From a virus (taxonomy: Duplodnaviria > Caudoviricetes): 60,152 nucleotides of DNA. The translations under genes and the position numbers were made by a program. How positions within the stretch are numbered: the first letter of the stretch is position 1; each line of letters opens with the position of its first letter. Shown here piece by piece: positions 1 to 60,152 of the stretch. The notes beneath the pieces are model-generated. The model was not told the origin of the DNA. It worked only from the letters and a program-made list of their open reading frames with translations, and did not search any database. The DNA lies in IMG/VR virus record IMGVR_UViG_3300011115_000619, positions 1-60,152 of that record. One strand, given 5' to 3'.

Positions 1-169
1 TGCACCAATCAAGCGGGGATCTAGCCTAAGACGGGTGTGTCCGTTGAGGGTGGTAGTAAGCGATGCGTGGCTCCGTCAGTCATGGTCCCCTACCCGGAAC
101 AACCCGCTGAGCAGCAGGAATGCATCTCTGTGAGTTGTCCTTGGGTAGGTTGCTCCACGTTCACCATCA
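1..169. repeat. Terminal direct repeat copy 1 (circular assembly overlap or terminal redundancy)
   Basis: Identical to 59984-60152 except at positions 127, 163 and 167. Confidence 0.95.
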
Positions 170-250
170 GTCATAGGGGGTTAGTAGGGGTTGAATGGGT
201 AATCACATGACGAAGTCATATGATACAGGCACACCTGATACAGCCACCTG

Positions 251-799
251 ATGCAGGTGCGGAGAGGAAAAATGACAAAGCGATCAACCCCAAGAACATT
301 CGAGGTCTGCACGGCAAAGTTGCAAGAGAGGGTGCCAAGAAAAAAGCCCAAGGAAAAGAAAAGAGTCGTTTCAAAAAAAACAAAGCCAAAGATACCCGCG
401 ACTGCATTAGTTATCGAGAAAACAAAACCGATAACGAAAAGGATCATTCCATCAATTCAAAATGAGCAAAAGGTTATTTATGAAAATAAGAAACCAAAGC
501 TCACGCCATACACTGAGCAATACGCAGCCAAAGCCAAAGAGTTCTACTTTTCACCTGCGTGGAGATACCTTCGATATGATGTCTTCCTGCGTGACGGCAA
601 GATCTGCGCTGTCTGCGGAGCAACACCAGAGGACGGCACGCGCTTGCACGTCGATCACATCATTCCACTCAGGCAGGACTGGAGCCTGCGTCTGAAGGCA
701 GAGAACCTGCAGGTCCTGTGCGAGGAGTGCAATCAAGGTAAGGGCAGCAGGGACAGTACGGATTGGCGTCCCCGGCGGGGGAGACCAACCCAGAACTGA
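251..799 (+). CDS. HNH endonuclease with basic N-terminus (start may be 272)
   Basis: CAVCG...LHVDHIIP...ENLQVLCEECNQGKG is a classic CxxC-HNH-CxxC motif. Confidence 0.85.
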   Translation: MQVRRGKMTKRSTPRTFEVCTAKLQERVPRKKPKEKKRVVSKKTKPKIPATALVIEKTKPITKRIIPSIQNEQKVIYENKKPKLTPYTEQYAAKAKEFYFSPAWRYLRYDVFLRDGKICAVCGATPEDGTRLHVDHIIPLRQDWSLRLKAENLQVLCEECNQGKGSRDSTDWRPRRGRPTQN

Positions 800-820
800 C
801 ATTTGAGATGCAAATGTATC

Positions 821-1153
821 TCAAAGGATACCGGCAGGATCGTAGTCAGGACCTTTCCAGTAGCTACATGCACCCGTCAGAATGACGACAGGTCCATGCA
901 GGAATGTCGGTGTGTTTTCGATGTCCAGCTTAATGAGTTCTGAAGCTAAGGCATTGAGAACATGGACGTTTTTGTCTGGGTTCATGACCCTGAACACTGT
1001 GGCCCGCTCCTTCATGAAGTGAGACCACAGGAACGTTGCCATCATCTTGTGGCCAGCCAATTCGTCAATCTTCCACCTCGGCGGTTCGAGATCGGATATC
1101 TCCATCTCAATACGCCCGTCCTCTCTGAGGATGATGATCTTCCCGTCAGCCAT
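821..1153 (-). CDS. Hypothetical protein, DUF3846-like C-terminus
   Basis: N-x-x-A-S...L-H-G-P-V-V-I-L motif; overlaps the end of the upstream ORF. Confidence 0.55.
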   Translation of the reverse strand: MADGKIIILREDGRIEMEISDLEPPRWKIDELAGHKMMATFLWSHFMKERATVFRVMNPDKNVHVLNALASELIKLDIENTPTFLHGPVVILTGACSYWKGPDYDPAGIL

Positions 1154-1571
1154 TGGGGATCAACAGAACAAGAGGTCCACGCAGGCGAGCCAGACGCGAC
1201 AGAACGGCAGGGTCACGATTGTTGCGGGCAAGCTCCTCTGCGAAATCATTGAACTCCCACTGATCATCGTACTGGCACTTGAGGTTCATGAAGGCTGAGA
1301 TGCCCTTGTACTTTCCGAAGCTCACGATGTCGCTCACCCGCCAGCAACTGACCGGGAAGTTCAGGAGAACCTTGTCGCACGCTTCCGTGAGAAGGTCCTT
1401 GGCATACTGCATACCCGCATACTGATTGATGTGGTGGAAGCTGACCTCTCCCGTGGGGCAGTAAACCATCACCCCGGTCTTCTGAGGGAAGCCAGAGAAG
1501 ACCTTCTTGAATTGCTCCACAATCTCATCATCTAGCCCCATGATGTTAGTGGGATTGGTAATATTGCTCAT
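1146..1571 (-). CDS. Hypothetical protein, similar C-terminal motif to its neighbour
   Basis: GGAGAG RBS before ATG 1571; ends N-D-F-A...L-R-G-P-L-V-L-L. Confidence 0.55.
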   Translation of the reverse strand: MSNITNPTNIMGLDDEIVEQFKKVFSGFPQKTGVMVYCPTGEVSFHHINQYAGMQYAKDLLTEACDKVLLNFPVSCWRVSDIVSFGKYKGISAFMNLKCQYDDQWEFNDFAEELARNNRDPAVLSRLARLRGPLVLLIPNG

Positions 1572-1690
1572 GGTCTCTCCTTTCAGGTTGAAAGATGTGG
1601 TGATTTCAGGCGCATTTGCATCCAAGAAATCTATCGCGTTGGTATTGTAAGTGCTTGGCTTGGTGTTTGCTAGTGTCTAGGATGTGCGTC

Positions 1691-3406
1691 ATGTCGATCC
1701 CAGAAGAGATCTTGCACGACGCGCTGAGGGTGGGTGAGGGGCAGCATCGTCTGTCCTGCCCGGCCTGCACCCATACGAGGTCGCGAGCGAACCAACGTGC
1801 CCGCACCCTTTCCGTCCGCTTCGAGGATGGCAAGGTGGCCTACACCTGCTGGCACTGCGACCTCACGGGCATTGTCAGCGAAGAAGAGTTTCAGGAAAGG
1901 AGACCAGCACAAATGACCAAGCCCATGAAGGTCGAACCTTTGCATGGCCCTGCCATCGAGTTTCTGGAAGCGCGTGGCATCAGCCCTGAGACCGCTCAGG
2001 CTGCCGGTCTGTTCTTCACCCGCGCCTACTTCAATCGTATGGGCAGGGAGGGTGACGCTATCGGTATGCCGTATGCCGATGAGAACGGCGTGCGCACCGG
2101 GGCCAAGCTGCGCTCCATCGATGGCAAGGACTTCACCATCCAAGGCACGGTCAACACCATGTTTGGTGCTGAGCGGTGCAGGAAGGGCGAGGATGTTTAC
2201 ATCTGCGAGGGCGAACTGGATGCGGTCGCGTTCCTGCAGGCAGGTATCCACAACGCCATCAGCGTGCCCCATGGAGCGCCTCCTCCGGGCAAGGGCAATG
2301 CTCAGGGCAATGAGCGCCGTCTGTCCGCCCTGTGGGCCAACAGGGAGGTTCTTAAGGACGCTGCCCGTGTGATCATCGCGGTGGACAACGACGCCCCCGG
2401 TGAAGCTCTGGCAGAAGAGGTTGCCCGGCGTGTTGGCAAGGCGCGGTGCTGGGTTCTGAACTGGCCGGAAGGCACGAAGGACGCCAACGACTTTCTGCTG
2501 ACCAACGGGGCGGAAGCCCTTGCCACCTACGCCACAACCAAGGTTGCCATGTGGCCGCTGTCTGGCTTGAAGACGGTGGAAGAGTTCAGGATGGATGTGG
2601 AGAGCCTCTATGATAGAGGACTTCCTCCGGGGATGCAGACCGGCTGGTCGAACGTGGACAGTATCTTCACGGTGGCCCCCGGCACACTCAACATCCTGAC
2701 GGGCATACCGGGTAGCGGTAAGTCCACATGGCTGGATGCATTGCTCTGCAATTTGGCCAACACCTACAACAGCAAGGTGGCGCTGGCCTCCTTCGAGAAC
2801 CCCATCACCACGCACATCAGCAAGCTGATCTCCCAGAAGGTGGGCAAGCCGTTCCGGGATGGCCTCGGCGACCGCATGACCAAGCAGGAGATGAGCGAAG
2901 CGACTGACTGGGTGAATGATCATTTCCTCTTCCTCTCTCAAGATGGTGAGCCTCCCACCACAGAGAACCTGATCGAGCGGTTCTCGATGGCGGTGATGCG
3001 CATGGGTTGCAGGGTGGGTGTGATCGACCCGTTCAACTTCATCAGACTCGGCGGGGAGAACGAGACCCACGCCATCAACGAGATGCTCTCTGCCCTCAAG
3101 ACATTCGCGACCGCGTCTGAGATGGCCATTTTCCTTGTTGCCCATCCTTCCAAGCCGCCCATGCCTGCGTCCAAGGACTGGGTGCCCACCGGCTACCACA
3201 TCAGCGGCAGCGCCCACTTCTACAACCGCGCCGACTTCGGCCTGACGGTCCAGCGTGGTATGGGCAGTGAGACAAAGATCCATGTGTGGAAGTCCCGGTT
3301 CGAGCATCTCGGCACAGTTGGCGTGGTCCCTCTCAAGTATGAGTATGGGGTGGGCCGGTACTACGAAGGCCCGGAGATCGACAATCTGGATGACCTCGAC
3401 TTTTGA
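1691..3406 (+). CDS. Bifunctional primase-helicase (T7 gp4/Twinkle-like)
   Basis: Zn finger CPAC...CWHC; TOPRIM ICEGELDA and DND..G; Walker A GIPGSGKS; VIDP, VAHP and ISGS SF4 helicase motifs. Confidence 0.93.
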   Translation: MSIPEEILHDALRVGEGQHRLSCPACTHTRSRANQRARTLSVRFEDGKVAYTCWHCDLTGIVSEEEFQERRPAQMTKPMKVEPLHGPAIEFLEARGISPETAQAAGLFFTRAYFNRMGREGDAIGMPYADENGVRTGAKLRSIDGKDFTIQGTVNTMFGAERCRKGEDVYICEGELDAVAFLQAGIHNAISVPHGAPPPGKGNAQGNERRLSALWANREVLKDAARVIIAVDNDAPGEALAEEVARRVGKARCWVLNWPEGTKDANDFLLTNGAEALATYATTKVAMWPLSGLKTVEEFRMDVESLYDRGLPPGMQTGWSNVDSIFTVAPGTLNILTGIPGSGKSTWLDALLCNLANTYNSKVALASFENPITTHISKLISQKVGKPFRDGLGDRMTKQEMSEATDWVNDHFLFLSQDGEPPTTENLIERFSMAVMRMGCRVGVIDPFNFIRLGGENETHAINEMLSALKTFATASEMAIFLVAHPSKPPMPASKDWVPTGYHISGSAHFYNRADFGLTVQRGMGSETKIHVWKSRFEHLGTVGVVPLKYEYGVGRYYEGPEIDNLDDLDF

Positions 3407-3435
3407 GATGCAATTGCACGCGAAATGGGGAACAC

Positions 3436-3921
3436 ATGCCAAAGCCGACACTCCGTCTTGAGTACCATGCGCCCAATGCGCGCAAGAAGATCCGCGTCCG
3501 CAACGTCACAAGCACAGAGCTTGATCGTCTGCGTCATCTCGAACTGATAACCCGTGAGCAGCACGACGCTGGGGAAGCTGCTCTCAGGGATCTGTGGCAG
3601 GCCAAGATGCTAGGTCCTGCCGCAGCGAACTTCGCTGGTGGGGGTGGTGGGGGAGGTGACCCTGCCCCCATGTCCTCGTCCAGATCTCGTGGCATCAAAG
3701 CCGTCAATGAATGGATCAGGCATCTTGATGCTGACGTGGGGATGGGTCCTCGCCGTGTCCTGATGACGCTGCTCTGCGACGACAGGTTCATCGACACCCC
3801 GTCCACCATCGTGGTCATCAGGCAGGCCCTGACAGCCACGATGAAGGTGCATGAGGCGAGGAGGATCAATCGACCCACCCTCGCCTCGATGTTCGCTCAG
3901 GCCTTCTCTGGGAACGACTGA
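3436..3921 (+). CDS. Hypothetical protein, DUF6456-like (possible regulator)
   Basis: LDRL...ITREQHDAGE..RD motif; preceded by palindrome 3407 and a GGGGA RBS. Confidence 0.5.
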   Translation: MPKPTLRLEYHAPNARKKIRVRNVTSTELDRLRHLELITREQHDAGEAALRDLWQAKMLGPAAANFAGGGGGGGDPAPMSSSRSRGIKAVNEWIRHLDADVGMGPRRVLMTLLCDDRFIDTPSTIVVIRQALTATMKVHEARRINRPTLASMFAQAFSGND

Positions 3922-4055
3922 GCGTAGGCCTGCGAGATGATGCGAGCAGCCATGTTGGAAAGGCTGCGCTCCTCCTTCTCGGCCATCTGCTTCAACATAT
4001 CCATGGCCTCGTCCTTGAGGTTGAGGCTCAGGCGCTTGCGGTTATCTTCAGCCAT
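3897..4055 (-). CDS. Ribbon-helix-helix (Arc/CopG-like) DNA-binding protein, 52 aa
   Basis: RKRLSLNLKDEAMDMLKQMAEKEERSLSNMAARII matches the RHH pattern; TAATG coupling to the upstream gene. Confidence 0.8.
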   Translation of the reverse strand: MAEDNRKRLSLNLKDEAMDMLKQMAEKEERSLSNMAARIISQAYAQSFPEKA

Positions 4056-4756
4056 TAGTCTTCTCCTTCGTTGTCGCCTTCCATGGCACTGAACACGGCC
4101 TTGGAGGCGATCCTGTTGATGGCACCAACACACCGCTGCACTGAGCCAGCGGTTCTGTAGATGCCGTTGCACACGCCCACATAGACGGGTGATGAATAGA
4201 GGTGCTTGAGGTCAAAGGCCTCGACGTACCAGACTTCGCCGCCATCGAATGGCCTGCCCATCAAGCTGCCCCGCAGAAAGACGTAGTTACCAACTGCAGG
4301 CGATCCGATCTTCTTGAGGAACCGCAGGTATCCGGGGGACACAGTGAAGTAGGCGGTGGTGCCGTTCATGCCCGTGAACACGGTCATATTCCCAGACACC
4401 ACATTTGTCTGGAGGTTTGACCTTGGTTTCAGGTGCAAATGCACCTTCAATAAGTGGGCGCTCTCGTCCCTCTTCAGATCCATGAAGGGTATGTGGGTGT
4501 ACTTCTTCCACAGTGTCTGCCTGAAGTTCTTGAGATCAACAGACTGCCTGCGGATGGAGTAGCTGAGGCTTTGGACGGCAGCCCCGTTCATTGTGTCACG
4601 GCCAATGGCGTTCTGGATGTCGTACTCACTCAGACGATTACTCTTCATCGTTTGATACAGTGCTGCCCTGCGTTCTGCGGGCACTGCCTTGATGGCCGCT
4701 GCTACGCCAATCTTGGCTGCATCAGTGGCGAGGCGGTCATACTTGTTTGGTCTCAT
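4055..4756 (-). CDS. Hypothetical protein
   Basis: Long ORF with GGAGAG RBS, in operon. Confidence 0.7.
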   Translation of the reverse strand: MRPNKYDRLATDAAKIGVAAAIKAVPAERRAALYQTMKSNRLSEYDIQNAIGRDTMNGAAVQSLSYSIRRQSVDLKNFRQTLWKKYTHIPFMDLKRDESAHLLKVHLHLKPRSNLQTNVVSGNMTVFTGMNGTTAYFTVSPGYLRFLKKIGSPAVGNYVFLRGSLMGRPFDGGEVWYVEAFDLKHLYSSPVYVGVCNGIYRTAGSVQRCVGAINRIASKAVFSAMEGDNEGED

Positions 4757-4892
4757 GTTGCTCTCCTGCTCGTGCTGCCTTTGCAGCAACCTCTAGGTAC
4801 CGTTTCTGTGTCTTGGGGGATGCGTTGATCCACCCCCCACGCCACGGGTTGATGTCCTCATAGATGGCCTTCGCCATGGCTTCGAGGTTCAT
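4737..4892 (-). CDS. Small hypothetical protein (51 aa, MNLEAMAKAIYEDINPW...)
   Basis: ATGA overlap with the stop of 4889-6070; fills the gap in the operon; below the ORF-track cut-off. Confidence 0.55.
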   Translation of the reverse strand: MNLEAMAKAIYEDINPWRGGWINASPKTQKRYLEVAAKAARAGEQHETKQV

Positions 4893-6070
4893 ACCTTGAC
4901 CTCCACCTCGTCACCGAACGGCGCAGACACGCTGGTGGTCTTGGCCCAGATCACAGGGTAGGACGGTGCCTCTGCTGGGAAGGTGCCGTACATGTCGGTC
5001 AGGTAGATCAGGGCCTGCGGCTCGATGCCCTGCTCCTTGATCCAGTCGAAGACGGGGCGGAAGTCGGTGCCACCACCGCCAACCGGCTCAGGGATCAGTT
5101 CCTCGCCACGCTCAAAGGTCTGGACCTTGTGGACCTTGGAGTCGCACCACACGAGGTGGATGCGCTCAGGGTCAGCGTCCTCGTAGATGGCCTTGACCTC
5201 TGCGAAGAAGGCATCGAGCAGCGCACCTTGGATGGAGCCAGAGGTATCGATACCCACCACGATCTCACCCACACCCTCACGCAGGTGGCTGGGCAGGTAC
5301 ATGCCGCTGGACAGGTAGCGACGATTGCCACGCGCCCATGTGTAGTCGGCAGGGATGGTGGATGAGAACATCCGGCGAAGCTGGTCACGCCAGTCCACGC
5401 TGGGCTTCATCGCCTCAGAGATCAGACGCTTGAGGACAGCGGGCAGCTTGCCCTGCATCTCGGCAGCCTGCGCAGCCTGAGCAACCCGCGTCATGACCTC
5501 GGACTGCTCGACCTCGATCTCTGATTGGGACATGGGCTGGCCGTCAGCACGCACCTTGTCTCGCACGCCACCCATATCCCATGCGTCACCGTCAGGGATA
5601 TGCTTGGTGCCCTTGGGTGCATTTGCACCTGAACCACCATCGTCGTTGGCCTTGGCCTCCTCCTCCAGCAGCTTGTAGATCTGCTCGGCAGACATGTTCC
5701 TGAAGTCTTCAGAGATCAGCGCACCGGCAGGCAGCTTCATGCCAGACGCCACCACGATGGGGTTAATGGCGTAGTCGCAGGCTACGTTCCACAGGCGAGG
5801 GTTGCGCTTGCCACGGCGCAAGTGATGGGCGTTGGTGACGTGCAGAACCTCATGGCACAGCACACCAAGGATCTCGTCCGCGCTGATCTCCTCGACAAAC
5901 TTGGGCGAGTACATGATGCACTTGCCGTCAGTCGCCATGGTGGAGATCTCAGGACGCTCGATCATCTGCATGGGGATGACAAGCGCGCCATAGAAAGGCT
6001 GGTTGAAGAGCAGCTTGATGCGGCCCTTGGTGATCATCAGTTCAGGGGTAAGCTTCTTGGTCGGGGTCAT
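4889..6070 (-). CDS. Metallopeptidase-like + VWA domain protein (DUF2201 type)
   Basis: TMATDG, HEVLH (HExxH), WNVACDYAIN, VWA MIDAS DTSGS, GGGGTDF and YLTD.YG. Confidence 0.88.
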   Translation of the reverse strand: MTPTKKLTPELMITKGRIKLLFNQPFYGALVIPMQMIERPEISTMATDGKCIMYSPKFVEEISADEILGVLCHEVLHVTNAHHLRRGKRNPRLWNVACDYAINPIVVASGMKLPAGALISEDFRNMSAEQIYKLLEEEAKANDDGGSGANAPKGTKHIPDGDAWDMGGVRDKVRADGQPMSQSEIEVEQSEVMTRVAQAAQAAEMQGKLPAVLKRLISEAMKPSVDWRDQLRRMFSSTIPADYTWARGNRRYLSSGMYLPSHLREGVGEIVVGIDTSGSIQGALLDAFFAEVKAIYEDADPERIHLVWCDSKVHKVQTFERGEELIPEPVGGGGTDFRPVFDWIKEQGIEPQALIYLTDMYGTFPAEAPSYPVIWAKTTSVSAPFGDEVEVKV

Positions 6071-6249
6071 TGGTCTGTCTCCAGTTTGGAAATGATGTGC
6101 TCAAGATGTTCAGCCGCCACGAGGTCGGCGTTCTTCTTGCCGGGCTTGGGGATGAACCCGCTGCCCGTGCCGCGCCGCCTACGGTAGGCAGCACGTCCAC
6201 GCAGCATGTTCATCACGGTCTCAAGCTCTGCTTCTGTAAGGTTCTTCAT
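6067..6249 (-). CDS. Small hypothetical protein
   Basis: ATGA-coupled on both sides. Confidence 0.6.
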   Translation of the reverse strand: MKNLTEAELETVMNMLRGRAAYRRRRGTGSGFIPKPGKKNADLVAAEHLEHIISKLETDQ

Positions 6250-6551
6250 GTCAGTCTGCCCTTGAGGTAGATCTCCTCGTCACCCTCGCTGGCGCGGCGC
6301 ATGATGGCCTCGGCGTCAGGCATCGTGGAGTTGAGGTCGGGTTGGGTGAGGTCGGTCATGTTGGCCACGCGGTTGACGCCCTTGTAGAGCAGCAGTTCCC
6401 AGATCTTCTTCTTGTCCTGCATGAGGACCAGATACAGGTTCAGCTTGCCCTTCATGCCCGCGAGGGGGACGCCGTTAATCTTGAACTTCGCGCCCTCCAT
6501 CTTGGCGAAGACGATGGCACCAACGATCTCGTTCTTCTCTTCTTCAGTCAT
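6246..6551 (-). CDS. Hypothetical protein
   Basis: Palindrome 6568 plus GGAGAG RBS precede ATG 6551. Confidence 0.65.
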   Translation of the reverse strand: MTEEEKNEIVGAIVFAKMEGAKFKINGVPLAGMKGKLNLYLVLMQDKKKIWELLLYKGVNRVANMTDLTQPDLNSTMPDAEAIMRRASEGDEEIYLKGRLT

Positions 6552-6581
6552 GTGTCTCTCCATTTGGGGTGCAATTGCATC

Positions 6582-6609
6582 CAAAAGGGGGTGGCTTGTA
6601 ACCACCCCC
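6582..6609 (-). terminator. Rho-independent terminator candidate after AAA ATPase
   Basis: GGGGGTGG/CCACCCCC stem followed by TTTT on the minus strand; abuts palindrome 6568. Confidence 0.55.
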
Positions 6610-6617
6610 ATTGCAGA

Positions 6618-7646
6618 TCAGACCATCAGGGTGAGGTGTTCGCGTGCCCACTTGGCGACAGCCGGAACCTTCTTCAGTTCAGCGTCACGGGCGACAGCCT
6701 CCTTGATGCAGACGGTCGCATGTTCAGCGGGCAGCCGGTCAAGGTAGTCAACGATGGCACCCGCCGTCTTCTTGTCCATGATGCGGGACAGCTTGGACAT
6801 CAGCATGTACATGATGCCGGGACCGTTCTCGCCAGACGGGACCGGCGCATTGCCGGGGCTGGACAAAATCAGGTTGATGTCCGGCACCTGCATGGCGAGG
6901 CGCAGATGCCCCTCAAACACGGTCGCGGCACCCTCACCAACGGCACCAGCGATCAGGCGCTGCCGGATGAACGGCTCCACGGCCATGCCGATGATGCTGT
7001 TCACGAAGTTCCACGCACGGGGCGAGGGGTTGGACCGCTGCGAGGCATCGAACTTGTGCAGCAGGTCATCGTGCAGGCGGAAGAAAGACAGCACCTCCGG
7101 GCAGATGTCATTGGCTGCACCCCATGCGGTGAAGTCATCCACATCGCTGTCCACCTCAAGGAACACGAAGCGGTTGGCGAGATGGCGGGGCATCTCATGG
7201 GTAGCCGCACGGCTGGAGCGAGGGTTGCCAGCCGCCACGATGATGGCACCGTCAGGCAGACGGTACTCACCGATGGAGCGATCCAGCACAAGCTGGCTCA
7301 CGGTGTTCTGCACCAGAGGAACGGCCTGCGGCAGTTCATCGAGGAACAGGATGCCCGCCCAAGCAGGGTCGGACGGCAGTTCATCCGGGGCGTTCCAGAC
7401 GGTGCGCCCGGCGACCACAGAGGGGATGCCGCGCAGGTCCACAGGGTCCATCTGCACAAGGCGCAGATCGATCACCTCCAGACCGTGGCGGGCAGCGGCC
7501 TGCTTCACGAGCGAGGACTTGCCCCCACCCGGAGGGCCTTCAAGGAACAGGCAGATGCGGCTCTCGTCGCGGCCACCAGCGGCAGCCACGGCATTGTTCT
7601 GAACGATGGCCGCATCGAGGGCAGCGGCAACATGGGTCGGCTTCAT
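6618..7646 (-). CDS. MoxR/CobS-like AAA+ ATPase
   Basis: Walker A GPPGGGKS, DLRGIP, Walker B ILFLDE, AAGNP and LANRF. Confidence 0.9.
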   Translation of the reverse strand: MKPTHVAAALDAAIVQNNAVAAAGGRDESRICLFLEGPPGGGKSSLVKQAAARHGLEVIDLRLVQMDPVDLRGIPSVVAGRTVWNAPDELPSDPAWAGILFLDELPQAVPLVQNTVSQLVLDRSIGEYRLPDGAIIVAAGNPRSSRAATHEMPRHLANRFVFLEVDSDVDDFTAWGAANDICPEVLSFFRLHDDLLHKFDASQRSNPSPRAWNFVNSIIGMAVEPFIRQRLIAGAVGEGAATVFEGHLRLAMQVPDINLILSSPGNAPVPSGENGPGIMYMLMSKLSRIMDKKTAGAIVDYLDRLPAEHATVCIKEAVARDAELKKVPAVAKWAREHLTLMV

Positions 7647-7689
7647 GGTCTTGGTCTCCTGTCTCGCACCACATTGGTGCTTGGTTGCG

Positions 7690-7718
7690 ACTATAGGGCA
7701 CACACTGCACCCAGTCAA
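7690..7718 (-). promoter_or_regulatory. Sigma70-type promoter for the AAA-VWA operon
   Basis: TTGACT-N17-TATAGT on the minus strand; the spacer contains a GGTGCA half-site; IHF-consensus AATCAACGCTTTA at 7739-7751. Confidence 0.7.
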
Positions 7719-7871
7719 GTACTATTTTATCCCTTTAGAATCAACGCTTTAGGTCAGCGATTGCTTGGAGAAAGCCAAGCGTCAGCAGGATGATGCTGAT
7801 TGTCATCAGGTCCACGGTATGTAACCATTCAGGTTGTCCTCATTTGGGGTGCAATTGCACCTAGGTTGATG

Positions 7872-8099
7872 TCACTTCACGTTGCGCCAAACGATGGTGC
7901 CCTGCTTGTCGGTGAGCAGGTGGTAGTTATCGGTGGCGATGGCGACCCTCACGTTGTAGCCAAGCGACTTGATGATCCCCATGGCACGGGGTGTGAGGGT
8001 CTTGGCGTTCAGCAAGTCCGCGAACTTGCGTGATGTGTCGCAGGCAGGGTAGGTCAGGTCATTGCCGTACACGTTCTTCACAGTGACTAGAAAGTCCAT
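7872..8099 (-). CDS. Hypothetical phage protein (KNVYG..YP.C motif)
   Basis: AAGGAG RBS and palindrome 8119 upstream. Confidence 0.75.
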   Translation of the reverse strand: MDFLVTVKNVYGNDLTYPACDTSRKFADLLNAKTLTPRAMGIIKSLGYNVRVAIATDNYHLLTDKQGTIVWRNVK

Positions 8100-8151
8100 C
8101 GTCTCTCTCCTTGTTTGGGGTGCATTTGCATCTGAAAGGTATCGGTGGGGA

Positions 8152-8760
8152 TCAACCCCACCTCAACCCGTAATGGTCCGCGCAGATGGGACCGTAGCCC
8201 ACATGCACAGACCGCTCGTCCTTCAGGCCACGGCTACAGAAGCAGCAGTTACCAGTCCGCTTGCCATAGGCAGAGGCGGTGCCTGTCGGGTCCTTCGCCA
8301 TGGTGACAAGCGCCATCGCGACCTCGGTGATGGTGTCGATGCTCACCTTACGGGAAGGCTCGAACACCCCGTCACGGGTGATGCGTCCGTACCACGTCCG
8401 ATTCTCAAAGCTACCAAGGCTGGTGACATTGATTGCCCCCGGCACCTTCGATCGCTCGCCTGCCACAGAGATGCGCACGTCCGCACCGTCAGGCATGGCG
8501 ACCACAAAGGCAGGGAACTTCAGGCGCGACCCAGCCTTCTCCAGCAACGCCACGATGCCCGACACGTCACCCACGTTCACGGGTGCGGGCGGCGGGTCAT
8601 CCATCCCGGTCGCACGCTTGTGCAGCACGCCCAGCCAGTGAAGTTGCTTGTGGGACAGGCCACGATTGTGGAACTGATTGAGCAGGGACAGGGCGAACGT
8701 CCGATCCTTGTCGTTCAGGTTGTCGATGTTCTCCAGCAGGGCCTTCGCTTCGATATCCAT
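8152..8760 (-). CDS. DUF6011-like Zn-binding domain protein
   Basis: C-terminal GNCCFCSRGLKDERSVHVGYGPICA; AGGAG RBS and palindrome 8780 upstream. Confidence 0.75.
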   Translation of the reverse strand: MDIEAKALLENIDNLNDKDRTFALSLLNQFHNRGLSHKQLHWLGVLHKRATGMDDPPPAPVNVGDVSGIVALLEKAGSRLKFPAFVVAMPDGADVRISVAGERSKVPGAINVTSLGSFENRTWYGRITRDGVFEPSRKVSIDTITEVAMALVTMAKDPTGTASAYGKRTGNCCFCSRGLKDERSVHVGYGPICADHYGLRWG

Positions 8761-8854
8761 GTTCTCACTCCTGATTTGGGGTGCAATTGCACCTGAAAGG
8801 TTAGTGTCCCACCGTCCGTGGGTATGGGTTTGGGACAGTGGGACAGTTGGGCAG

Positions 8855-9628
8855 TTAGAAGCGCACCACGAAACCATTCGTGCTACGCTTGGCCTTGGCA
8901 CCCTTGGGCGACAGCCCCACGACCACACCCTTGGGGTCAAGGTGGCGCAGGTCATGCTTGTCGCCGTTGATCACGGTCGCGCCCCAGTAGGTGGCGGGGA
9001 ACGCCATGCCGAACACCACGGCCACGTTATGCCCAGCGGCAAGCGCAGCCTTGCATTCCTCGTGGTTCTCGCCAGAGAACGAGAATGTCTGGTGTACGTT
9101 GGGTGCAACTGCACCCAAACGCTTGAAGTCCTTGGTGTACTCCACGAATTGAACGTCCGGGAACAGAGCGGGCAGGGTGATCATCGTGCCTTCTGGTACC
9201 CCAGTCATGGCTGCAGTGCGGGCATCCACCTTGAACTTGATGCGCGACCAGTTCAGGTCAGTCGACCCATTCAGGCGGGCGCAGAACTTCTTCAGCAGAC
9301 GCCGGGCTTTGCGCGATGCCCGAACAATGAACCGGGCAATGTGATTCATGTATTCGTTGCGATGCTCCATGAACATGCGAGCCTTGGCAATTCTGGCCGC
9401 ACGAACGTGACCAATCCCTGCCTCAAGGTCAACGACCATTGCAACATGCCCAGCGTACCAACCAAGGCACAGTTCAACGCACTGGGGCGAGGCATTGCCG
9501 CACAGATCACCCACGCCCCCGCTCGTGAAGGGTGCCATGTAGTGGATCGCGTTCAGGTAACCATAACCCTCGGCCTTGACGGCCTTGGCGCTGTCCATGG
9601 ACATGACACGGTCGTAATTGATTGCCAT
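8855..9628 (-). CDS. GP88-family / radical-SAM-like Fe-S protein
   Basis: C-x5-C-x3-C (CGNASPQCVELC), RLNGSTD, FVEYTK, TFSFSG and GD.HDLRHLDP motifs. Confidence 0.65.
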   Translation of the reverse strand: MAINYDRVMSMDSAKAVKAEGYGYLNAIHYMAPFTSGGVGDLCGNASPQCVELCLGWYAGHVAMVVDLEAGIGHVRAARIAKARMFMEHRNEYMNHIARFIVRASRKARRLLKKFCARLNGSTDLNWSRIKFKVDARTAAMTGVPEGTMITLPALFPDVQFVEYTKDFKRLGAVAPNVHQTFSFSGENHEECKAALAAGHNVAVVFGMAFPATYWGATVINGDKHDLRHLDPKGVVVGLSPKGAKAKRSTNGFVVRF

Positions 9629-9672
9629 TGCATGGCCTCCATTTGGGGTGCATTTGCACCTGAAATCCTGAC

Positions 9673-9727
9673 GGCCTCGTCAGTGGGGATCACATCCCGC
9701 AGACCGGGGTTTCCCCCGGTTTCGGCC
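9673..9727 (-). ncRNA. Type II hammerhead ribozyme HH1
   Basis: GGCC-GAAA-CCGGGG[GAAA]CCCCG-GUC^-UGCGGGAU[GUG]AUCCCCA-CUGACGA-GGCC; full catalytic core and three stems; predicted cut between 9702 and 9701. Confidence 0.92.
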
Positions 9728-9731
9728 TTGG

Positions 9732-10010
9732 TCAGTCCCAGAGTCGCTCCAGATTGTCGGCGACCCAGCGCAGCGATTCCTTGGCTTGCGCGAAATCGTC
9801 CGCAAGAGCATCGCCATTTCCATCGTTGTTCCCGTGAAGGGTCAGGCAGGCACCATGCAGCATCAGCAGCCCCGTCCAATCGTCAGGGTCCACGTCCGCA
9901 GGGTGACCCTTGCCGAACATTGCCATGTACTGCAAACGGTCCCCGATAAAAGTGCAAAGGTGCGACCGCAGGTCATGCCAGCCATCGGGAATCTCAATCA
10001 CGCGCTTCAT
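9732..10010 (-). CDS. Hypothetical protein
   Basis: Palindrome 10029 plus GGGAGA RBS; stop lies 4 nt before HH1. Confidence 0.65.
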   Translation of the reverse strand: MKRVIEIPDGWHDLRSHLCTFIGDRLQYMAMFGKGHPADVDPDDWTGLLMLHGACLTLHGNNDGNGDALADDFAQAKESLRWVADNLERLWD

Positions 10011-10047
10011 TCTCGTTCTCCCATTTGAGATGCAATTGCACCCGAAA

Positions 10048-10242
10048 TCAGCGTGCCGCCCACCAAGGGGCATTGTGTTCGCGCACTGCGGCCTGCATTT
10101 CCAGTTCGCGCATGACCTGCGCGCTGGTGCGGTTCCGTCGCGCCACGGTATCGGCATAGAAAAAGTGATAGGTGAGTATCCCGGTGACGACCGGCATCAG
10201 GATAATCAGACCAAACATCTGCAGGCTTGTGGTCACGTCCAT
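10048..10242 (-). CDS. Small predicted membrane protein
   Basis: Hydrophobic N-terminal segment; palindrome 10261 plus GGAG RBS. Confidence 0.65.
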   Translation of the reverse strand: MDVTTSLQMFGLIILMPVVTGILTYHFFYADTVARRNRTSAQVMRELEMQAAVREHNAPWWAAR

Positions 10243-10286
10243 TTTTATTCTCCAGTTTGAGGTGCATTTGCACCTGAAATCCTGAC

Positions 10287-10341
10287 GGCCTCGTCAGTGC
10301 CCGCATTACGGGTCAGACACGGGTGACCCCGTGTTTCGGCC
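10287..10341 (-). ncRNA. Type II hammerhead ribozyme HH2
   Basis: GGCC-GAAA-CACGGG[GUCA]CCCGU-GUC^-UGACCCGU[AAU]GCGGGCA-CUGACGA-GGCC; predicted cut between 10316 and 10315. Confidence 0.92.
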
Positions 10342-10602
10342 TTAGAAAGGAATCGGCGACCATACCTCGGCATTGCTCGGTTCCATGGCGATGATATCCC
10401 TGTGGGGCAGGGGCTTGCCGTTGGCGAGCCTGACACTGATGCACAGGTCATCCCAGTCCGCATACTCAGCGGCACGCTCCGCAATTTTGCTGGCGCAAGC
10501 GAGTGTCTCGTAGGTGTTGTGGTTCCAGCGGCGCGTCACGGTCCCGGTGATTTCATCGCGGCTACCGTGAATTGTCAGGGTGACATAGATTGCGAATTGC
10601 AT
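10342..10602 (-). CDS. Hypothetical protein
   Basis: Palindrome 10620 plus GGAG RBS; TAA abuts HH2. Confidence 0.7.
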   Translation of the reverse strand: MQFAIYVTLTIHGSRDEITGTVTRRWNHNTYETLACASKIAERAAEYADWDDLCISVRLANGKPLPHRDIIAMEPSNAEVWSPIPF

Positions 10603-10641
10603 TGTCGTTCTCCGTTTGGGGTGCAATTGCACCCGAAAGTT

Positions 10642-10803
10642 TCAGATTGCGCGAGCGGCCTTGCCCACAATCAGGGTGGCGGTCGCGGTCGCGTCCACGG
10701 TCCCATCCAGCATGGCACAGCACGCCCCCTTCATGTTGCGGGCATAGACCAGCGCAACGCGAACGGCACCCTTGTCACGAAGGGTCACAAGATAGGCGTT
10801 CAT
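10642..10803 (-). CDS. Small hypothetical protein (53 aa, MNAYLVTLRDKG...)
   Basis: ATGA overlap with the upstream 30-aa ORF; ends just before palindrome 10620. Confidence 0.5.
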   Translation of the reverse strand: MNAYLVTLRDKGAVRVALVYARNMKGACCAMLDGTVDATATATLIVGKAARAI

Positions 10804-10892
10804 GCTGCACCATGAAGCAAAGCAATGGCGATCACGAACATCACCAAGCGACCGGGCATGGTGCCCAGCAGAAACCCTGCCACATTTTCCAT
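10800..10892 (-). CDS. Tiny hydrophobic peptide (30 aa, MENVAGFLLG...)
   Basis: Palindrome 10912 plus AAGGA RBS. Confidence 0.4.
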   Translation of the reverse strand: MENVAGFLLGTMPGRLVMFVIAIALLHGAA

Positions 10893-10945
10893 TGTGTCAT
10901 TCCTTGTTTGGGGTGCAATTGCACCTGAAAGCTAAACCATCTGAC

Positions 10946-10999
10946 GGCCTCGTCAGCACCCGCATCACGGGTGGACACGGGTTGCCCCGTGTTTCGGCC
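10946..10999 (-). ncRNA. Type II hammerhead ribozyme HH3
   Basis: GGCC-GAAA-CACGGG[GCAA]CCCGU-GUC^-CACCCGU[GAU]GCGGGUG-CUGACGA-GGCC; predicted cut between 10974 and 10973. Confidence 0.93.
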
Positions 11000-11001
11000 T
11001 G

Positions 11002-11337
11002 TTACCATGGTTCCTTGGCATGGTCCGCTTCGTCCCACCAAGGATCATTCTCGCAAGCGGGCACGGGGTCAGTCTCCGCATGGTACTGTTCCTGTAGAAC
11101 GAACAGCCTGTGACGGGTGGCCTCCGCGATATTGTCCCACCGCACGATTTCGGAGTTCAGGATTTCGGCCCGGAAATCATCAGGCTCCACCCCCTCAAAC
11201 TTTGCTTCTGCCATAAGCACCCGCAATTCGTTGCGGCACTTGCGGGCGGCACCCTCCGCACTTTCAGCGAGGGTGCGCATCTGATTGAAATCCTCATTCT
11301 CTGCGATGTACTGAAAGAAGGGGTCAAAGGCAGGCAT
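11002..11337 (-). CDS. Hypothetical acidic protein
   Basis: Palindrome 11356 plus GGGAGA RBS; flanked by HH4 and HH3. Confidence 0.7.
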   Translation of the reverse strand: MPAFDPFFQYIAENEDFNQMRTLAESAEGAARKCRNELRVLMAEAKFEGVEPDDFRAEILNSEIVRWDNIAEATRHRLFVLQEQYHAETDPVPACENDPWWDEADHAKEPW

Positions 11338-11387
11338 GTTCAATCTCCCATTTGGGGTGCAATTGCACCTGAAATCTCAAACGATGG

Positions 11388-11448
11388 GGCCATCGTCAGT
11401 ATGGGCATCACCCATAGACGCAGGGGCTTGCGCCCCCGCGTTTCGGCC
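11388..11448 (-). ncRNA. Type II hammerhead ribozyme HH4
   Basis: GGCC-GAAA-CGCGGGGGC[GCAA]GCCCCUGC-GUC^-UAUGGGU[GAU]GCCCAUA-CUGACGA-U-GGCC; one extra U after the core; predicted cut between 11417 and 11416. Confidence 0.88.
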
Positions 11449-11453
11449 TTGTG

Positions 11454-11996
11454 TTATTCCTCGCTTGCCAGTTCCACGTCACCATCCTTGGCGGCTGCGG
11501 CTGCGAGTTCCTTAAGCACCCGCACCCGTTCCGCGACCGTTGCGTAATCGTCGTCCGACAGTTCCGCGATGCGCTTGGCGAGTGCCTCAAGGGGGTCAAC
11601 CGGCGCAACATGAAGCGCGCGGATCTTGGTTTCAGTGTCGATATCGTTCTCCGCGAACCAGTCGAGCAATTCGCGCTTGCCATTGCGGGCAATCTCCCGA
11701 ATCTCCGGGCAATTTTTGATCACGCCATTGGCGTTGGCGCAATAACGGGTGGCGCAAGCGTCCGTGATACCGTTGGCGAGCATCAGGTCCTTCAGTTTCA
11801 TCACTTGCCCCTTTTCAAGTCCACCAGACTTGAGGGTGCCGACGACGACGATATCGGCCATGAGACCGGCATACACTTCTACCTTGGCTTCATTGCAGAA
11901 ACCGCGTGCGGCCTTGGCATCCTTGTCGCGTTCCATGACAACGGCATGGCCCATGGCAACGCGGGCGACGATATCGTTCAGGTTGAGCGTGTTCAT
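11454..11996 (-). CDS. Hypothetical protein, first gene of the leftward operon
   Basis: Palindrome 12016 plus GGAG RBS. Confidence 0.75.
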   Translation of the reverse strand: MNTLNLNDIVARVAMGHAVVMERDKDAKAARGFCNEAKVEVYAGLMADIVVVGTLKSGGLEKGQVMKLKDLMLANGITDACATRYCANANGVIKNCPEIREIARNGKRELLDWFAENDIDTETKIRALHVAPVDPLEALAKRIAELSDDDYATVAERVRVLKELAAAAAKDGDVELASEE

Positions 11997-12391
11997 TTTG
12001 GTAGTCTCCATTTGGGGTGCAATTGCACCCATAATCGGGCGAGATTGCCCGGCGCACTAGACCGTGATCCAGTGGGCGGGACACACTCGCTTGTGGGTGG
12101 CACGCAATCGCGCCACCCCCCATATCGTTGAAGCACCCCTTGCTATCGGGGCGCCACACAACGACTAGTTAAACCGATCTTATATTGTTAGGGCATAGCC
12201 GTTCCCATTGCAGGGTGGCTCACATCTCTACCGTTCCATAGGGGCTTCTGCTTGCTCTGCCCGGCGATGTGTTCTCTTGATTGGAACATTCATTGCGACG
12301 AACAGCCTATGGGCAACTTTGATGTGGCCTACCTTTTTCATAAGTCATCGCGGTAGGAGCGACCGCCCCTCACGCGGGGCTAGCTATTCGA

Positions 12392-12403
12392 TTGTCAAAG
12401 AAC
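12392..12403 (-). promoter_or_regulatory. boxA-like antitermination element
   Basis: GTTCTTTGACAA on the minus strand, close to rrn/phage boxA (GCTCTTTAACAA), at the 5' end of the long leader. Confidence 0.55.
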
Positions 12404-12705
12404 GGTCAGGGGCTTGTACCATCCCCCCCGGGGGACTTGCGCTGTTTCCCCCGCCGGGGCCGGTCGGGGTGTCCCCCGCCGGTGAATTGATAACGCCATG
12501 GGACCGGGGCTGGATGCAAGCAAAAAATGCGATTTGGGGTGCATTGCATCGAAAAAAGGGGAGAGTTTGGTAAAAGGTGAATGATTTCAATGGGTTGAGC
12601 GTTTGCCTGTGTCGCGTATATATTATAAAGAGTGGGCGCGGAAATCGGAGCGTATGTTCCGGTTTTGTTCCGCCCGGAATCAGAGCGAAGCGAGAGGAAA
12701 GCCGA

Positions 12706-13203
12706 ATGAGGGGACCGAAACTACCTAGTGGACTAACACCCAAACAGGAAGGCTTTGCCCGTATGGTGGCAAAAGGGTCAAATCTAACAATGGCTTACCG
12801 TGAAGTGTATGACACTGGAACCATGGCAGATAAGACTATCTGGCAAGAGGCATGGACACTTTCAAGAAACCAGAAGGTGGCCGATATGATTGAAAGCCTG
12901 CAAAAGGCTAATGAAAGCATGGAGTTGCATGATTCCGAGAAAGCAAAGGCATGGGCTTTGGAAAGACTAAAGGTAGAGGCAACCAGTGCAGAGACTGACG
13001 GTGCTCGTATTCGTGCCGTGGAATTAGTTATGAAGCACCATGGTTTACTTACTGACAAGTTGGTGACCAAGGATGAAACCGAATTGAATGCTGTAGACTT
13101 GCGAGCAATGCTTGAGTCTAAACTTGCAGATCGGTTGGGATTACTTATTGACCATGAGGATATACTTGAAGACAGCGAGGAGGAGGAGAGCGAGGAAGGC
13201 TAA
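12706..13203 (+). CDS. terS: Terminase small subunit (putative)
   Basis: LTPKQEGFAR...G.NLT.AY...Y N-terminal HTH and a ARIRAVELVMKHHGL segment typical of TerS. Confidence 0.7.
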   Translation: MRGPKLPSGLTPKQEGFARMVAKGSNLTMAYREVYDTGTMADKTIWQEAWTLSRNQKVADMIESLQKANESMELHDSEKAKAWALERLKVEATSAETDGARIRAVELVMKHHGLLTDKLVTKDETELNAVDLRAMLESKLADRLGLLIDHEDILEDSEEEESEEG

Positions 13204-13533
13204 GTCCTTGATATCATTGGGTTTTTTGGGGTGCATTGTACCAGTGGGGGGTTCACCCCACCCTAGGGGCACCCCCCCGCTGGGACTGAAGGTACCCGCG
13301 CTGTGTATGTATAATATTCCACTCACTCCATCCCTACATCTACAAATCGTTGTACCCCCTCCCCCTCCCCTGCCCTTTTACCCCGTGTTTTACCTACCCC
13401 CGGTTGAATTAGCCTCCGTTTCCCCTGAAAATCCTCATTTGCGTGGGTCCCATACCCACCCCCTGAAAATTTTGCGTTGATTTTTCAAATACCCTGTTCT
13501 ATCCCTGTTCACAGTTCATACAGGGAGGCACCA

Positions 13534-13746
13534 ATGAACTGGGAGAAGAGACTGTATGTGGCAGGTGCATTTGCATCTGTAGCCATGGTCGTGTGCTGGT
13601 ATCTGACAGCCCAGCAGGACCGGCGGGACTTCATGATCGAGTGCCAGACGGATGGCATGAAGCACTACTACTGTGTGTCGCTCTGGAATGGTGGCGGCAT
13701 CCCCGTGTTTCGCAGCAGGGACATGATCCCACTGGATGTGAACTGA
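13534..13746 (+). CDS. Small membrane-anchored hypothetical protein
   Basis: GGGAGG RBS; N-terminal hydrophobic helix. Confidence 0.6.
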   Translation: MNWEKRLYVAGAFASVAMVVCWYLTAQQDRRDFMIECQTDGMKHYYCVSLWNGGGIPVFRSRDMIPLDVN

Positions 13747-13910
13747 TGGCCAATCGCTTCACGACGTTGACCAAGGAACTGGCGGAAGCTGAGTTTGAGC
13801 TGGCAGAGGCCACAAGGGCGGTGAATGACGCTCAGAGGCATCTCAGACGCATGACTGGTTGGCACGCAGAGATTCTGCGGCTTTTGGAGGAGGAGGACAA
13901 ACATGGATGA
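13746..13910 (+). CDS. Small coiled-coil hypothetical protein
   Basis: TGATG coupling; MANRFTTLTKELAEAE... Confidence 0.55.
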   Translation: MANRFTTLTKELAEAEFELAEATRAVNDAQRHLRRMTGWHAEILRLLEEEDKHG

Positions 13911-14187
13911 CAACTTTGTTTGGTGCGTTTTGATTGGCGCACTGGCTTATGTCTTTAGGGACACGCTTCCCAGCTACAGAGAACTGACCGATTGGTATGA
14001 TGCCAAGCGGTTGGACAGCATCAACGATGCTGTTGATGACAACGAGCAGACCATGTTGGCTATCGCCAATCGGGTTGATGAAATGCAGTCGGATGTGGCA
14101 GGCCACCTCACCCGCATTGATGACCTTGAGGCAAGGATTGCGGTGGTGGAGGGGAAGGCCAAGGGGTTTGTGGGGGATGCGTCATGA
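13903..14187 (+). CDS. Membrane-anchored coiled-coil hypothetical protein
   Basis: GGAGG RBS; overlapping operon arrangement. Confidence 0.6.
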   Translation: MDDNFVWCVLIGALAYVFRDTLPSYRELTDWYDAKRLDSINDAVDDNEQTMLAIANRVDEMQSDVAGHLTRIDDLEARIAVVEGKAKGFVGDAS

Positions 14188-14474
14188 CCAACGACAAGTG
14201 CAAGCTTGAGTTCAACTGCCCGGTCTGCAACCCGCCCAAGCAGGATAGCAAGGACATCGTCAAGGCCATGCGTAATAGGCTTGATGATGGACGGGTTGGG
14301 CTTTGGCCCACTGACCAATCTCTGATGTCCAAAGCCGTCACGGAGATTGAAAAGCTCAGGGCATATGTCAGGACCCTGACGGGTCAGCTTTCTCATGTTG
14401 GCGGTATCAGCACCAGCACAGTGGAGAATGTGAAGAGAAATCTGAAGATTGATGGAGGGTGGGACCTTGAGTGA
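14184..14474 (+). CDS. Hypothetical protein
   Basis: ATGA coupling; CxxC and EIEKLR segment. Confidence 0.55.
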   Translation: MTNDKCKLEFNCPVCNPPKQDSKDIVKAMRNRLDDGRVGLWPTDQSLMSKAVTEIEKLRAYVRTLTGQLSHVGGISTSTVENVKRNLKIDGGWDLE

Positions 14475-14709
14475 ACATGGCCATTGCCCCGCCTGCAAGG
14501 CAGATATGACCGGCGGATTGATCTGGCAGACCATGCTGGAGCAGTCCGAGGGCAACGAAGAGGAGGCTGACCGCAAGGCCGATATGTATGGGGCGACCCG
14601 TACATCAGGACACTGGGGCAGGAAGATTGGCCTCTATGACATGGCGGCTGACAGGACCGCAAAGTACATGTGCCCTGACTGCAACCATGTCTGGGCGCGG
14701 GAGGACTGA
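14449..14709 (+). CDS. Zn-ribbon hypothetical protein (start may be ~14467)
   Basis: CPAC...CPDC pairs. Confidence 0.6.
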   Translation: MMEGGTLSEHGHCPACKADMTGGLIWQTMLEQSEGNEEEADRKADMYGATRTSGHWGRKIGLYDMAADRTAKYMCPDCNHVWARED

Positions 14710-15039
14710 ATGACTGACATTGTGAAGGAGATACGCGAAGTTGCTCTGATCGCCAAGATGGCGAGAGTCATGGACCTGATGTATCGCGCCGCTGAAGAGA
14801 TCGAGCGGCTGCGTTCTGTGATCGACGCAACGGCCAACCACTGGCTGGCATTGCAGCACGAGCGCCCGGTCAAGTGGGAAGGTGCAATTGACGGAGCGAT
14901 GGAAGCGGCTTGCGCCAAGATCGTGGAGCTTGATGCCTTCCTCGTTATAGCCAACGAGCAGCAAGTCGCCGTGGAGAACGAGAACGGGAAGCTGCGTGAA
15001 GAGGTGCGGCGTCTGAGGGTGGAGGCTGGATATGACTGA
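14710..15039 (+). CDS. Hypothetical protein (MTDIVK...EIERLR type)
   Basis: GGAGG RBS; shares N- and C-terminal segments with 15181-15339. Confidence 0.6.
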   Translation: MTDIVKEIREVALIAKMARVMDLMYRAAEEIERLRSVIDATANHWLALQHERPVKWEGAIDGAMEAACAKIVELDAFLVIANEQQVAVENENGKLREEVRRLRVEAGYD

Positions 15040-15184
15040 CCTGCACGTCACACCAATCAACGATCTGCGCGATCACATCTCGTCTGCGGATTGCTGGTGC
15101 AAACCAGAATGGGACGAGGGTGTCTTTGTCCATAACTCTATGGACCGCAGGGAGGAGTATGAAGAAGGGAGGGAGCCGCAATGA
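15032..15184 (+). CDS. Small His/Cys protein (50 aa; HVTPINDLRDH...CWCKP...HN)
   Basis: GGAGG RBS; below the ORF-track cut-off. Confidence 0.6.
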   Translation: MTDLHVTPINDLRDHISSADCWCKPEWDEGVFVHNSMDRREEYEEGREPQ

Positions 15185-15339
15185 CCGACATCGTCAAACG
15201 GATTGACGCGCACTTGGAGAGCGATAACGCAGAGCAGAGATGGCTGGCCTCAGACGGATTGCTGGAAGAGGCGCAGGCTGAAATAGAACGACTGCGCGAG
15301 GAAGTGCGGCGTCTGAGGGTGGAGGCTGGATATGACTAA
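15181..15339 (+). CDS. Small hypothetical protein (52 aa), partial paralog of 14710-15039
   Basis: Starts MTDIVK and ends LREEVRRLRVEAGYD like 14710-15039. Confidence 0.6.
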   Translation: MTDIVKRIDAHLESDNAEQRWLASDGLLEEAQAEIERLREEVRRLRVEAGYD

Positions 15340-15568
15340 CATCAAAGACATGCTTGCTGCTGCGACGATCCCTCATGACAGCCAGTTCCTTGCCTCCATG
15401 CTCAAAGATGCGGCCAAAGAATTGGTGGCTTTGAGAAGGCGGATAAACGACATGAGCAGGGATATTGAATCGCTGCAGGAGGAGAGCAGAACCCGGAAGC
15501 AGATGATCGATGTTTTGAACAGCATCATAAACGAGTTTGAAAATCAGAGGGGGAAAGAGAATGACTGA
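15332..15568 (+). CDS. Coiled-coil hypothetical protein
   Basis: RBS lies within the 34-bp repeat. Confidence 0.55.
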   Translation: MTNIKDMLAAATIPHDSQFLASMLKDAAKELVALRRRINDMSRDIESLQEESRTRKQMIDVLNSIINEFENQRGKEND

Positions 15569-15986
15569 CTGGGACACAAGGATGCTGGCGCTGGCAGAAC
15601 ATGTCGCCCAGTGGAGCAAAGACCCGTCTACCAAGGTGGGCTGTGTTATTGCCGATGAGGACCACCGGGTTCTGAGCATTGGCTTCAACGGGTTCCCCAA
15701 GGGCATTCCTGATGCAGGTTTGGATGACCGGGAGTTCAAGTATGCCCGTGTGGTCCATGCTGAACTGAATGCCTTGATGTTTGCCCGTGGCTCTGTGGCA
15801 GGTGCCACGATGTATGTCTGGCCCATGCCTCCTTGCTCACGCTGTGCCGGGCCGATCATTCAGGCAGGCATCCTGCGCGTGGTGTCGCCTCCGGCTGGTG
15901 AGCGTTGGAGAGAAGCCTGTGCAGTAGGTGAGCAGATGTTCAGGCAGGCGTGGATTGATGTCGCGGAGGTGCCCCATGAAGGTTGA
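15561..15986 (+). CDS. dCMP deaminase
   Basis: SKDPSTKVG, GFNG, HAELNA and PCSRC. Confidence 0.92.
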   Translation: MTDWDTRMLALAEHVAQWSKDPSTKVGCVIADEDHRVLSIGFNGFPKGIPDAGLDDREFKYARVVHAELNALMFARGSVAGATMYVWPMPPCSRCAGPIIQAGILRVVSPPAGERWREACAVGEQMFRQAWIDVAEVPHEG

Positions 15987-16809
15987 ACTGGTAGACAAGA
16001 TGGGAACTGACCTGATGACCGTGAATACGGCACGGGTGAGCTTCGCCAAGCACAAGACCGAAATGGATGCGAGCGACGAGAAGCTGATTGCATACCTTGC
16101 CAAGCACAACCATTGGCTCCCGTTTGCTCATGCGACCATCCAGTTTCGGGTCGCCGCCCCGATCTTTGTCGCGAGGCAGCTTGCCAAGCATCAGGTGGGT
16201 GCTGTCTGGTCTGAGGAGTCCCGCCGGTACATTGACGATGACCCTGAGATCTATGTTCCGGGCAAATGGCGCACGAGGCCTGCAAACGTCAAGCAAGGCT
16301 CTGGAGGGGATCTTCACCCCGGCGACGGCTATCTGGCAGGATCAACCTACGAAACCGCCATGAGGGACGCTGCGACGGCTTACAGGACGCTGCTCAAGCG
16401 TGGCGTGGCTCCTGAAATGGCACGGATGACCCTGCCGCAGTCTGCCGTCACTGAGTGGATCTGGACCGGGAGCCTTTTGTTTTTCTCCCGCGTTTGTCAG
16501 CTGCGCCTCGATGGCCATGCCCAGTCGGAAACCCGCACTGTGGCAGAGAAGATCCATGACATCTGCGCCATCCTGTTCCCGATTTCGTGGCGGGAGTTGA
16601 TGGCAAGGCGTGATGCGCCTGACGCTGAAGAGATGGCCCACCTGCGGGCTGAGGTTGAGAACTTGAAGAAGGCCCTGAACAAGGCCAACAGTGAGAACAG
16701 CAAGATCCTTCAGCGTATGTATGACCAAAAACAGGGCAAAACCGTGCCTACGGATGGGCTGACCAACCCGCTTTCAGGTGCATTGCACCCCAAAGGATGG
16801 AAGTCATGA
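15976..16809 (+). CDS. thyX: Flavin-dependent thymidylate synthase
   Basis: ARVSF, PIFVARQLAKHQ..WSEESRRY, APEMARMTLP and LRLDGHAQ.E. Confidence 0.93.
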   Translation: MKVELVDKMGTDLMTVNTARVSFAKHKTEMDASDEKLIAYLAKHNHWLPFAHATIQFRVAAPIFVARQLAKHQVGAVWSEESRRYIDDDPEIYVPGKWRTRPANVKQGSGGDLHPGDGYLAGSTYETAMRDAATAYRTLLKRGVAPEMARMTLPQSAVTEWIWTGSLLFFSRVCQLRLDGHAQSETRTVAEKIHDICAILFPISWRELMARRDAPDAEEMAHLRAEVENLKKALNKANSENSKILQRMYDQKQGKTVPTDGLTNPLSGALHPKGWKS

Positions 16810-17081
16810 CACCCGGTCAGAGGAAAATGATGGATGCGGTCCATGATCATTGGAAAGAGCATGGATACGCACCATCGATGAGGGAGCTTCAGGAGAAGCT
16901 GGGGTACAAATCTGTATCTCAGGCTCACTCTACCCTGAAAGCCCTGATCAATCGCGGTTGGTTGATGTACACACCCAACCAAGCAAGGTCGCTGCGCTTG
17001 TCCACACATGCCATCCGCCTGTTCAACGGCGAGGCACGCAGGAAAGAGAAGTGGCCTCTTGAGATGCTAGGTGAGTGCTGA
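16806..17081 (+). CDS. LexA-like winged-helix DNA-binding domain protein (no protease domain)
   Basis: TPGQ...GYAPSMREL...LG.KS.S..H..L.AL..RGW...PNQARSLRL. Confidence 0.8.
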   Translation: MTPGQRKMMDAVHDHWKEHGYAPSMRELQEKLGYKSVSQAHSTLKALINRGWLMYTPNQARSLRLSTHAIRLFNGEARRKEKWPLEMLGEC

Positions 17082-17200
17082 GTAATTGGTATTTGAAAGT
17101 CTTGACTATGCACGTCAAATACCCCGAACTGTGTACATTGGACGGTAAACGGCTGGTCACCTAACCGTTCATGCAGTTCCTCCCTGTCTCCTGCACGGAA

Positions 17201-17227
17201 GCCCCGCCCCTCAAAGGTGGGGCTTTT
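17201..17227 (+). terminator. Terminator-like hairpin directly before terL
   Basis: GCCCCGCC...GGTGGGGC followed by TTTT. Confidence 0.5.
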
Positions 17228-17229
17228 GC

Positions 17230-18738
17230 ATGTCTGCCCTGAAATCATACCTCAGCAAGCTTGATCGTCTGCCCCTTGAGGAACAGCGAGAGATCCTGCG
17301 CCTGCTGCAGGAATTGGAGACTGCGGAACAACGAGATCTTGCCCGTGAGCAGTTCTTGCCCTTCGTCAAGGCGATGTGGCCGGGGTTCATTGAAGGCCGT
17401 CACCATGAAATCATGGCAGATGCCTTTGAACGGGTGGCCAACGGTCAGTTGAAGCGCCTGATCATCAACATGCCGCCCCGACATACCAAGTCGGAGTTCG
17501 CGAGCTACCTGCTCCCGGCATGGTTTCTGGGCAGGTTCCCAACCAAGAAGGTGATTCAGGCCTCCCACACTGCTGAATTGGCGGTGGGATTTGGTCGTAA
17601 GGTGCGAAATCTGGTTGGGTCCAAGCCATTCCAGAAGATTTTCCCGGAAGTGGGACTGAAGGCAGACAACAAGGCCTCTGGCCGGTGGGCCACCAACCAA
17701 GGTGGTGACTACTTTGCCGTTGGCGTTGACGGTGCCGTGACTGGTAAGGGCGCAGACGTGCTGATCATCGACGATCCGCACTCTGAGCAGGAAGCCAAGA
17801 TCGCGGAATACAGCCCGGAAGTCTTTGACGGCGTCTATGAGTGGTACACCTCTGGACCTCGTCAGCGTCTCCAGCCGGGTGGTGCCATCATCATCGTGAT
17901 GACCCGGTGGGCCAAGCGAGATCTGACTGGTCAGATCATGAAGGCCGCTCAGGAGCGTGAGGATGACGAGTGGGAGATCATTGAACTCCCCGCCATCATG
18001 CCTTCTGGCAAGCCTCTCTGGCCGGGCTTCTGGTCTCTGGAGGAGCTTGAGAAGCTCAAAGCGGAACTGCCCCTCACCAAGTGGCAGGCTCAGTATCAGC
18101 AGCAGCCAACCTCTGAGGCAGGCGCGCTGGTCAAGCGAGACTGGTGGCGCGTGTGGGAAGGTAACGGCCCTCCCCCGTGTGAGTTTATCATTCAGTCGTG
18201 GGACACGGCTTTTGAGAAGACGCAACGAGCGGACTACTCGGCCTGCACCACATGGGGTGTGTTTTACCACCCTGACGATACTGGACAGGCAAGGGCGAAC
18301 ATCATTTTGATCGACGCCTACAAGGAGCGTCTGGAGTTCCCGGACCTGAAGAAAGCGGCTCTCAGGTTCTACAAAGAGTACAACCCAGACGCCTGCATCG
18401 TTGAAAAGAAGGCGGCAGGTACGCCCCTCCTCTATGAGCTTCGCTCCATGGGCATTCCTCTTTCGGAATACACCCCGGTGCGAGGACAGGACAAGATTGC
18501 TCGCGTGAATGCGGTCTCTGACCTCTTTCAGTCTGGCATCGTGTGGGCACCTCCCACGCGCTGGGCAGAAGAGGTTGTTGAAGAGTTTGCCAGCTTCCCA
18601 GCCGGTGAGCATGACGACTTGGTGGATAGCTCCACACAGGCGCTGCTCAGGTTCAGGCAGGGGGGTTTCATTCGTCTGGCCTCTGACGAGGAAGATGAAG
18701 TCCCGAATTTTCGGCGCAATCGCGTCGAGTATTACTAG
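17230..18738 (+). CDS. terL: Terminase large subunit
   Basis: INMPPRHTKS, GKGADVLIIDD, QSWDTA, EKKAAG and HDDLVD. Confidence 0.95.
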   Translation: MSALKSYLSKLDRLPLEEQREILRLLQELETAEQRDLAREQFLPFVKAMWPGFIEGRHHEIMADAFERVANGQLKRLIINMPPRHTKSEFASYLLPAWFLGRFPTKKVIQASHTAELAVGFGRKVRNLVGSKPFQKIFPEVGLKADNKASGRWATNQGGDYFAVGVDGAVTGKGADVLIIDDPHSEQEAKIAEYSPEVFDGVYEWYTSGPRQRLQPGGAIIIVMTRWAKRDLTGQIMKAAQEREDDEWEIIELPAIMPSGKPLWPGFWSLEELEKLKAELPLTKWQAQYQQQPTSEAGALVKRDWWRVWEGNGPPPCEFIIQSWDTAFEKTQRADYSACTTWGVFYHPDDTGQARANIILIDAYKERLEFPDLKKAALRFYKEYNPDACIVEKKAAGTPLLYELRSMGIPLSEYTPVRGQDKIARVNAVSDLFQSGIVWAPPTRWAEEVVEEFASFPAGEHDDLVDSSTQALLRFRQGGFIRLASDEEDEVPNFRRNRVEYY

Positions 18739-18747
18739 GAGACCTGA

Positions 18748-21249
18748 ATGGCCGTCGCCAAGGCCCTCACATCAGACACCCTGCCGGAAGGCGAAGATCT
18801 CGATATTGAGGTCATTGAAGTGCCTGATGGCACGATGTCTGAGGAGACTCCTGACGGCGGCGTAGTCATCACGTTTGGTGTGATTGAGGATGAGGGTTCC
18901 ACAGAGGAACTGGAGCACGCTGACAACCTCGTCGAACACATGGATGATGGTGACATTGCTGTTCTGGTCAGTGAGCTTCAGTCTCAGTATGACGCTGACA
19001 GACGCAGTCGCTCTGACTGGGAACGTGCCTATGTAAAGGGTCTGGAGTTTCTGGGCACCCGTTTTGAGGACCGCACCCAGCCTTGGGAGGGTGCCTGCGG
19101 CGTCTACCATCCGATCCTGTCAGAAGCTGCCATGCGGTTTCAGGCCAACGCCATCATGGAGATTTTCCCTGCTGGTGGCCCGGTTATGACGGAGATCATT
19201 GGCAAGCTGACCCCGGAGAAGGCCGCTCAGGCGACCCGTGTCGAAGACGACATGAACTACATCGTCACTGAGGTGATGACTGAGTACCGGGCAGAGACTG
19301 AGCGTCTACTGTTCAATCTGGCACTGGCAGGATGCGCCGTCCGCAAGGTCTACTTTGACCCCGTGATGAAGCGCCCGGCGGCTCTGTTCATCCCGGCAGA
19401 AGACTTTGTCGTGAGCTATGGGGCGAGTGATCTCACCTCCTGCACGCGCTACACGCAGGTCCTGCGCCTGCCCAAGAACGAAGTAAGGAAGTTGCAGGTC
19501 GCTGGCCTGTATGCCGACATTGACCTGCCTGACCCGTCTCCTGAGCGCAGTGACCTCGAAGACGCCAAAGATCGCACTGAGCTTGAGGTGCGGACGTGGG
19601 AATATGATGACCGCCTGACGTTGCTGGAGATGCACGTCGATCTCGACCTTCCGGGTTTTGAGAGCGATGACGGTGTGGCTCTGCCTTACGTCGTGACGTT
19701 CATCAAGGACAGCGGTGACATTCTCTCGATCCGGCGGAACTGGAACGAGGAAGATGAGACGAAGAAGAAGATCATTCACTTCGCCATCTACAACTACCTG
19801 CCGGGGATGGGCTTCTACGGCTTCGGCCTGATCCATCTGATTGGTGGCATTGCCAAGTCCGCCACTGGCATCCTGCGTCAGCTTGTGGACGCTGGCACGG
19901 TGTCCAACCTGCCGGGTGGCCTGAAAAGCCGTGGTCTGCGCATCAAGGGTGACGATAGCCCGATCCAGCCCGGCGAGTTCAGGGACGTTGATGTCCCCGG
20001 CGGGTCCATCAGGGACAACATCACCTTCCTGCCGTACAAGGAGCCGTCTGGCGTCCTGTACCAGCTTCTCGGCACCATCGTTGAAGAAGGTCGACGCTTC
20101 GCATCCATCTCCGAAATGAACGTCGGAGAGATGAAGCAGGATGCTCCGGTTGGCACCACGCTGGCCATCCTTGAGCGCAGCCAGAAGGTCATGTCTGCGG
20201 TTCAGGCTCGCCTGCACGCAAGTATGAAGGTTGAGTTCAAGCTGCTCGCTGGCATCGTCAAAGACTACATGGACGTTGAGTACCCCTACGAAGTCGAGGG
20301 TAACAGCGACCGCTCCAAGGACTACTCCGACATCGTCGATGTGCTGCCGGTCTCTGACCCCAACAGCACCACGATGGCTCAGCGCATCATGCAGTATCAG
20401 GCGGCTCTGCAGCTTGCCCAGAACCAGCCCGACATCTACGACATGCCCGCGCTGCACCGGAAGATGATCTACACGCTGGGTATCAAAGACCCGGACAGCA
20501 TCATCCCCGACAAGAACAACATGAAGCCGACTGACCCCGTGACGGAGAACATGGCTCTCCTGAACGGCAAGCCGATCAAGGCGTTCCTGTCGCAGGATCA
20601 CGAAGCGCACATCACGGTTCACACCTCGATGCTGCAGGACCCCAAGATCACTCAGATGGTTGGGCAATCCCCCAATGCTCCGGCCATTCAGGCGGCTCTT
20701 GCTGCACATGTGCAGGAGCATCTGGCGTTCGCCTACCGCCGCAAGATCGAAGAGCAGCTTGGTGTGCCCCTGCCGTCGCCGGAGGACGTGCTGCCAGAGG
20801 ATGTGGAGATCCAGATGTCTCCGCTCCTTGCCAAGGCCGCTCAGCGCGTCCTGCAGGGTTCTCAGGCAGAGGCTCAGCAGCAGCAGGCAGAGCAGCAGGC
20901 TCAGGACCCGGTCATCCAGATGCAGCAGGCGGACCTGCAGATTCGTCAGCAGGAAGTCCAGCGCAAGGCCCAGAAGGATCAGGTCGAGGCTCAGATTGCT
21001 CAGGCAATGATGGCTCAGGATGCCGCTCTGGAGCGCGAGAAGCTCGCAACTCAGGAGCGCATTGCTGGCGCAAGGATTGGCTCGGAAGTTGCCCGCAGCA
21101 AGGCGGACATCTCCGTGAGGGACAAGCAGATCTCCTCAGCAGAACGCACCGCAGGAGCCAATCTCGGTGTGCAGATAGCGAAAGACAACCGTGGATCAAC
21201 TGGACCGACTGCGCCGCCGCCTGCGCGACGTAATGAACGACTACGCTGA
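18748..21249 (+). CDS. Portal protein
   Basis: Follows TerL; size and GFYGFGLIH...LRQL.DAGT..NLP motifs typical of this podovirus-type portal. Confidence 0.85.
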   Translation: MAVAKALTSDTLPEGEDLDIEVIEVPDGTMSEETPDGGVVITFGVIEDEGSTEELEHADNLVEHMDDGDIAVLVSELQSQYDADRRSRSDWERAYVKGLEFLGTRFEDRTQPWEGACGVYHPILSEAAMRFQANAIMEIFPAGGPVMTEIIGKLTPEKAAQATRVEDDMNYIVTEVMTEYRAETERLLFNLALAGCAVRKVYFDPVMKRPAALFIPAEDFVVSYGASDLTSCTRYTQVLRLPKNEVRKLQVAGLYADIDLPDPSPERSDLEDAKDRTELEVRTWEYDDRLTLLEMHVDLDLPGFESDDGVALPYVVTFIKDSGDILSIRRNWNEEDETKKKIIHFAIYNYLPGMGFYGFGLIHLIGGIAKSATGILRQLVDAGTVSNLPGGLKSRGLRIKGDDSPIQPGEFRDVDVPGGSIRDNITFLPYKEPSGVLYQLLGTIVEEGRRFASISEMNVGEMKQDAPVGTTLAILERSQKVMSAVQARLHASMKVEFKLLAGIVKDYMDVEYPYEVEGNSDRSKDYSDIVDVLPVSDPNSTTMAQRIMQYQAALQLAQNQPDIYDMPALHRKMIYTLGIKDPDSIIPDKNNMKPTDPVTENMALLNGKPIKAFLSQDHEAHITVHTSMLQDPKITQMVGQSPNAPAIQAALAAHVQEHLAFAYRRKIEEQLGVPLPSPEDVLPEDVEIQMSPLLAKAAQRVLQGSQAEAQQQQAEQQAQDPVIQMQQADLQIRQQEVQRKAQKDQVEAQIAQAMMAQDAALEREKLATQERIAGARIGSEVARSKADISVRDKQISSAERTAGANLGVQIAKDNRGSTGPTAPPPARRNERLR

Positions 21250-21379
21250 CACCATCGCTGGTGGCAGTGCAAAGGACTTCCCAGAGTACAAACACCTCTG
21301 TGGGGTCATCGAGGGTCTTGCCCTCGCTGAAAGAGAGCTTCTCGACGTTCGCCAGAAGGCGGTGGCCGAAGAAGACTGA
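21191..21379 (+). CDS. Small hypothetical protein downstream of portal
   Basis: GTG start; Y...CG.IEGL motif. Confidence 0.65.
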   Translation: MDQLDRLRRRLRDVMNDYADTIAGGSAKDFPEYKHLCGVIEGLALAERELLDVRQKAVAEED

Positions 21380-21432
21380 ACCGCTCTGCGGAGCGCCATG
21401 GGTTCGTGATCCCTAATCACGCCGGAGAAAAC

Positions 21433-21807
21433 ATGAAGGAAATCAATCTCGATAACCCTATCGGGGCAGAAAAAGCACGTCAGCTTCCTGACCCAAAGGG
21501 CTACCGAATGCTCATTATGCTCCCCCAGATGGAGGAGAAGACTGAGGGTGGTGTGATCCTCCCTGACGAGCATCGCGCTCGTGAGGAGACCGCAACCATC
21601 GTTGGCTTCGTCCTGAAGATGGGTGACCTCTGCTACAAGGACCCGGACAAGTTCCCGACAGGCCCTTGGTGCAAAGAGGGCGACTGGGTTCTGTTCCGTT
21701 CCTACTCAGGGACCCGGATCAAGATCCACAGTGCTGAGTTCCGTATCATCAACGATGACACGGTTGAGGCCGTGGTTCAGGACCCAAGAGGAGTGAAGCG
21801 GGCATGA
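21433..21807 (+). CDS. groES: GroES-like co-chaperonin
   Basis: P.GYR.L...EKT.GG.ILP...G.V..MG...W.K.GDWV.F..YSG.....I.NDD.V.AV. Confidence 0.85.
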   Translation: MKEINLDNPIGAEKARQLPDPKGYRMLIMLPQMEEKTEGGVILPDEHRAREETATIVGFVLKMGDLCYKDPDKFPTGPWCKEGDWVLFRSYSGTRIKIHSAEFRIINDDTVEAVVQDPRGVKRA

Positions 21808-22736
21808 GTATGGACAAGTCCACTCGTGATGACCTCGATGAGGATCTGGTAATCGAGATCGTTGACGACACCCCCGAAGAAGACCGGGGAAAGTCGAAGC
21901 GCCCAGCGGATGCTGCGCCTGATGTGCCGGAAGACGACGAGATCGCGTCATATTCCGACAACGTGCAGAAGCGCATCAAGAAGCTGAAGTACGAGTACCA
22001 TGAAGAACGCCGTGCCAAAGAGGCGGCGCTGAGGGAAAATCAGGAAGCGGTCACGTTGGCCCGTAAGCTGATCGAGGAGAGGAATCAACTCTCTGAGCGG
22101 CTGGCGATGGGCGAGCAGGCCGTCATCGAGCAGGCAAAACGACGTGTTCAGGCGCAGCTTGAGCAGGTCGAGCGACAGTATCGTAATGCCTACGAAAGTG
22201 GAGACACGGACAACGTGTTGGCCGCCCAGAAGGACATTACACGCCTCACTCTTGAGCAGCAGCAGATCGATGCCTATCGCCCGTCCGCTCCCCAGCGGTT
22301 TGAGCCGGAACAGGTGCAAATGCACCCCAACGCTCGACAGCAGAATGAGCCGGATGAAAAGGCAAAGACTTGGCTGAAGTCCAACCCGTGGTTCGGGCAG
22401 GAAGAAGAGATGAGCGGGTACGCTTATGGCGTACATGAGCGCCTGATCAAGAGGGAAGGCATCACGCCTCTTTCTGATGACTACTACAACCGTATCGATG
22501 CCGCCATGCGTCATCGTTTCCCTGAGTATTTCGATGAGGAAGGTGGGCAGGAGGTTGACCTTCGCCCTCAAGCCGCTCCTCGAAAGACTTCCGTCGTGGC
22601 TCCGGCCCGCCGGGTTTCGGCCTCAGCGCCGCGCAAAGTATCACTGACTGCCACCCAAGTGGCTCTCGCAAAACGCTTGGGCCTTACCCCTGAGCAGTAC
22701 GCTGCCTCAATGGTCAAGGAGATGATGAATGGCTAA
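21804..22736 (+). CDS. Capsid scaffolding protein (putative)
   Basis: Acidic N-terminus, coiled coil, W...NPWF and C-terminal V.LT..Q..A.RLG...EQYA; located before the capsid genes. Confidence 0.7.
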   Translation: MSMDKSTRDDLDEDLVIEIVDDTPEEDRGKSKRPADAAPDVPEDDEIASYSDNVQKRIKKLKYEYHEERRAKEAALRENQEAVTLARKLIEERNQLSERLAMGEQAVIEQAKRRVQAQLEQVERQYRNAYESGDTDNVLAAQKDITRLTLEQQQIDAYRPSAPQRFEPEQVQMHPNARQQNEPDEKAKTWLKSNPWFGQEEEMSGYAYGVHERLIKREGITPLSDDYYNRIDAAMRHRFPEYFDEEGGQEVDLRPQAAPRKTSVVAPARRVSASAPRKVSLTATQVALAKRLGLTPEQYAASMVKEMMNG

Positions 22737-23184
22737 TAATCGCGCTGATCGTGACACTGGCACTCGTGAGGCCACAACTCGCGCTAAATCATGGGCACCC
22801 CCTTCGACCCTTCCAGATCCGACGCCAGCGCCGGGTTGGAAGTACCGTTGGATCAGGACTTCTATGCTCGGTCAGTCAGACTTGCAGAATGTTTCTGTGA
22901 GGATGCGCGAGGGCTGGGAGCCGGTTCCCTCTGAGGAGGTCCCTGAACTTCGTCTTCGCACCGATCCGAAGAGTGAGTTCAAGGGGAACATTGAGGTTGG
23001 TGGCCTGCTCCTGTGTAAGGCTCCCGTGGAAATGGCTGAAGGTCGTCAGCGTTACTACGAGGATCTTGCTGCGCGTCAGATCCAGTCCGTAGACAACAAC
23101 ATCATGCGTGAGCAGGACTCGCGTATGCCGCTGTTGAACCCGGAACGTCGGACTCGCGTCACCTTTGGTCGCGACGACAAGTGA
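22729..23184 (+). CDS. Conserved head-region hypothetical protein
   Basis: W.PPS.LP.P..GWKYRWIR...REGWEPV. Confidence 0.7.
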   Translation: MANNRADRDTGTREATTRAKSWAPPSTLPDPTPAPGWKYRWIRTSMLGQSDLQNVSVRMREGWEPVPSEEVPELRLRTDPKSEFKGNIEVGGLLLCKAPVEMAEGRQRYYEDLAARQIQSVDNNIMREQDSRMPLLNPERRTRVTFGRDDK

Positions 23185-23225
23185 TTGTCGCCGCATCTCT
23201 TCCACTTTCCTAAAAGGAAACCATC

Positions 23226-23828
23226 ATGGCCACTACTGCGGCTCCTTATGGTGGTCGGGTAGTCAAGCTCGCGGGCAATCGCCCCAACGCGCTTGGCAAC
23301 AGTCTCTACCCGATTGCCTCGAACTACGGCACGTCGATTTACTTCGGCCAGCCGGTTGTTTATTCGGCTACCAACTCCAGCGTTGAGGTTCCTGCTGCTG
23401 CCGATCTCGGCGGTGCCACGCAGGAACTCTACATTGGTATCTTCATGGGTTGCACCTACACGGACCCCAACCTGAAGTATACCGTGTTCAAGCAGTTCTA
23501 CCCTTCGGGCACGGTTGCGTCTGACATTCAGGCGTATGTCATGGACGACCCCAACGCCATCATTCAGATGGAGGCCTCGACGACTGCGTTCGATGTCTGG
23601 GCCAACATTGGCAAGAACTACGCTCTGTCGGCAGCTTCTGGCGGCAGCGCAACCACGGGCAACAGCAACCTTGCTCTCAACACGTCTTCGGCGGGTAACA
23701 ACAACCCGTTCAAGCTCGTTGGGATTGCTCAGGGTCCGCTGAACATCAACGCGCAGACTGGGAACTACGTTCAGGTTCTCGTGCAGGCGCGTGCTGGCAC
23801 CCATCTCTTCAACCGTCAGAACGCATAA
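23226..23828 (+). CDS. Structural protein (head decoration-like)
   Basis: Directly before MCP; AAAGGA RBS; small-residue-rich. Confidence 0.6.
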   Translation: MATTAAPYGGRVVKLAGNRPNALGNSLYPIASNYGTSIYFGQPVVYSATNSSVEVPAAADLGGATQELYIGIFMGCTYTDPNLKYTVFKQFYPSGTVASDIQAYVMDDPNAIIQMEASTTAFDVWANIGKNYALSAASGGSATTGNSNLALNTSSAGNNNPFKLVGIAQGPLNINAQTGNYVQVLVQARAGTHLFNRQNA

Positions 23829-23839
23829 GGAGCTGACCC

Positions 23840-24754
23840 ATGGCTATTAGTCGCGCACAGCTCCTCAAGGAGCTTCTGCCGGGTCTGAACGCTCTGTTCG
23901 GCCTGACATACAAGACCTATGAGGAAGAGCATAAGGAAATCTTCGAGATCGAGACCTCGGAGCGTTCCTTTGAAGAGGAAGTGAAGCTGTCTGGCTTCTC
24001 GTCCGCCCCGGTGAAGAACGAAGGTTCTTCCATCAGCTACGACAACGCGCAGGAAGTGTGGTCGGCTCGTTACACTCACGAGACGATTGCCCTTGGCTTC
24101 TCCATCACGGAAGAAGCCATGGAAGACAATCTGTACGACAGCCTGTCGGCCCGCTACACGAAGAGCTTGGCTCGCGCCATGGCTTACACGAAGCAGGTCA
24201 AGGGTGCGTCGGTGCTGAACAACGCCTTTGCGGCTTCGGGTTACACCGGCGGCGACGGCGTGACGCTCTGCGCCACGAACCACCCGACTGTTGCTGGTGG
24301 CGTCAACTCCAACCGCCCGACTACGGGTGCGGACCTGAACGAAACGTCGCTTGAGGCGGCGGTCATTCAGATCGCGGCGTGGACGGACGAGCGTGGTTTG
24401 CTCATCGCGGCTCGCCCGAAGAAGCTGATCATCCCGCCTGCCCTGATGTTCGTTGCCACGCGCATCCTGCAGACGGAACTCCGCACCAGCACCTCGGACA
24501 ACGACATCAATGCTCTGAAGAGCATGTCGGCCATCCCCGGTGGCTACGCTGTAAACCACTATCTGACGGACACCAACGCTTGGTTCCTGATGACGGATGT
24601 TCCCAACGGCCTGAAGCACTTCATCCGCGCCCCGCTCAAGCAGGCCATGGATGGTGACTTCGACACGGGCAACGTGCGGTACAAGAGCCGCGAGCGTTAC
24701 TCGTTTGGTTGGTCTGATCCCCTTGGGATCTTCGGCTCGCCGGGTTCGACCTAA
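23840..24754 (+). CDS. Major capsid protein
   Basis: MAISRAQLLKELLPGLNALFG...ARYTHETIALGF.ITEEA.EDNLY...RERYSFG; followed by a terminator. Confidence 0.9.
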   Translation: MAISRAQLLKELLPGLNALFGLTYKTYEEEHKEIFEIETSERSFEEEVKLSGFSSAPVKNEGSSISYDNAQEVWSARYTHETIALGFSITEEAMEDNLYDSLSARYTKSLARAMAYTKQVKGASVLNNAFAASGYTGGDGVTLCATNHPTVAGGVNSNRPTTGADLNETSLEAAVIQIAAWTDERGLLIAARPKKLIIPPALMFVATRILQTELRTSTSDNDINALKSMSAIPGGYAVNHYLTDTNAWFLMTDVPNGLKHFIRAPLKQAMDGDFDTGNVRYKSRERYSFGWSDPLGIFGSPGST

Positions 24755-24765
24755 CGGTCCACTGA

Positions 24766-24791
24766 GGGTGGGGGCTTCGGCCCCCGCCTTT
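24766..24791 (+). terminator. Rho-independent terminator after MCP
   Basis: GGTGGGGGC-TTCG-GCCCCCGCC-TTT. Confidence 0.8.
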
Positions 24792-24808
24792 CAGGTGCAT
24801 TTGCACCT

Positions 24809-24874
24809 CTGGGTCCATAGCCGCTTCGACCGCGCCCAGCGGACGATGCAGAGACGAAGTGGCGACTTCTGCAT
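24809..24874 (+). ncRNA. Candidate pseudoknotted cis-regulatory RNA
   Basis: Crossing helices CTGGG/CCCAG, GCCGCTTCG/CGAAGTGGC and ATGCAGA/TCTGCAT ending at the RBS of 24890. Confidence 0.45.
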
Positions 24875-24889
24875 AAAGGATACCTCACC

Positions 24890-25372
24890 ATGGGTACGTC
24901 TACTTTTTCGGGTCCGCTTCAGGCTGGCACAGTTCGTCAGGGCGCATACGCCAATATTGGTGCGGTTCAGCTTGCTGAGACGCTCTCAATTCAGGCTGTT
25001 GCGGCTCTGACCACGGACTATGGCCCGATATACATTCCGGCCAACTCCACCGTCATTGGCATGACCACGTTTACCGGCGTTGCTTTCACTGGCGCTACGG
25101 CGACAATTTCCGTTGGCTCGACCCTTGGTGGGGCTGAGTATGTGGCCGCCACCACCGTCAAGGCTGCTGGCACTTTTGCCCATACGCTTGTTGCTGGCGC
25201 TCTTGGCGACAAGGCCACGGCTGGTTCCGGCCTGATGAACACGGCGGCCAACAGCACCGTGAGCGGGCTTGCTGGTGCCCCCACCACTCCGATCTACGTC
25301 CGCATCACGCAGACGGCCACGACTACTGCTGTGGGCACTGCCACTCTCGTTGTCCAGTACGTCCAGAACTAA
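24890..25372 (+). CDS. Structural protein
   Basis: MGTSTFSGP N-terminus; Thr/Ala-rich; downstream of MCP. Confidence 0.65.
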   Translation: MGTSTFSGPLQAGTVRQGAYANIGAVQLAETLSIQAVAALTTDYGPIYIPANSTVIGMTTFTGVAFTGATATISVGSTLGGAEYVAATTVKAAGTFAHTLVAGALGDKATAGSGLMNTAANSTVSGLAGAPTTPIYVRITQTATTTAVGTATLVVQYVQN

Positions 25373-25403
25373 GCTGGTCTCTAACTAAAAGGAGAACCCG
25401 CTT

Positions 25404-25892
25404 ATGTCGCAGCAATTTGACGTTAAATCTCAGCACATGAACGCCTCTGGCGTTGCTGTGCCGTATCGGACGCGCTTCAAGGGAGCGGTCATTTCCCCTG
25501 ACACGGGCGCAACCGGCCAGACCACTTTCTACGACGCAGCTTACACAGCCGTGACGTACACCCGCACCGGAACAACTGTTACCGTCACCGTTCCAAATGG
25601 CCACAATCTTTTCACCAACCAGTGGGTCTACCTTGACTTCATCACCGGTGGTGCGTTGGATGGTGTTTATCAGGTCACGGTAACCACCGGAACGACCTTC
25701 ACGGTCACCACGGTTGCGTCTGGGGCAATCACAACCAGCGATGTCAACCTACACAGCAATGTGCTGTGCTTGATCGACACGTCGTCTCAGACGGCAGTTA
25801 ACATCGTGATCCCCGATCAGGGCATCTTGGCTCAGGGCGGCATTGCCGTAGTACTGCCCGCCAGCATCTACACAACCCTCTTCTACGGGTGA
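25404..25892 (+). CDS. Structural protein (Thr/Val-rich beta domain)
   Basis: AAAGGAG RBS; composition. Confidence 0.6.
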   Translation: MSQQFDVKSQHMNASGVAVPYRTRFKGAVISPDTGATGQTTFYDAAYTAVTYTRTGTTVTVTVPNGHNLFTNQWVYLDFITGGALDGVYQVTVTTGTTFTVTTVASGAITTSDVNLHSNVLCLIDTSSQTAVNIVIPDQGILAQGGIAVVLPASIYTTLFYG

Positions 25893-25896
25893 TGCC

Positions 25897-26085
25897 ATGA
25901 AGGGCAAGACCGGCTCCAAGGTCAACGCCGCTGGCAACTACACCAAGCCAGAGATGCGGAAGTCCTTGTTCAACAAGATCAAGGGTTCCGCAACTCAGGG
26001 CACGGGTGCCGGTCAGTGGTCTGCGCGCAAGGCTCAGCTTCTGGCGAAGCAGTACAAGGCCAAGGGCGGGGGCTACAAATCATGA
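25897..26085 (+). CDS. Small basic protein (WSARKAQ motif)
   Basis: Lys-rich ORF in operon. Confidence 0.65.
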   Translation: MKGKTGSKVNAAGNYTKPEMRKSLFNKIKGSATQGTGAGQWSARKAQLLAKQYKAKGGGYKS

Positions 26086-26324
26086 AGTCCCCGCAGAAGA
26101 GCCTGAAGGCTTGGACTGAGCAAGACTGGCGCACCAAGTCAGGCAAGCCGTCCTCAAAGACCGGAGAGCGGTATCTTCCTGCCGCAGCCATCAAATCACT
26201 GTCTCCCTCTGAGTATGCCTCCACGACCGCTGCAAAGCGGGCAGGAAAGGCCAAGGGGAAGCAGTTTGTAGCCCAACCGAAGTCCATAGCGGCCAAGGTC
26301 AAACCCTTCAGAGGTGCGAAATGA
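26082..26324 (+). CDS. Small basic protein (W..QDWRTKSG...ERYLP)
   Basis: ATGA coupling. Confidence 0.65.
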   Translation: MKSPQKSLKAWTEQDWRTKSGKPSSKTGERYLPAAAIKSLSPSEYASTTAAKRAGKAKGKQFVAQPKSIAAKVKPFRGAK

Positions 26325-26584
26325 AAGGCAAGACTGGCTCTCCCGCATGGACACGCAAGGAAGGCAAGAACCCCAGCGGCGGCTTGAACGCCAAGGGACG
26401 CGCTTCCTACAACGCAGCCAACCCCGGCAAGCCGGGTTTGAAGCGCCCGCAGCCTGAAGGCGGTTCTCGTCGCGATAGCTTCTGTGCCCGCATGAAGGGC
26501 ATGAAGAGCAAGCTGACTTCCGCCAAAACTGCCAACGATCCCAACTCCCGTATCAACAAGAGCCTCCGGGCATGGAAGTGCTAG
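26321..26584 (+). CDS. Small basic protein (SFCARM...WKC)
   Basis: ATGA coupling. Confidence 0.65.
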   Translation: MKGKTGSPAWTRKEGKNPSGGLNAKGRASYNAANPGKPGLKRPQPEGGSRRDSFCARMKGMKSKLTSAKTANDPNSRINKSLRAWKC

Positions 26585-26593
26585 GAGGTAAGG

Positions 26594-26842
26594 ATGGACG
26601 ATGGGTTGAAGGTGGTCTGGCAGGTTGTTCTGACGGCGGTCTTGGGTTTCATGGCTTGGATATTTAAAGCCACCCTCTCAGACATCCGGCGTATCGAAAA
26701 AGAACTGGCCAGTCACAAGACTGAGGTCGCCAAGGACTACGCAACCAAGTCCGATCTGACCGAAAGCACAAGGCAGTTGCTGAGTCGGTTTGATCGTCTC
26801 GAAGAGAAGATTGACCGTTTGGTCGAAAGGTCCAAGACATGA
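26594..26842 (+). CDS. Small membrane/coiled-coil protein
   Basis: One TM segment then RLEEKID coiled coil. Confidence 0.65.
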   Translation: MDDGLKVVWQVVLTAVLGFMAWIFKATLSDIRRIEKELASHKTEVAKDYATKSDLTESTRQLLSRFDRLEEKIDRLVERSKT

Positions 26843-27126
26843 GCAAGGACGCGCTGAAGAAGTTCCGGCCATCCTCCGGCGTGCCAAACTTCAAGCAGAA
26901 GTTCAGGCGCATGGGATACATGGCTGATGGCGGCGGCGTCACTGCAGGCGAAGCAATGGACACGTCTGCCACCATGGACACGATGGTATCTAAGCCCGTT
27001 GGCGTGACACCGACACCGCTGCCCACTGGGGATGAACTGCCCCCTATGACCATGATGAAGCGCGGCGGTAAGGTTCGTGGCTGCGGCGCTGCGGTCAAGG
27101 GCAAGACGAAAGGACGGATGGTCTAA
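26839..27126 (+). CDS. Hypothetical protein with MxxGG motifs
   Basis: MADGG and MKRGGKV..G.A.KG motifs. Confidence 0.55.
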   Translation: MSKDALKKFRPSSGVPNFKQKFRRMGYMADGGGVTAGEAMDTSATMDTMVSKPVGVTPTPLPTGDELPPMTMMKRGGKVRGCGAAVKGKTKGRMV

Positions 27127-27860
27127 TGGCAACTTCCGGCACCGCTACCCTCACGTTTGATATTCAGGAGCTTGCTGAGGAAGCTTTTGAGCGTGCCGGT
27201 ATGGATCTCCGCACCGGCTTCCAGATGCGCTCTGCACGGCGCAGCCTGAACTTCCTGACAATGGAGTGGGCCAACCGTGGGCTGAACCTCTGGACCATCG
27301 AGAGCAACATCTCAAATCCTCTGGTTCTGACCCCCGGAACTGCCACCTACACTCTGCCCAGTGACACCATCGATCTGATCGAGCAGGTTGTGAGATTGAA
27401 CAGTGGCGGCCAGAACACAGACTACAATCTGGAGCGCATTTCGGTTTCGACCTATGCTCAGATCCCCAACAAGTCCACGCAGGGCAGGCCGGTTCAGGTC
27501 TATGTGCAGAGGATTGGTGGCGGGTCTGGTCCGGTAGGGTCTGTGGATGCAACTGCACCTCAACTCTCACAATTCACCTTGTGGCCTGTGCCAGATCAAG
27601 CCTATAGTGTGGTGTATTGGCGCTTGACGCGCATCCAAGACACCGGGGCCAGCGCATCCAACACCATGGATGTCCCCTTCCGGTTTGTCCCTGCTCTCGT
27701 GGCAGGCCTCGCCTACTACTCGGCGCTCAAATCCCCCAATGCTGAAGTGCGCGGAAACATCGCGATGCTGAAGCAAGTCTATGAAGAGCAATTTGATCTG
27801 GCGGCTGCGGAAGACCGTGACCGTGCGTCAGTGCGCTTCGTGCCATGGATTAGTGTCTGA
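27126..27860 (+). CDS. Head-tail adaptor / tail tubular A-like protein
   Basis: EEAFER.G...ARRSLN...EW.NRG.NLW; LWPVPD; DVP.RF..ALVAGLAYY. Confidence 0.65.
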   Translation: MATSGTATLTFDIQELAEEAFERAGMDLRTGFQMRSARRSLNFLTMEWANRGLNLWTIESNISNPLVLTPGTATYTLPSDTIDLIEQVVRLNSGGQNTDYNLERISVSTYAQIPNKSTQGRPVQVYVQRIGGGSGPVGSVDATAPQLSQFTLWPVPDQAYSVVYWRLTRIQDTGASASNTMDVPFRFVPALVAGLAYYSALKSPNAEVRGNIAMLKQVYEEQFDLAAAEDRDRASVRFVPWISV

Positions 27861-28261
27861 TGCCGTTGTTTGCAGTAGGCAAGCGGGCCTTTGGCTTCTG
27901 TGACCGCTGCGCCCAACGCTACCCGCTGAACGTCCTGAAAAAGCAAATCTACAACCAGCGTCCGATTGACCTTCGCGTCTGTCCCGACTGTCTGGATGTG
28001 GACCAGCCTCAGCTTCAGCTTGGCAAGTATCCGGTTCTTGATCCGATTGCTCTGCGGAACCCGCGCCCCGATACGTCCCAGACCCAGAGCCGCGCTCTGT
28101 TTGGTTGGACGCCAATCGAGGGCTTGAACAATGACAATCCGTCGCGTGAACCGCCGCTGCCGCCGATAGTCAATATTGGCGGTGTCGTTGGCAACAACGC
28201 AGTGGATATGACCGGCTACGTTGGCACCGCCTTCGTCTACATCGACGGAGTTGAGGTATGA
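27860..28261 (+). CDS. Hypothetical protein with two CxxC pairs
   Basis: CDRC...VCPDC...PQL...PRPD. Confidence 0.65.
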   Translation: MPLFAVGKRAFGFCDRCAQRYPLNVLKKQIYNQRPIDLRVCPDCLDVDQPQLQLGKYPVLDPIALRNPRPDTSQTQSRALFGWTPIEGLNNDNPSREPPLPPIVNIGGVVGNNAVDMTGYVGTAFVYIDGVEV

Positions 28262-30090
28262 AGAAGAGACGCCTCCAGACAGGGGGCAACATCAACACTG
28301 TTCCGGCTTCCCGCCAGAACATTGAGCAGCGCACGCCATCCGGGGTGCGTCCCGTAGGTTCGCCCGTCATCCCAGTGAAGAGTGATGTACAGGGCACGAT
28401 GAAACATGGTGGGGAGTTAAAGATGAAGAAGCCCAAGAAGATGGCTATGGGCGGTATGCCCGGTCCTATGCCCGTTGATCGTGGTCGCGGCGTGAGCCGT
28501 GGTGGTGGCGGTGCAGGTTTTGCTGGCACTGGCCGTCCTCCCCAGAGCTATGTCGGCACCGCTGGCAACCTGCCGGGTGGTTTCATGGGTCCGGGCGCTG
28601 GCGGTATGCCGATTGGTGGCGGCATGGGCGCTATGCCTCGTGGTCCCGGCAGTCTGCCTTCTGGCGGCATTGGCCTCACCACCCAGCCCGGCGGTGGCGT
28701 TGATCAGGGTGGCTATGCGGATTTTCTGGCCCAGCGTCAGGCCGCTCGCCCTCCCGGAATGAAGAAGGGTGGCAAGGTGTCAGCCTCGTCTTACAACGAC
28801 ATGACCGGCGGCGCTGGTGGCGGCATTGGTCGCCTTGAGAAGACCAGCATTGCTTCTAAGACCAAGTCCCAGAAACTCAAGAAAGGTGGCAAAGTGAAGG
28901 GTTACGCTGACGGTGGGGAACTTTCCCTTGGTGATCGCCTTGCCCTTGAGAGGGCGGGTTTTGATCCTGAGACGCGCCGCATGAAGCGCAGCGACAATTC
29001 TCTGTATGGCGTCAAGCCGGTCGAGATTCGCGAGCTTCCGGCCCCCAGAAAGAAGGAGGCGTCCGCCCCCACTCCTCGCCCGCGCCCGAAGGTATCTCCC
29101 GCGACTTCCGTTCGCATGGACCGTGCGGAAACCCGCAACGAGACTGACCGCGCCAATGCAGGCATCCGCAGCCAGCAGAGCAGCGCCATTACTAAGATGA
29201 TGGACGTTGCTCGTCGCAACGACAATCAGCGCGAAATGGACCGCCTGACCAAGCTTAACCCGGCCGCCGCAGCCATGAGCAAGCCTCGCCCTGCTGTGCC
29301 CACAGCGCCGGTCCCCCGCCCCCGCCCCAAGGCTGCTGACAGGCCCTCGGCAGCGGAGGCTGTTGTTGGACAGGGTCGTGCGGAACAGCGTGCTGCAACT
29401 GACCGCACAAATGCTGGCATTCGCAGTCAGCAGAGCGGTGCAATCGACAAGATGCTTGATCTGGCTCGTCGCAACGGCAACCAGCGCGAGATCGACCGCC
29501 TGACCGCTCTCAAGGCCTCCAAGGGCATGAAGAAGGGCGGCAAGGTTGAGGCGTTTGAGGGAACGGCCCGTGACATGGCCGAAGACAAGAAGCTGGCCAA
29601 GAAGCGTGGCATGAGCCTCAAGGCTTGGGAGAAGTCCTCGGCCGATGAGAAGCATGACACGCAGCAGAACATGAAGGGCCTGAAGAAGGGCGGTAAGGCC
29701 GAAATGCACGACAAGGGCTGCAAGTGCATGGCCTGCGGCGGCGTGGCCAAGTACGCCATGGGCGGCAAGGTCTCGACCTCGCAGACCGGCATGAAGGCCC
29801 CGCTGCGTCCGAAGCCCACGGCCATGGCCAAGGGTGGCGCTGTCGGCAAGACGTTTGGCAAGCCGCTCCCCGGCACCAAGGTCAGCAGTCAGAAGATCCG
29901 TTCGACCGTCAGCACTGATGGCGCGAACATGAAGAAGGATGGCATGAAGGGTCAGCTTCGTGCGAAGGCCAGCGGTACCAAGGCCACCAGCATGATGAAG
30001 CCCCTCGGCATGACCAAGATGGCTTCTGGCGGCAAGGTTCGTGGTGCTGGCATTGCTCAGCGCGGCACCAAGTTCATTGGTGAAGTGTAA
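28258..30090 (+). CDS. Low-complexity basic protein with repeated MKKGGKV motifs
   Basis: 610-aa Gly/Lys/Met-rich ORF with an internal ~40-aa duplication. Confidence 0.7.
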   Translation: MKKRRLQTGGNINTVPASRQNIEQRTPSGVRPVGSPVIPVKSDVQGTMKHGGELKMKKPKKMAMGGMPGPMPVDRGRGVSRGGGGAGFAGTGRPPQSYVGTAGNLPGGFMGPGAGGMPIGGGMGAMPRGPGSLPSGGIGLTTQPGGGVDQGGYADFLAQRQAARPPGMKKGGKVSASSYNDMTGGAGGGIGRLEKTSIASKTKSQKLKKGGKVKGYADGGELSLGDRLALERAGFDPETRRMKRSDNSLYGVKPVEIRELPAPRKKEASAPTPRPRPKVSPATSVRMDRAETRNETDRANAGIRSQQSSAITKMMDVARRNDNQREMDRLTKLNPAAAAMSKPRPAVPTAPVPRPRPKAADRPSAAEAVVGQGRAEQRAATDRTNAGIRSQQSGAIDKMLDLARRNGNQREIDRLTALKASKGMKKGGKVEAFEGTARDMAEDKKLAKKRGMSLKAWEKSSADEKHDTQQNMKGLKKGGKAEMHDKGCKCMACGGVAKYAMGGKVSTSQTGMKAPLRPKPTAMAKGGAVGKTFGKPLPGTKVSSQKIRSTVSTDGANMKKDGMKGQLRAKASGTKATSMMKPLGMTKMASGGKVRGAGIAQRGTKFIGEV

Positions 30091-30093
30091 GCC

Positions 30094-30765
30094 ATGTCCT
30101 TGAACTATTCACAGCTTGTTGCGGCGATTGAAGACTATCTTCAGTACAATGACCCGGTGTTTGTTGATAACCTCCCGGTCATCATCCAGCAGGCTGAGGA
30201 TAGGATTTACCAGTCGGTTCAGGCCCCGGTTGAGCGTAAAAACTCAATCGGGGCGCTGGCGGCTCACAATCAGTACCTCGGCGCTCCTTCAGACATGCTG
30301 TCGGTTGCGAGCATTGCCGTGGTTTCAGGGAGCAACTACACGTTCCTTGTCCCCCGTGAGGTGAGCTTCATTCGCGAGGCGTTTCCCTCTACGGCTTCGT
30401 CTGGAGAGGGCTTGCCCAAGTGCTACGCTCTGTTCGACCAGACCACGTTCATCTTTGGCCCGACGCCTGACATAAGCTACAACGTGGAACTGAACTACCA
30501 CGCGAAGCCTGCCAGCATCGTGCAGTATGTGGACAACGTGATTGTCCCAACCACCACGACGTGGATCAGCCTGAACTTCGAGAGCGTTCTGCTCTCGGCC
30601 TGCATCCTCGAAGCCTACATCTTCCTGAAGGGTGACCAAGACCTCATTCAGCTTTACGATGCCCGTTACAAAGATGCCCTCTCGACGTTCCAGCTTCTGG
30701 GTGAAGGTCTGGATGAGCAGGACAGCTTCCGCAACGGCACCAAGCGTATGAAGGTCAACCCATGA
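30094..30765 (+). CDS. Tail adaptor-like structural protein
   Basis: NY..L...I.DY...FGPTPD.SY.VEL.Y...P...LL.A.L.EAY.FLKG. Confidence 0.65.
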   Translation: MSLNYSQLVAAIEDYLQYNDPVFVDNLPVIIQQAEDRIYQSVQAPVERKNSIGALAAHNQYLGAPSDMLSVASIAVVSGSNYTFLVPREVSFIREAFPSTASSGEGLPKCYALFDQTTFIFGPTPDISYNVELNYHAKPASIVQYVDNVIVPTTTTWISLNFESVLLSACILEAYIFLKGDQDLIQLYDARYKDALSTFQLLGEGLDEQDSFRNGTKRMKVNP

Positions 30766-31049
30766 TTGGACATGAGAGTGTTCCCACCCTTGGGAACGTA
30801 TCAGTGATGACCACCAGCAACCGTGGTCACTCTGTCGAGGAAATGACTGAGCTTCTGCTCCGTCGCATCATCTCGGTGGCAGACACCGCGCCTCCGGCAA
30901 TTCGCGCTCAGGCTATCGAGTTCCAAGACAGTCTTCGCAGGCTGATCCACCACTACATGGCAGAGGCCGTGAGATCGGATCGGATCACCGTAGCTGCCAA
31001 ACTGCGGGCGGAAGCGCCTCACTTGGCCGACCTCATCGAGCAGATCTAG
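30762..31049 (+). CDS. Hypothetical protein
   Basis: V.TT.NRGHSVEE motif; coupled. Confidence 0.65.
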   Translation: MIGHESVPTLGNVSVMTTSNRGHSVEEMTELLLRRIISVADTAPPAIRAQAIEFQDSLRRLIHHYMAEAVRSDRITVAAKLRAEAPHLADLIEQI

Positions 31050-31080
31050 GTGCATTTGCACCTGAAAACGGAGTAGCAAC

Positions 31081-31521
31081 ATGGCAATTTCTCAGGCCCT
31101 CTGCACCAGCTTCAAGGTTGAGCTTATGCAGGGCTACCACAACTTCACGACCTCGACTGGCAACGTGTTCAAGCTGGCTCTGTACACCAGCGCAGCCACG
31201 CTTGGTGCAACCACGACGGCCTACAGCACCACCAACGAGGCCACCGGCACCAACTACACGGCTGGCGGCGGCACCCTGACCAACGTGACCCCGACTTCGT
31301 CTGGAACCACGGCTTTCACCGACTTTGCGGACCTGACGTTCTCCAACGTCACGATCACTGCCAACGGCGCGTTGATCTACAACTCCAGCACGGTTGGCGG
31401 CAGCGCGGTTCGAGCGGTTGCGGTGCTTGCGTTTGGTTCCGACAAGACCGCCACGGCTGGTAACTTCACCATCGTGTTTCCGACTGCCGACGCCAGCAAC
31501 GCCATCATCCGCATCGCGTAA
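31081..31521 (+). CDS. Structural protein (tail-associated)
   Basis: MAISQA.CTSFK.EL..G.HNF...FKLALYTS...GALIYN. Confidence 0.7.
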   Translation: MAISQALCTSFKVELMQGYHNFTTSTGNVFKLALYTSAATLGATTTAYSTTNEATGTNYTAGGGTLTNVTPTSSGTTAFTDFADLTFSNVTITANGALIYNSSTVGGSAVRAVAVLAFGSDKTATAGNFTIVFPTADASNAIIRIA

Positions 31522-31554
31522 GCAAAGGCCATTGGGTCTGGATGAGGTGATCTG

Positions 31555-33333
31555 ATGGCGACAATTATCCTCACCAGCGGGACAACGTGGACTGTCCCTG
31601 CTGATTGGACTGATGCCGGAAGCACCATCAGGGTCATTGGCGGTGGTGCTGGTGGCGCAAGGCCAACTGCCGCAAATGTGATTGGCGCTGTTGGTGGTGG
31701 CGGTGGTGCGTTCTCATCCGTTTCTGCGATTGGCCTCACCGCCGGGGCGACCGTCTACATAAACATTGGCGCTGCCGGTGCTGGTGGTTCTGCCACCGGA
31801 AACTCTGGAACGGGAGGCGGTGACACTTGGCTTAACAAAGCCGCAAACTCAGCCCCAGCTTCCGCAGCAAATGGTGCGCTTGCTAAAGGCGGCGCGGCTT
31901 ATACTGGAAGTGGTATTGCTGGTGGTGTTGGTGGCGCTGCTGCCTCCGGCATTGGCTCAACAACGTACTCTGGTGGCAATGGCGGCCTCCAGACGATTGC
32001 CATCACAAACAACGGCGGGTCAGGCGGCGGCTCTGCCGCCGACAATAACGGCAATGGTTTTGATGGCGGCAACAGAGGGACAAACGCTCGCGCAAGCGGC
32101 GGCGGTGGCGGTGGAACCGGAGGCCTTGGTGCCGATGGTAGTTCCGCAGCAGCAGCCGCTGGTGGCGCTGGCGGTCTTAGCTACTCTGGTGGTGCTGGCG
32201 GCACAGCAGGCGCTGCAAACGGTGGCGCAGGTGGTGTTGGGGCAAATGGCGCTGGCGGTGGCGGTGGTGGCGGCGGCGTCAGTGGCGCGGCATCTGGTGC
32301 TGGCGGTGCAGGCGGCACTGGCACTGAATACAGCATCACTGCAGGCGGCACTGCTGGTTCTGGCGGTGGCGGTGGCGGCAGTGGTGGTTCTGCTGGTGCG
32401 GGAAGCTCCAGTGGCGTGGGCGGTTCTGCTGGCCTTTACGGCGGCGGTGGCGGCGGTTCTGGCGGTGCTGGTGTTACCCGTGCAAACGGTGGTGCAGGCG
32501 CTCAGGGCGCAATTATCATCACCTACACGGCAGTCACCAATGTCAGCGTCACGGGAAGCGCCGGTACTGGCAGCGTAGGATCTGTCACCGTCACGGCGGC
32601 AGCCAATGTTGACGAGACCGGGGTATCTGGCACCGGCAGCGTTGGCACAGTCACCACAACAGCAGCCGCAAACGTTCCCGTCACTGGCAACTCTTCGACA
32701 GCAGACGTCGGCACTGTCTCCGTCATCATCACTGTTGACGCCAGCGTCAATGTTACTGGAAATCTTGCAACTGGCAGCGTTGGTTCCGTAACGGTCACTG
32801 GAGACGCCAGTGTCAATGTCACGGGCAACTCTGCGACAGCCGACGTTGGCTCAGTAACGGCATCTCTGCCGGTTGATGTCAACGTCACCGGGGAAACTGC
32901 CACAGCCTCTGTAGGCGACGTTACGGTCACTGGCGCAGCCAATGTTTCTCCCACTGGCATTGCAGCAACCGGATCTGTCGGAAGCGTCACCGTCAATGCC
33001 GATGCAAATGTGCCGGTCACTGGCGAAGAAGCGACATCCGCCCTTGGCGACGTTGTCATCTTCCTTGACGTTGTGGCGGATGTTGTTGGCTTTGAGGCCA
33101 CGGCATTTCTTGGCGACGTTGAGGTGGAGGCAGACGCCAACACTGACGTTGAGGGGTTCCTTGTCATCATGGCTCTGGGCAACATCATCGTCTCTGGCAC
33201 TTGGGACCCAGTCACCCCAACCACTCCTTCAGGTGCATTTGCACCCGTACCCACTGCACCATCCGCCGGATGGACCGTTATCTCTGACCCGACCACGACA
33301 TGGGTCCCGGTCAACACTGGAGCAGCCGCATGA
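31555..33333 (+). CDS. Glycine-rich plus V/T/G-repeat tail fibre-like protein
   Basis: Poly-Gly N-terminal half; VTG.SATG.VGSV repeats in the C-terminal half. Confidence 0.7.
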   Translation: MATIILTSGTTWTVPADWTDAGSTIRVIGGGAGGARPTAANVIGAVGGGGGAFSSVSAIGLTAGATVYINIGAAGAGGSATGNSGTGGGDTWLNKAANSAPASAANGALAKGGAAYTGSGIAGGVGGAAASGIGSTTYSGGNGGLQTIAITNNGGSGGGSAADNNGNGFDGGNRGTNARASGGGGGGTGGLGADGSSAAAAAGGAGGLSYSGGAGGTAGAANGGAGGVGANGAGGGGGGGGVSGAASGAGGAGGTGTEYSITAGGTAGSGGGGGGSGGSAGAGSSSGVGGSAGLYGGGGGGSGGAGVTRANGGAGAQGAIIITYTAVTNVSVTGSAGTGSVGSVTVTAAANVDETGVSGTGSVGTVTTTAAANVPVTGNSSTADVGTVSVIITVDASVNVTGNLATGSVGSVTVTGDASVNVTGNSATADVGSVTASLPVDVNVTGETATASVGDVTVTGAANVSPTGIAATGSVGSVTVNADANVPVTGEEATSALGDVVIFLDVVADVVGFEATAFLGDVEVEADANTDVEGFLVIMALGNIIVSGTWDPVTPTTPSGAFAPVPTAPSAGWTVISDPTTTWVPVNTGAAA

Positions 33334-34820
33334 GTACCTACTCAACCAACCTCAAGATTGAGCTTATCGGCAACGGTGAGCAGTCGGGTACATGGGGCAC
33401 CACCACCAACGGCAACCTCGGAACGGTGTTGGAAGAGGCTGTAGTTGGCAAGGCTTCCGTCGCCATGAGCGACCCGGCCAACACAACCATCACAATGGGG
33501 AATGGCCCGGCCACAAGCCCTGCGCGTTGTCTGTATCTGACGCTGACTGGCGCTCTGACGGCCAACCGCACCCTCACGGTCCCTTCGATCAACAAGACCT
33601 ACATCATCAACAACGCGACCACTGGCGGGTTCTCGGTCATTGTCACGTCAGGGGCAGGAACAACCACCACTATCGCCAGCGGCAAGACAATGCTGGTGTA
33701 TGTTGATACGACGGTTGGCGTCTTTCAGCAGTTTGACGACTTGCTCTCCACCACCACACTGGGTGGCCTGACCATTGCCAACACCAGTTCTGCCCAGACA
33801 CTCACCAACAAGACCCTGACATCGCCGCTGTTGAACTACCCCACTCTGGTGGCTCCGCTGGCGTCTGTGATCCGCACTGCCTACTTCCGCACCACAACCC
33901 TGAGTGCGGCTTCTATTGCCACGACCAATGGCAGTAGCACGATCACCATCACCGACAACGCAAATGGTGCTGTGGCAGGAGACTACGTCCTGATTTCAGG
34001 TGCAGTTGCTGTTGGCGGCATCTCTGCAGACACTCTGAACCAGACCTTCTTGGTTGCGACCGCAGCGACCAACAGCATCACGCTCAATACTGGCGTCAAC
34101 GCCACCTCCACCACGACTGGCGGCGGCACACCGACTCTCTACTACTACCACGCAGCGACAATCCCGGTGGCCACCACCACGCTGATTGGCACGTCCGACA
34201 CGGCCACGCTGACCAACAAGACCATCACGCCTCGCGTCAACACGGTCACGTCTAGCGCATCAATCACTCCGACCTTCAGCGCGTCGGATATGTACACAAT
34301 CACCGCGCTTGCCTTGAACACCACGATCAACGCCCCCACCACGGGAACCCCGTCTGATGGGCAGAAGCTGATCATTCGGATCAAAGACGCTGGCGTCAGG
34401 AAGACCAGCACGCTTGGCATCAATGCCATTGCCACCACCAATGGCTCTGCCAGCATTGTGATCACCGACAGCGCCAATGGCGCAGTGGTTGGAAACTATG
34501 TGACCATCTCTGGCGTCAGCGCAGCGATTGGCGGCATCCCGGCAGCGAGCATCAACACACGCTTTGCCATCACTGCCGTGGCAACCAACACCATCACCGT
34601 GGCAACCGCATCCACCGCAACATCCACCGCTACCGGCACCGCAACAGCCAGCGGCACCCTTTCCTACGATGGCTACAAGATCACTTGGAACAGCATCTTC
34701 AGGGCTGTTGGGGTAACCCTTCCCGCAGGCACTGTTGCCACCAAGACCATTTATGTGGGCTGCATCTACAATGCGGCAGATGCAAAATGGGATGTCGTTG
34801 CGGTATCCACTCAGGCGTAG
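33330..34820 (+). CDS. Tail fibre / receptor-binding protein
   Basis: MSTYSTNL.IEL...GEQSGTWG.TTN.N N-terminus; QTLTNKT repeats. Confidence 0.75.
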   Translation: MSTYSTNLKIELIGNGEQSGTWGTTTNGNLGTVLEEAVVGKASVAMSDPANTTITMGNGPATSPARCLYLTLTGALTANRTLTVPSINKTYIINNATTGGFSVIVTSGAGTTTTIASGKTMLVYVDTTVGVFQQFDDLLSTTTLGGLTIANTSSAQTLTNKTLTSPLLNYPTLVAPLASVIRTAYFRTTTLSAASIATTNGSSTITITDNANGAVAGDYVLISGAVAVGGISADTLNQTFLVATAATNSITLNTGVNATSTTTGGGTPTLYYYHAATIPVATTTLIGTSDTATLTNKTITPRVNTVTSSASITPTFSASDMYTITALALNTTINAPTTGTPSDGQKLIIRIKDAGVRKTSTLGINAIATTNGSASIVITDSANGAVVGNYVTISGVSAAIGGIPAASINTRFAITAVATNTITVATASTATSTATGTATASGTLSYDGYKITWNSIFRAVGVTLPAGTVATKTIYVGCIYNAADAKWDVVAVSTQA

Positions 34821-34823
34821 GAG

Positions 34824-35030
34824 GTGCCAATGAACTCCGCTGTTGTTGAGCAGGACACACTGATTGTGATGAACATCATCGTGGCCGATCCAGTTACTGA
34901 CCCGCCGCCGGTTGGCTGCGTTCTGATTGGTCTTGTCCCTGATGAGCCGTGCAATATCGGCTGGCTGTACGATCCCGCCACCAACACGTTCTCCAACCCC
35001 AACCCACCTCCTGAAGAGGCTGCTGCCTGA
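34824..35030 (+). CDS. Small tail-fibre-associated protein
   Basis: V.NIIVAD...IGW.YD...F..P. Confidence 0.6.
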   Translation: MPMNSAVVEQDTLIVMNIIVADPVTDPPPVGCVLIGLVPDEPCNIGWLYDPATNTFSNPNPPPEEAAA

Positions 35031-35815
35031 TGCCCGACACGATTGTCTACATCACCAGCGGAACCACTTGGACCGTCCCCACTGACTTTGGAACCGTTAA
35101 TAGCATCGAGGTGATTGGTGGCGGCGGCGGAACGGGCGGAAGCGGAGGCAGTGGCGGCCTGACTGGTGGCGGTGGCGGTGGAGCTTATGCAAAGGTCGCA
35201 AACCTAGCCCTCACTCCGGGATCAACCGTCACTATCGCCATTGGCGCTGGCGGTTCTGGTGGCGTTGGTAACAACGATGGAACCGGCGGTGGAAGCACTT
35301 GGCTTTCCACGACCGGCTCTTCTCCCACATCAAGCTCTCAGGGCGCGCTTGCGGTTGGCGGCGGTTTTAGTCAGTCAGCAAACGGCTCCGGTTCTTTCAG
35401 TGCCGGTGCTTCTGGCGGCTCTTCCGCAAGCTGCATAGGCACCACCGTCTACAGTGGCGGCAATGGTTCGAGCGGAACGTCAAGCGTATCTGGCGCAGGC
35501 GGCGGCGCTGCCGGTGATGCGGGTGCCGGTGGAAATGGCTCAAGCACAACCGGCGGTACTGGCAATGCGGGAACGGGTGGCGCTGGCGGAACTGCCGACA
35601 CGGCTGGCAGTAGCGGAAGTGAATTTGGTTCTGGCTACGGTACGGGCGGTGGCGGTGGTGGCAACACATCCGGCGCGGACGGCAGGTCTGGCGGCCTGTA
35701 TGGCGCTGGCGGCGGCGGTTCCAGAGGGGCCAGTAACACTGGTGGCGCAGGGCGTCAGGGGCTGATCATCGTCACCTACACGCCTCCCTCCTCCAGCTTC
35801 CTGACAATGTTTTAG
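35030..35815 (+). CDS. Glycine-rich protein, paralog of the 31555 N-terminal domain
   Basis: TSGTTWTVP.D...VIGGG and G.QG.II.TYT shared with 31555. Confidence 0.7.
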   Translation: MPDTIVYITSGTTWTVPTDFGTVNSIEVIGGGGGTGGSGGSGGLTGGGGGGAYAKVANLALTPGSTVTIAIGAGGSGGVGNNDGTGGGSTWLSTTGSSPTSSSQGALAVGGGFSQSANGSGSFSAGASGGSSASCIGTTVYSGGNGSSGTSSVSGAGGGAAGDAGAGGNGSSTTGGTGNAGTGGAGGTADTAGSSGSEFGSGYGTGGGGGGNTSGADGRSGGLYGAGGGGSRGASNTGGAGRQGLIIVTYTPPSSSFLTMF

Positions 35816-35824
35816 GAAACAGAA

Positions 35825-38029
35825 ATGGCCCTTCAGAAAATACAGCTTCGTCCCGGCGTTTTTCGCGAAGGAACAGAGTATTCAAATCAGGGCGGCTGGT
35901 ATGATTGCGACAAGATCCGCTTTAGGTCTGGCCTGCCGGAGAAGATGAAGGGCTGGGTAAAAAACACCACAACTCAGTTCATTGGCACATGCCGGTCATT
36001 GATCGCGTGGGGAACTTTGAGCGGTCAGAACTACCTTGGGCTTGGCACCACCTCCAAGTACTACGTTCAGACTTCTTCAGGCGGCTCGTTCATCGACATC
36101 ACCCCCATCAGGGTGACCACCACCCTGACGGCAAACCAGATGTCTGCCAACAACGGTAGCGCCATCATTTACATTCGCGATGTAACAAATGCCCCCAGCG
36201 CAACGGTGGGTGACTATGTGAACATCGCCAATGCTGTCGCCTTTGCTGGCATCCCGGCAGCTTCAATCAACACGCAGACTGGCTGGGTCATCACTGGCGT
36301 GTTTTCAGTCAACGCCCCGACCGTCACCGACCCCATCACCACCACCAACGGCACCAAGACCATCAGTGTGGCTTGGGCCAACAACCCTCTTGCGGTAGGG
36401 AACTTCATTTCTGTGGTTGGCCTGACCGGCGGCTCCATAGGCGGCATCACCACCGCTGAAATGGAAGGGGTGTTTGTGGTTACCGGGATCTTGACCTCCG
36501 GTTCTACCGTCACTGGCTTCACCTATTCGGTGCCCACCACCAACGCGACCAGCACAGCAAGTGGCGGCGGCAGCACCTACACGATTGGCGTTGATGACAT
36601 CAAGCTCACTGTAGGGGCGGCGGCGACCTCAACGGCGGTTGGCGGCAGCACCGCAGGTCCTCCGGCGACCACCCTCTCGTACCAGCTTAGCGTTGGCTTG
36701 AACGTACAGGTGACTGGTGATGGCTGGGGCGCTGGACCTTGGTCCCGCAACGGTTGGGGCGACAGCTATGGCGCTCTGACCACAACCCAGACACTGCGCC
36801 TCTGGAGCAACGACACCTACGGGCAGGACCTGATCATCAACCCTCGCGACAACGGCATCTTCTACGAGACGCAGGCAAGCATTGCCGCCTCGACCGTTAC
36901 CGCGCCCGTGAGGGCGGTCAACATCACCACCCTGACCGGAGCCAACAACTGCCCAACGATCTCTCGTGAGGTGGCTGTATCGGGCACCAGCAGGCATGTG
37001 CTGGCCTTTGCCTGCAACCCCTACGGCGAGACCACCGCTGACCCCATGCTGATACGCTGGTCTGCGGCAGAAGACATTGCTGACTGGCAACCCCGGATCG
37101 AGAACGACAGCGGCGACATCCGCATGTCCACCGGCTCGCAGTTCATAACTCAGATCCACTCCAAGCAGCAGATCGTCATTTGGACCGACATCTCGATGTA
37201 CGCCTTGGAGTTTGTTGGCGCGCCCTACACCTTTGCTCTTCAACAGATTGGCTACGGCACCTCGATCATTGGCCCGAACGCCAAGTCTGCCGTCGATGAT
37301 GTTGTCTACTGGATGGGCGACACGACCTTCTACCGCTATGGCGGTCGCATTGAGCAGATCCCCTGCACGGTGAAGGACTACATCTTCTCACGCCTCAACT
37401 TCTCTCAGGCAGAGAAGATCACGTCAGGCACCAACCTTGCTCTGGGCGAGGTCATGTGGTTCTACGTTTCCAATTCTTCTCCAGCACCAGACTACCCCAT
37501 CGACAGTTACGTCACTTACAACTACCTTCAGGACGTATGGTACTACGGGTCTCTGGCCCGCACGGCATGGCTGGACTTTGCTCAAGATGGTCTGCCGATT
37601 GCGACTGGCGAGGATCTGTATCTGTACAACCACGAGAGTGGTTATGACGATGGCTCAACCACCCCAGCCTCACCTATCACAGCGTACATCGAGAGCAGTG
37701 GCATCGAGATTGGGGACGGCGACAGCATGATGTTCGTGCGCCAGATCTACCCTGACCTGACGTTTGCCAACAGCACTGCCTCAGATCCTCTTGCAACTTT
37801 CACCATCAGCGCCAGAAACTACCCCGGTGCTGGCGTGAGCCAAACGGACAATGCTCCGGTTGACCGGACATACAACGGGGTCACGGTGCCGGTTGGTCAG
37901 TTCACCGAACAGCTTTCTCTCAGGCTTCGTGGCAGGGCTGTCGCGGTCAGGATTGGAAGTGATGCCCTTGGGGTTGCTTGGAGGCTGGGCGCTCCGCGCT
38001 TTGAAATGCGCAGCGACGGTCGCCGCTAA
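35825..38029 (+). CDS. Tail tubular B / packaged-DNA stabilisation protein
   Basis: WYDCDKIRFRSG.PEK..GW N-terminus; LIRWS..E; C-terminal RLRGR...WRLG..R.....DGRR. Confidence 0.7.
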   Translation: MALQKIQLRPGVFREGTEYSNQGGWYDCDKIRFRSGLPEKMKGWVKNTTTQFIGTCRSLIAWGTLSGQNYLGLGTTSKYYVQTSSGGSFIDITPIRVTTTLTANQMSANNGSAIIYIRDVTNAPSATVGDYVNIANAVAFAGIPAASINTQTGWVITGVFSVNAPTVTDPITTTNGTKTISVAWANNPLAVGNFISVVGLTGGSIGGITTAEMEGVFVVTGILTSGSTVTGFTYSVPTTNATSTASGGGSTYTIGVDDIKLTVGAAATSTAVGGSTAGPPATTLSYQLSVGLNVQVTGDGWGAGPWSRNGWGDSYGALTTTQTLRLWSNDTYGQDLIINPRDNGIFYETQASIAASTVTAPVRAVNITTLTGANNCPTISREVAVSGTSRHVLAFACNPYGETTADPMLIRWSAAEDIADWQPRIENDSGDIRMSTGSQFITQIHSKQQIVIWTDISMYALEFVGAPYTFALQQIGYGTSIIGPNAKSAVDDVVYWMGDTTFYRYGGRIEQIPCTVKDYIFSRLNFSQAEKITSGTNLALGEVMWFYVSNSSPAPDYPIDSYVTYNYLQDVWYYGSLARTAWLDFAQDGLPIATGEDLYLYNHESGYDDGSTTPASPITAYIESSGIEIGDGDSMMFVRQIYPDLTFANSTASDPLATFTISARNYPGAGVSQTDNAPVDRTYNGVTVPVGQFTEQLSLRLRGRAVAVRIGSDALGVAWRLGAPRFEMRSDGRR

Positions 38030-38349
38030 TGCCCAGCAGATACCCTACAGCTCCGGCTGAGTACGATCCTCGTCAGCTTGATCAGTTGATGAGAACGCTG
38101 GTTACCGACCTCACGCAACTCAGCCAGCCCATCGCCCTCAATTACAGTTCAGGTGCATTTGCACCTATGAGCCAGATGATTGGCGGCGGCAGGACCTACG
38201 CTACCGGCGCAGTCGGTACTGTCAGCGTTGAGACAAACGGTGGCGTGAGCGTGGCTGTGAACAGCGGCGTTGAACCGAACCTATACAATATCGCAGAGGC
38301 TCTTGCGGCCTTGATCACCGATCTGAAAAACAGAGGGATGTTGGGCTAA
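38029..38349 (+). CDS. Hypothetical structural protein
   Basis: P.AP.EYD motif; coupled. Confidence 0.6.
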   Translation: MPSRYPTAPAEYDPRQLDQLMRTLVTDLTQLSQPIALNYSSGAFAPMSQMIGGGRTYATGAVGTVSVETNGGVSVAVNSGVEPNLYNIAEALAALITDLKNRGMLG

Positions 38350-39776
38350 TGGAATATCTTCGCCGTGCGTCACAGCACATCTCCAAGCAAGGTCGCGGTC
38401 CTGACAACGCCCTCATGCATGTCACGAGCAATGAGCTTCAGGCCCTTGGTCGCCTGCACCCCAGTGGCCAGCTTCCTCGCAATCCAAAGACTGGCCTGCC
38501 GGAGGCTGGGTTTCTTGAGGACATCCTGCCCTCGATTGTTGGCATTGGCCTGAACTTTATTCCCGGCGTTGGCCCTCTTATCTCCGCTGCGGCCAGTGGT
38601 TTGACCAGCACGGCAATGACCGGAGACCTTGGCAAAGGCATCATGTCCGGCCTGCTGAGCTATGGCGCTGGCAGTGCATTAAATGGACTTGCTGGCGAGG
38701 GTGCTGCCGCTGCGTCGGCCACCACTCCTGCGGCGTCCAATATAGGTGCCGAATCCTTCAACGCCGCCACTCAGAGCGTTGGGGATCTTGGTTCTTCTGC
38801 AGGCGCTTCATCGTTTGGCCTTCCCTCTCCCGCCGCGCCCGCAATGAATCTTGGCGGTGGTCTGCCGACTGCCCCCAGCCAGTCACTTCTTCAAAGTGCT
38901 AATCCCTTTGGCTCAGCCACAAGCGCAAATCCTGCGTTTGAAAGTTTGCAGGGCATGGGGACCTCGATAAATCCGGCGGACCTGCCGTTTGGTTTGCAGC
39001 CGGGCATGGACCCGCTTGATTTCAGCAAGATGCCGCTCGGCGACAAGTTGAATGCAGCCGCAACCAACCTTGGGAACGATCCGACCGGGACCCTGAAAAG
39101 AACATTTGTGGACAATGCCATGAGGACCTCCTTGCCTCTTGGCGTTGGTCTTGTTGGCTCCATGGGTCAGCAGGGGATGGATGTTCCCAAAGAACCGACC
39201 AGCGCGGAACTTAACAGGAAGTACCCAGAGCAGTTCCCGGATGAACGTCGAGTCCTCACCCCTCCTTCCGACTACCGTCCCGGCTTTGATCCTGAGTTCG
39301 ACTACTTCGAGCCAATGGCTGCTGGCGGTGGTGTGCATGGCTACTATGCCAAGGGCGGGATTGCTGACGCCAACCCCAAGGCCTCGATCAAGGCAAACAT
39401 CGAGGCTGAGGCCAAGATGGCCCTGCTGGACCATCACCCCAAGGCCAAGGAAGCTCTTCGTCGCTATGCGGACATGTTTGGTGAGGATGCTCTCAGGGCG
39501 CTCACTGAGAAGGTGTCTTCCATGGGTGGGCGCATCCGTGGCGCTGGGGGCGGTCTGGACGATCTGATCCCCGGCACCATCGAGGGGCGCAAGGAAGTTC
39601 GTCTGGCAGATGGGGAATTTGTTGTGCCTGCTGACGTTGTCAGCCATCTTGGTGACGGATCGTCGGACCATGGTGTCCGAAAGCTCACTGAGATGATGGA
39701 TCGCATCCGCAAGGTGAAGACCGGGACCACAAAGCAGGCCGGTCACATCAAAGACAAGAAGGTCATGCCCGCCTAA
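38349..39776 (+). CDS. Internal virion / ejection protein (putative)
   Basis: GRGPD..L.HVT..E...NP.TGLPEA; G.G.G.DD.IP...LADGEFV.PADVVS.LG.GSS..G. Confidence 0.65.
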   Translation: MEYLRRASQHISKQGRGPDNALMHVTSNELQALGRLHPSGQLPRNPKTGLPEAGFLEDILPSIVGIGLNFIPGVGPLISAAASGLTSTAMTGDLGKGIMSGLLSYGAGSALNGLAGEGAAAASATTPAASNIGAESFNAATQSVGDLGSSAGASSFGLPSPAAPAMNLGGGLPTAPSQSLLQSANPFGSATSANPAFESLQGMGTSINPADLPFGLQPGMDPLDFSKMPLGDKLNAAATNLGNDPTGTLKRTFVDNAMRTSLPLGVGLVGSMGQQGMDVPKEPTSAELNRKYPEQFPDERRVLTPPSDYRPGFDPEFDYFEPMAAGGGVHGYYAKGGIADANPKASIKANIEAEAKMALLDHHPKAKEALRRYADMFGEDALRALTEKVSSMGGRIRGAGGGLDDLIPGTIEGRKEVRLADGEFVVPADVVSHLGDGSSDHGVRKLTEMMDRIRKVKTGTTKQAGHIKDKKVMPA

Positions 39777-40195
39777 TGGGTGTCTGCGTCAGTGCGGTCA
39801 CCAAAGAGTATGTCCTTGAGATCGAGGAGCAACTCAGGCCGCTGATCAGGAAACTTGGTTCCCACCTTGGGAACAGATTCGATGAGGACACACTCATCGC
39901 TGCCCTTGCCGCTGGCAGGATGGATCTCTGGATTGCCTTTGATGATGACGGCGTGATCCTCGCGTTTGGCGCAACTGCCATTCATGAGTACCCGCTCAGG
40001 AAGGTCTTCTCAGCGATATTCTCCGCTGGCACCAAGCTGGACCAGTGGGCAGACGACATGATGTTCATGTGGATGCAGTACGCAAAGGAATGCGGATGCT
40101 CGTCCATTGAGGTCACTGGCAGGCCGGGCTGGACCCGTTTCCTGAAACGCTATGGTTTTGATTTTCTCTGCACGACAGTAGAGAGGGAGCTTTGA
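39776..40195 (+). CDS. GNAT-like protein
   Basis: LW+...YP....AK..GC..IE..GR.GW.R pattern. Confidence 0.55.
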   Translation: MGVCVSAVTKEYVLEIEEQLRPLIRKLGSHLGNRFDEDTLIAALAAGRMDLWIAFDDDGVILAFGATAIHEYPLRKVFSAIFSAGTKLDQWADDMMFMWMQYAKECGCSSIEVTGRPGWTRFLKRYGFDFLCTTVEREL

Positions 40196-40196
40196 A

Positions 40197-41207
40197 ATGA
40201 AGATGCACATCCCCGGCATGATCCGGGATACGGGTCTGTTTGCTGGTGGTGCCGTTCATGGCAAAGGCGGCGGCAGTCAGCCCACCACCTCAAACGTCAA
40301 CCAGAGCAATCTGCCAGCCTACATGCGCCCGTACTTCGAGCGTCTGATGAAGCGGGCTGAAGCCACCTCCAACCGTGAGTACGAGGCATACCCCGGTCAG
40401 CGTATAGCAGACCCCTCTGCCGATACTGAGGCGTCCTACGATGCCGCTCGCAACCTCCACAACACCTACCTGCCCTCGTTCAATCAGGCGTCTGAGGCGT
40501 ACACTGGCGCTCTGGATCAGGCTGGCCGGGCGGTCTCTAGCTACGACCCAAACGTGGAAACGTGGAACGAGACCAATCGCCAGAACTACATGAACCCGTA
40601 CATCAGCGATGTGATTGGTCAGGCGCAGCAGGCTGCACAGCAGAACTTTCTTGAGAGTCAGGCTGGCCGCGCAGGGAGCGCAGTGAAGTCGGGTGCCTTT
40701 GGTGGATCTCGCGCTGCTCTGGCAGATGAAGCTGCTCGCCGCACCTACGACAGCCAGTTCCAGAGCCTGACCTCTGACCTGTTGAACAAGGGCTACTCCA
40801 ACGCTCAGGCTCAGTTCATTGCCGACCGCACCGCCAAGGATGCAGCCAATCAGTTCGCCTCCAAGCTTGGACTTGAAGGCGCTCAGTTTGGTCTTGAGGC
40901 TGGTCAGCGGATGCAGGGTCTTGGTGAAAGCGCGTTTGGTTTGGCCGGAAAGCAGGCCGGTATGCTGAACCAGTATGGTGGGCAGCAGTATGACCAGCGG
41001 CAGAAGGCACTGGATCAGGAGTACGAGAAGTTCATCAACCAGCGCGACTACGAACGTCAGAACACCAACTACCTGTCTGGCATCCTGCGCGGCGTTCCGT
41101 ACAGTCCTCAGTCCAACACCATCACATATCAGCCCAGCGGCACAAGCGTAAATCAGGCACTGGGCCTTGGGATTGCCGGTCTCGGCGCTCTCAACGGCGT
41201 GAAGTAA
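40197..41207 (+). CDS. DNA pilot / ejection protein (putative)
   Basis: GKGGG N-terminus, YMNPY, GAFGGSR; Gln/Ala-rich. Confidence 0.65.
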   Translation: MKMHIPGMIRDTGLFAGGAVHGKGGGSQPTTSNVNQSNLPAYMRPYFERLMKRAEATSNREYEAYPGQRIADPSADTEASYDAARNLHNTYLPSFNQASEAYTGALDQAGRAVSSYDPNVETWNETNRQNYMNPYISDVIGQAQQAAQQNFLESQAGRAGSAVKSGAFGGSRAALADEAARRTYDSQFQSLTSDLLNKGYSNAQAQFIADRTAKDAANQFASKLGLEGAQFGLEAGQRMQGLGESAFGLAGKQAGMLNQYGGQQYDQRQKALDQEYEKFINQRDYERQNTNYLSGILRGVPYSPQSNTITYQPSGTSVNQALGLGIAGLGALNGVK

Positions 41208-41217
41208 GGAGCCAGAG

Positions 41218-43173
41218 ATGAACATCCTGAAGATACAGGACACCCTGAAAAACCTGTCGGACGATCAGCTTGCTCAGGAAATGCGCCTGCCTTCAGGCTC
41301 CACTCCTCAGTATCTGGTCATGACTGAGATGCAGCGCCGTCAGAAGATGCGCGAGGAGTTCTCAGGCAGCCAGCCCCCGAAGACCACCATGGCAGAGGAG
41401 ATGTCTGGCGAGGCCCCTCCTCCCATGGGCGGTATGCCTCCGGGCGATGAGGCAAATGCGCAGGGCCTGATGGGTCTTCCTGATCAGACGATGGCCGGTG
41501 GAGCCATGCGGGCAATGATCAGTGGTCAGCCCCAGCAGATGGAAGACATGACCGCTATGCCGCCGCAGGGCATGGCAGCGGGTGGCGCTGTGCAGTTTGG
41601 TAGCCCATTCTCCAACGCTCCTCAGCAGGGCGCTGTGCAGGCGCAGGGCTATGGCCCGATCCAGAGCTACGCACCCAAGTACTACGCTCCGAACAAGGAA
41701 CCTGATCTGGGCACCATCCGTCACCAGTTTGACGGGATCTTCAACACCACTCGCGGCGCGCCCAACCCTCGTGTGCGCATGTCTGACGCTGAGCGGTATG
41801 GTCTCCCCAAAGGCATGGCGGCACCAACCTATGGCACCCCCGGCCTGAACCGCACGATCACCGGCAGGGACGGTCAGAGGACCCGCTACTCATGGGAGAA
41901 CGACGCAGCCCGTGACGCCTACATCCGGTACATGACACCCCCGGCCAAGACTGAGGCTCCCGTAGCCAAGGCTGGTGGCGGACCCATTCGCATGGCTGGT
42001 GGCGGCATCTTTGACGACTGGGCCAGTGACGAGGCTACGCCGGAAGAAGTCTACGCGACGATGCGCGACAGCGATATCACGGACATGCTTCGCAAGAAGC
42101 CTGAAGAACTGAACACAACTTTTGGTGCGTTTGGCGGCAATCCGGTAACACTTACCCGCGAGGGTCTTCTGGCTGAGGCCAAGCGTCGAAATCAAATGAA
42201 CCCTCTTGAGAGAGGGGTGAAGGATGTTGGCCGTTTTGCCTTTCCGGTTGTTGACACCATAGCCGGTGCGGCCAAGTACGTTCCGCGTTCTTTTGCACAG
42301 GCAAACGAAGGACTCTACAATCGGGTGAAGAATTACGCTTTTGGTGACGTTCCGCTCCCAGAAGATGCGTATGGCACGAGTGAACGCGGTCACGGTTCTG
42401 GTCCGTCAAAGCCCAGCGACAGGATCGCGCCTACAGGTGCAGTTGCACCCCAAAAGAGTGCTACTCCCCCCACCGCTTCCGTATCCGGCAACCCGAAGAA
42501 GGAAGAGAAGCCTGCCTCTGAAGGTGGTCTGGCCGCCCTCCTGCAGCAGCGGCAGGATCGTGCCAAGGCATACGAGGACCGGGCAAACGCCCTGCTCGAC
42601 AAGCAGCGTGGCGACAAGGATGCGCTGGCAAACCGGGACTTCAACGCCGCTCTGATGCAGTTGGGTCTTGGTCTGGCCGGATCAAAGGCCAACAACCTCA
42701 TGGCAGGGATTGCTGAGGCAGGTCTCCCTGCTCTGCAGCAGTACACTGCGGCCCGTGAGGGTAGGCGCAAGGACGAGGGTGCGCTCACTGAGAGCGAGCT
42801 TGCCATTCTGGGCAAGTCCAACGAAATCGCGCAGGCTGAGGATAAGGCTGCTCAGGACGCCTACGATGCCGAGCGCAAGTATGAACTTGACAAGCAGACC
42901 TTGGCCATAGAGCGCGACAAGGCCAATGCTCAGAACAGGTACTACGATGCCCGGTCTGCACTTGGTAACAACCCGTACACCAAGGGTCAGATTGACTGGG
43001 CAAAGCGCGTAGACATGGACCTGCGTGATCCGGTCAAGGCCATGAGCATCAGCGACGATGACAAGCGTCTGGCCAGAGAGATCCTGTTTGGCTCTGGCGC
43101 TGTTGAGGCTGGCGGTGGCCAGACCATATCCTACGACGCTACATATGATGCGAGCGGCAAGGCTACCCAGTAA
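41218..43173 (+). CDS. Internal virion / ejection protein (putative)
   Basis: Position; MAAGG motifs; LMQ.GL.L segment. Confidence 0.6.
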   Translation: MNILKIQDTLKNLSDDQLAQEMRLPSGSTPQYLVMTEMQRRQKMREEFSGSQPPKTTMAEEMSGEAPPPMGGMPPGDEANAQGLMGLPDQTMAGGAMRAMISGQPQQMEDMTAMPPQGMAAGGAVQFGSPFSNAPQQGAVQAQGYGPIQSYAPKYYAPNKEPDLGTIRHQFDGIFNTTRGAPNPRVRMSDAERYGLPKGMAAPTYGTPGLNRTITGRDGQRTRYSWENDAARDAYIRYMTPPAKTEAPVAKAGGGPIRMAGGGIFDDWASDEATPEEVYATMRDSDITDMLRKKPEELNTTFGAFGGNPVTLTREGLLAEAKRRNQMNPLERGVKDVGRFAFPVVDTIAGAAKYVPRSFAQANEGLYNRVKNYAFGDVPLPEDAYGTSERGHGSGPSKPSDRIAPTGAVAPQKSATPPTASVSGNPKKEEKPASEGGLAALLQQRQDRAKAYEDRANALLDKQRGDKDALANRDFNAALMQLGLGLAGSKANNLMAGIAEAGLPALQQYTAAREGRRKDEGALTESELAILGKSNEIAQAEDKAAQDAYDAERKYELDKQTLAIERDKANAQNRYYDARSALGNNPYTKGQIDWAKRVDMDLRDPVKAMSISDDDKRLAREILFGSGAVEAGGGQTISYDATYDASGKATQ

Positions 43174-43184
43174 GGAGCGGACCT

Positions 43185-46100
43185 ATGGTCAAGCGCGTAA
43201 GTTTTGCCGGTAACACCATTGAGTTTCCTGATGAATTTTCACGGGAACAGATCGACCAGATCATCAAAGAACGCGCCCCGGAATACAGAAAGATCTTTGG
43301 TATAAAAGAACCTGAAAAGCCTTCTGGCTTCAAGGCAGCGGTTGGCTCTGGCATAGATGCACTTCAGCAGCAGCTTTACTCAGCCGGTGAGGGTGCGGCT
43401 GGGGCGTTGGGCCTTGAGAGTCTGGCCAAATTTGCAGGCGAGGGTGCCGCAAGGAACAAAGCTGAGGCAGCAGCAGCCTTGCCTGAGCAGATGCAGTTTG
43501 GTAAGGCTGAAAGCCTTGGTGACTACTGGCGGGCTGCGAAGGAAGCACTGGGCACAAGCTTGCCTCAGATGGCTCCTTCTGTTGTCGCTGGCGCTCTGAC
43601 CGGCGCTGCCGCAGGCTCTGCCGTTCCTGTTCTTGGCACTGGCATTGGTGCGCTCATTGGCGGCACAGCGGCTGGTCTGCCTCAGTTCTTTGGTGCCAAC
43701 CGCGAACGTCAGAAAGAAGAGAACGCTGGCGTTGTGAAGTCTGAAGGGGCCGCTCTGCTTGCTGCCGTTCCGCAGGCCGCGATGGACAGCTTACTGGGTA
43801 AGTTCATCCCCGGCGCTGGCCGTGCTGTGGCTGGTGGTGTCCTGACCCGTGCGGTCAAGAGTGGCGCTGAGGGCGTCATCACCGAAGTTCCAACTGAAGT
43901 GGGTCAGTCCATCCTTGAGCGTCTGCAGGCAGGCCTGCCTCTGGATGATGACGAAGCGATTGGCGAGTACAAAGAGGCCGCGATTGCTGCCGGTATTCTG
44001 GGCGGTGGCATTGGCTCTGTCAGTGGCGCGGCTCAGAAGCGTGCCATGACCGATCAGGAGATGCGTGCGCTGGCTGGTCAGGAGCAGTCGGACCAGCTTC
44101 AGCAAAACATCAACGATGCCCGTATGGCGGCTCCTGCCGCCGCTCCCGCCGCTCTCCCGACCGCGCCTGCTGGAACGCCTCCTGCGACCACCACGGCTCC
44201 TGCAACGGCTTCTGCAACGGCCACCACGACAACCCCCGCCACAGCCCCTGCTACAGGTGCAACTGCACCCAACGCCCTAGCAGCCACCCCTCCTGCCGCC
44301 ACTCCTTCCGCTGCACCAGCATCAAGCTTGGTCAACCAGCAGGCGGCAGAAACAGCCGCGCAGATTGAAGCGGCCACCGCGCCGGAACCCGCGCCCACCC
44401 TGCCAAAAGGTAAGCCCGTCAGGGTCACCTACCTAAATGATGATGGTTCAGACGCCGACGTTGCGCAGGAGATGCAGCTTGTCGGCAACGAACCTGACGG
44501 AACCCCGATCCTTATCAACCCCCAAGGCCTGCCCTTCAAGCCCGAACCTAACCGCGTCAGGATTGAGCCACTTGAAGTCACGACCCCCTCCCCCGCTCAG
44601 CAGGTAGCTCAGGCAGAAGAACTGCCCTCTGCCACTGAACTCACGGCAGAACCTGCGCCTGAGCAGGAAATGGATCTCTCCACGGCCCTCAAGGAACTCA
44701 TCGACAGGGCAGACCTCAAAGCTGCACCCGCTCCTGTTGAGAACGCTCCCGCGCCTGAGCAGACGACGGGTCTGCTCGAAGATATCAAGACGCTCATTGA
44801 AAACGCAGACCTCAAGGCGGCTCCGGCTCCTGCCGAAAACGTACCTTCTACGGTACAGCCTGAAACTGCCGCACCGGCATCCAAGAGGGTAAGGAAGTCT
44901 CAGGCAAAGCCCGATACCCTGACCCCTGAGCAGGAAGTGGTATTTGAGCAGGCCATTAACTCGCTGCCTGCTGGCATCCGCATCATAAACACGACGGATC
45001 TGGGGAGGCAGCTTGGTTTCAGTGCTACCGCCATGTTCAAAACACTTGGCAGGCTGGCCGAAGAGGGGAAGGTTCAGAAGACCGGCAAGGGTCCGTACAT
45101 GCGCGTGGAGGCGTCAGTTGCTCCCGCCGCAAACGAAATAATCGAAGCGCCCGCAGCACAGCCCACCCCTCAGCCTGCCACTCAGGCTCAGCCAAACATC
45201 TTTGATGCGCTGGTCAACTTGGCAAGCACTCAGGCGCGAAAGATGTATCCGGGAGAGATAATTAGCGCCGAGGAATTTGCCGAACAGCGGAATATCACCC
45301 TTGAGCAGGCACAAGAAGCTCTTGGCAGCAACCCCTTCTTCAAGGAAGAGGATGGTGTCTTTGAGCGCCTTGAGAAGCCTCAAGACGACACCCCGCCCGC
45401 CCCCGCCGCAAAGCCCAAGGCAGCAGCCCCCAAGAAGGCACCTGCTCAGAAGGCGGCACCAGCAGCAGCCACCGAGCCAAAGCAGAAGGCCGCTCGCAAG
45501 CCCAAGGCCACCCCTGAGCAGCTTCAGGCAGCACGGGACAGCATCATTGCCGCGCCCGTCAAGACCAAGCTGGACTTGCCCGCGCTCATGAAACAGCACG
45601 ACATGACCATGGAAGAGGTCAGGGGCGTTGCTAGGTCCCTTGTTGACGAGGGGTTTGTTGTCCTCCCGTCCAAAAGCAAGGGGTACATCCGCACTGCCAA
45701 GGAGGCTCCGAAGGCGGCAGCGCCCAAGGTCGAAGCGCCCAAGGTCGAGAAGGTGGCTGAGGCCCCGAAAGTTCCGAGTCAGGAACAGGCCGCACCTGAA
45801 ACCAAACCAGTTGAGCAGGTTGTTGAAAAGCCGGTCGAGCCAAAGGCAGAGGTTGCGCCCCAGCCCCCTGCACCAGCAGCCGAAGAAACAGAAGCAGAGA
45901 CCGTCACGGAAAAGGTTGATGTCGCCGATCTGCTGGCCGCCCTCAAGAAAGAAGCTGCAGCCGCTCCTCAATTGACGGACAGCGAAAAGCTTGCGATGGC
46001 AGGCATCAACAAACTGTCGCTCAAACCCGACAGCGTTGTGTCGGCCCTCACTTTGATGGCCAAGATCAGGGAGATCAATCCTAATTCGGGGCTGACAGCG

Positions 46101-49100
46101 GCCAAGATTAAGAATGAAATTTTTCCAGAGCTTGTAAAGAAAGGCATTCTTGTGCCGGGCGAAAAGGGAACGGGCAACTTCCTGATCCCGCCCAAGCAGA
46201 AGGCTGCTCCCAAGCCCAGAGGCCCCAGAACTCAGGAGAGCAGGCGTGCTGGCGCTGAGCGTGCTGCGGCCAAGAAGAACATCGACAAAGCCAAGACCGC
46301 CGCTCCTGTTGAAGAAGAGGTTGAGGCTGAGGAAGGCGCGAGCATTCGCGAGATCTTGAACAGCCAGAAAGATCCAGACCAGCGTCTGGAGACACTCACT
46401 GAAGACAGTGCCCTCGACCTTGATATCGATGACTTCATTGCTGAGGTCGAGAAGATCAAGAACGAGAAACTTGCCGCTGCCCCGAAAGACGATCCGTTTG
46501 ACGCAAGCTTCTTAATGGATGCGCTTGGTTTCATGGAGGATATTGATCCGGCAGATCCTGAAGCCGTCTTCGAGGCTCAGAAGCTTCTGGTGAATGCAAT
46601 TGGCAAAACTGACAACCTGCTTGCCCCTGAAGTTCGTGAAGATCTTCAGAAGGCTTGGGCAGAGGGTGGCGAAGGAGACGGCACCCCCGGCGAACTGACG
46701 GAAGATCAAAAACTCAAGAAGAGATTCGATGTTCTGAATGAATTTGGAAACAAGATAACCCTTGGAAATATGGGTTCGTTTATAAATAGCCTTAACAATG
46801 AAGGGTTGATTGACGCCAAGTCAAAGTATTGGCAAGACACATTGAGCCAGCTTTACGGCATATTCTCAAACGAAGGAAAGATATCTGCACTTTCCTACCT
46901 TGAGAACAGGTTCAATCAGTATCGCGCTGATTTGAAAAGCAAGCCTGCTGATAAGTCAATGACTCCAAAGCAGGAGGCTCAGAAAGAAATTGACAATCTT
47001 CACGACAACAATCAAATCAACACAAACTCACTCTTGGGCCTTGTTGATGATTTTGTGAAGAGGGGTCTTTTCAACGAAGACATTGCCAAGGTTGTTCGCT
47101 CAAGCATTAAGAGCAATGCATACCAAGGCTCGATTGTTCTTGAGCGTGCGCTGAGCGCAAAGAGCATCGAGGAACTCTCCACCAGAGGTGCAAATGCACT
47201 TGAAACTGAAGCAGAGGCAGAAGCAAAGCCCAAGCGCACCAAGCGCCGGAAGGGCAAGAAGAAAGCCGCCAAGGAAGCCAAGGCAGCGCCCGAACTCACC
47301 CCTGAGCAGATCGCAGAGCGGGAGGCCCGTCGTGCAGAGGCACAGAGTTTCCTTAACGAGCGGCTGGCGAAGATGGAAGCCAGCGGTCCCTTTGGCCAGA
47401 AGGCTGCTGCGGAGGTGCGCAGAGTCCTCGCAGATGGCGATATATCGAACGTACAGGCCCATCACGCCTTCGTCATGGCGGAGATCGCCACGAAGCTCCT
47501 GAAGGGCACTGCAGCCAATCCTGACATCCGTTTCCTCAAGAGCGTGGACTACGATGGCAGGCGTCTGCGGCGCGGCAATCCAGATGCTCTGGCAGGACTG
47601 ATCGAGTTCTCCCTGAACGATGCTGAGGGCAAGAGCGTCCTTGGCTACTCTCGTGAGACTGCTGCCCACGAGCCGTTCCATGTCCTGCAAGATCTGATGG
47701 AGCAGTATGACCCTGCCACGTCCAAGATCCTCTTTGGTCAGCGTACTGGCATCGACCCGGACACCGGCCACGGCATCTACAAGGGTGGTGCGTTCCGTGA
47801 CGGCATGACCCTCGCTGACATCAGCCCGTCCATCCAGCGCACCCTGAAGAACCTGTCTCCTGAGCCGGGTGGCGGAAGCTACTGGAGTCGGTTCAGCGAG
47901 CAGTACAATGCTCAGGATGCGGCAGGAGAGAGGCTGCGTTCTGAGTTTGGCAAGCAGCGCGAAGCCATGGCCTATGTGTTTGGTATGTTGGCTGACGCCA
48001 AGGAGCGTGGGTTCAACACCAACTCTCTAGACCCTGCGTTCAAGCGGTTCGTGAACTTCCTTGCTGCCTTCCGGGAGAAGATGGGCAGTTTCCTGCGTGG
48101 TGAGGGCTACCGCTCCACCGATCAGGTGCTGGAGGACTACATTTCGGGAGAGCGCCAGAAGGGCTATGGCGAGGAGGTGGATCGAGGCGGGCTTGGTGAG
48201 TTCAGCGTCAGGGGCAATGATCCGGTTTTTGTCAGGACCTATAAGGAGCTTCGTGAAAGCGCCAGAAGCAGGTCTGATTGGAAAGATTGGTATGATCGTC
48301 ATGACAAGCTCTTGCGCGACACCTTTGGTAATGACGCTGAGTTGTTCCAGACGATCCTTTCGGCAACCTCTCAGGCAGCCAGCGTAGCCGCCAATGTTGG
48401 TTTGGCTCTCAAGGCTTACCGGCAGATGAAGTCCAACGCCAATCAATTTGAGGGTTTTCTCCCGGCGGTCATCAAGAACCTTGAGCGCATCAGGGCTGAC
48501 GAGGCCTTGCGCGGTGCGAAGATCAGCGAGTATGGCAAGGCCAGCGCCGGAGATGAGGCTGGCATTGCTGTTGACCGACACATCGCCATGATCATGTTCG
48601 ACAAGAAGTCTCCCAACGCACGAGAAATTGCTGTTGCGAAGGAGTGGATCAGGGACATTGCGCGAGACCTTGGCTGGAAGCCTCGCGAGGTTCAAGCTGC
48701 TCTCTGGGCCGCAAATCAAGTCATCCAAGGAAAGGACCCGGCAGATGTCAGAAGCTACGACTACTTCCTCGACCGCAAGGCCAACCAAATCGCAGCCCTT
48801 CGATCCGCGTTCCCTGACGTTGGAAGAGAGGCAGGCGGCATTCGAGAAAGCAGCAAAGCTGTTCAGTCTGGCGAAGAGCGCTCGCAGCGTGGAGGAGTAG
48901 GGTCTGACGGCGAGTTCTCTGTGCGTGGTGGCCGTCTGTCTGAAAAGGCAGAGATGGCCATCAACCGTGGTCAGCTTCAGAACGCCAGCAAGAACCTGAC
49001 GATCATGCAGCGTCTGAAGAAGATGGCTCAGCGCGTCTTTGATCCGCTGGCAGACATGACTGGCCGTGACGAGTACCTGATGCAGCGTTACCGTGCGCTG

Positions 49101-51317
49101 GGCAACGTCAGCCGTCTGGAGAAGCAGGCGAAGGCTTTCTATGACGCCATCCACAAGGCGACTGAAACTCAGAAGAAGGCCATCTTCAGCTACCTGACCA
49201 CTAAGGGTGCAATTGCACCCAACCTGCCCCCTGCCCTGCAGAAGGCGGCGGTCGAGGTCAAGAAGCAGATCAACGAGATTGGCGAGAACATGGTCTCTCG
49301 CGGGATGCTCTCGCAGGAGAGCCTCGACGAGTACAAGGACAGCTACCTGCCCCGCCTGTACATGAAGTACCTGCTGGAGGGGAAGAACATCAGCACCGGC
49401 CTGCGCGTTGGATCTCAGGAGTATCTGAACCAGCGCAAGAAGCTGACGGTCGAGGAGCGCGTGGCTCTGGGTGAGGTGGAGGAGCCTAGCTTCTTGGCCT
49501 TCACCGCCATGTACCGTCCGCAGCGTGACATGGCCATCATGGACTTCCTGTCTGGCATTGCTCAGACCGGGAACGATTGGGTTCTGCCCGACACCCTGAT
49601 TGACTGGAACGGCAGGAAGGTCACGGCGTACTGGCTGGCTGATGAGGCTCATGCCTTGCGCGAGCGTATGAAGTACGAGCCTGACCCCAAGAAGAGCAAG
49701 TCGATGGGCAAGACCGCACAGCGGATGCAGAAGCTTGCTGACCCCATCATGAATGGCCGCATCCCGGAGAACTACAAGCAGCTTCCCAAGACCAGCCGGT
49801 ATGGTGCCCTCAAAGGCATGACCGTCAGGAAAGAGATCTACGACGATCTCGTGGGCGCTGCCCAGTTCAATGCCGATGCCAGCATGGTAGATAACCTCTT
49901 TGGCGACAGGAACTCCGCGCTCGCAAAGGGCACGCAGTTCTGGAAGATGACCAAGACGATCCTCAACCCGCCGACGCAGGTCCGCAACTTCATCTCGAAC
50001 GCAGTGATGCTCAACCTCTCCGGCGTCAGTCCGCTCATGGTTGGCCCTCGTATGCTTCAGGCCATGAAGGAAATGCGCACCAATGGTCCCGCTTGGCAGA
50101 TCGCCAAGGAGTATGGCGTTGAGGCGACCGGCTTCAACGAGCAGGAGATGCGTGAAGTCAATGAGGCCCTGCAGGAGTACCTGTCGAAGAACACCACCGG
50201 GGTGATGAACGTCAAGGTTCTGGCGAACATCTTCTCGAAGGTCTCGAACAAGGCTGGCAACTGGTATCAGTGGAGCGAGCAGGTCTTCAAGACGGCGAAG
50301 ATCATCGACGAACTGGAGAAGAACAAGGTCTACTCGATGCCCAAGGGATCGAAGGCCCGTCAGAATGCTGAAGGCGCTGCCGCTCTGCAGGCGCACAAGT
50401 GGTTCTTCGACTACAGCCTTGTGCCCCCGTCCATCCGGTCTCTGCGCACAATGCCTTTCGGCGCACCGTTCATCACCTACTACTACAAGGCCCTGCCGGT
50501 TCTTGCTGAGGTGGCGATGAACCCAAGGACGGCATTCCGCTTTGCTCCGTATGTGGCTCTGGCGACCGTGCTTCCTGCCGCAATCGCAAGCTCTTACGAT
50601 GTGGAGGATGAGGACATCGAGAAGCTCAGGATGAGCATGTCGGAACAGCTTCGTGACAAGCCAAACATGTTGCTCATCCCGTGGAAGGACGAGAACGGCA
50701 ACTGGCAGTTCCTCGATGCCGGTTATTTCTTTCCTTGGACGATGTTCCTCACCACAGCAACAAGCATTGCAAAGGGGGATGTATCGGGCGCTTTGAGCAG
50801 CGTGGGCGCTTTGTCCAGCCCGGCTTTGTCTGCCGTGACCGCAATCAAGACCAACATCGATCCGTTCTCAGGCAGGGAGATCATCAACAAGGCTGACCCG
50901 CCGCATGAACAGATGATGTCCCTTGTTCACTATGTGAACAACCTGATCTCGCCTCCGTTCCTGACCCAGTATGGCTTCGCTGGCAAGCTCTATGACAACG
51001 CAACCAACTCTGGCATGAACCGCTATGGCGAACCCAATCAAGACGCCGCACAGATCACTGGCCGTTTCTTTGGCTTCAACTTCTACCCGGTCGTGCCTGA
51101 GATGCAGCGCGGCAGAAACCTTGTGAAAATGCAGGCTGATATCAACGACGTGAAGATGCGGATGCGCTACACAGTGAAGGACCTCAGCCTGACGGATGAG
51201 CAGCGCAGGCGGGCAATTGAGGACTACACTGCGGAGATCCTGAAACGCACCGAGGAACTCGTTCAGTATGCCAAGGACAGCGACATACCGGGCGTCCTCA
51301 AGAAGAAGCAGGGGTAG
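43185..51317 (+). CDS. Giant multidomain (polyvalent-type) internal virion protein, 2710 aa
   Basis: Single uninterrupted ORF; hydrophobic N-terminal ejection-like region, Ala/Pro/Glu/Lys linkers, HEPFH motif and a WY...LSATS...VDRH...QAALW domain. Confidence 0.8.
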   Translation: MVKRVSFAGNTIEFPDEFSREQIDQIIKERAPEYRKIFGIKEPEKPSGFKAAVGSGIDALQQQLYSAGEGAAGALGLESLAKFAGEGAARNKAEAAAALPEQMQFGKAESLGDYWRAAKEALGTSLPQMAPSVVAGALTGAAAGSAVPVLGTGIGALIGGTAAGLPQFFGANRERQKEENAGVVKSEGAALLAAVPQAAMDSLLGKFIPGAGRAVAGGVLTRAVKSGAEGVITEVPTEVGQSILERLQAGLPLDDDEAIGEYKEAAIAAGILGGGIGSVSGAAQKRAMTDQEMRALAGQEQSDQLQQNINDARMAAPAAAPAALPTAPAGTPPATTTAPATASATATTTTPATAPATGATAPNALAATPPAATPSAAPASSLVNQQAAETAAQIEAATAPEPAPTLPKGKPVRVTYLNDDGSDADVAQEMQLVGNEPDGTPILINPQGLPFKPEPNRVRIEPLEVTTPSPAQQVAQAEELPSATELTAEPAPEQEMDLSTALKELIDRADLKAAPAPVENAPAPEQTTGLLEDIKTLIENADLKAAPAPAENVPSTVQPETAAPASKRVRKSQAKPDTLTPEQEVVFEQAINSLPAGIRIINTTDLGRQLGFSATAMFKTLGRLAEEGKVQKTGKGPYMRVEASVAPAANEIIEAPAAQPTPQPATQAQPNIFDALVNLASTQARKMYPGEIISAEEFAEQRNITLEQAQEALGSNPFFKEEDGVFERLEKPQDDTPPAPAAKPKAAAPKKAPAQKAAPAAATEPKQKAARKPKATPEQLQAARDSIIAAPVKTKLDLPALMKQHDMTMEEVRGVARSLVDEGFVVLPSKSKGYIRTAKEAPKAAAPKVEAPKVEKVAEAPKVPSQEQAAPETKPVEQVVEKPVEPKAEVAPQPPAPAAEETEAETVTEKVDVADLLAALKKEAAAAPQLTDSEKLAMAGINKLSLKPDSVVSALTLMAKIREINPNSGLTAAKIKNEIFPELVKKGILVPGEKGTGNFLIPPKQKAAPKPRGPRTQESRRAGAERAAAKKNIDKAKTAAPVEEEVEAEEGASIREILNSQKDPDQRLETLTEDSALDLDIDDFIAEVEKIKNEKLAAAPKDDPFDASFLMDALGFMEDIDPADPEAVFEAQKLLVNAIGKTDNLLAPEVREDLQKAWAEGGEGDGTPGELTEDQKLKKRFDVLNEFGNKITLGNMGSFINSLNNEGLIDAKSKYWQDTLSQLYGIFSNEGKISALSYLENRFNQYRADLKSKPADKSMTPKQEAQKEIDNLHDNNQINTNSLLGLVDDFVKRGLFNEDIAKVVRSSIKSNAYQGSIVLERALSAKSIEELSTRGANALETEAEAEAKPKRTKRRKGKKKAAKEAKAAPELTPEQIAEREARRAEAQSFLNERLAKMEASGPFGQKAAAEVRRVLADGDISNVQAHHAFVMAEIATKLLKGTAANPDIRFLKSVDYDGRRLRRGNPDALAGLIEFSLNDAEGKSVLGYSRETAAHEPFHVLQDLMEQYDPATSKILFGQRTGIDPDTGHGIYKGGAFRDGMTLADISPSIQRTLKNLSPEPGGGSYWSRFSEQYNAQDAAGERLRSEFGKQREAMAYVFGMLADAKERGFNTNSLDPAFKRFVNFLAAFREKMGSFLRGEGYRSTDQVLEDYISGERQKGYGEEVDRGGLGEFSVRGNDPVFVRTYKELRESARSRSDWKDWYDRHDKLLRDTFGNDAELFQTILSATSQAASVAANVGLALKAYRQMKSNANQFEGFLPAVIKNLERIRADEALRGAKISEYGKASAGDEAGIAVDRHIAMIMFDKKSPNAREIAVAKEWIRDIARDLGWKPREVQAALWAANQVIQGKDPADVRSYDYFLDRKANQIAALRSAFPDVGREAGGIRESSKAVQSGEERSQRGGVGSDGEFSVRGGRLSEKAEMAINRGQLQNASKNLTIMQRLKKMAQRVFDPLADMTGRDEYLMQRYRALGNVSRLEKQAKAFYDAIHKATETQKKAIFSYLTTKGAIAPNLPPALQKAAVEVKKQINEIGENMVSRGMLSQESLDEYKDSYLPRLYMKYLLEGKNISTGLRVGSQEYLNQRKKLTVEERVALGEVEEPSFLAFTAMYRPQRDMAIMDFLSGIAQTGNDWVLPDTLIDWNGRKVTAYWLADEAHALRERMKYEPDPKKSKSMGKTAQRMQKLADPIMNGRIPENYKQLPKTSRYGALKGMTVRKEIYDDLVGAAQFNADASMVDNLFGDRNSALAKGTQFWKMTKTILNPPTQVRNFISNAVMLNLSGVSPLMVGPRMLQAMKEMRTNGPAWQIAKEYGVEATGFNEQEMREVNEALQEYLSKNTTGVMNVKVLANIFSKVSNKAGNWYQWSEQVFKTAKIIDELEKNKVYSMPKGSKARQNAEGAAALQAHKWFFDYSLVPPSIRSLRTMPFGAPFITYYYKALPVLAEVAMNPRTAFRFAPYVALATVLPAAIASSYDVEDEDIEKLRMSMSEQLRDKPNMLLIPWKDENGNWQFLDAGYFFPWTMFLTTATSIAKGDVSGALSSVGALSSPALSAVTAIKTNIDPFSGREIINKADPPHEQMMSLVHYVNNLISPPFLTQYGFAGKLYDNATNSGMNRYGEPNQDAAQITGRFFGFNFYPVVPEMQRGRNLVKMQADINDVKMRMRYTVKDLSLTDEQRRRAIEDYTAEILKRTEELVQYAKDSDIPGVLKKKQG

Positions 51318-51322
51318 ACATC

Positions 51323-51565
51323 ATGGCAAAGGAACGTGACTACAAGAACGAGTACCTGACCTACCACGCGAAGCCGGAGCAAAAGAAAAACCGCGCTCAG
51401 CGCAACGCGGCTCGCGCCACCATGATGAAGGCTGGAAAGGTGGCAAAGGGTGATGGTAAGGATGTGGATCACCTGAAGCCGATCCGCTCTTCAGGTACAA
51501 ATGCACCCAAAAACCTTCGGGTCACATCCGTCAAGGCCAACCGTGGTTGGCGAGGCAAGCCATGA
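51323..51565 (+). CDS. Small basic HNH-like protein
   Basis: R.YK.EY...GDGKDVDH.KP....N...NLRV.....NR. Confidence 0.7.
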   Translation: MAKERDYKNEYLTYHAKPEQKKNRAQRNAARATMMKAGKVAKGDGKDVDHLKPIRSSGTNAPKNLRVTSVKANRGWRGKP

Positions 51566-51978
51566 TCTATGACCGTGATACCCTCATGCAAGAACTCGTC
51601 CGCGATGAGGGGGTGAAGTTGCAGCCTTATCGTTGCACCGCAGGCAAGCTGACCATTGGTGTGGGCAGGAACATTGAGGACCGTGGCATCACCAACGCGG
51701 AAGCCATGTACCTTCTGAACAACGACATCGCCATCTGCGAGAGCGAACTGACCGCCGTCCTGCCCAAGTGGCGGGAACTCTCAGACACCCGTCAGCGTGT
51801 GCTTCTGAACATGGTGTTCAATCTTGGTCGCGCTAGGCTTTCTGGCTTCACAAAGTTCATCGCCTGCCTGAAGATGAATGACTTCCCCGGTGCTGCCGAA
51901 CAGATGATGGACAGCCTCTGGGCCAAACAAGTCGGGCAGCGGGCAGTGCGCCTGCGCGACATGCTGTTGAGGGGATAA
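51562..51978 (+). CDS. Endolysin (T4-lysozyme/GH24-like)
   Basis: DEG.....YRCTAGKLTIGVGRN with E-x8-C-x5-T catalytic spacing; M.FNLG; S.WAKQV..RA.RL. Confidence 0.88.
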   Translation: MIYDRDTLMQELVRDEGVKLQPYRCTAGKLTIGVGRNIEDRGITNAEAMYLLNNDIAICESELTAVLPKWRELSDTRQRVLLNMVFNLGRARLSGFTKFIACLKMNDFPGAAEQMMDSLWAKQVGQRAVRLRDMLLRG

Positions 51979-52106
51979 TGAACTTCTGGGTCTTCCTCCT
52001 GTGCGCTTTCGCCATGGGCCTTATCATCATGCCGGTGATCTTTGCGCTGGCTGCTGATCCTTCCCCTCCCCGCCCCAACCAGCCTCGCAAGAAGCGTCCT
52101 TTCTGA
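51978..52106 (+). CDS. Small membrane peptide in the lysis cassette (42 aa)
   Basis: Coupled TAATG and TGATG; hydrophobic N-terminus. Confidence 0.45.
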   Translation: MNFWVFLLCAFAMGLIIMPVIFALAADPSPPRPNQPRKKRPF

Positions 52107-52507
52107 TGGACCCAATCTCAACTCTCGCCACCCTTGGCAACACGCTGATCAGCCGGATCTGGCCAGATCCCAAAGATCAGGCCACGGCAGAGGCGATGCT
52201 GATCAAGGCCCAGATGGATGCGGCCATTGCTCAGGCGCAGCAGCAGATCGACATCAACAAGATCGAGGCCGCCAGTACGAACGTCTTCGTATCAGGTTGG
52301 CGTCCATTTGTGGGCTGGGCGTGTGGAGCGGCTTTTGCCGGACACTTCATTGTGATCCCGTCACTCAACTGGATCGTGCAATTGTTTGGTCACGCCCCGA
52401 TTGTGGTGCCGTTTGACATGTCCACCCTCTCAACCGTCCTCATGGGTCTCCTCGGCTTGGGAACTCTTCGCACGGTGGAGAAGGTGAGCGGGGTCGCAAG
52501 CAAGTAG
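52106..52507 (+). CDS. Holin (GTA-type 3TM holin family)
   Basis: FVSGWRPFVGWAC...LLGLG.LRT.EK. Confidence 0.8.
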   Translation: MDPISTLATLGNTLISRIWPDPKDQATAEAMLIKAQMDAAIAQAQQQIDINKIEAASTNVFVSGWRPFVGWACGAAFAGHFIVIPSLNWIVQLFGHAPIVVPFDMSTLSTVLMGLLGLGTLRTVEKVSGVASK

Positions 52508-52512
52508 TCTGG

Positions 52513-52926
52513 TCAGAACCAGATGAACTCCTTGAGGTCGATGAGGACGACCGGCTCGATGTCATCAGGATCGTTGCGGTCAGTGCGTCCGCCCATCTCC
52601 AGTTCAAACGGGCAGGGGAAGAACACAAAGCCAATCCTGTCTGTCCACTGAACCACAAGCAGCGCCTTGGTGTCTGTCATGCGGGCCAGTTCACACATGG
52701 CCATGTACTTCCCCAGAGACAGCAAGTAGGTGGGGTAGCGCGAGGAGGGGAATGGCCTGCACTTCGCCTCAGCGAAGGCCGCGATCTTCCCCTTGCGGGT
52801 GAGGGAGAAGTCGGCCCGGTATGACTTGGGGTTCTTGTGGGCCTCGCAGTTCCACTTCTCGCTGACCCTGTCGATCAGGTCGCGCTCTGCTTTGAGCGTG
52901 GCTGCGTTCTCGTAGGTTGGTCTCAT
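52513..52926 (-). CDS. PD-(D/E)xK nuclease-like protein
   Basis: YRADF.....AFAEAKCR. Confidence 0.6.
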   Translation of the reverse strand: MRPTYENAATLKAERDLIDRVSEKWNCEAHKNPKSYRADFSLTRKGKIAAFAEAKCRPFPSSRYPTYLLSLGKYMAMCELARMTDTKALLVVQWTDRIGFVFFPCPFELEMGGRTDRNDPDDIEPVVLIDLKEFIWF

Positions 52927-53141
52927 CCTGTTTCCTTAAAGCTGATCCACCGGCCAGAGGACGTTGTGAGGTGCGCCATTCCGGGGGAACACACCAGAGG
53001 AAAACCCTGCACACAACGCGATCTCTGACCGATGGGGAGTGGCCATCCCCGTGCTTCTGTGGCCACCCGTCAGGCGCTGAGGAACCGCTAGTATTCCCCC
53101 ACGGGACGAACTGATATTTTGGATGCAAATGCACCCGTGGG

Positions 53142-53492
53142 CTAGGTGCCATCGCCCCATTTGTGGACGTGGCAGAGCCGGTTCTGAGGCCCAGCACTCT
53201 TGAACAGCACGCCACAAGTCATGCACTTCCTCATGGCAGGCTTGTCATTGATCATGGGTTCATCGCCCTCGATCCTGCCACGAGCCTGCACAAAGAACTG
53301 GTGCCTTTTCTTCCTCTCCTGCGCCTTCAGGTTCTTGAAGAACATCTGGAAGGAGTAGGCCTTGTGGCGGATGCCATTGGGCGTACGGCCCGGAAACAAG
53401 GCTACGACCTCGCTTCCGTCCGCACGTCTTGCCCAAAGCTCATGGAGCAACTGCTCCTCTTCAGGCGACCAAGGTCCCATTCGCTTGTACAA
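53142..53492 (-). CDS. GcrA/Myb-like HTH plus Zn-ribbon regulator
   Basis: WSPEEEQLL.ELW...GRT.N.I..KA; C-terminal RKCMTC...FKS.G..NRLC. Confidence 0.55.
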   Translation of the reverse strand: MYKRMGPWSPEEEQLLHELWARRADGSEVVALFPGRTPNGIRHKAYSFQMFFKNLKAQERKKRHQFFVQARGRIEGDEPMINDKPAMRKCMTCGVLFKSAGPQNRLCHVHKWGDGT

Positions 53493-54155
53493 TTACGACC
53501 CCTTGTTGCTCAGCTTGCTGATGCGGAGATCGATTGTATCAAGGGTGCTGCGCAGATCTCTAGCACTCTGCATGAGAGCCTCGACCTGCGTGGTGAGGAA
53601 GCGGGCGCTCCTGACCTGAGCGTCCACCTTCTCACCCACCGCCTTGGCCTCTGCCATCAGAGCCTCGATCTCAGGGTCGAGCTTGAAGTCGCCAAAGGCT
53701 TCCCTGCGGACCTTGGCGATAACGGCAGATGGCAGGCCCATCTCTAGACCGATTTTCTCGTCTGAGTATCCGCCCGTGTACTGGCCACTGGGTGAGTGCC
53801 AGTACATCTCCAGTGCCTCGAAGATGTCCCTCATCTGCCGCATCGTCGGCTCAGCCAGTGATACTGGCTTTGCCTTGACCGCCTCGACCTGCTGCTTCGG
53901 TGCAACGATCACCATCTCTGCCTCCTGCTTTGGGGCTGGCTTATCCGCCATCTTGCAGGCAGGGCATGTACCGTTGGTGCGGTTCACATCCCAGCCCATC
54001 ATGCCAAACTTCTTTGCAATCACCTCCGGCGGGAGATGCTTGCGCAAAGAGACAACCTCACGGCTCTGGCAGGACTTGCACTCAAGCTGCGCAGCCATGG
54101 TGGTTGCTCCACCGGGACCTCTCTCCCGGATGCGTGTCCAAGGAACCTCACTCAT
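53493..54155 (-). CDS. Hypothetical protein with CxxC pairs and a C-terminal coiled coil
   Basis: ATG 54155 overlaps the upstream stop. Confidence 0.65.
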   Translation of the reverse strand: MSEVPWTRIRERGPGGATTMAAQLECKSCQSREVVSLRKHLPPEVIAKKFGMMGWDVNRTNGTCPACKMADKPAPKQEAEMVIVAPKQQVEAVKAKPVSLAEPTMRQMRDIFEALEMYWHSPSGQYTGGYSDEKIGLEMGLPSAVIAKVRREAFGDFKLDPEIEALMAEAKAVGEKVDAQVRSARFLTTQVEALMQSARDLRSTLDTIDLRISKLSNKGS

Positions 54156-54484
54156 TTCGTTTCCTCGAACATGGGGATCTGCTTCCCGGTTACATCGAGG
54201 GGCGGGGGAGTGGGTGCCCATGTGTCTGTGGGCACAAACTCAATGTTGATGTAGTGGCCAAGGAACTCACCAATCCGTGAGATCTCAGAAAGGTTGAAGT
54301 CCAGCCGCTCGCGTGCCCTGCCGCTCAGCAGGTCAACAAGACGAAGTTCTGCAATCTCAGTCTCCCGTGCCAACGTCGCGGTCGAGATACGACGCAGGGA
54401 CATGGCGTAGTGGATCTCTGAGGCCATGCCGTGGCGAAGGGCGTTCTCAGCGGCGGCAACCTCGTGCTGCTTCTTTCCGGTCAT
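54152..54484 (-). CDS. XRE-like HTH protein
   Basis: ISTATLARET...L.DLLSG...L.EI.RI. Confidence 0.55.
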   Translation of the reverse strand: MTGKKQHEVAAAENALRHGMASEIHYAMSLRRISTATLARETEIAELRLVDLLSGRARERLDFNLSEISRIGEFLGHYINIEFVPTDTWAPTPPPLDVTGKQIPMFEETK

Positions 54485-54519
54485 CTCTATCTCCTTGTCT
54501 GGTGCATTAAGGGTGGGGG

Positions 54520-54816
54520 TTATTTCACCGGCATGTTCGTTTCGTTGAACATCTCGATGGTGCGCATGTCATTGAGCATCAGGGTGGCGTAGCCAATGAT
54601 ATCCACGACATTGTCTTGGTAGGTGACATCCCCATTAAGCATCCTGCCCAGCTTGTGGGCGATCATCTCTAGGGCCTCCTTTTGACTGGAGGTGAGGTTC
54701 CTCCACTTGGGGGAATTGTGCATGACCCGCTTGAGGTCCTGCGTGATCTGAGCATGGCGGTCGAAGGCTCCATATCGATTGCCACGCTCTGCCAGAACAT
54801 TGTTGATCTCCGTCAC
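54520..54816 (-). CDS. DUF6378-like phage protein
   Basis: LAERG.RYG.F...KLGR..NGD..Y.DN..DI.GYA.L. Confidence 0.75.
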   Translation of the reverse strand: MTEINNVLAERGNRYGAFDRHAQITQDLKRVMHNSPKWRNLTSSQKEALEMIAHKLGRMLNGDVTYQDNVVDIIGYATLMLNDMRTIEMFNETNMPVK

Positions 54817-55244
54817 CTTGTGTCTCCCTTGAACCTGTCCACGATGTTGAGGAACGTCTTGCGGGCGTCCGCGTCTGACTTCAATTCAGACCGGCTCTCG
54901 ATGCCAGCCATCTCACATACAGCGTCGGCAGCGGCTCTCTCAGAGGCATCAAACGCCATGCCCTGTGTGACCAGCCATTTCTGGAACTTAGGCTCCCTGC
55001 ACAAGGCTCCGGCGATCTGGACTGCCTTCTTGCCCTCGGTGACATCCGCAGGCTCTACAGGCTTATCATCGTCGTCCAGCTTGACCAGCGCCGCCACATA
55101 CCTGCTGCCCACCCAGTCGGTGAACAGGCTGGGCGGAACCTCATTCGGATGTATCGCCAGCGTCAGGATGATCCCCGACTTGTCCTGCTTGAGCGATATC
55201 TTCACCGCCTCGAAATTGATTGCTGCGTCCCTGATATCGGTCAT
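54813..55244 (-). CDS. Hypothetical protein
   Basis: FEAVK..L.Q.K.G..L.L..HP; G.LCREP.FQ.W; GI.SR.EL. Confidence 0.7.
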   Translation of the reverse strand: MTDIRDAAINFEAVKISLKQDKSGIILTLAIHPNEVPPSLFTDWVGSRYVAALVKLDDDDKPVEPADVTEGKKAVQIAGALCREPKFQKWLVTQGMAFDASERAAADAVCEMAGIESRSELKSDADARKTFLNIVDRFKGDTR

Positions 55245-55521
55245 ATTCTGCATCCTCCTTTCGCATCTCCTCGACTGCTTCCTCGTACAGATTCTGTACA
55301 TGCATGGACAAGTCCATCAGAACGTCAGCTTTGAAAAGAGCGTTCTCTTTCATGAACCTACGACTGAACTTGAAGCTATACATCTCTCCGGTCTCGTAGC
55401 TGCACTCAGCTTCAAAGAACTTCCTGACACATGCGCTTTCATATTCCAGTCGATCCTCCTTCTCCTCGTCAGTCATGTCTGGTCCTGCGTCATAGCAGCC
55501 AAGAACATATTGCTTCGCCAT
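55141..55521 (-). CDS. Hypothetical acidic protein
   Basis: Palindrome 55538 plus AAAGGA RBS; overlaps the next gene by ~100 bp. Confidence 0.55.
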   Translation of the reverse strand: MAKQYVLGCYDAGPDMTDEEKEDRLEYESACVRKFFEAECSYETGEMYSFKFSRRFMKENALFKADVLMDLSMHVQNLYEEAVEEMRKEDAEYDRYQGRSNQFRGGEDIAQAGQVGDHPDAGDTSE

Positions 55522-55550
55522 CTTCTTTGTCCTTTCGGATGCAATTGCAC

Positions 55551-56228
55551 CTATGGGGTTTGCTTCTGCAGGATCGACCCAATGGCATGAACGCCCTGAA
55601 CAAGGTCGCGCAAATTGGGCAGAGTGTCTGGGTAGAGACCGCTCTCCTTGCCTTCCATCACCGCAAACGCAACCCGCTCACACTCCTTCTTGTACCAATC
55701 CTTTGGTGTGTAGGCGGTGAAGTAGGGAGCAAACTGCTTGTTCTTTTCTGCCCAATGCTGAAGAACCGCGAAGCCATTGAGGTTGGTCATGTACAGGTGC
55801 CTGTAACCATCCTTCACGTCATTCATCAGCCCTGACTCGTAGAGATCACGAGCCGCCTTGTCGCGGATGGCTGCGCCGTTGCTGGTGCTTTTCACGCCGG
55901 GGCTAACCTTCCTGCGAAGGCCGGTGAGCAGAAGCATCGCAACCTTGTTGGGAGTTCCCAAGTACATGCAGGGAGACTTCTTCCATTCTTCGGCAAGGTG
56001 GGCCGCAAGGACGGCTGAGTCCGATCCGTTCTCTCCAATCTTGTTCATCTCCTTCAGGGCGCGGAACAGCTTGAGGTCGCCATCCTTTGCCCTGTTGACC
56101 ATGTCCTGCGCCAAGAAAATGTGCTTCACGTTGACGTGGTCGGTTGTCCCGTCCGCATACCGCAGGGTCACCTTCGTGCAGTCATGCTCAAGAGTGTTAA
56201 CCTCCACTACGGCAGTGGGTCTCTTCAT
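55551..56228 (-). CDS. Hypothetical protein
   Basis: GGAGG RBS; coupled. Confidence 0.65.
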   Translation of the reverse strand: MKRPTAVVEVNTLEHDCTKVTLRYADGTTDHVNVKHIFLAQDMVNRAKDGDLKLFRALKEMNKIGENGSDSAVLAAHLAEEWKKSPCMYLGTPNKVAMLLLTGLRRKVSPGVKSTSNGAAIRDKAARDLYESGLMNDVKDGYRHLYMTNLNGFAVLQHWAEKNKQFAPYFTAYTPKDWYKKECERVAFAVMEGKESGLYPDTLPNLRDLVQGVHAIGSILQKQTP

Positions 56229-56584
56229 GCTGAACCCTCCGGCTTGCCGAGAAGGCGCATGGTGTTGGGGTCAACCTTCTCACGCACATACTCAGACACG
56301 TCATCCAGAAGAGAGGCGATCCCGTCTGCCGTCATCAGTACGCCTGCAATTGCACCCGGCTCCTGCGCGGCAGAGATGCTCTGCTTCAGGATGCCTGCGA
56401 TCATGTTTGCCATGGCGTAGCAAATGCAGCTTCCGTGGAGCGGACCAAGCTCCTGCCGGTACATCACGCCAGTGAAGTGTTCCATGATCGTGTAGATCTC
56501 TTTGGCCTCAAGCTCCCCCATCCATGTGGGGGTGTAGACCTCCATCGAGCCATCGACGGTGATCTCCTCAGCGGTCTTTTCCAT
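56225..56584 (-). CDS. Hypothetical protein
   Basis: AGGAG RBS. Confidence 0.6.
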   Translation of the reverse strand: MEKTAEEITVDGSMEVYTPTWMGELEAKEIYTIMEHFTGVMYRQELGPLHGSCICYAMANMIAGILKQSISAAQEPGAIAGVLMTADGIASLLDDVSEYVREKVDPNTMRLLGKPEGSA

Positions 56585-56828
56585 AATTCTCTCCTACCCA
56601 TTTGATGGGATCGACGCCCTCAGTCGCCCACCACAGTGGCTCATCACCGAAACGGTGAAGGGCTGTGTGATGGTCTGCGCACAGAGGCACCGCCCAGTTG
56701 TCTCCTGACCTCTTGCCCATGGCGCTGGGTTCAGCGTGCTGCAGGTGGTGGGCTTGCGCCCACCTCCCACAGATCAAGCACGGGATGCGCCGGACTTCCC
56801 GGAGCCACTTCTCATCACGAACCCGCAT
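56568..56828 (-). CDS. DUF968-like HNH-fold protein
   Basis: PCLICG...AHH.....MG....D...VPLC..HH..LH. Confidence 0.75.
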   Translation of the reverse strand: MRVRDEKWLREVRRIPCLICGRWAQAHHLQHAEPSAMGKRSGDNWAVPLCADHHTALHRFGDEPLWWATEGVDPIKWVGENYGKDR

Positions 56829-57100
56829 TTGGCCTCCACCAGAGCCTTGAGTTTGGGAGGGAGGCGGACCCCCTTGATGCGAACGGTCAGCAATGCCCGC
56901 TCCTCATCAGTTGGTCTGCCTGCCCTCTGGTAGTTCCCAATCCGCCCCGCCTTCTTGAGGTGGTAGCGAATGGTGTTGTGGTTCCTGTTCAAGATCCTCG
57001 CGATCTCTTTGACGTTGTGCCCACGGTCCCAAAGGATCAGTGCGTACTGCGGCAAGAGGTGAGGGTAGAACGCAGGCTCAGAACGGGATTTCGTCATCAT
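56774..57100 (-). CDS. HTH protein
   Basis: G.NVKEIARILNRNHNTIRYHL. Confidence 0.55.
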   Translation of the reverse strand: MMTKSRSEPAFYPHLLPQYALILWDRGHNVKEIARILNRNHNTIRYHLKKAGRIGNYQRAGRPTDEERALLTVRIKGVRLPPKLKALVEAKCGFVMRSGSGKSGASRA

Positions 57101-57374
57101 CGTAGCTTCCTACCGGGCTGCTCTTGGGAGGGGGCGCAGCCTGCTTCTCGTAGGGCTTGTCAGCCTTCAGAGAGATGAACGTCCCAGCCTTCGGGCTTTC
57201 CTTTTCCCAGCCAGCGATCGACAGCTTGATGGGCTGACGGGCCTTGGCCTTCTCGACGAGGACACGGAGGAGGTCGGCATCCAGTTCGATGTCGCCCTTC
57301 CACTGAGGGGCCTTCGGGTGATCGTCCCGGTTGTTGCGGAACAACGCCCCAGTGTTTGGATAACTGCCAGCCAT
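57078..57374 (-). CDS. ssDNA-binding protein (DUF736-like)
   Basis: GALF.N.....P...G...AGW...G.F.SL; SSB-type tail DDDEIPF. Confidence 0.7.
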   Translation of the reverse strand: MAGSYPNTGALFRNNRDDHPKAPQWKGDIELDADLLRVLVEKAKARQPIKLSIAGWEKESPKAGTFISLKADKPYEKQAAPPPKSSPVGSYDDDEIPF

Positions 57375-57378
57375 AGTC

Positions 57379-58170
57379 TCAACCCTTCTTCAGTGCGGTA
57401 CGCCGCTCGTTGAATGCAGTCTTCACCTTGGAGTGAAGCTTCGGTGCTTCCTTCTCCATGCGCTCGATCACGCCAATGTTGGACTGCCAGAGACGACGGA
57501 GAACGTCGGTGCCTTCGGCAGTGTGGGCGATGCGAGCCAGCACGGTAGCCGCCGTGATGAAGTCGGTGGTGTCTGCCTTCAGAGTGGGCAGGCCATCGTC
57601 ATCAACACTGGCAGTGATGGCAGTCTCAGGGGACGGGTCAGGTGCAACTGCACCCGAAACCTTGGGACGCACGTCGGTGATGGTGGCATCCGGGAACGCC
57701 TTCAGCACCTCTTTGACGGCAGGCTGCTCAGCCTTCACCTTGTCCTTGATCTTCAGGTCATCAGGGTCAGAAGCGTCAGCATCCTGCTCGCCCGTGACAA
57801 CCTTGAAGGCGCTCCGCATAAAGAGCTTGTCAGCGTAGGACAGAGCAGAGCCTGCCGTCTGAGCGCCCTGAATGGGATGCAGGATGGTGAACTTGGAGAA
57901 CTCCTCAATCGAGTCTCCGCTCTCGTGGTACAGGTCGAACGCATAGGTAATGCGCAAGGCCCCGTCCTTACCTATTTCCCGCTCAACCACCGTGCTGATC
58001 TCACGGGGTTGCCACATGATGCCGTTGGCTGCGGCAAGTTTGGCGATACCTTCGTAGTACTTGTCGATGCTGACATAGTTGTATTTCGCAAATGCATTGC
58101 GGTCAGCCTTACCAAGCTGCGGCACTGCCTGCGCGATCTTCATCATCGCCATGGCGATATTCGGTGTCAT
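57379..58170 (-). CDS. ERF-family ssDNA annealing protein
   Basis: K...N.F..Y.Y..ID; Q.AGSA.SYA.K......F....E.D.D. Confidence 0.8.
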   Translation of the reverse strand: MTPNIAMAMMKIAQAVPQLGKADRNAFAKYNYVSIDKYYEGIAKLAAANGIMWQPREISTVVEREIGKDGALRITYAFDLYHESGDSIEEFSKFTILHPIQGAQTAGSALSYADKLFMRSAFKVVTGEQDADASDPDDLKIKDKVKAEQPAVKEVLKAFPDATITDVRPKVSGAVAPDPSPETAITASVDDDGLPTLKADTTDFITAATVLARIAHTAEGTDVLRRLWQSNIGVIERMEKEAPKLHSKVKTAFNERRTALKKG

Positions 58171-59036
58171 TCTGCCTCTCCCTTCTCGGTCTGCCACTGG
58201 GTACACCACTGGCTGACACTGCAAAAATCCACGCAACGTGTAGGCGCGCCCGGCCTCTCGACCACCTCGGTGCCAGCATTGTCAGTGCTGAAAGCGTCGG
58301 CTTCGGCCTTGGTGTCGAACACCCGGACTGCGGTTTTCCTTCCCGGCTTCATCACCGCGAACTTGCTCTGCTTCAACCACCGCTCTTCATCAGTGCAGTG
58401 GGGCAGGTCATCACCAAACTGGTCTGCCGTGGCAGCAGCCTGATGGAGACGAATGCGCTCATGGATGAACGCCTCCTGCTGCTCAACGGACCACAGGGGC
58501 AATTGCACCCGAACGACAGGCGCTGCAGGGTAGCCATCCTGCGAAGCTTTCATGCGAGACCAGTCACGAATGAAGGCGACAACATTGACACCCTCAACGC
58601 GCCAGCCCTTTACCTTGTGAACAAGGTAGGCATATACGTTCAACTGTTGGACCCATTCCGGCTTGTCGTGCATCACTGCCCAAGCCGACGTGACCTTGTA
58701 GTCTTCAATGATCGCCACACCGTCCCGGAGGGTCTGCAGATCCATACCGCCAGACAGAGTCCAACCAAGAATACTAGTGTGCAGACGCTCCTCAGCGATG
58801 TGGTTCTCATCCGCACCAGCTTCAGCAAGGCTGTGCATGGCACGGCCCATCATCGACCAGATGCCATCAACAACATCCATCTCGATCTCGTCATCGTGAC
58901 GGGCGCGGAGGATGCTGATACGGGGCGAGCCAATCAACTGGGTGACGGACAAGCGGGCACCACCCCTTGTGTACGGGTCTCTTTCCAAGACATTCACGAG
59001 GGTCTGGGGCAGACCGCTCTTGTTGGTGATCTTCAT
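58167..59036 (-). CDS. PD-(D/E)xK (Cas4/AddB-like) exonuclease
   Basis: G..MH, LSG..D, DYK.TS, QLNVY and C-terminal RC..FC.V...C. Confidence 0.8.
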   Translation of the reverse strand: MKITNKSGLPQTLVNVLERDPYTRGGARLSVTQLIGSPRISILRARHDDEIEMDVVDGIWSMMGRAMHSLAEAGADENHIAEERLHTSILGWTLSGGMDLQTLRDGVAIIEDYKVTSAWAVMHDKPEWVQQLNVYAYLVHKVKGWRVEGVNVVAFIRDWSRMKASQDGYPAAPVVRVQLPLWSVEQQEAFIHERIRLHQAAATADQFGDDLPHCTDEERWLKQSKFAVMKPGRKTAVRVFDTKAEADAFSTDNAGTEVVERPGAPTRCVDFCSVSQWCTQWQTEKGEAE

Positions 59037-59101
59037 TGGTTGGTCTCTCCTGTCTCTGAGGACAATAACAAAGGTTGGCATTAAAGGCAAGGGGGTTAGT
59101 A

Positions 59102-59515
59102 ATGATTCTTTTCAGGCTTGAGGTAGAGGGTGAGCCTGCCAGCAAGGCCAACTCCAGACGCATCGTCAAAAGAGGTAACCGCACAGCATCAATCAAGTCT
59201 GCCAAGGCCCTCAACTATTCGGATGCATTTCGGATGCAAATGCCCCCGAACATGATCCCATATGCAGACGGGGACGTGAAGGTTGAGATTGACGTTTGGT
59301 ACGCCAGTCGCAGGCCTGACCTCGACATCTCTCTGATTCTTGATCTCTTGCAGGGGTACGCATATGCCAACGACAGACAAGCCCGCGAGCAGCACGCCCG
59401 CTGGCACCTCGACCCAGACAGGCCTCGATGTGTCATCGTCATCTCGGCTCTGCCGCGCAACGATAAGGCAGGCGGTGGAAGACGCCGTAAGGGGAAAGGG
59501 CAAGATCAAGCGTGA
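59102..59515 (+). CDS. rusA: RusA-like Holliday junction resolvase
   Basis: GEPASKANSRR...RRPDLD...ILD.LQG..Y.NDRQ. Confidence 0.8.
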   Translation: MILFRLEVEGEPASKANSRRIVKRGNRTASIKSAKALNYSDAFRMQMPPNMIPYADGDVKVEIDVWYASRRPDLDISLILDLLQGYAYANDRQAREQHARWHLDPDRPRCVIVISALPRNDKAGGGRRRKGKGQDQA

Positions 59516-59675
59516 GGCGCTGGCCTACTTCTCGTCAGAACGGTTTGTGCTTGACTGCCGGTCTGTCGGCGTAGATCATCGCGTGATCGGCCAACTCGTG
59601 GTCAGGATACTGGATCTGCCAGAGGCAGAGCAGTCCGGCGAGGTGGCAAAGATGAAGGCCTTGGTTAAGGCCTGA
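59340..59675 (+). CDS. Hypothetical protein (true start probably further downstream)
   Basis: R..I.QAV.DA...EAL.YF.S..F...C..VG.D pattern. Confidence 0.5.
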   Translation: MISCRGTHMPTTDKPASSTPAGTSTQTGLDVSSSSRLCRATIRQAVEDAVRGKGKIKREALAYFSSERFVLDCRSVGVDHRVIGQLVVRILDLPEAEQSGEVAKMKALVKA

Positions 59676-59983
59676 TACCCCCGAACGAAAAACCCCGCCA
59701 CGGCAGGGGGCTACCGGGCGGGGTTCTTGGGCGGGCAGGTTGTCAAGACCTTCACCCGCCTTGCGCTGTAGATCTTGGCGGATCAGCGCGTTGGGTCAGA
59801 ACGTACCATGGTGAACCATGGCGTCAAGTCTCACCGCATCTCTCCAAGTCTACATCGAAGCGCCAGCAGTGTCCGGTCGGTAAACGGCGGCGGACATTGC
59901 TGACTAGCCTGCCCCTACCGTGGGAACTTCCCAAGGGGCGTCGGTGGTCCTCACGATCCGGGCCGATGGAAGTGGTGCGCACA

Positions 59984-60152
59984 TGCACCAATCAAGCGGG
60001 GATCTAGCCTAAGACGGGTGTGTCCGTTGAGGGTGGTAGTAAGCGATGCGTGGCTCCGTCAGTCATGGTCCCCTACCCGGAACAACCCGCTGAGCAGCAG
60101 GAATGCATCCCTGTGAGTTGTCCTTGGGTAGGTTGCTCCACGTTCCCCAGCA
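59984..60152. repeat. Terminal direct repeat copy 2
   Basis: Matches 1-169. Confidence 0.95.

What the first reader, a model, noticed from the sequence alone, without database searches (positions are those of the whole stretch)
9668..11400. Every ribozyme carries a downstream anti-core hairpin, conserved by covariation
Seen: in HH1-HH3 the core is followed by its own complement (CUGACG-AGGC-CGUCAG). HH4 differs in sequence but keeps the fold (ACGAUG-GCCC-CAUCGU). This hairpin is mutually exclusive with stem II and the catalytic core. Inference: either a kinetic switch that allows cleavage only during a co-transcriptional window (perhaps coupled to ribosomes stopping on the adjacent stop codon), or a post-cleavage fold that blocks re-ligation and protects the new 5' end.
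Basis: partly seen in the sequence, partly recalled or inferred. Interest (0 to 1): 0.8.

Follow-up and report, generated by a model that had tools for sequence, protein, structure and literature searches.

The report
Hammerhead ribozymes with a self-blocking tail
Four self-cutting RNA motifs between small phage genes are each followed by a short tail that can fold back onto the ribozyme's catalytic core, and the same pairing is kept by matching mutations in many other phages, so it is a selected feature whose exact role is still open.

Summary
The window is a 60-kb, near-complete virus record. It carries four type II hammerheads on the minus strand, all below Rfam's cut-off (20-33.6 bits against 37). 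Each starts 0-5 nt after a stop codon. In HH1-3 the 5 nt after stem II (GUCAG) complete the hairpin CUGACG-AGGC-CGUCAG. HH4 forms ACGAUG-GCCC-CAUCGU in another register.

Related ribozymes give the stronger evidence. I collected 298 stem-filtered type II hammerheads with patterns that leave the tail free. Of these, 77 carry xUCAG or CxUCAG directly after stem II. In 77 of 77, x is the Watson-Crick partner of N7, the one free core position (54 C:G, 23 U:A). Five close families hold both pair types.

The published loop I-tail pseudoknot does not explain the tail. It is detectable in 27% of this class, the same as in permuted controls, against 95% in the canonical class. Folding energies put the hairpin 1.7-2.2 kcal/mol below the hammerhead fold.

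The function is unresolved. My best reading is a two-state RNA whose hairpin locks and tidies the 3' product after cleavage. A kinetic or translational switch acting before cleavage is nearly as likely. Six literature searches found no description of it.

The parts
9673..9727 (-). HH1, type II hammerhead from the 5' GGCC to the 3' GGCC of stem II. Predicted cleavage after GUC, between 9702 and 9701.
   Evidence: RF02276 at 24.8 bits, below the cut-off of 37. Core CUGACGA...GAAA...GUC read. The hammerhead fold is the minimum-energy structure when the RNA ends at stem II. The cleavage site is inferred from the consensus.
9668..9683 (-). HH1 anti-core hairpin CUGACG-AGGC-CGUCAG. The tail GUCAG is 9672-9668.
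   Evidence: Hairpin fold -29.6 against hammerhead fold -27.4 kcal/mol.
10287..10341 (-). HH2, type II hammerhead. Predicted cleavage between 10316 and 10315. The TAA stop codon at 10344-10342 abuts it.
   Evidence: RF02276 at 26.4 bits. ORF end. Found again by my layout scan.
10282..10297 (-). HH2 anti-core hairpin CUGACG-AGGC-CGUCAG.
   Evidence: -28.8 against -26.6 kcal/mol. The predicted 3' product folds as stem I hairpin, then anti-core hairpin with no spacer, then the palindrome hairpin.
10946..10999 (-). HH3, type II hammerhead. Predicted cleavage between 10974 and 10973.
   Evidence: RF02276 at 33.6 bits. Found again.
10941..10956 (-). HH3 anti-core hairpin CUGACG-AGGC-CGUCAG. The sequence after the tail differs from HH1 and HH2.
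   Evidence: -31.6 against -29.7 kcal/mol.
11388..11448 (-). HH4, type II hammerhead with an extra U between A9 and stem II. Predicted cleavage between 11417 and 11416.
   Evidence: RF02276 at 20.0 bits, E 0.64 when only 2.1 kb is searched. Not listed at E<=5 for the whole window. Found by my layout scan with stem II offset by one base.
11381..11396 (-). HH4 anti-core hairpin ACGAUG-GCCC-CAUCGU. A seventh G.U pair would extend it to 11397/11380. Tail bases 11386-11382 (CAUCG) can alternatively pair with loop I UGAUG.
   Evidence: -37.0 against -35.3 kcal/mol. The pseudoknot alternative is read directly from the sequence.

Best explanation
Each element is a two-state RNA. The active state is a type II hammerhead with a 4-bp GGCC/GGCC stem II and no loop I-tail pseudoknot. 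The competing state is a 6-bp hairpin. In it the 5-6 nt transcribed just after stem II pair with core nucleotides C3-G8, and stem II opens.

Proposed course of events: stem II can close 5-7 nt of synthesis before the competitor strand exists, or later in the minority conformer, and the ribozyme cuts after GUC. The 5' fragment is held only by 4 bp and leaves. The hairpin is then the only fold available to the leftover core. It starts at C3, directly after stem I, with no spacer. The downstream mRNA therefore begins with a 5'-OH and two abutting hairpins and carries no free ribozyme remnant. This would make the cut final and insulate the downstream leader, much as engineered ribozyme insulators do.

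Shown here: the complementarity, its selection by covariation, the absence of the pseudoknot, and the predicted energy balance.

Inferred: the order of events, that the ribozymes cleave at all, and the benefit to the downstream mRNA.
For: 1. The pairing is selected.
- Patterns that fix the core and stem II but leave the tail free gave 298 stem-filtered hammerheads: 209 with GGCC, 79 with GCCC and 10 with GCGC.
- 77 of the 298 have xTCAG or CxTCAG right after stem II. In 77 of 77, x is the Watson-Crick partner of N7: C:G 54, U:A 23.
- TCAG at that offset is expected 0.68 times by chance in 209 and is seen 48 times.
- A helix of 5 bp or more that includes N7 occurs in 97 of 209, against a mean of 30.9 (maximum 44) in 200 tail shuffles. 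For 6 bp or more it is 80, against a mean of 10.3 (maximum 23).

2. The swaps are independent.
- The 77 fall into 35 clusters at 80% identity of stems III and I. Five clusters hold both pair types.
- L083 (C:G) and L020/L069 (U:A) are 94% identical.
- In a 7-member family the pair is UA in 4 and CG in 3. The hairpin loop in these seven varies in length (the alignment shows about 4, 5 and 13 nt) and all cells are paired.
- One case with N7=A has a U partner (L277).

3. It is not the known pseudoknot.
- Loop I-tail pairing of 4 bp or more is found in 27% of class A against 26% in permuted controls.
- The same detector finds it in 95% of 153 canonical AGCC-tail hammerheads. Only 10 of those 153 have an anti-core helix of 5 bp or more.

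4. The energies are balanced.
- The window's four hairpin folds are 1.7-2.2 kcal/mol below the hammerhead folds at 37 C.
- The core is paired in the minimum-energy structure in 46 of 48 class A and 9 of 9 class A2 members. The hammerhead fold is the minimum-energy structure in 84 of 114 'other' tails.

5. The product state fits. The predicted HH2 3' product is stem I hairpin followed at once by the anti-core hairpin. The hairpin begins exactly at C3 in the two dominant architectures: 52 plus 10 of the 97 helices.
Against: - No cleavage, structure-probing or RNA-end data exist for these elements. No RNA run was listed.
- All four window ribozymes score below Rfam's gathering score.
- Stem I alone already gives a paired 5' end, so the extra protection from a second hairpin is conjecture.
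- A 4-bp product helix (-5.9 kcal/mol) should fall apart unaided, so a 'lock' may not be needed.
- Because the hairpin is predicted to be the more stable fold before cleavage, it must also slow or gate cleavage. A role before cleavage cannot be separated from a role after it.
- Exceptions exist. L262, L266 and L272 carry a 7-bp helix with a mismatch at N7. L315 and L318 pair N7=U with G.
- A second register (nGAGGC with GUCUCn') did not show clean covariation: 5 Watson-Crick and 3 G.U of 13.
- About half of the GGCC family has no such hairpin (112 of 209), so the hairpin is optional.
Confidence: 0.45

Rival explanations
1. The hairpin is a regulatory or attenuating switch that acts before cleavage. 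It exists to hold the ribozyme off. Cleavage happens only in the brief window before the tail is made, or only when some condition tips the balance. Candidates are ribosome traffic over the adjacent stop codon, which would unpair the 5' strand of stem II, or temperature, Mg2+, or a factor bound to the palindrome hairpin just downstream. Processing of the polycistronic mRNA would then be partial or conditional.
For: - The hairpin fold is predicted more stable than the hammerhead fold in all four window copies and in 55 of 57 class A/A2 homologs. It therefore must compete before cleavage.
- The minimum-energy structure flips after only 5-7 added nt.
- Direct-path barriers are 9.3-9.9 kcal/mol towards the hairpin and 11-12.1 kcal/mol back. 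With fast natural hammerheads above 100 per minute (passage of PMC6155905 seen), a 'cleave or get trapped' partition is possible.
- The predicted share of the hammerhead fold falls about 25-fold or more between 37 and 15 C.
- The stop codon of the upstream ORF ends 0-5 nt before stem II in all four copies.
- The canonical class uses the same tail position for the opposite purpose, an activating pseudoknot (PMC3088659, passages).
Against: - Stop-codon adjacency is not specific to hairpin-bearing ribozymes.
- No sensor or ligand site is evident.
- The window of 5 nt is a fraction of a second at usual polymerase speeds (a recalled figure).
- The barrier estimates ignore pseudoknotted intermediates and tertiary contacts and rest on an assumed prefactor.
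- Energies from nearest-neighbour rules are uncertain by about the size of the difference found.
Confidence: 0.3
2. The tail is simply the published type II pseudoknot partner of loop I, and its complementarity to the core is incidental because loop I (UGAUG or UGACG) resembles the core.
For: - In HH4 the tail CAUCG can pair with loop I UGAUG over 5 bp (4 Watson-Crick and 1 G.U), read.
- In HH3 GUCA can pair with UGAU over 4 bp.
- PMC3088659 reports that a majority of type II hammerheads have 4 bp or more between loop I and the bases right after stem II (passage).
Against: - HH2's loop (UAAUG) cannot pair with GUCAG.
- Across class A the pseudoknot potential equals the permuted control (27% against 26%; 0% with 5 bp or more).
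- Loop I varies freely (UAAUG, UCACG, UUACG, UAAGG and others) while the tail stays xUCAG.
- x tracks N7, not the loop.
- The detector finds the pseudoknot in 95% of canonical members.
Confidence: 0.04
3. The hairpin masks the Shine-Dalgarno-like GAGG formed by G8-A9 and the first stem II bases, so that ribosomes do not bind the ribozyme remnant.
For: In hammerheads with N7=G and no hairpin, CUGAGGAGG is followed by a start codon at a median of 4 nt after stem II (12 of 12). This suggests the remnant can act as a ribosome-binding site.
Against: The same hairpins occur with stem II GCCC, where the remnant reads GAGC and is not Shine-Dalgarno-like. That set has 14 xTCAG and 5 CxTCAG cases, all complementary to N7. 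In class A only G8 is paired and AGG sits in the loop.
Confidence: 0.04
4. The pairing is a chance or hitch-hiking effect, or a DNA-level inverted repeat such as a protein-binding site, with no RNA function.
For: HH1-3 share an identical 16-mer and could be recent copies. Only one of the six pairs can vary, so the covariation rests on one column.
Against: - Stems I and III differ among HH1-3 while the core and tail are identical.
- 77 of 77 are complementary across 35 sequence clusters and three stem II types, with the helix kept across different loop lengths.
- Shuffled-tail controls are far lower.
- The repeat overlaps an RNA catalytic core whose sequence is fixed for RNA reasons.
Confidence: 0.03

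Closest known systems
Type II hammerhead ribozymes of bacteria and prophages (Rfam RF02276; Perreault et al. 2011, PMC3088659, passages read)
   Same: Same core (CUGANGA, GAAA, GUC cleavage triplet). [quoted passage not shown] They occur in phages, with several copies flanking small unknown genes in one transcript.
   Different: The published consensus has a 2-3 bp stem II and a 3' tail (AGCC) that pairs with loop I and activates the ribozyme. Here stem II is 4 GC pairs and no pseudoknot signal is found. The tail pairs with the catalytic core itself, which should inactivate it. The window's copies score below the family's gathering threshold.
Hammerheads of viroids and plant satellite RNAs, whose active fold alternates with a more stable inactive fold of the genome (recalled from general knowledge, not checked in a call)
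   Same: The hammerhead is a transient or minority conformer, and a competing pairing sequesters core nucleotides.
   Different: There the competitor is the rod-like or branched fold of a circular RNA genome, and it protects ligated progeny. Here it is a dedicated local 6-bp hairpin in the mRNA of a DNA phage.
Attenuator and alternative pairings flanking the HDV ribozyme, studied in co-transcriptional folding work (recalled, not checked)
   Same: Flanking sequence pairs with ribozyme strands, and the timing of transcription decides whether cleavage occurs.
   Different: It is a different ribozyme class in an RNA genome. No conserved 5-nt tail covaries with a free core position.
RiboJ-type synthetic insulators: a hammerhead followed by an added 3' hairpin (recalled, not checked)
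   Same: The ribozyme cuts away upstream context, and a hairpin after it keeps the remnant from interfering with the downstream ribosome-binding site.
   Different: It is engineered from a type III satellite hammerhead. Its hairpin does not pair with the catalytic core.

Membership tests
Hammerhead ribozyme, type II (RF02276) | Conserved core: C3-U4-G5-A6-N7-G8-A9, G12-A13-A14, A15.1-U16.1 and H17 | tested here: met
   CUGACGA, GAAAC and GUC are present in all four copies. HH4 has one extra U between A9 and G10.1.
Hammerhead ribozyme, type II (RF02276) | Topology: stems I and III closed by loops, stem II open at the ends | tested here: met
   The minimum-energy fold of each ribozyme ending at stem II gives exactly this structure. 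Stems I and III differ in sequence among the four copies but stay paired.
Hammerhead ribozyme, type II (RF02276) | Score at or above Rfam's gathering threshold of 37 bits | tested here: not met
   No hit at the gathering score. Scores are 33.6, 26.4, 24.8 and 20.0 bits. The shortfall comes from the 4-bp stem II, the short loop I and the non-consensus tail, not from the core.
Hammerhead ribozyme, type II (RF02276) | Pseudoknot between loop I and the 3' tail. This is typical of the majority (PMC3088659) but is not strictly defining. | tested here: not met
   In class A, 27% have 4 bp or more, against 26% in permuted controls. In the canonical class it is 95%. Within the window only HH4 (5 bp) and HH3 (4 bp) have the potential.
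Hammerhead ribozyme, type II (RF02276) | Site-specific self-cleavage giving a 2',3'-cyclic phosphate and a 5'-OH | not testable with these tools
   No RNA run holds the region. Tandem prophage hammerheads were shown to cleave in native 2-kb transcripts (PMC3088659, passage). Whether those carry this tail could not be checked because supplements are closed.
Natural bistable (switching) ribozyme | Two mutually exclusive folds of similar stability, both under selection | tested here: inconclusive
   Exclusivity and an energy difference of 1.7-2.2 kcal/mol are predicted. The hairpin is supported by covariation. The hammerhead fold is supported by core conservation and by stem variation. Actual occupancy of each fold was not measured.

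The most novel reading that the evidence does not exclude
A large subclass of phage type II hammerheads may have replaced the activating pseudoknot with a built-in anti-ribozyme strand. That would make them natural kinetically gated ribozymes. Whether a polycistronic phage mRNA is cut would then depend on the race between cleavage and hairpin invasion, and possibly on ribosomes terminating on the stop codon that abuts stem II. This would be a first natural hammerhead switch in a DNA genome and a concrete function for phage ribozymes.
Probability: 0.25. Interest if true: 0.85.

Novelty: new variant of a known kind. Interest (0 to 1): 0.62.

Why it matters
The role of the many hammerheads in phage and prophage genomes is described as an open question (PMC6155905, passage). 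A tail that is conserved, covaries with the core and inactivates it gives a concrete, testable handle. It predicts either gated or partial processing of phage operons, or a defined structured 5' end for each downstream message.

It also splits type II hammerheads into two designs that use the same tail position in opposite ways. One design stabilises the active fold with a pseudoknot. The other competes with the active fold through the anti-core hairpin. This matters for ribozyme annotation, because these copies fall below Rfam's threshold. It also matters for people who build ribozyme insulators and switches.

Tried and rejected
1. RNA evidence. The look-up of sequencing runs listed no RNA holder. 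No statement on expression or cleavage can be made.

2. Cultured relatives. blastn of 9600-11500 against 50,697 phage records gave no match.

3. A census of canonical type II hammerheads in bacterial genomes through the genome search gave too few to use: 1 of 3 genomes and 2 of 151 genomes.

4. Register B (nGAGGC paired with GUCUCn'). It looked like a second covarying solution. A looser, unbiased regex gave only 5 Watson-Crick and 3 G.U of 13, so I do not claim it.

5. My start-codon distance heuristic for class A is unreliable, because GUG inside GUCAGAGUGA is counted as a start. I used it only for the N7=G class.

6. Permuted loops are not a useful null for the canonical pseudoknot class, because both partners are conserved there (95% against 96%). 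I use that set only to show that the detector works.

7. The ORFs flanking the ribozymes gave no family hits in 7 of 8 cases. Only 8858-9628 matched, to PF17338 (GP88) and phrog_1617.

8. Literature. Six searches and passages of PMC3088659, PMC8782182 and PMC6155905 showed no description of a tail pairing with the core of type II hammerheads. Subscription papers and supplements, such as the alignments in Dataset S1 of PMC3088659, could not be seen and might show it.

Full report
WHAT IS THERE

The window is a complete or near-complete virus record of 60,152 bases. Between 9.6 and 11.5 kb the genes run on the minus strand. They are small ORFs without family matches in 7 of 8 cases. The one exception, 8858-9628, matches PF17338 (GP88) and phrog_1617.

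Four intergenic gaps hold a type II hammerhead. On the RNA the order is:
- the stop codon of the upstream ORF, ending 0-5 nt before the ribozyme (ORF ends at 9732, 10342, 11002 and 11454);
- GGCC, then GAAAC;
- the stem III hairpin;
- GUC and the predicted cut;
- the stem I hairpin;
- CUGACGA, then GGCC;
- the tail.

About 8-20 nt further on come a palindromic hairpin (GGUGCAAWUGCACC), a Shine-Dalgarno sequence and the next start codon.

Rfam finds nothing at its gathering score. With an E-value threshold it finds Hammerhead_II four times, at 33.6, 26.4, 24.8 and 20.0 bits against 37. The cores are canonical. Stems I and III differ in sequence among the four copies yet stay paired. HH4 has an extra U between A9 and stem II. 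My own scan for the type II layout found no fifth candidate.

THE OBSERVATION

In HH1-3 the five bases after stem II are GUCAG, giving CUGACG-AGGC-CGUCAG. In HH4 the tail CCAUCGU gives ACGAUG-GCCC-CAUCGU.

The 5' arm is core C3-G8 (A6-G10.1 in HH4). The loop and the first 3'-arm base are stem II bases. The hairpin and the active ribozyme therefore cannot coexist.

RNAfold returns the hammerhead fold when the RNA stops at stem II. It returns the hairpin fold once 5 nt (HH1-3) or 7 nt (HH4) are added. With both folds evaluated on the same RNA, the hairpin state is lower by 2.2, 2.2, 1.9 and 1.7 kcal/mol at 37 C.

Inside the window the evidence for selection is thin. HH1-3 share one 16-mer and HH4 is in another register. 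It is still notable that the tail is identical in HH1-3 while the stems and the sequence after the tail differ.

HOMOLOGS

I scanned IMG/VR and one genome per prokaryote species for GGCCGAAAC-N-GTC-N-CTGANGAGGCC.
- After collapsing identical sequences there were 253 hits.
- A stem-energy filter kept 209: 135 viral, 71 genome and 3 window.
- A helix of 5 bp or more between the core and the next 22 nt, including N7, occurs in 97 of 209. By source that is 74 of 135 viral, 20 of 71 genome and 3 of 3 window.
- Shuffled tails give a mean of 30.9 and a maximum of 44.
- For 6 bp or more the count is 80, against a mean of 10.3 and a maximum of 23.

The decisive test uses N7, the only core position free to vary. 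I defined the register by the other four tail bases alone.
- 48 hammerheads from 43 loci have xTCAG at once after stem II. N7:x is C:G in 37, U:A in 11 and nothing else.
- 9 more have CxTCAG: C:G in 4 and U:A in 5.
- TCAG at that offset is expected 0.68 times by chance.
- The same holds with other stem II sequences. Among 79 GCCC-stem hammerheads there are 14 xTCAG (7 C:G, 7 U:A) and 5 CxTCAG (all C:G). Among 10 GCGC-stem hammerheads there is 1.
- In total, 77 of 298 carry the tail and 77 of 77 are complementary.

Relatedness does not explain this.
- The 77 form 35 clusters at 80% identity of stems III and I, and five clusters contain both pair types.
- L083 against L020 and L069 are 94% identical and differ by the double change at N7 and its partner.
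- A 7-member family has UA in 4 and CG in 3. Its hairpin loops are about 4, 5 and 13 nt in the alignment, and every cell is paired.
- Two contigs (L280 and L282) each carry one hammerhead of each type.
- L277 has N7=A opposite U.

Exceptions:
- L262, L266 and L272 have a 7-bp helix with a mismatch at N7.
- L315 and L318 pair U with G.
- A second register that looked promising did not hold up.

IS IT THE KNOWN PSEUDOKNOT?

Perreault et al. report that most type II hammerheads pair loop I with the bases right after stem II, and that this pseudoknot is needed for fast cleavage (PMC3088659, passages).
- In class A, 27% have 4 or more contiguous loop I-tail pairs. This is the same as when loops are permuted among members (26%). 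None has 5 or more.
- Loop I varies (UAAUG, UCACG, UUACG and others) while the tail does not.
- As a positive control I collected 153 canonical hammerheads with the AGCC tail. The same detector finds 4 or more pairs in 95% of them. Only 10 of the 153 have an anti-core helix of 5 bp or more.

The two tail designs are therefore largely exclusive. Within the window, HH4's tail could form a 5-bp pseudoknot with loop I (UGAUG with CAUCG) and HH3's a 4-bp one. HH2's cannot.

HOW IT MOST LIKELY WORKS

Shown: the tail is complementary to the core, the pairing is selected, the pseudoknot is absent, and the two folds are predicted to be close in energy, with the hairpin favoured.
- The minimum-energy structure has the core paired in 46 of 48 class A and 9 of 9 class A2 members.
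- The hammerhead fold is the minimum-energy structure in 84 of 114 hammerheads with other tails.

Inferred: the ribozyme cuts either before the tail has invaded or from the minority conformer. The 5' fragment is held only by GGCC/GGCC (-5.9 kcal/mol) and leaves. The hairpin then forms for good. It starts at C3, directly after stem I, so the downstream message begins with two abutting hairpins (predicted for HH2).

I rank this 'lock and tidy the product' reading first, at 0.45. It needs no extra factor, and it fits the strong preference for helices that start exactly at C3 (62 of 97).

The switch reading follows at 0.30. A hairpin more stable than the active fold must affect the precursor as well.
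- Direct-path barriers are 9.3-9.9 kcal/mol towards the hairpin and 11-12.1 kcal/mol back.
- Natural hammerheads can exceed 100 per minute (PMC6155905, passage).
- Together these allow a race between cutting and trapping. The estimates are crude.

- Stop-codon adjacency is general to this hammerhead family and not tied to the hairpin.
- Blocking re-ligation seems unnecessary for a 4-bp product helix.

Masking of the Shine-Dalgarno-like GAGG is unlikely, because GCCC-stem ribozymes keep the hairpin.

COMPARISON AND NOVELTY

By core and topology these are type II hammerheads. They miss Rfam's threshold and lack the family's typical pseudoknot.

The principle of a competing inactive fold is familiar from viroid hammerheads and from HDV flanking sequences (recalled, not checked here). 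What I did not find described is a dedicated 5-6-nt tail that pairs with the core of DNA-encoded phage hammerheads and covaries with N7. I searched six times and read passages of three papers. Supplements were closed, and the alignments of PMC3088659 may contain such sequences. I rate it a new variant of a known kind.

LIMITS
- No experimental data of any kind.
- The samples are conditioned on exact patterns (H17=C, GAAAC, fixed stem II).
- The energies ignore tertiary contacts.

Noticed in passing
window, 32-37 sites from 1609 to 59246; for example 9647-9660, 10029-10042, 10261-10274, 10620-10633, 10912-10925, 11356-11369, 12016-12029: The palindrome GGTGCAAWTGCACC occurs 37 times with up to 3 mismatches, against 4.5 expected. 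In the 6.5-12 kb block it is followed by CCAAAUGGAG and a start codon a fixed 18-20 nt downstream, whether or not a ribozyme is present. It is a genome-wide leader hairpin or operator of unknown role.
   Followed up: partly
other loci, for example L005, L044, L082, L089, L092, L146, L183, L232: In hammerheads with N7=G the core plus stem II reads CUGAGGAGG, and a start codon follows at a median of 4 nt after stem II (12 of 12). The ribozyme remnant seems to double as the Shine-Dalgarno sequence of the next gene.
   Followed up: partly
all pattern-derived loci; window 9732-9734, 10342-10344, 11002-11004, 11454-11456: A stop triplet ends within 6 nt of stem II in nearly all filtered hammerheads of every tail class. 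It is often TAG using the first G of GGCC: 25 of 48 in class A and 37 of 114 in 'other'. The conserved A before stem II may partly reflect this.
   Followed up: partly
other loci, for example L019, L061, L084, L093, L135, L173: A third tail class, AG-N(2-4)-GCC(U), was found in 18 of 209. It shows no loop I pseudoknot signal. It is complementary to AGGC, which occurs both at the 5' edge of the ribozyme and at A9 plus stem II. This may be another competing pairing.
   Followed up: no
L012 (7 hammerheads in about 4 kb), L364 (7), L021 and L281 (4 each): Some phage contigs carry dense arrays of type II hammerheads, one per short gene.
   Followed up: no
window 10941-10931 (minus strand), just after the HH3 tail: The HH3 tail runs into AUG-GUU-UAG. 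This is a two-codon reading frame whose AUG lies 7 nt after the GAGG of the ribozyme remnant. It is absent from HH1 and HH2 and may be chance.
   Followed up: no
stem I loops of the window's ribozymes and of most GGCC- and GCCC-stem homologs: Loop I is nearly always of the form U-N-A/G-N-G closed by G-C (UAAUG, UGAUG, UCACG and others). This conserved shape has no assigned partner in this pseudoknot-less subfamily.
   Followed up: no

Follow-up and report, generated by a model that had tools for sequence, protein, structure and literature searches.

Gene block and intergenic elements

The window, that is the whole stretch of 60,152 nucleotides analysed here, corresponds to a virus record in IMG/VR and represents a phage of roughly 60 kb, uncultivated and from fresh water; the record is about 99% complete and encodes a terminase, a portal and a major head protein. 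A run of small genes on its minus strand is interrupted by two kinds of intergenic element, hammerhead motifs (HH1–HH4) and copies of a 24-nt repeat. The features are presented below in the direction of reading.

12011-12034, minus strand: first 24-nt repeat of the block, ahead of gene A
11454-11996, minus strand: gene A, 180 aa; its stop codon (11456-11454) is 5 nt ahead of HH1
11388-11448, minus strand: HH1, type II hammerhead; GGCC starts at 11448 and 3' GGCC ends at 11388; stem III 9 bp plus the A15.1-U16.1 pair, loop GCAA; stem I 6-7 bp; predicted cut 11417/11416 (C17 at 11417)
11351-11374, minus strand: 24-nt palindromic repeat TTTCAGGTGCAATTGCACCCCAAA, past HH1 and ahead of the Shine-Dalgarno sequence and ATG of gene B
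11002-11337, minus strand: gene B, 111 aa, between HH1 and HH2; missing in related contigs
10946-10999, minus strand: HH2, type II hammerhead; stop-codon gap 2 nt; stem III loop GCAA; predicted cut 10974/10973 (C17 at 10974)
10907-10930, minus strand: 24-nt repeat, between HH2 and gene C
10800-10892, minus strand: gene C, 30 aa, between HH2 and HH3 (stretch 10342-10892)
10642-10803, minus strand: gene D, 53 aa, in the same stretch
10615-10638, minus strand: 24-nt repeat ahead of gene E, in a gap with no hammerhead
10342-10602, minus strand: gene E, 86 aa, last gene between HH2 and HH3
10287-10341, minus strand: HH3, type II hammerhead; stop-codon gap 0 nt; stem III loop GUCA; predicted cut 10316/10315 (C17 at 10316)
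10256-10279, minus strand: 24-nt repeat, between HH3 and gene F
10048-10242, minus strand: gene F, 64 aa, between HH3 and HH4 (stretch 9732-10242)
10024-10047, minus strand: 24-nt repeat ahead of gene G, in a gap with no hammerhead
9732-10010, minus strand: gene G, 92 aa, between HH3 and HH4
9673-9727, minus strand: HH4, type II hammerhead; stop-codon gap 4 nt; stem III loop GAAA; predicted cut 9702/9701 (C17 at 9702)
9642-9665, minus strand: 24-nt repeat, past HH4 and ahead of the GP88-like gene
8855-9628, minus strand: GP88-like gene (PF17338, phrog_1617), the first gene past HH4

Each hammerhead is preceded by a stop codon and followed by the next ribosome site; the ORFs of this run all point the same way, and their codon-position GC pattern matches that of the phage's identified genes. 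Genes A to G are without a family match (no reliable match in PHROGs or Pfam). The minus strand between 9600 and 12000 contains a single weak terminator-like site; a scan of positions 1-18000 for sigma-70 promoters and terminators returned fewer sites than shuffled sequence, and the transcription unit is not defined by it. A blastn search of 9000-13000 against the phage collection gave no match, and no RNA run is listed among the sequencing runs that match window DNA.

Structure of the four hammerheads

In all four copies the order of the elements is GGCC, GAAA, stem III hairpin, GUC, stem I hairpin, CUGACGA and GGCC, which is the type II topology; three helices are formed, with loops capping stems I and III and with stem II open. 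The core was defined as C3 U4 G5 A6 N7 G8 A9, G12 A13 A14, A15.1-U16.1 and H17, and its 13 conserved positions (CUGACGA, GAAA, and UC with C17) are kept in every copy. The pairs adjacent to the core are also standard in all four (10.1-11.1: G-C; 1.1-2.1: U-A or C-G; 15.1-16.1: A-U); standard pairs directly adjoining the core are the screening rule given in the available sections of Perreault et al. 2011 (PMC3088659). Stems I and III vary among the copies through compensatory changes. Three copies show a small irregularity: HH1 has an additional U between A9 and G10.1, and at the third position of stem I there is a bulged A in HH3 and a bulged or mismatched C in HH4.

For HH1–HH3, the minimum-energy fold of RNA ending at the 3' GGCC is the active secondary structure; for HH4 it consists of the same three stems and two extra stem I pairs. 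The longest complement between loop I and the 3' tail is 5, 4, 3 and 5 nt in HH1–HH4, respectively, and partly uses stem residues. A fifth exact GGCCGAAAC, at 22614-22622, was rejected as a hammerhead.

The first-pass annotation of this DNA had placed four minus-strand elements at 9673-9727, 10287-10341, 10946-10999 and 11388-11448, and parsing bears out these coordinates together with the full core (GAAA, GUC, CUGACGA) in type II order, the compensatory changes in stems I and III, the loops GAAA, GUCA, GCAA and GCAA, and a start 0-5 nt past a stop codon (gaps of 5, 2, 0 and 4 nt in HH1–HH4). The C17 positions agree with the cuts that it predicted, and the cut-to-cut units computed from them are the 443, 658 and 614 nt that it gave. 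Judged by core and fold, the four elements are genuine members of the type II hammerhead family, with self-cleavage predicted.

Covariance model scores

A search with Rfam covariance models had been proposed earlier, and its outcome is divided: RF02276 (Hammerhead_II) matches all four copies over the whole model (HH2 33.6, HH3 26.4, HH4 24.8 and HH1 20.0 bits), but these scores lie below the gathering score of 37 bits, which is an annotation threshold and not a biological criterion. A default Rfam scan of the whole window at the gathering score therefore lists none of them, with zero matches overall. The window copies fall short of the threshold because their stem II is longer and their loop I short. 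With E-values up to 1, the scan of the whole window finds only HH2 and HH3 among the four copies, plus two spurious matches. Sub-threshold RF02276 matches are also found in 11 of 14 control genomes, so Rfam scores alone prove little.

A subfamily covariance model (R1) was built from HH2 and 18 hammerheads of other viral contigs, leaving HH1, HH3 and HH4 outside the seed. The copies outside the seed score 68.3 (HH3), 60.5 (HH4) and 50.1 bits (HH1), with E-values from 1e-18 to 4e-13, and the seed member HH2 scores 79.0 bits; E-values over the four copies range from 1e-13 to 1e-22. The next-best R1 match in the 60 kb, with filters off, reaches 11.8 bits, and exactly four copies are present. At the level of the sequence, a chance origin of the four motifs is excluded.

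Distribution of the GGCC subfamily in viral contigs

The subfamily with a GGCC stem II is abundant in uncultivated phages: the 4-bp GGCC/GGCC design is found in at least 119 viral contig stretches. Both stems have at least 4 bp in 123 of 143 candidates, which were chosen by core and GGCC only, while letter-shuffled control stems reach 4 bp in 103/2,840 cases for stem III and 111/2,840 for stem I; this count with its shuffles is an estimate made without model fitting. An alignment of 133 distinct copies, which is fitted to the model and whose loci came from a core-fixing pattern, has 99.1% of its cells paired, two-sided changes in 15 of its 17 pairs, and core columns that are invariant or almost so. 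Complements between loop I and the tail are mostly 2-4 nt across 115 copies, with no excess.

Same-strand arrays of 2 to 11 copies are seen in 19 of 97 loci, the largest being 11 copies in 5 kb on a 67.6-kb viral record. The Rfam threshold recovers 5 of 34 subfamily copies from 16 other viral loci, so phage hammerheads of the GGCC design are probably under-counted.

Proposed processing of the block transcript

We consider it probable that these type II hammerheads of the GGCC/GGCC stem II subfamily, which occupy four consecutive gaps of a leftward small-gene block, cut the mRNA of the block into short units. The putatively early, self-processing polycistronic mRNA of the first-pass annotation is supported as regards the type II assignment and the consecutive gaps between co-oriented phage genes; the idea itself was already put forward by Perreault et al. 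2011.

The whole block would be made as a single RNA, in which stem III and stem I fold on emergence. The emerging 3' GGCC would then close stem II and, as family membership suggests, the RNA would cut itself after C17. The upstream mRNA would retain a 3' tail of 26-37 nt; this tail would finish with the stem III hairpin, which is rich in G+C, and carry a 2',3'-cyclic phosphate. The downstream mRNA would start with a 5'-OH at the stem I hairpin, in a leader of 73-81 nt (both lengths computed from the predicted cuts). A few nucleotides later, the 3' tail would pair with the core CUGACG in an alternative hairpin, H3; this would dissolve the short stem II, so that the products part and cannot religate. 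Cutting of this kind would yield mRNAs of 443, 658 and 614 nt that span one gene or a short block, have ends protected by hairpins, and are uncoupled in stability and translation from neighbouring genes. Counting against the processing model are the Rfam scores below the gathering score, the extra core-region U of HH1, the imperfect stem I of HH3 and HH4, the lack of a clear loop I–tail pseudoknot, the preference for H3 in folds that include the tail, and the inactivity of 4 of 18 consensus hammerheads in the assays of Perreault et al. That such ends alter decay through RppH/RNase E is speculation.

Gene cassettes and relatives of the phage

It is quite possible, if somewhat doubtful, that the hammerheads are chiefly boundary elements of exchangeable cassettes, each composed of a 24-nt repeat, a ribosome site, a small gene and a hammerhead; recombination would take place at the repeats and at the conserved hammerhead halves, and the ribozyme would insulate a newly gained gene. 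This extends the processing explanation without excluding it. Contigs of relatives were taken from four freshwater or riverine DNA runs (X2–X5), as metagenome contigs of at least 80% likeness only, and they differ from the window by whole units. One 793-nt contig, with a shorter side of 162 letters, skips 444 nt (10906 to 11351), and the 24 letters common to both sides are the two repeats. In a 9,455-nt contig, 487 nt are skipped (10970 to 11458) and 35 replacement letters give a stop codon and a new hammerhead 5' half. In a 151-nt contig, an HH4-like 5' half runs through a different, new stem I and core into the repeat ahead of gene C. A further skip of 628 nt, between HH3 and HH2, is found in two runs of one study with a shorter side of only 30 letters. 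The shared stretches are shorter than the assembly word with which these contigs were presumably built (31 letters, as in the run index), which makes false joins unlikely. Positions 10989-11339 have no covering contig from runs X2–X5.

The patchy distribution of the hammerheads in relatives also suits exchangeable units, as does the lack of a known family for the flanked genes. A subfamily hammerhead is present in 0 of 80 viral loci with GP88-like proteins (33-61% identity) and in 1 of 16 genome-collection contigs with terminase relatives. The 16 terminase-relative contigs belong to bins of many phyla, and the host is thus not nameable from them. The metagenome scan with the GP88-like protein found distant relatives only (at most 51% identity), and no relatives of gene A were found in viral contigs. 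Against a leading role of the hammerheads as boundaries, the observed joints could equally arise by recombination between repeated sequences of any kind, with no special part for the ribozyme; the units have no associated recombinase or mobility gene; and the joints come only from metagenome contigs of at least 80% likeness, some with short sides.

The literature holds comparable arrangements. In the available parts of the sources on PeSL cassettes of T4-type phages and on morons (PMC2839356, PMC4122927), short repeated intergenic motifs border small variable genes and mark joints of insertion, deletion and replacement between close relatives. PeSLs are motifs of a promoter and a stem-loop, whereas the borders in the window are a ribozyme and a palindromic repeat ahead of a start codon. 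No printed description of cassette joints at hammerheads and at a 24-nt repeat was found.

Alternative hairpin H3 and the adjoining stop codon

The 3' tail of each hammerhead can pair with its core. The four predicted H3 hairpins are as follows.

11380-11397, minus strand: H3 of HH1; 7 bp between the 3' tail CAUCGUU and the run of core G5-A9, the extra U and G10.1
10941-10956, minus strand: H3 of HH2; CUGACG:CGUCAG, 6 bp, loop AGGC; sequesters the core and half of stem II
10282-10297, minus strand: H3 of HH3; sequence identical to the H3 of HH2
9668-9683, minus strand: H3 of HH4; sequence identical to the H3 of HH2

When the tail is included, the inactive H3 fold is favoured by 1.5-2.5 kcal/mol in all four copies (nearest-neighbour model), and cleavage might therefore be partial or conditional. 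On this basis H3 could act as a regulated switch that keeps the ribozymes mostly off, with cutting conditional on transcription speed, ribosome traffic at the adjoining stop codon, Mg2+ or temperature and not constitutive; we regard this as unlikely. H3 is the predicted ground state in every copy, and HH1 preserves it through a different tail and register. In the subfamily, a tail complementary to CUGAYG is found in 37 of 115 distinct copies against 1.1 expected (maximum 6 in 1,000 shuffles). The N7:tail pair is C:G in 24 copies, U:A in 13 and C/U in 1, and it switches inside at least four groups of otherwise similar copies as well as in a close relative of the window phage. The position of the hammerheads fits too: across viral contigs, the distance from a stop codon to the hammerhead start is -1 to +5 nt in 111 of 134 copies, compared with 324 of 6,700 random positions. 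On the other side, the signal is confined to about one third of the copies: H3 is absent in about two thirds of the subfamily, and pooled over 133 copies its pairing is barely higher than in shuffles (62.5% vs 61.1%). The energy models also ignore the tertiary contacts that stabilise active hammerheads, and we know of no natural allosteric hammerhead that is established.

Where a hammerhead starts at the stop codon, the terminating ribosome would cover the 5' strand of stem II. Hammerhead, core-pairing tail and adjoining stop codon may conceivably form a one-shot device, although we would not expect this to be the case. Folding would be possible only before the tail is synthesised or once the ribosome leaves the stop codon, and would allow a single cut; H3 would then lock the downstream RNA and release an upstream mRNA ending in a hairpin just beyond the terminating ribosome. 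The repeat–gene–ribozyme units would thereby be natural self-insulating cassettes, swapped by phages at the ribozyme.

It is very improbable that ribozyme-flanked units are excised and circularised into circular mRNAs, whether by RtcB or by hammerhead ligation. The termini of internal units would be a 5'-OH and a 2',3'-cyclic phosphate, the pair that RtcB-type ligases join. However, the two ends of a unit derive from different ribozymes and have no mutual pairing to juxtapose them, religation would be hindered by H3, and spliced or circular products of clustered hammerheads were sought by Perreault et al. and, according to the available part of that paper, none were detected (data not shown; PMC3088659). 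That the motifs are decayed or chance look-alikes, catalytically inactive and at most ordinary stabilising hairpins, would suit the scores below the Rfam gathering score and the irregularities in HH1, HH3 and HH4, but is equally hard to credit given a complete core in four diverged copies with compensating stems, subfamily-model E-values of 1e-13 to 1e-22, and an extra nucleotide in HH1 that recurs at its position in 5 of 133 copies (U in 4), a U in that place speeding trans-cleavage by a viroid hammerhead 3-4-fold (review PMC3705267).

Comparison with known systems

Cutting of the block mRNA by its own hammerheads, the reading preferred here, is best compared with the prophage hammerheads of Perreault et al. 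2011 (PMC3088659). In the sections of that paper at hand, multiple hammerheads bracket single genes or short gene blocks, and long phage transcripts are proposed to be processed to operon- or gene-length mRNAs; three tandem arrangements are shown to cleave in vitro, and activity was found in 14 of the 18 consensus hammerheads assayed (4 inactive). In Desulfovibrio vulgaris, three type II hammerheads near phage-like genes cleave in vivo (PMC8782182). Reviews of 2017 and 2019 repeat the idea of phage-transcript processing (PMC6765202, PMC6155905).

The window copies share the core, the permuted order and the phage-associated intergenic setting of type II hammerheads (RF02276; Perreault et al. 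2011). They differ in stem II, which has 4 bp (GGCC/GGCC) where the Rfam model annotates 2 pairs, and in the short loop of stem I (3-5 nt). In the majority of type II members, loop I forms a pseudoknot of at least 4 pairs with the nucleotides right after stem II, which speeds many of them; the window copies have no evident pseudoknot of this kind, and their tail can pair with the core instead. The pairing of tail and core with N7 covariation and the abutment on stop codons were not found in print in a limited literature search; the supplements of Perreault et al. (figures S1–S7, Dataset S1) may show either. The prophage clusters of the Agrobacterium tumefaciens ardA locus, Azorhizobium caulinodans and Clostridium scindens, as far as the available text describes them, likewise have same-strand hammerheads bracketing small genes or short blocks. 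The window is distinguished from them by its four copies, all of a single type, within 1.8 kb of a phage genome that is apparently complete; a phage-specific 24-nt repeat accompanies each copy, and cleavage is predicted from sequence.

In phage T7, host RNase III divides the polycistronic early mRNA at intergenic sites, and the units have structured ends; the enzyme cleaves hairpins that are long and double-stranded, and the termini it produces are 5'-phosphate and 3'-OH. The window RNA has in common with it a predicted intergenic cutting into structured-end units, but the cleavage would be its own and would produce 5'-OH and cyclic-phosphate termini. RiboJ was engineered from a satellite RNA; it is a type III hammerhead with a hairpin after it, and it gives the downstream gene a fixed 5' end. 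Insulators of this type also place a hammerhead and then a hairpin between genetic parts; the units of the window are natural, belong to type II and lie at the 3' end of the preceding gene.

Significance of the locus

Ribozyme-punctuated phage operons have been described since 2011, and the locus is a new example of them and not a new type of system. The reviews (PMC6765202, PMC6155905) still treat what hammerheads do in bacteria and phages as an open question, and the locus offers a compact natural case, with four diverged copies, defined predicted cuts and products, and a nearly complete phage genome. Default Rfam annotation largely overlooks the GGCC stem II subfamily to which it belongs. 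Three regularities, namely the core-pairing tail with N7 covariation, the start at the stop codon and the cassette joints at ribozymes, lead to hypotheses on why phages place ribozymes between genes.

The four hammerheads of the window

A script parse of the sequence reproduced every coordinate that the first-pass annotation gave for four intergenic elements on the minus strand. The type II order claimed for them is borne out, with A-GGCC-GAAA-hairpin-GUC-hairpin-CUGACGA-GGCC read in all four.

Type II hammerheads of the window
HH1: 11448-11388, minus strand, gap of 5 nt after the stop codon, C17 at 11417
HH2: 10999-10946, minus strand, gap of 2 nt after the stop codon, C17 at 10974
HH3: 10341-10287, minus strand, gap of 0 nt after the stop codon, C17 at 10316
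HH4: 9727-9673, minus strand, gap of 4 nt after the stop codon, C17 at 9702

The units between the predicted cuts (443, 658 and 614 nt) and the stem III loops (GCAA, GCAA, GUCA and GAAA in HH1–HH4) are also as first described, and so are the compensatory differences: stems III and I both vary between copies and the pairing is kept. Stem III is CACGGG/CCCGUG in HH2 and HH3, CCGGGG/CCCCGG in HH4 and CGCGGGGGC/GCCCCUGCG in HH1; the sequence of stem I is distinct in each copy. Two details were absent from the first-pass annotation: HH1 carries an additional U between A9 and G10.1, and the third position of stem I is bulged or mismatched in HH3 and HH4. According to a review (PMC3705267), the hammerhead of chrysanthemum chlorotic mottle viroid tolerates an added A at the position of this U, and its change to U raised the trans-cleaving rate 3-4-fold; the U of HH1 is therefore no evidence of decay.

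Covariance model and statistical support

A default Rfam scan of the window listed nothing. With relaxed thresholds all four elements match Hammerhead_II (RF02276) over the full model, with scores (33.6, 26.4, 24.8 and 20.0 bits for HH2, HH3, HH4 and HH1) under the gathering score of 37. Sub-threshold matches to this short model are common (found in 11 of 14 control genomes), and an independent test was therefore built. When IMG/VR viral contigs were searched with a pattern that specified nothing but the core and both GGCC strands, at least 119 stretches matched. Both hairpins are paired for at least 4 bp from their ends in 123 of 143 candidates (loci among the matches listed), whereas letter-shuffled stems reached 4 bp in 103/2,840 cases for stem III and 111/2,840 for stem I.

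The covariance model R1, describing the subfamily with a 4-bp GGCC/GGCC stem II, was seeded with HH2 and 18 copies of equal length from other contigs; paired stems were a condition of their selection, so the seed's 99.7% pairing is built in. In an unfiltered search of the complete window, R1 scored HH2 at 79.0 bits and, outside the seed, HH3 at 68.3, HH4 at 60.5 and HH1 at 50.1 bits. The fifth-best match reached 11.8 bits, giving exactly four copies. HH1–HH4 are almost certainly real type II hammerheads. Their predicted self-cleavage is very probable, since 14 of the 18 consensus hammerheads in the tests of Perreault et al. were active (PMC3088659, main text).

Distribution of the subfamily in other viruses

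Across the window and 99 viral loci, R1 detects 138 copies, 133 of them distinct. In the model-fitted alignment 99.1% of the cells are paired, compared with 69.7% in shuffles, and both sides have changed in 15 of 17 pairs. The core columns vary little or not at all; among the distinct copies N7 is mostly C (67) or U (58), with A and G in 4 each, and five of the 133 (4 U, 1 A) carry an additional nucleotide at the HH1 position. The Rfam gathering score catches only 5 of the 34 R1 matches in loci L005-L020, so the GGCC-stem-II design is under-annotated and phage hammerheads are probably under-counted by routine annotation.

Some of the loci have two to eleven copies. Based on the 97 loci with matches, there is one copy in 78, two in 10, three in 7, four in 1 and eleven in 1, counts which are minima as the loci are clipped; every multi-copy array is confined to one strand. 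The eleven copies (L011, record G001:C1:2564-7560) share one strand of a 67.6-kb viral record that is 95% complete, where they occupy 5 kb at spacings of 237-911 nt, most of them beginning 0-3 nt past a stop codon and 3-26 nt ahead of the next start. The four copies of the window are thus ordinary for the family.

Concerning phages with related terminases, a contig whose terminase is 68% identical to that of the window carries one type II hammerhead (L205:64-130, minus strand, 43.8 bits); it lies on the strand opposite to the terminase gene, some 1.9 kb upstream of it, and also has an extra U after A9. The contigs of this set (L204-L219; terminases 57-68% identical, several contigs of about 57-63 kb) are binned into MAGs of many phyla; they are presumably mis-binned phage contigs, hence no host is assigned.

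Position relative to stop codons

If upstream frames of 40 or more open codons (median 97) are counted, 111 of 134 distinct copies start -1 to +5 nt from the upstream stop codon, compared with 324 of 6,700 random positions in the same loci. In 42 of the 111 abutting copies GGCC begins with the last base of a UAG stop. The distance to the next start codon is far more variable than that to the stop codon. After a cut, the upstream mRNA would retain 26-37 nt past its stop codon, with the stem III hairpin at its end. With the usual ribosome footprint, a terminating ribosome would cover the 5' strand of stem II.

Alternative pairing of the tail with the core

In all four window copies the minimum-energy fold is a row of three hairpins, namely stem III, stem I and H3, a hairpin between tail and core. 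H3 pairs core CUGACG with tail CGUCAG in HH2-HH4 and GACGAUG with CAUCGUU in HH1, where the hairpin is kept with a different tail and register. When the RNA ends at the 3' GGCC, the active hammerhead secondary structure is the minimum-energy fold in HH1-HH3, and HH4 forms the same three stems plus two more stem I pairs. With the tail, the H3 form is lower by 1.5-2.5 kcal/mol in all four, in energies which leave out tertiary contacts.

NUCAG occurs within the first 14 tail nucleotides in 38 of 115 distinct well-formed copies from other contigs, a count inflated by kinship. The N pairs with N7 in 37 of these (C:G 24, U:A 13; the remaining one is C/U); shuffled tails gave 1.1 such pairings on average and at most 6. 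Switches between C:G and U:A are found among copies with common stems or flanks (L007/L065/L101 vs L013/L089/L033, L087/L094 vs L032/L120, L050 vs L038, and L043/L045/L113 vs L121), and in the contig of a close relative CUGAUGA-GGCC-AUCAG stands in place of the window's CUGACGA-GGCC-GUCAG. It speaks against a general role that H3 is missing from about two thirds of the subfamily copies and that, pooled over 133 copies, it barely exceeds shuffles. In our view, part of the subfamily has H3 as a conserved alternative fold, which may act as a post-cleavage lock or an off-state.

Phage genome, repeats and gene cassettes

The window is a whole IMG/VR virus record (60,152 bp, 57.8% G+C, estimated 99% complete).

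Main features of the phage genome
17230-18738: large terminase
18748-21249: portal
23840-24754: major head protein
Plus strand: other virion proteins
43185-51317, plus strand: ORF of 2,710 aa amid the virion genes, without a PHROG match up to E 0.001
Minus strand, about 1,100 to about 12,000: leftward block of many small ORFs, then GP88-like, DUF6011, AAA ATPase and DUF2201 metallopeptidase/VWA proteins

A 540-bp gap (12035-12576) separates the leftward block from a divergent gene (12577-13203, plus strand), a candidate regulator with weak small-terminase/HTH similarity. The gap, upstream of the block, holds a degenerate repeat copy (about 12530-12550) and G+C-rich structured stretches. From the gene layout, "early operon" is a reasonable guess for the block. 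No family was found for its small genes A-G, whose codon-position GC pattern is like that of the identified genes of the phage.

At 7-15 nt past the 3' GGCC of each hammerhead stands TTTCAGGTGCAATTGCACCCCAAA; a Shine-Dalgarno sequence and ATG come next. This 24-nt repeat is also found ahead of genes without a hammerhead (10615-10638, 10024-10047, 12011-12034, 8775-8798 and others). Its 14-nt palindromic core, GGTGCANNTGCACC, has 30 sites in the window at up to one mismatch (0.43 expected), for example 7848-7861, 12016-12029, 31049-31062, 44256-44269 and 49206-49219. In the leftward block the repeat around this core stands directly ahead of most genes' ribosome site; several core copies lie inside late ORFs, by our reading in one frame (Gly-Ala-x-Ala-Pro). 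Half-site variants lose RNA pairing in two of three cases. An RNA hairpin seems less likely than a role at the DNA level, e.g. as binding sites of a dimeric regulator. The distribution brings to mind the stoperators and start-associated sequences of mycobacteriophages (PMC9283540, PMC3203893). L124, the nearest relative that the GP88-like protein brought up (61% identity), has no hammerhead; at least eight copies of a different 16-nt palindrome, GAACGCATATGCGTTC, lie directly ahead of GGGAGAC and start codons (L124:3342-9115), the same place as the repeat of the window. The repeat system is therefore older than, and separable from, the ribozymes, and the palindrome seems to co-vary with phage lineage.

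Contigs of relatives (at least 80% likeness, window 9000-12500) come from four freshwater or riverine DNA runs (X2-X5) of three studies. Entire gene units set them apart from the window, and the joints fall at the 24-nt repeats or inside hammerheads. Gene B plus one hammerhead is absent in two different ways, and no contig of the four runs covers gene B (11002-11337). Genes C-E are absent between hybrid halves of HH2 and HH3 (short side 30 letters), and an HH4-like 5' half is joined via a new stem I to the repeat ahead of gene C. The stretches common to both sides of the joints (9-24 nt) are shorter than the 31-letter word stated for the run index, which we take to be that of the assembly, so false joins are unlikely. 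PeSL cassettes in T4-type phages show a similar pattern (PMC2839356, PMC4122927).

Probable function of the hammerheads

Natural type II hammerheads were discovered by Perreault et al. 2011 (PMC3088659), whose main text describes prophage genes or short gene blocks often flanked by several of them and proposes that long phage transcripts are processed to operon- or gene-length mRNAs. There, three tandem arrangements cleaved in vitro in ~2-kb transcripts and an Agrobacterium trio cleaved in E. coli; spliced or circular products were sought and none obtained. Weinberg et al. 2019 (PMC6765202) note that polycistronic transcript processing had been put forward and regard the purpose as still undefined. 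In Desulfovibrio vulgaris, three type II hammerheads close to phage-like genes were seen by cyPhyRNA-seq to cleave in vivo (PMC8782182). Given these proposals and tests, the first-pass interpretation is the standard hypothesis at a new locus.

The hammerheads would cut the transcript of the block into hairpin-ended units; this is on balance the most likely job of HH1–HH4, with confidence a little above even. Taken together, real, self-cleaving type II hammerheads cutting the transcript of the block are probably the best explanation. Neither literature searches nor the main text of Perreault et al. 2011 (PMC3088659) yielded a statement of the stop-codon abutment or of H3. H3, the abutment and the cassette joints are added regularities of a system that is not categorically new, and they merit a bench test.
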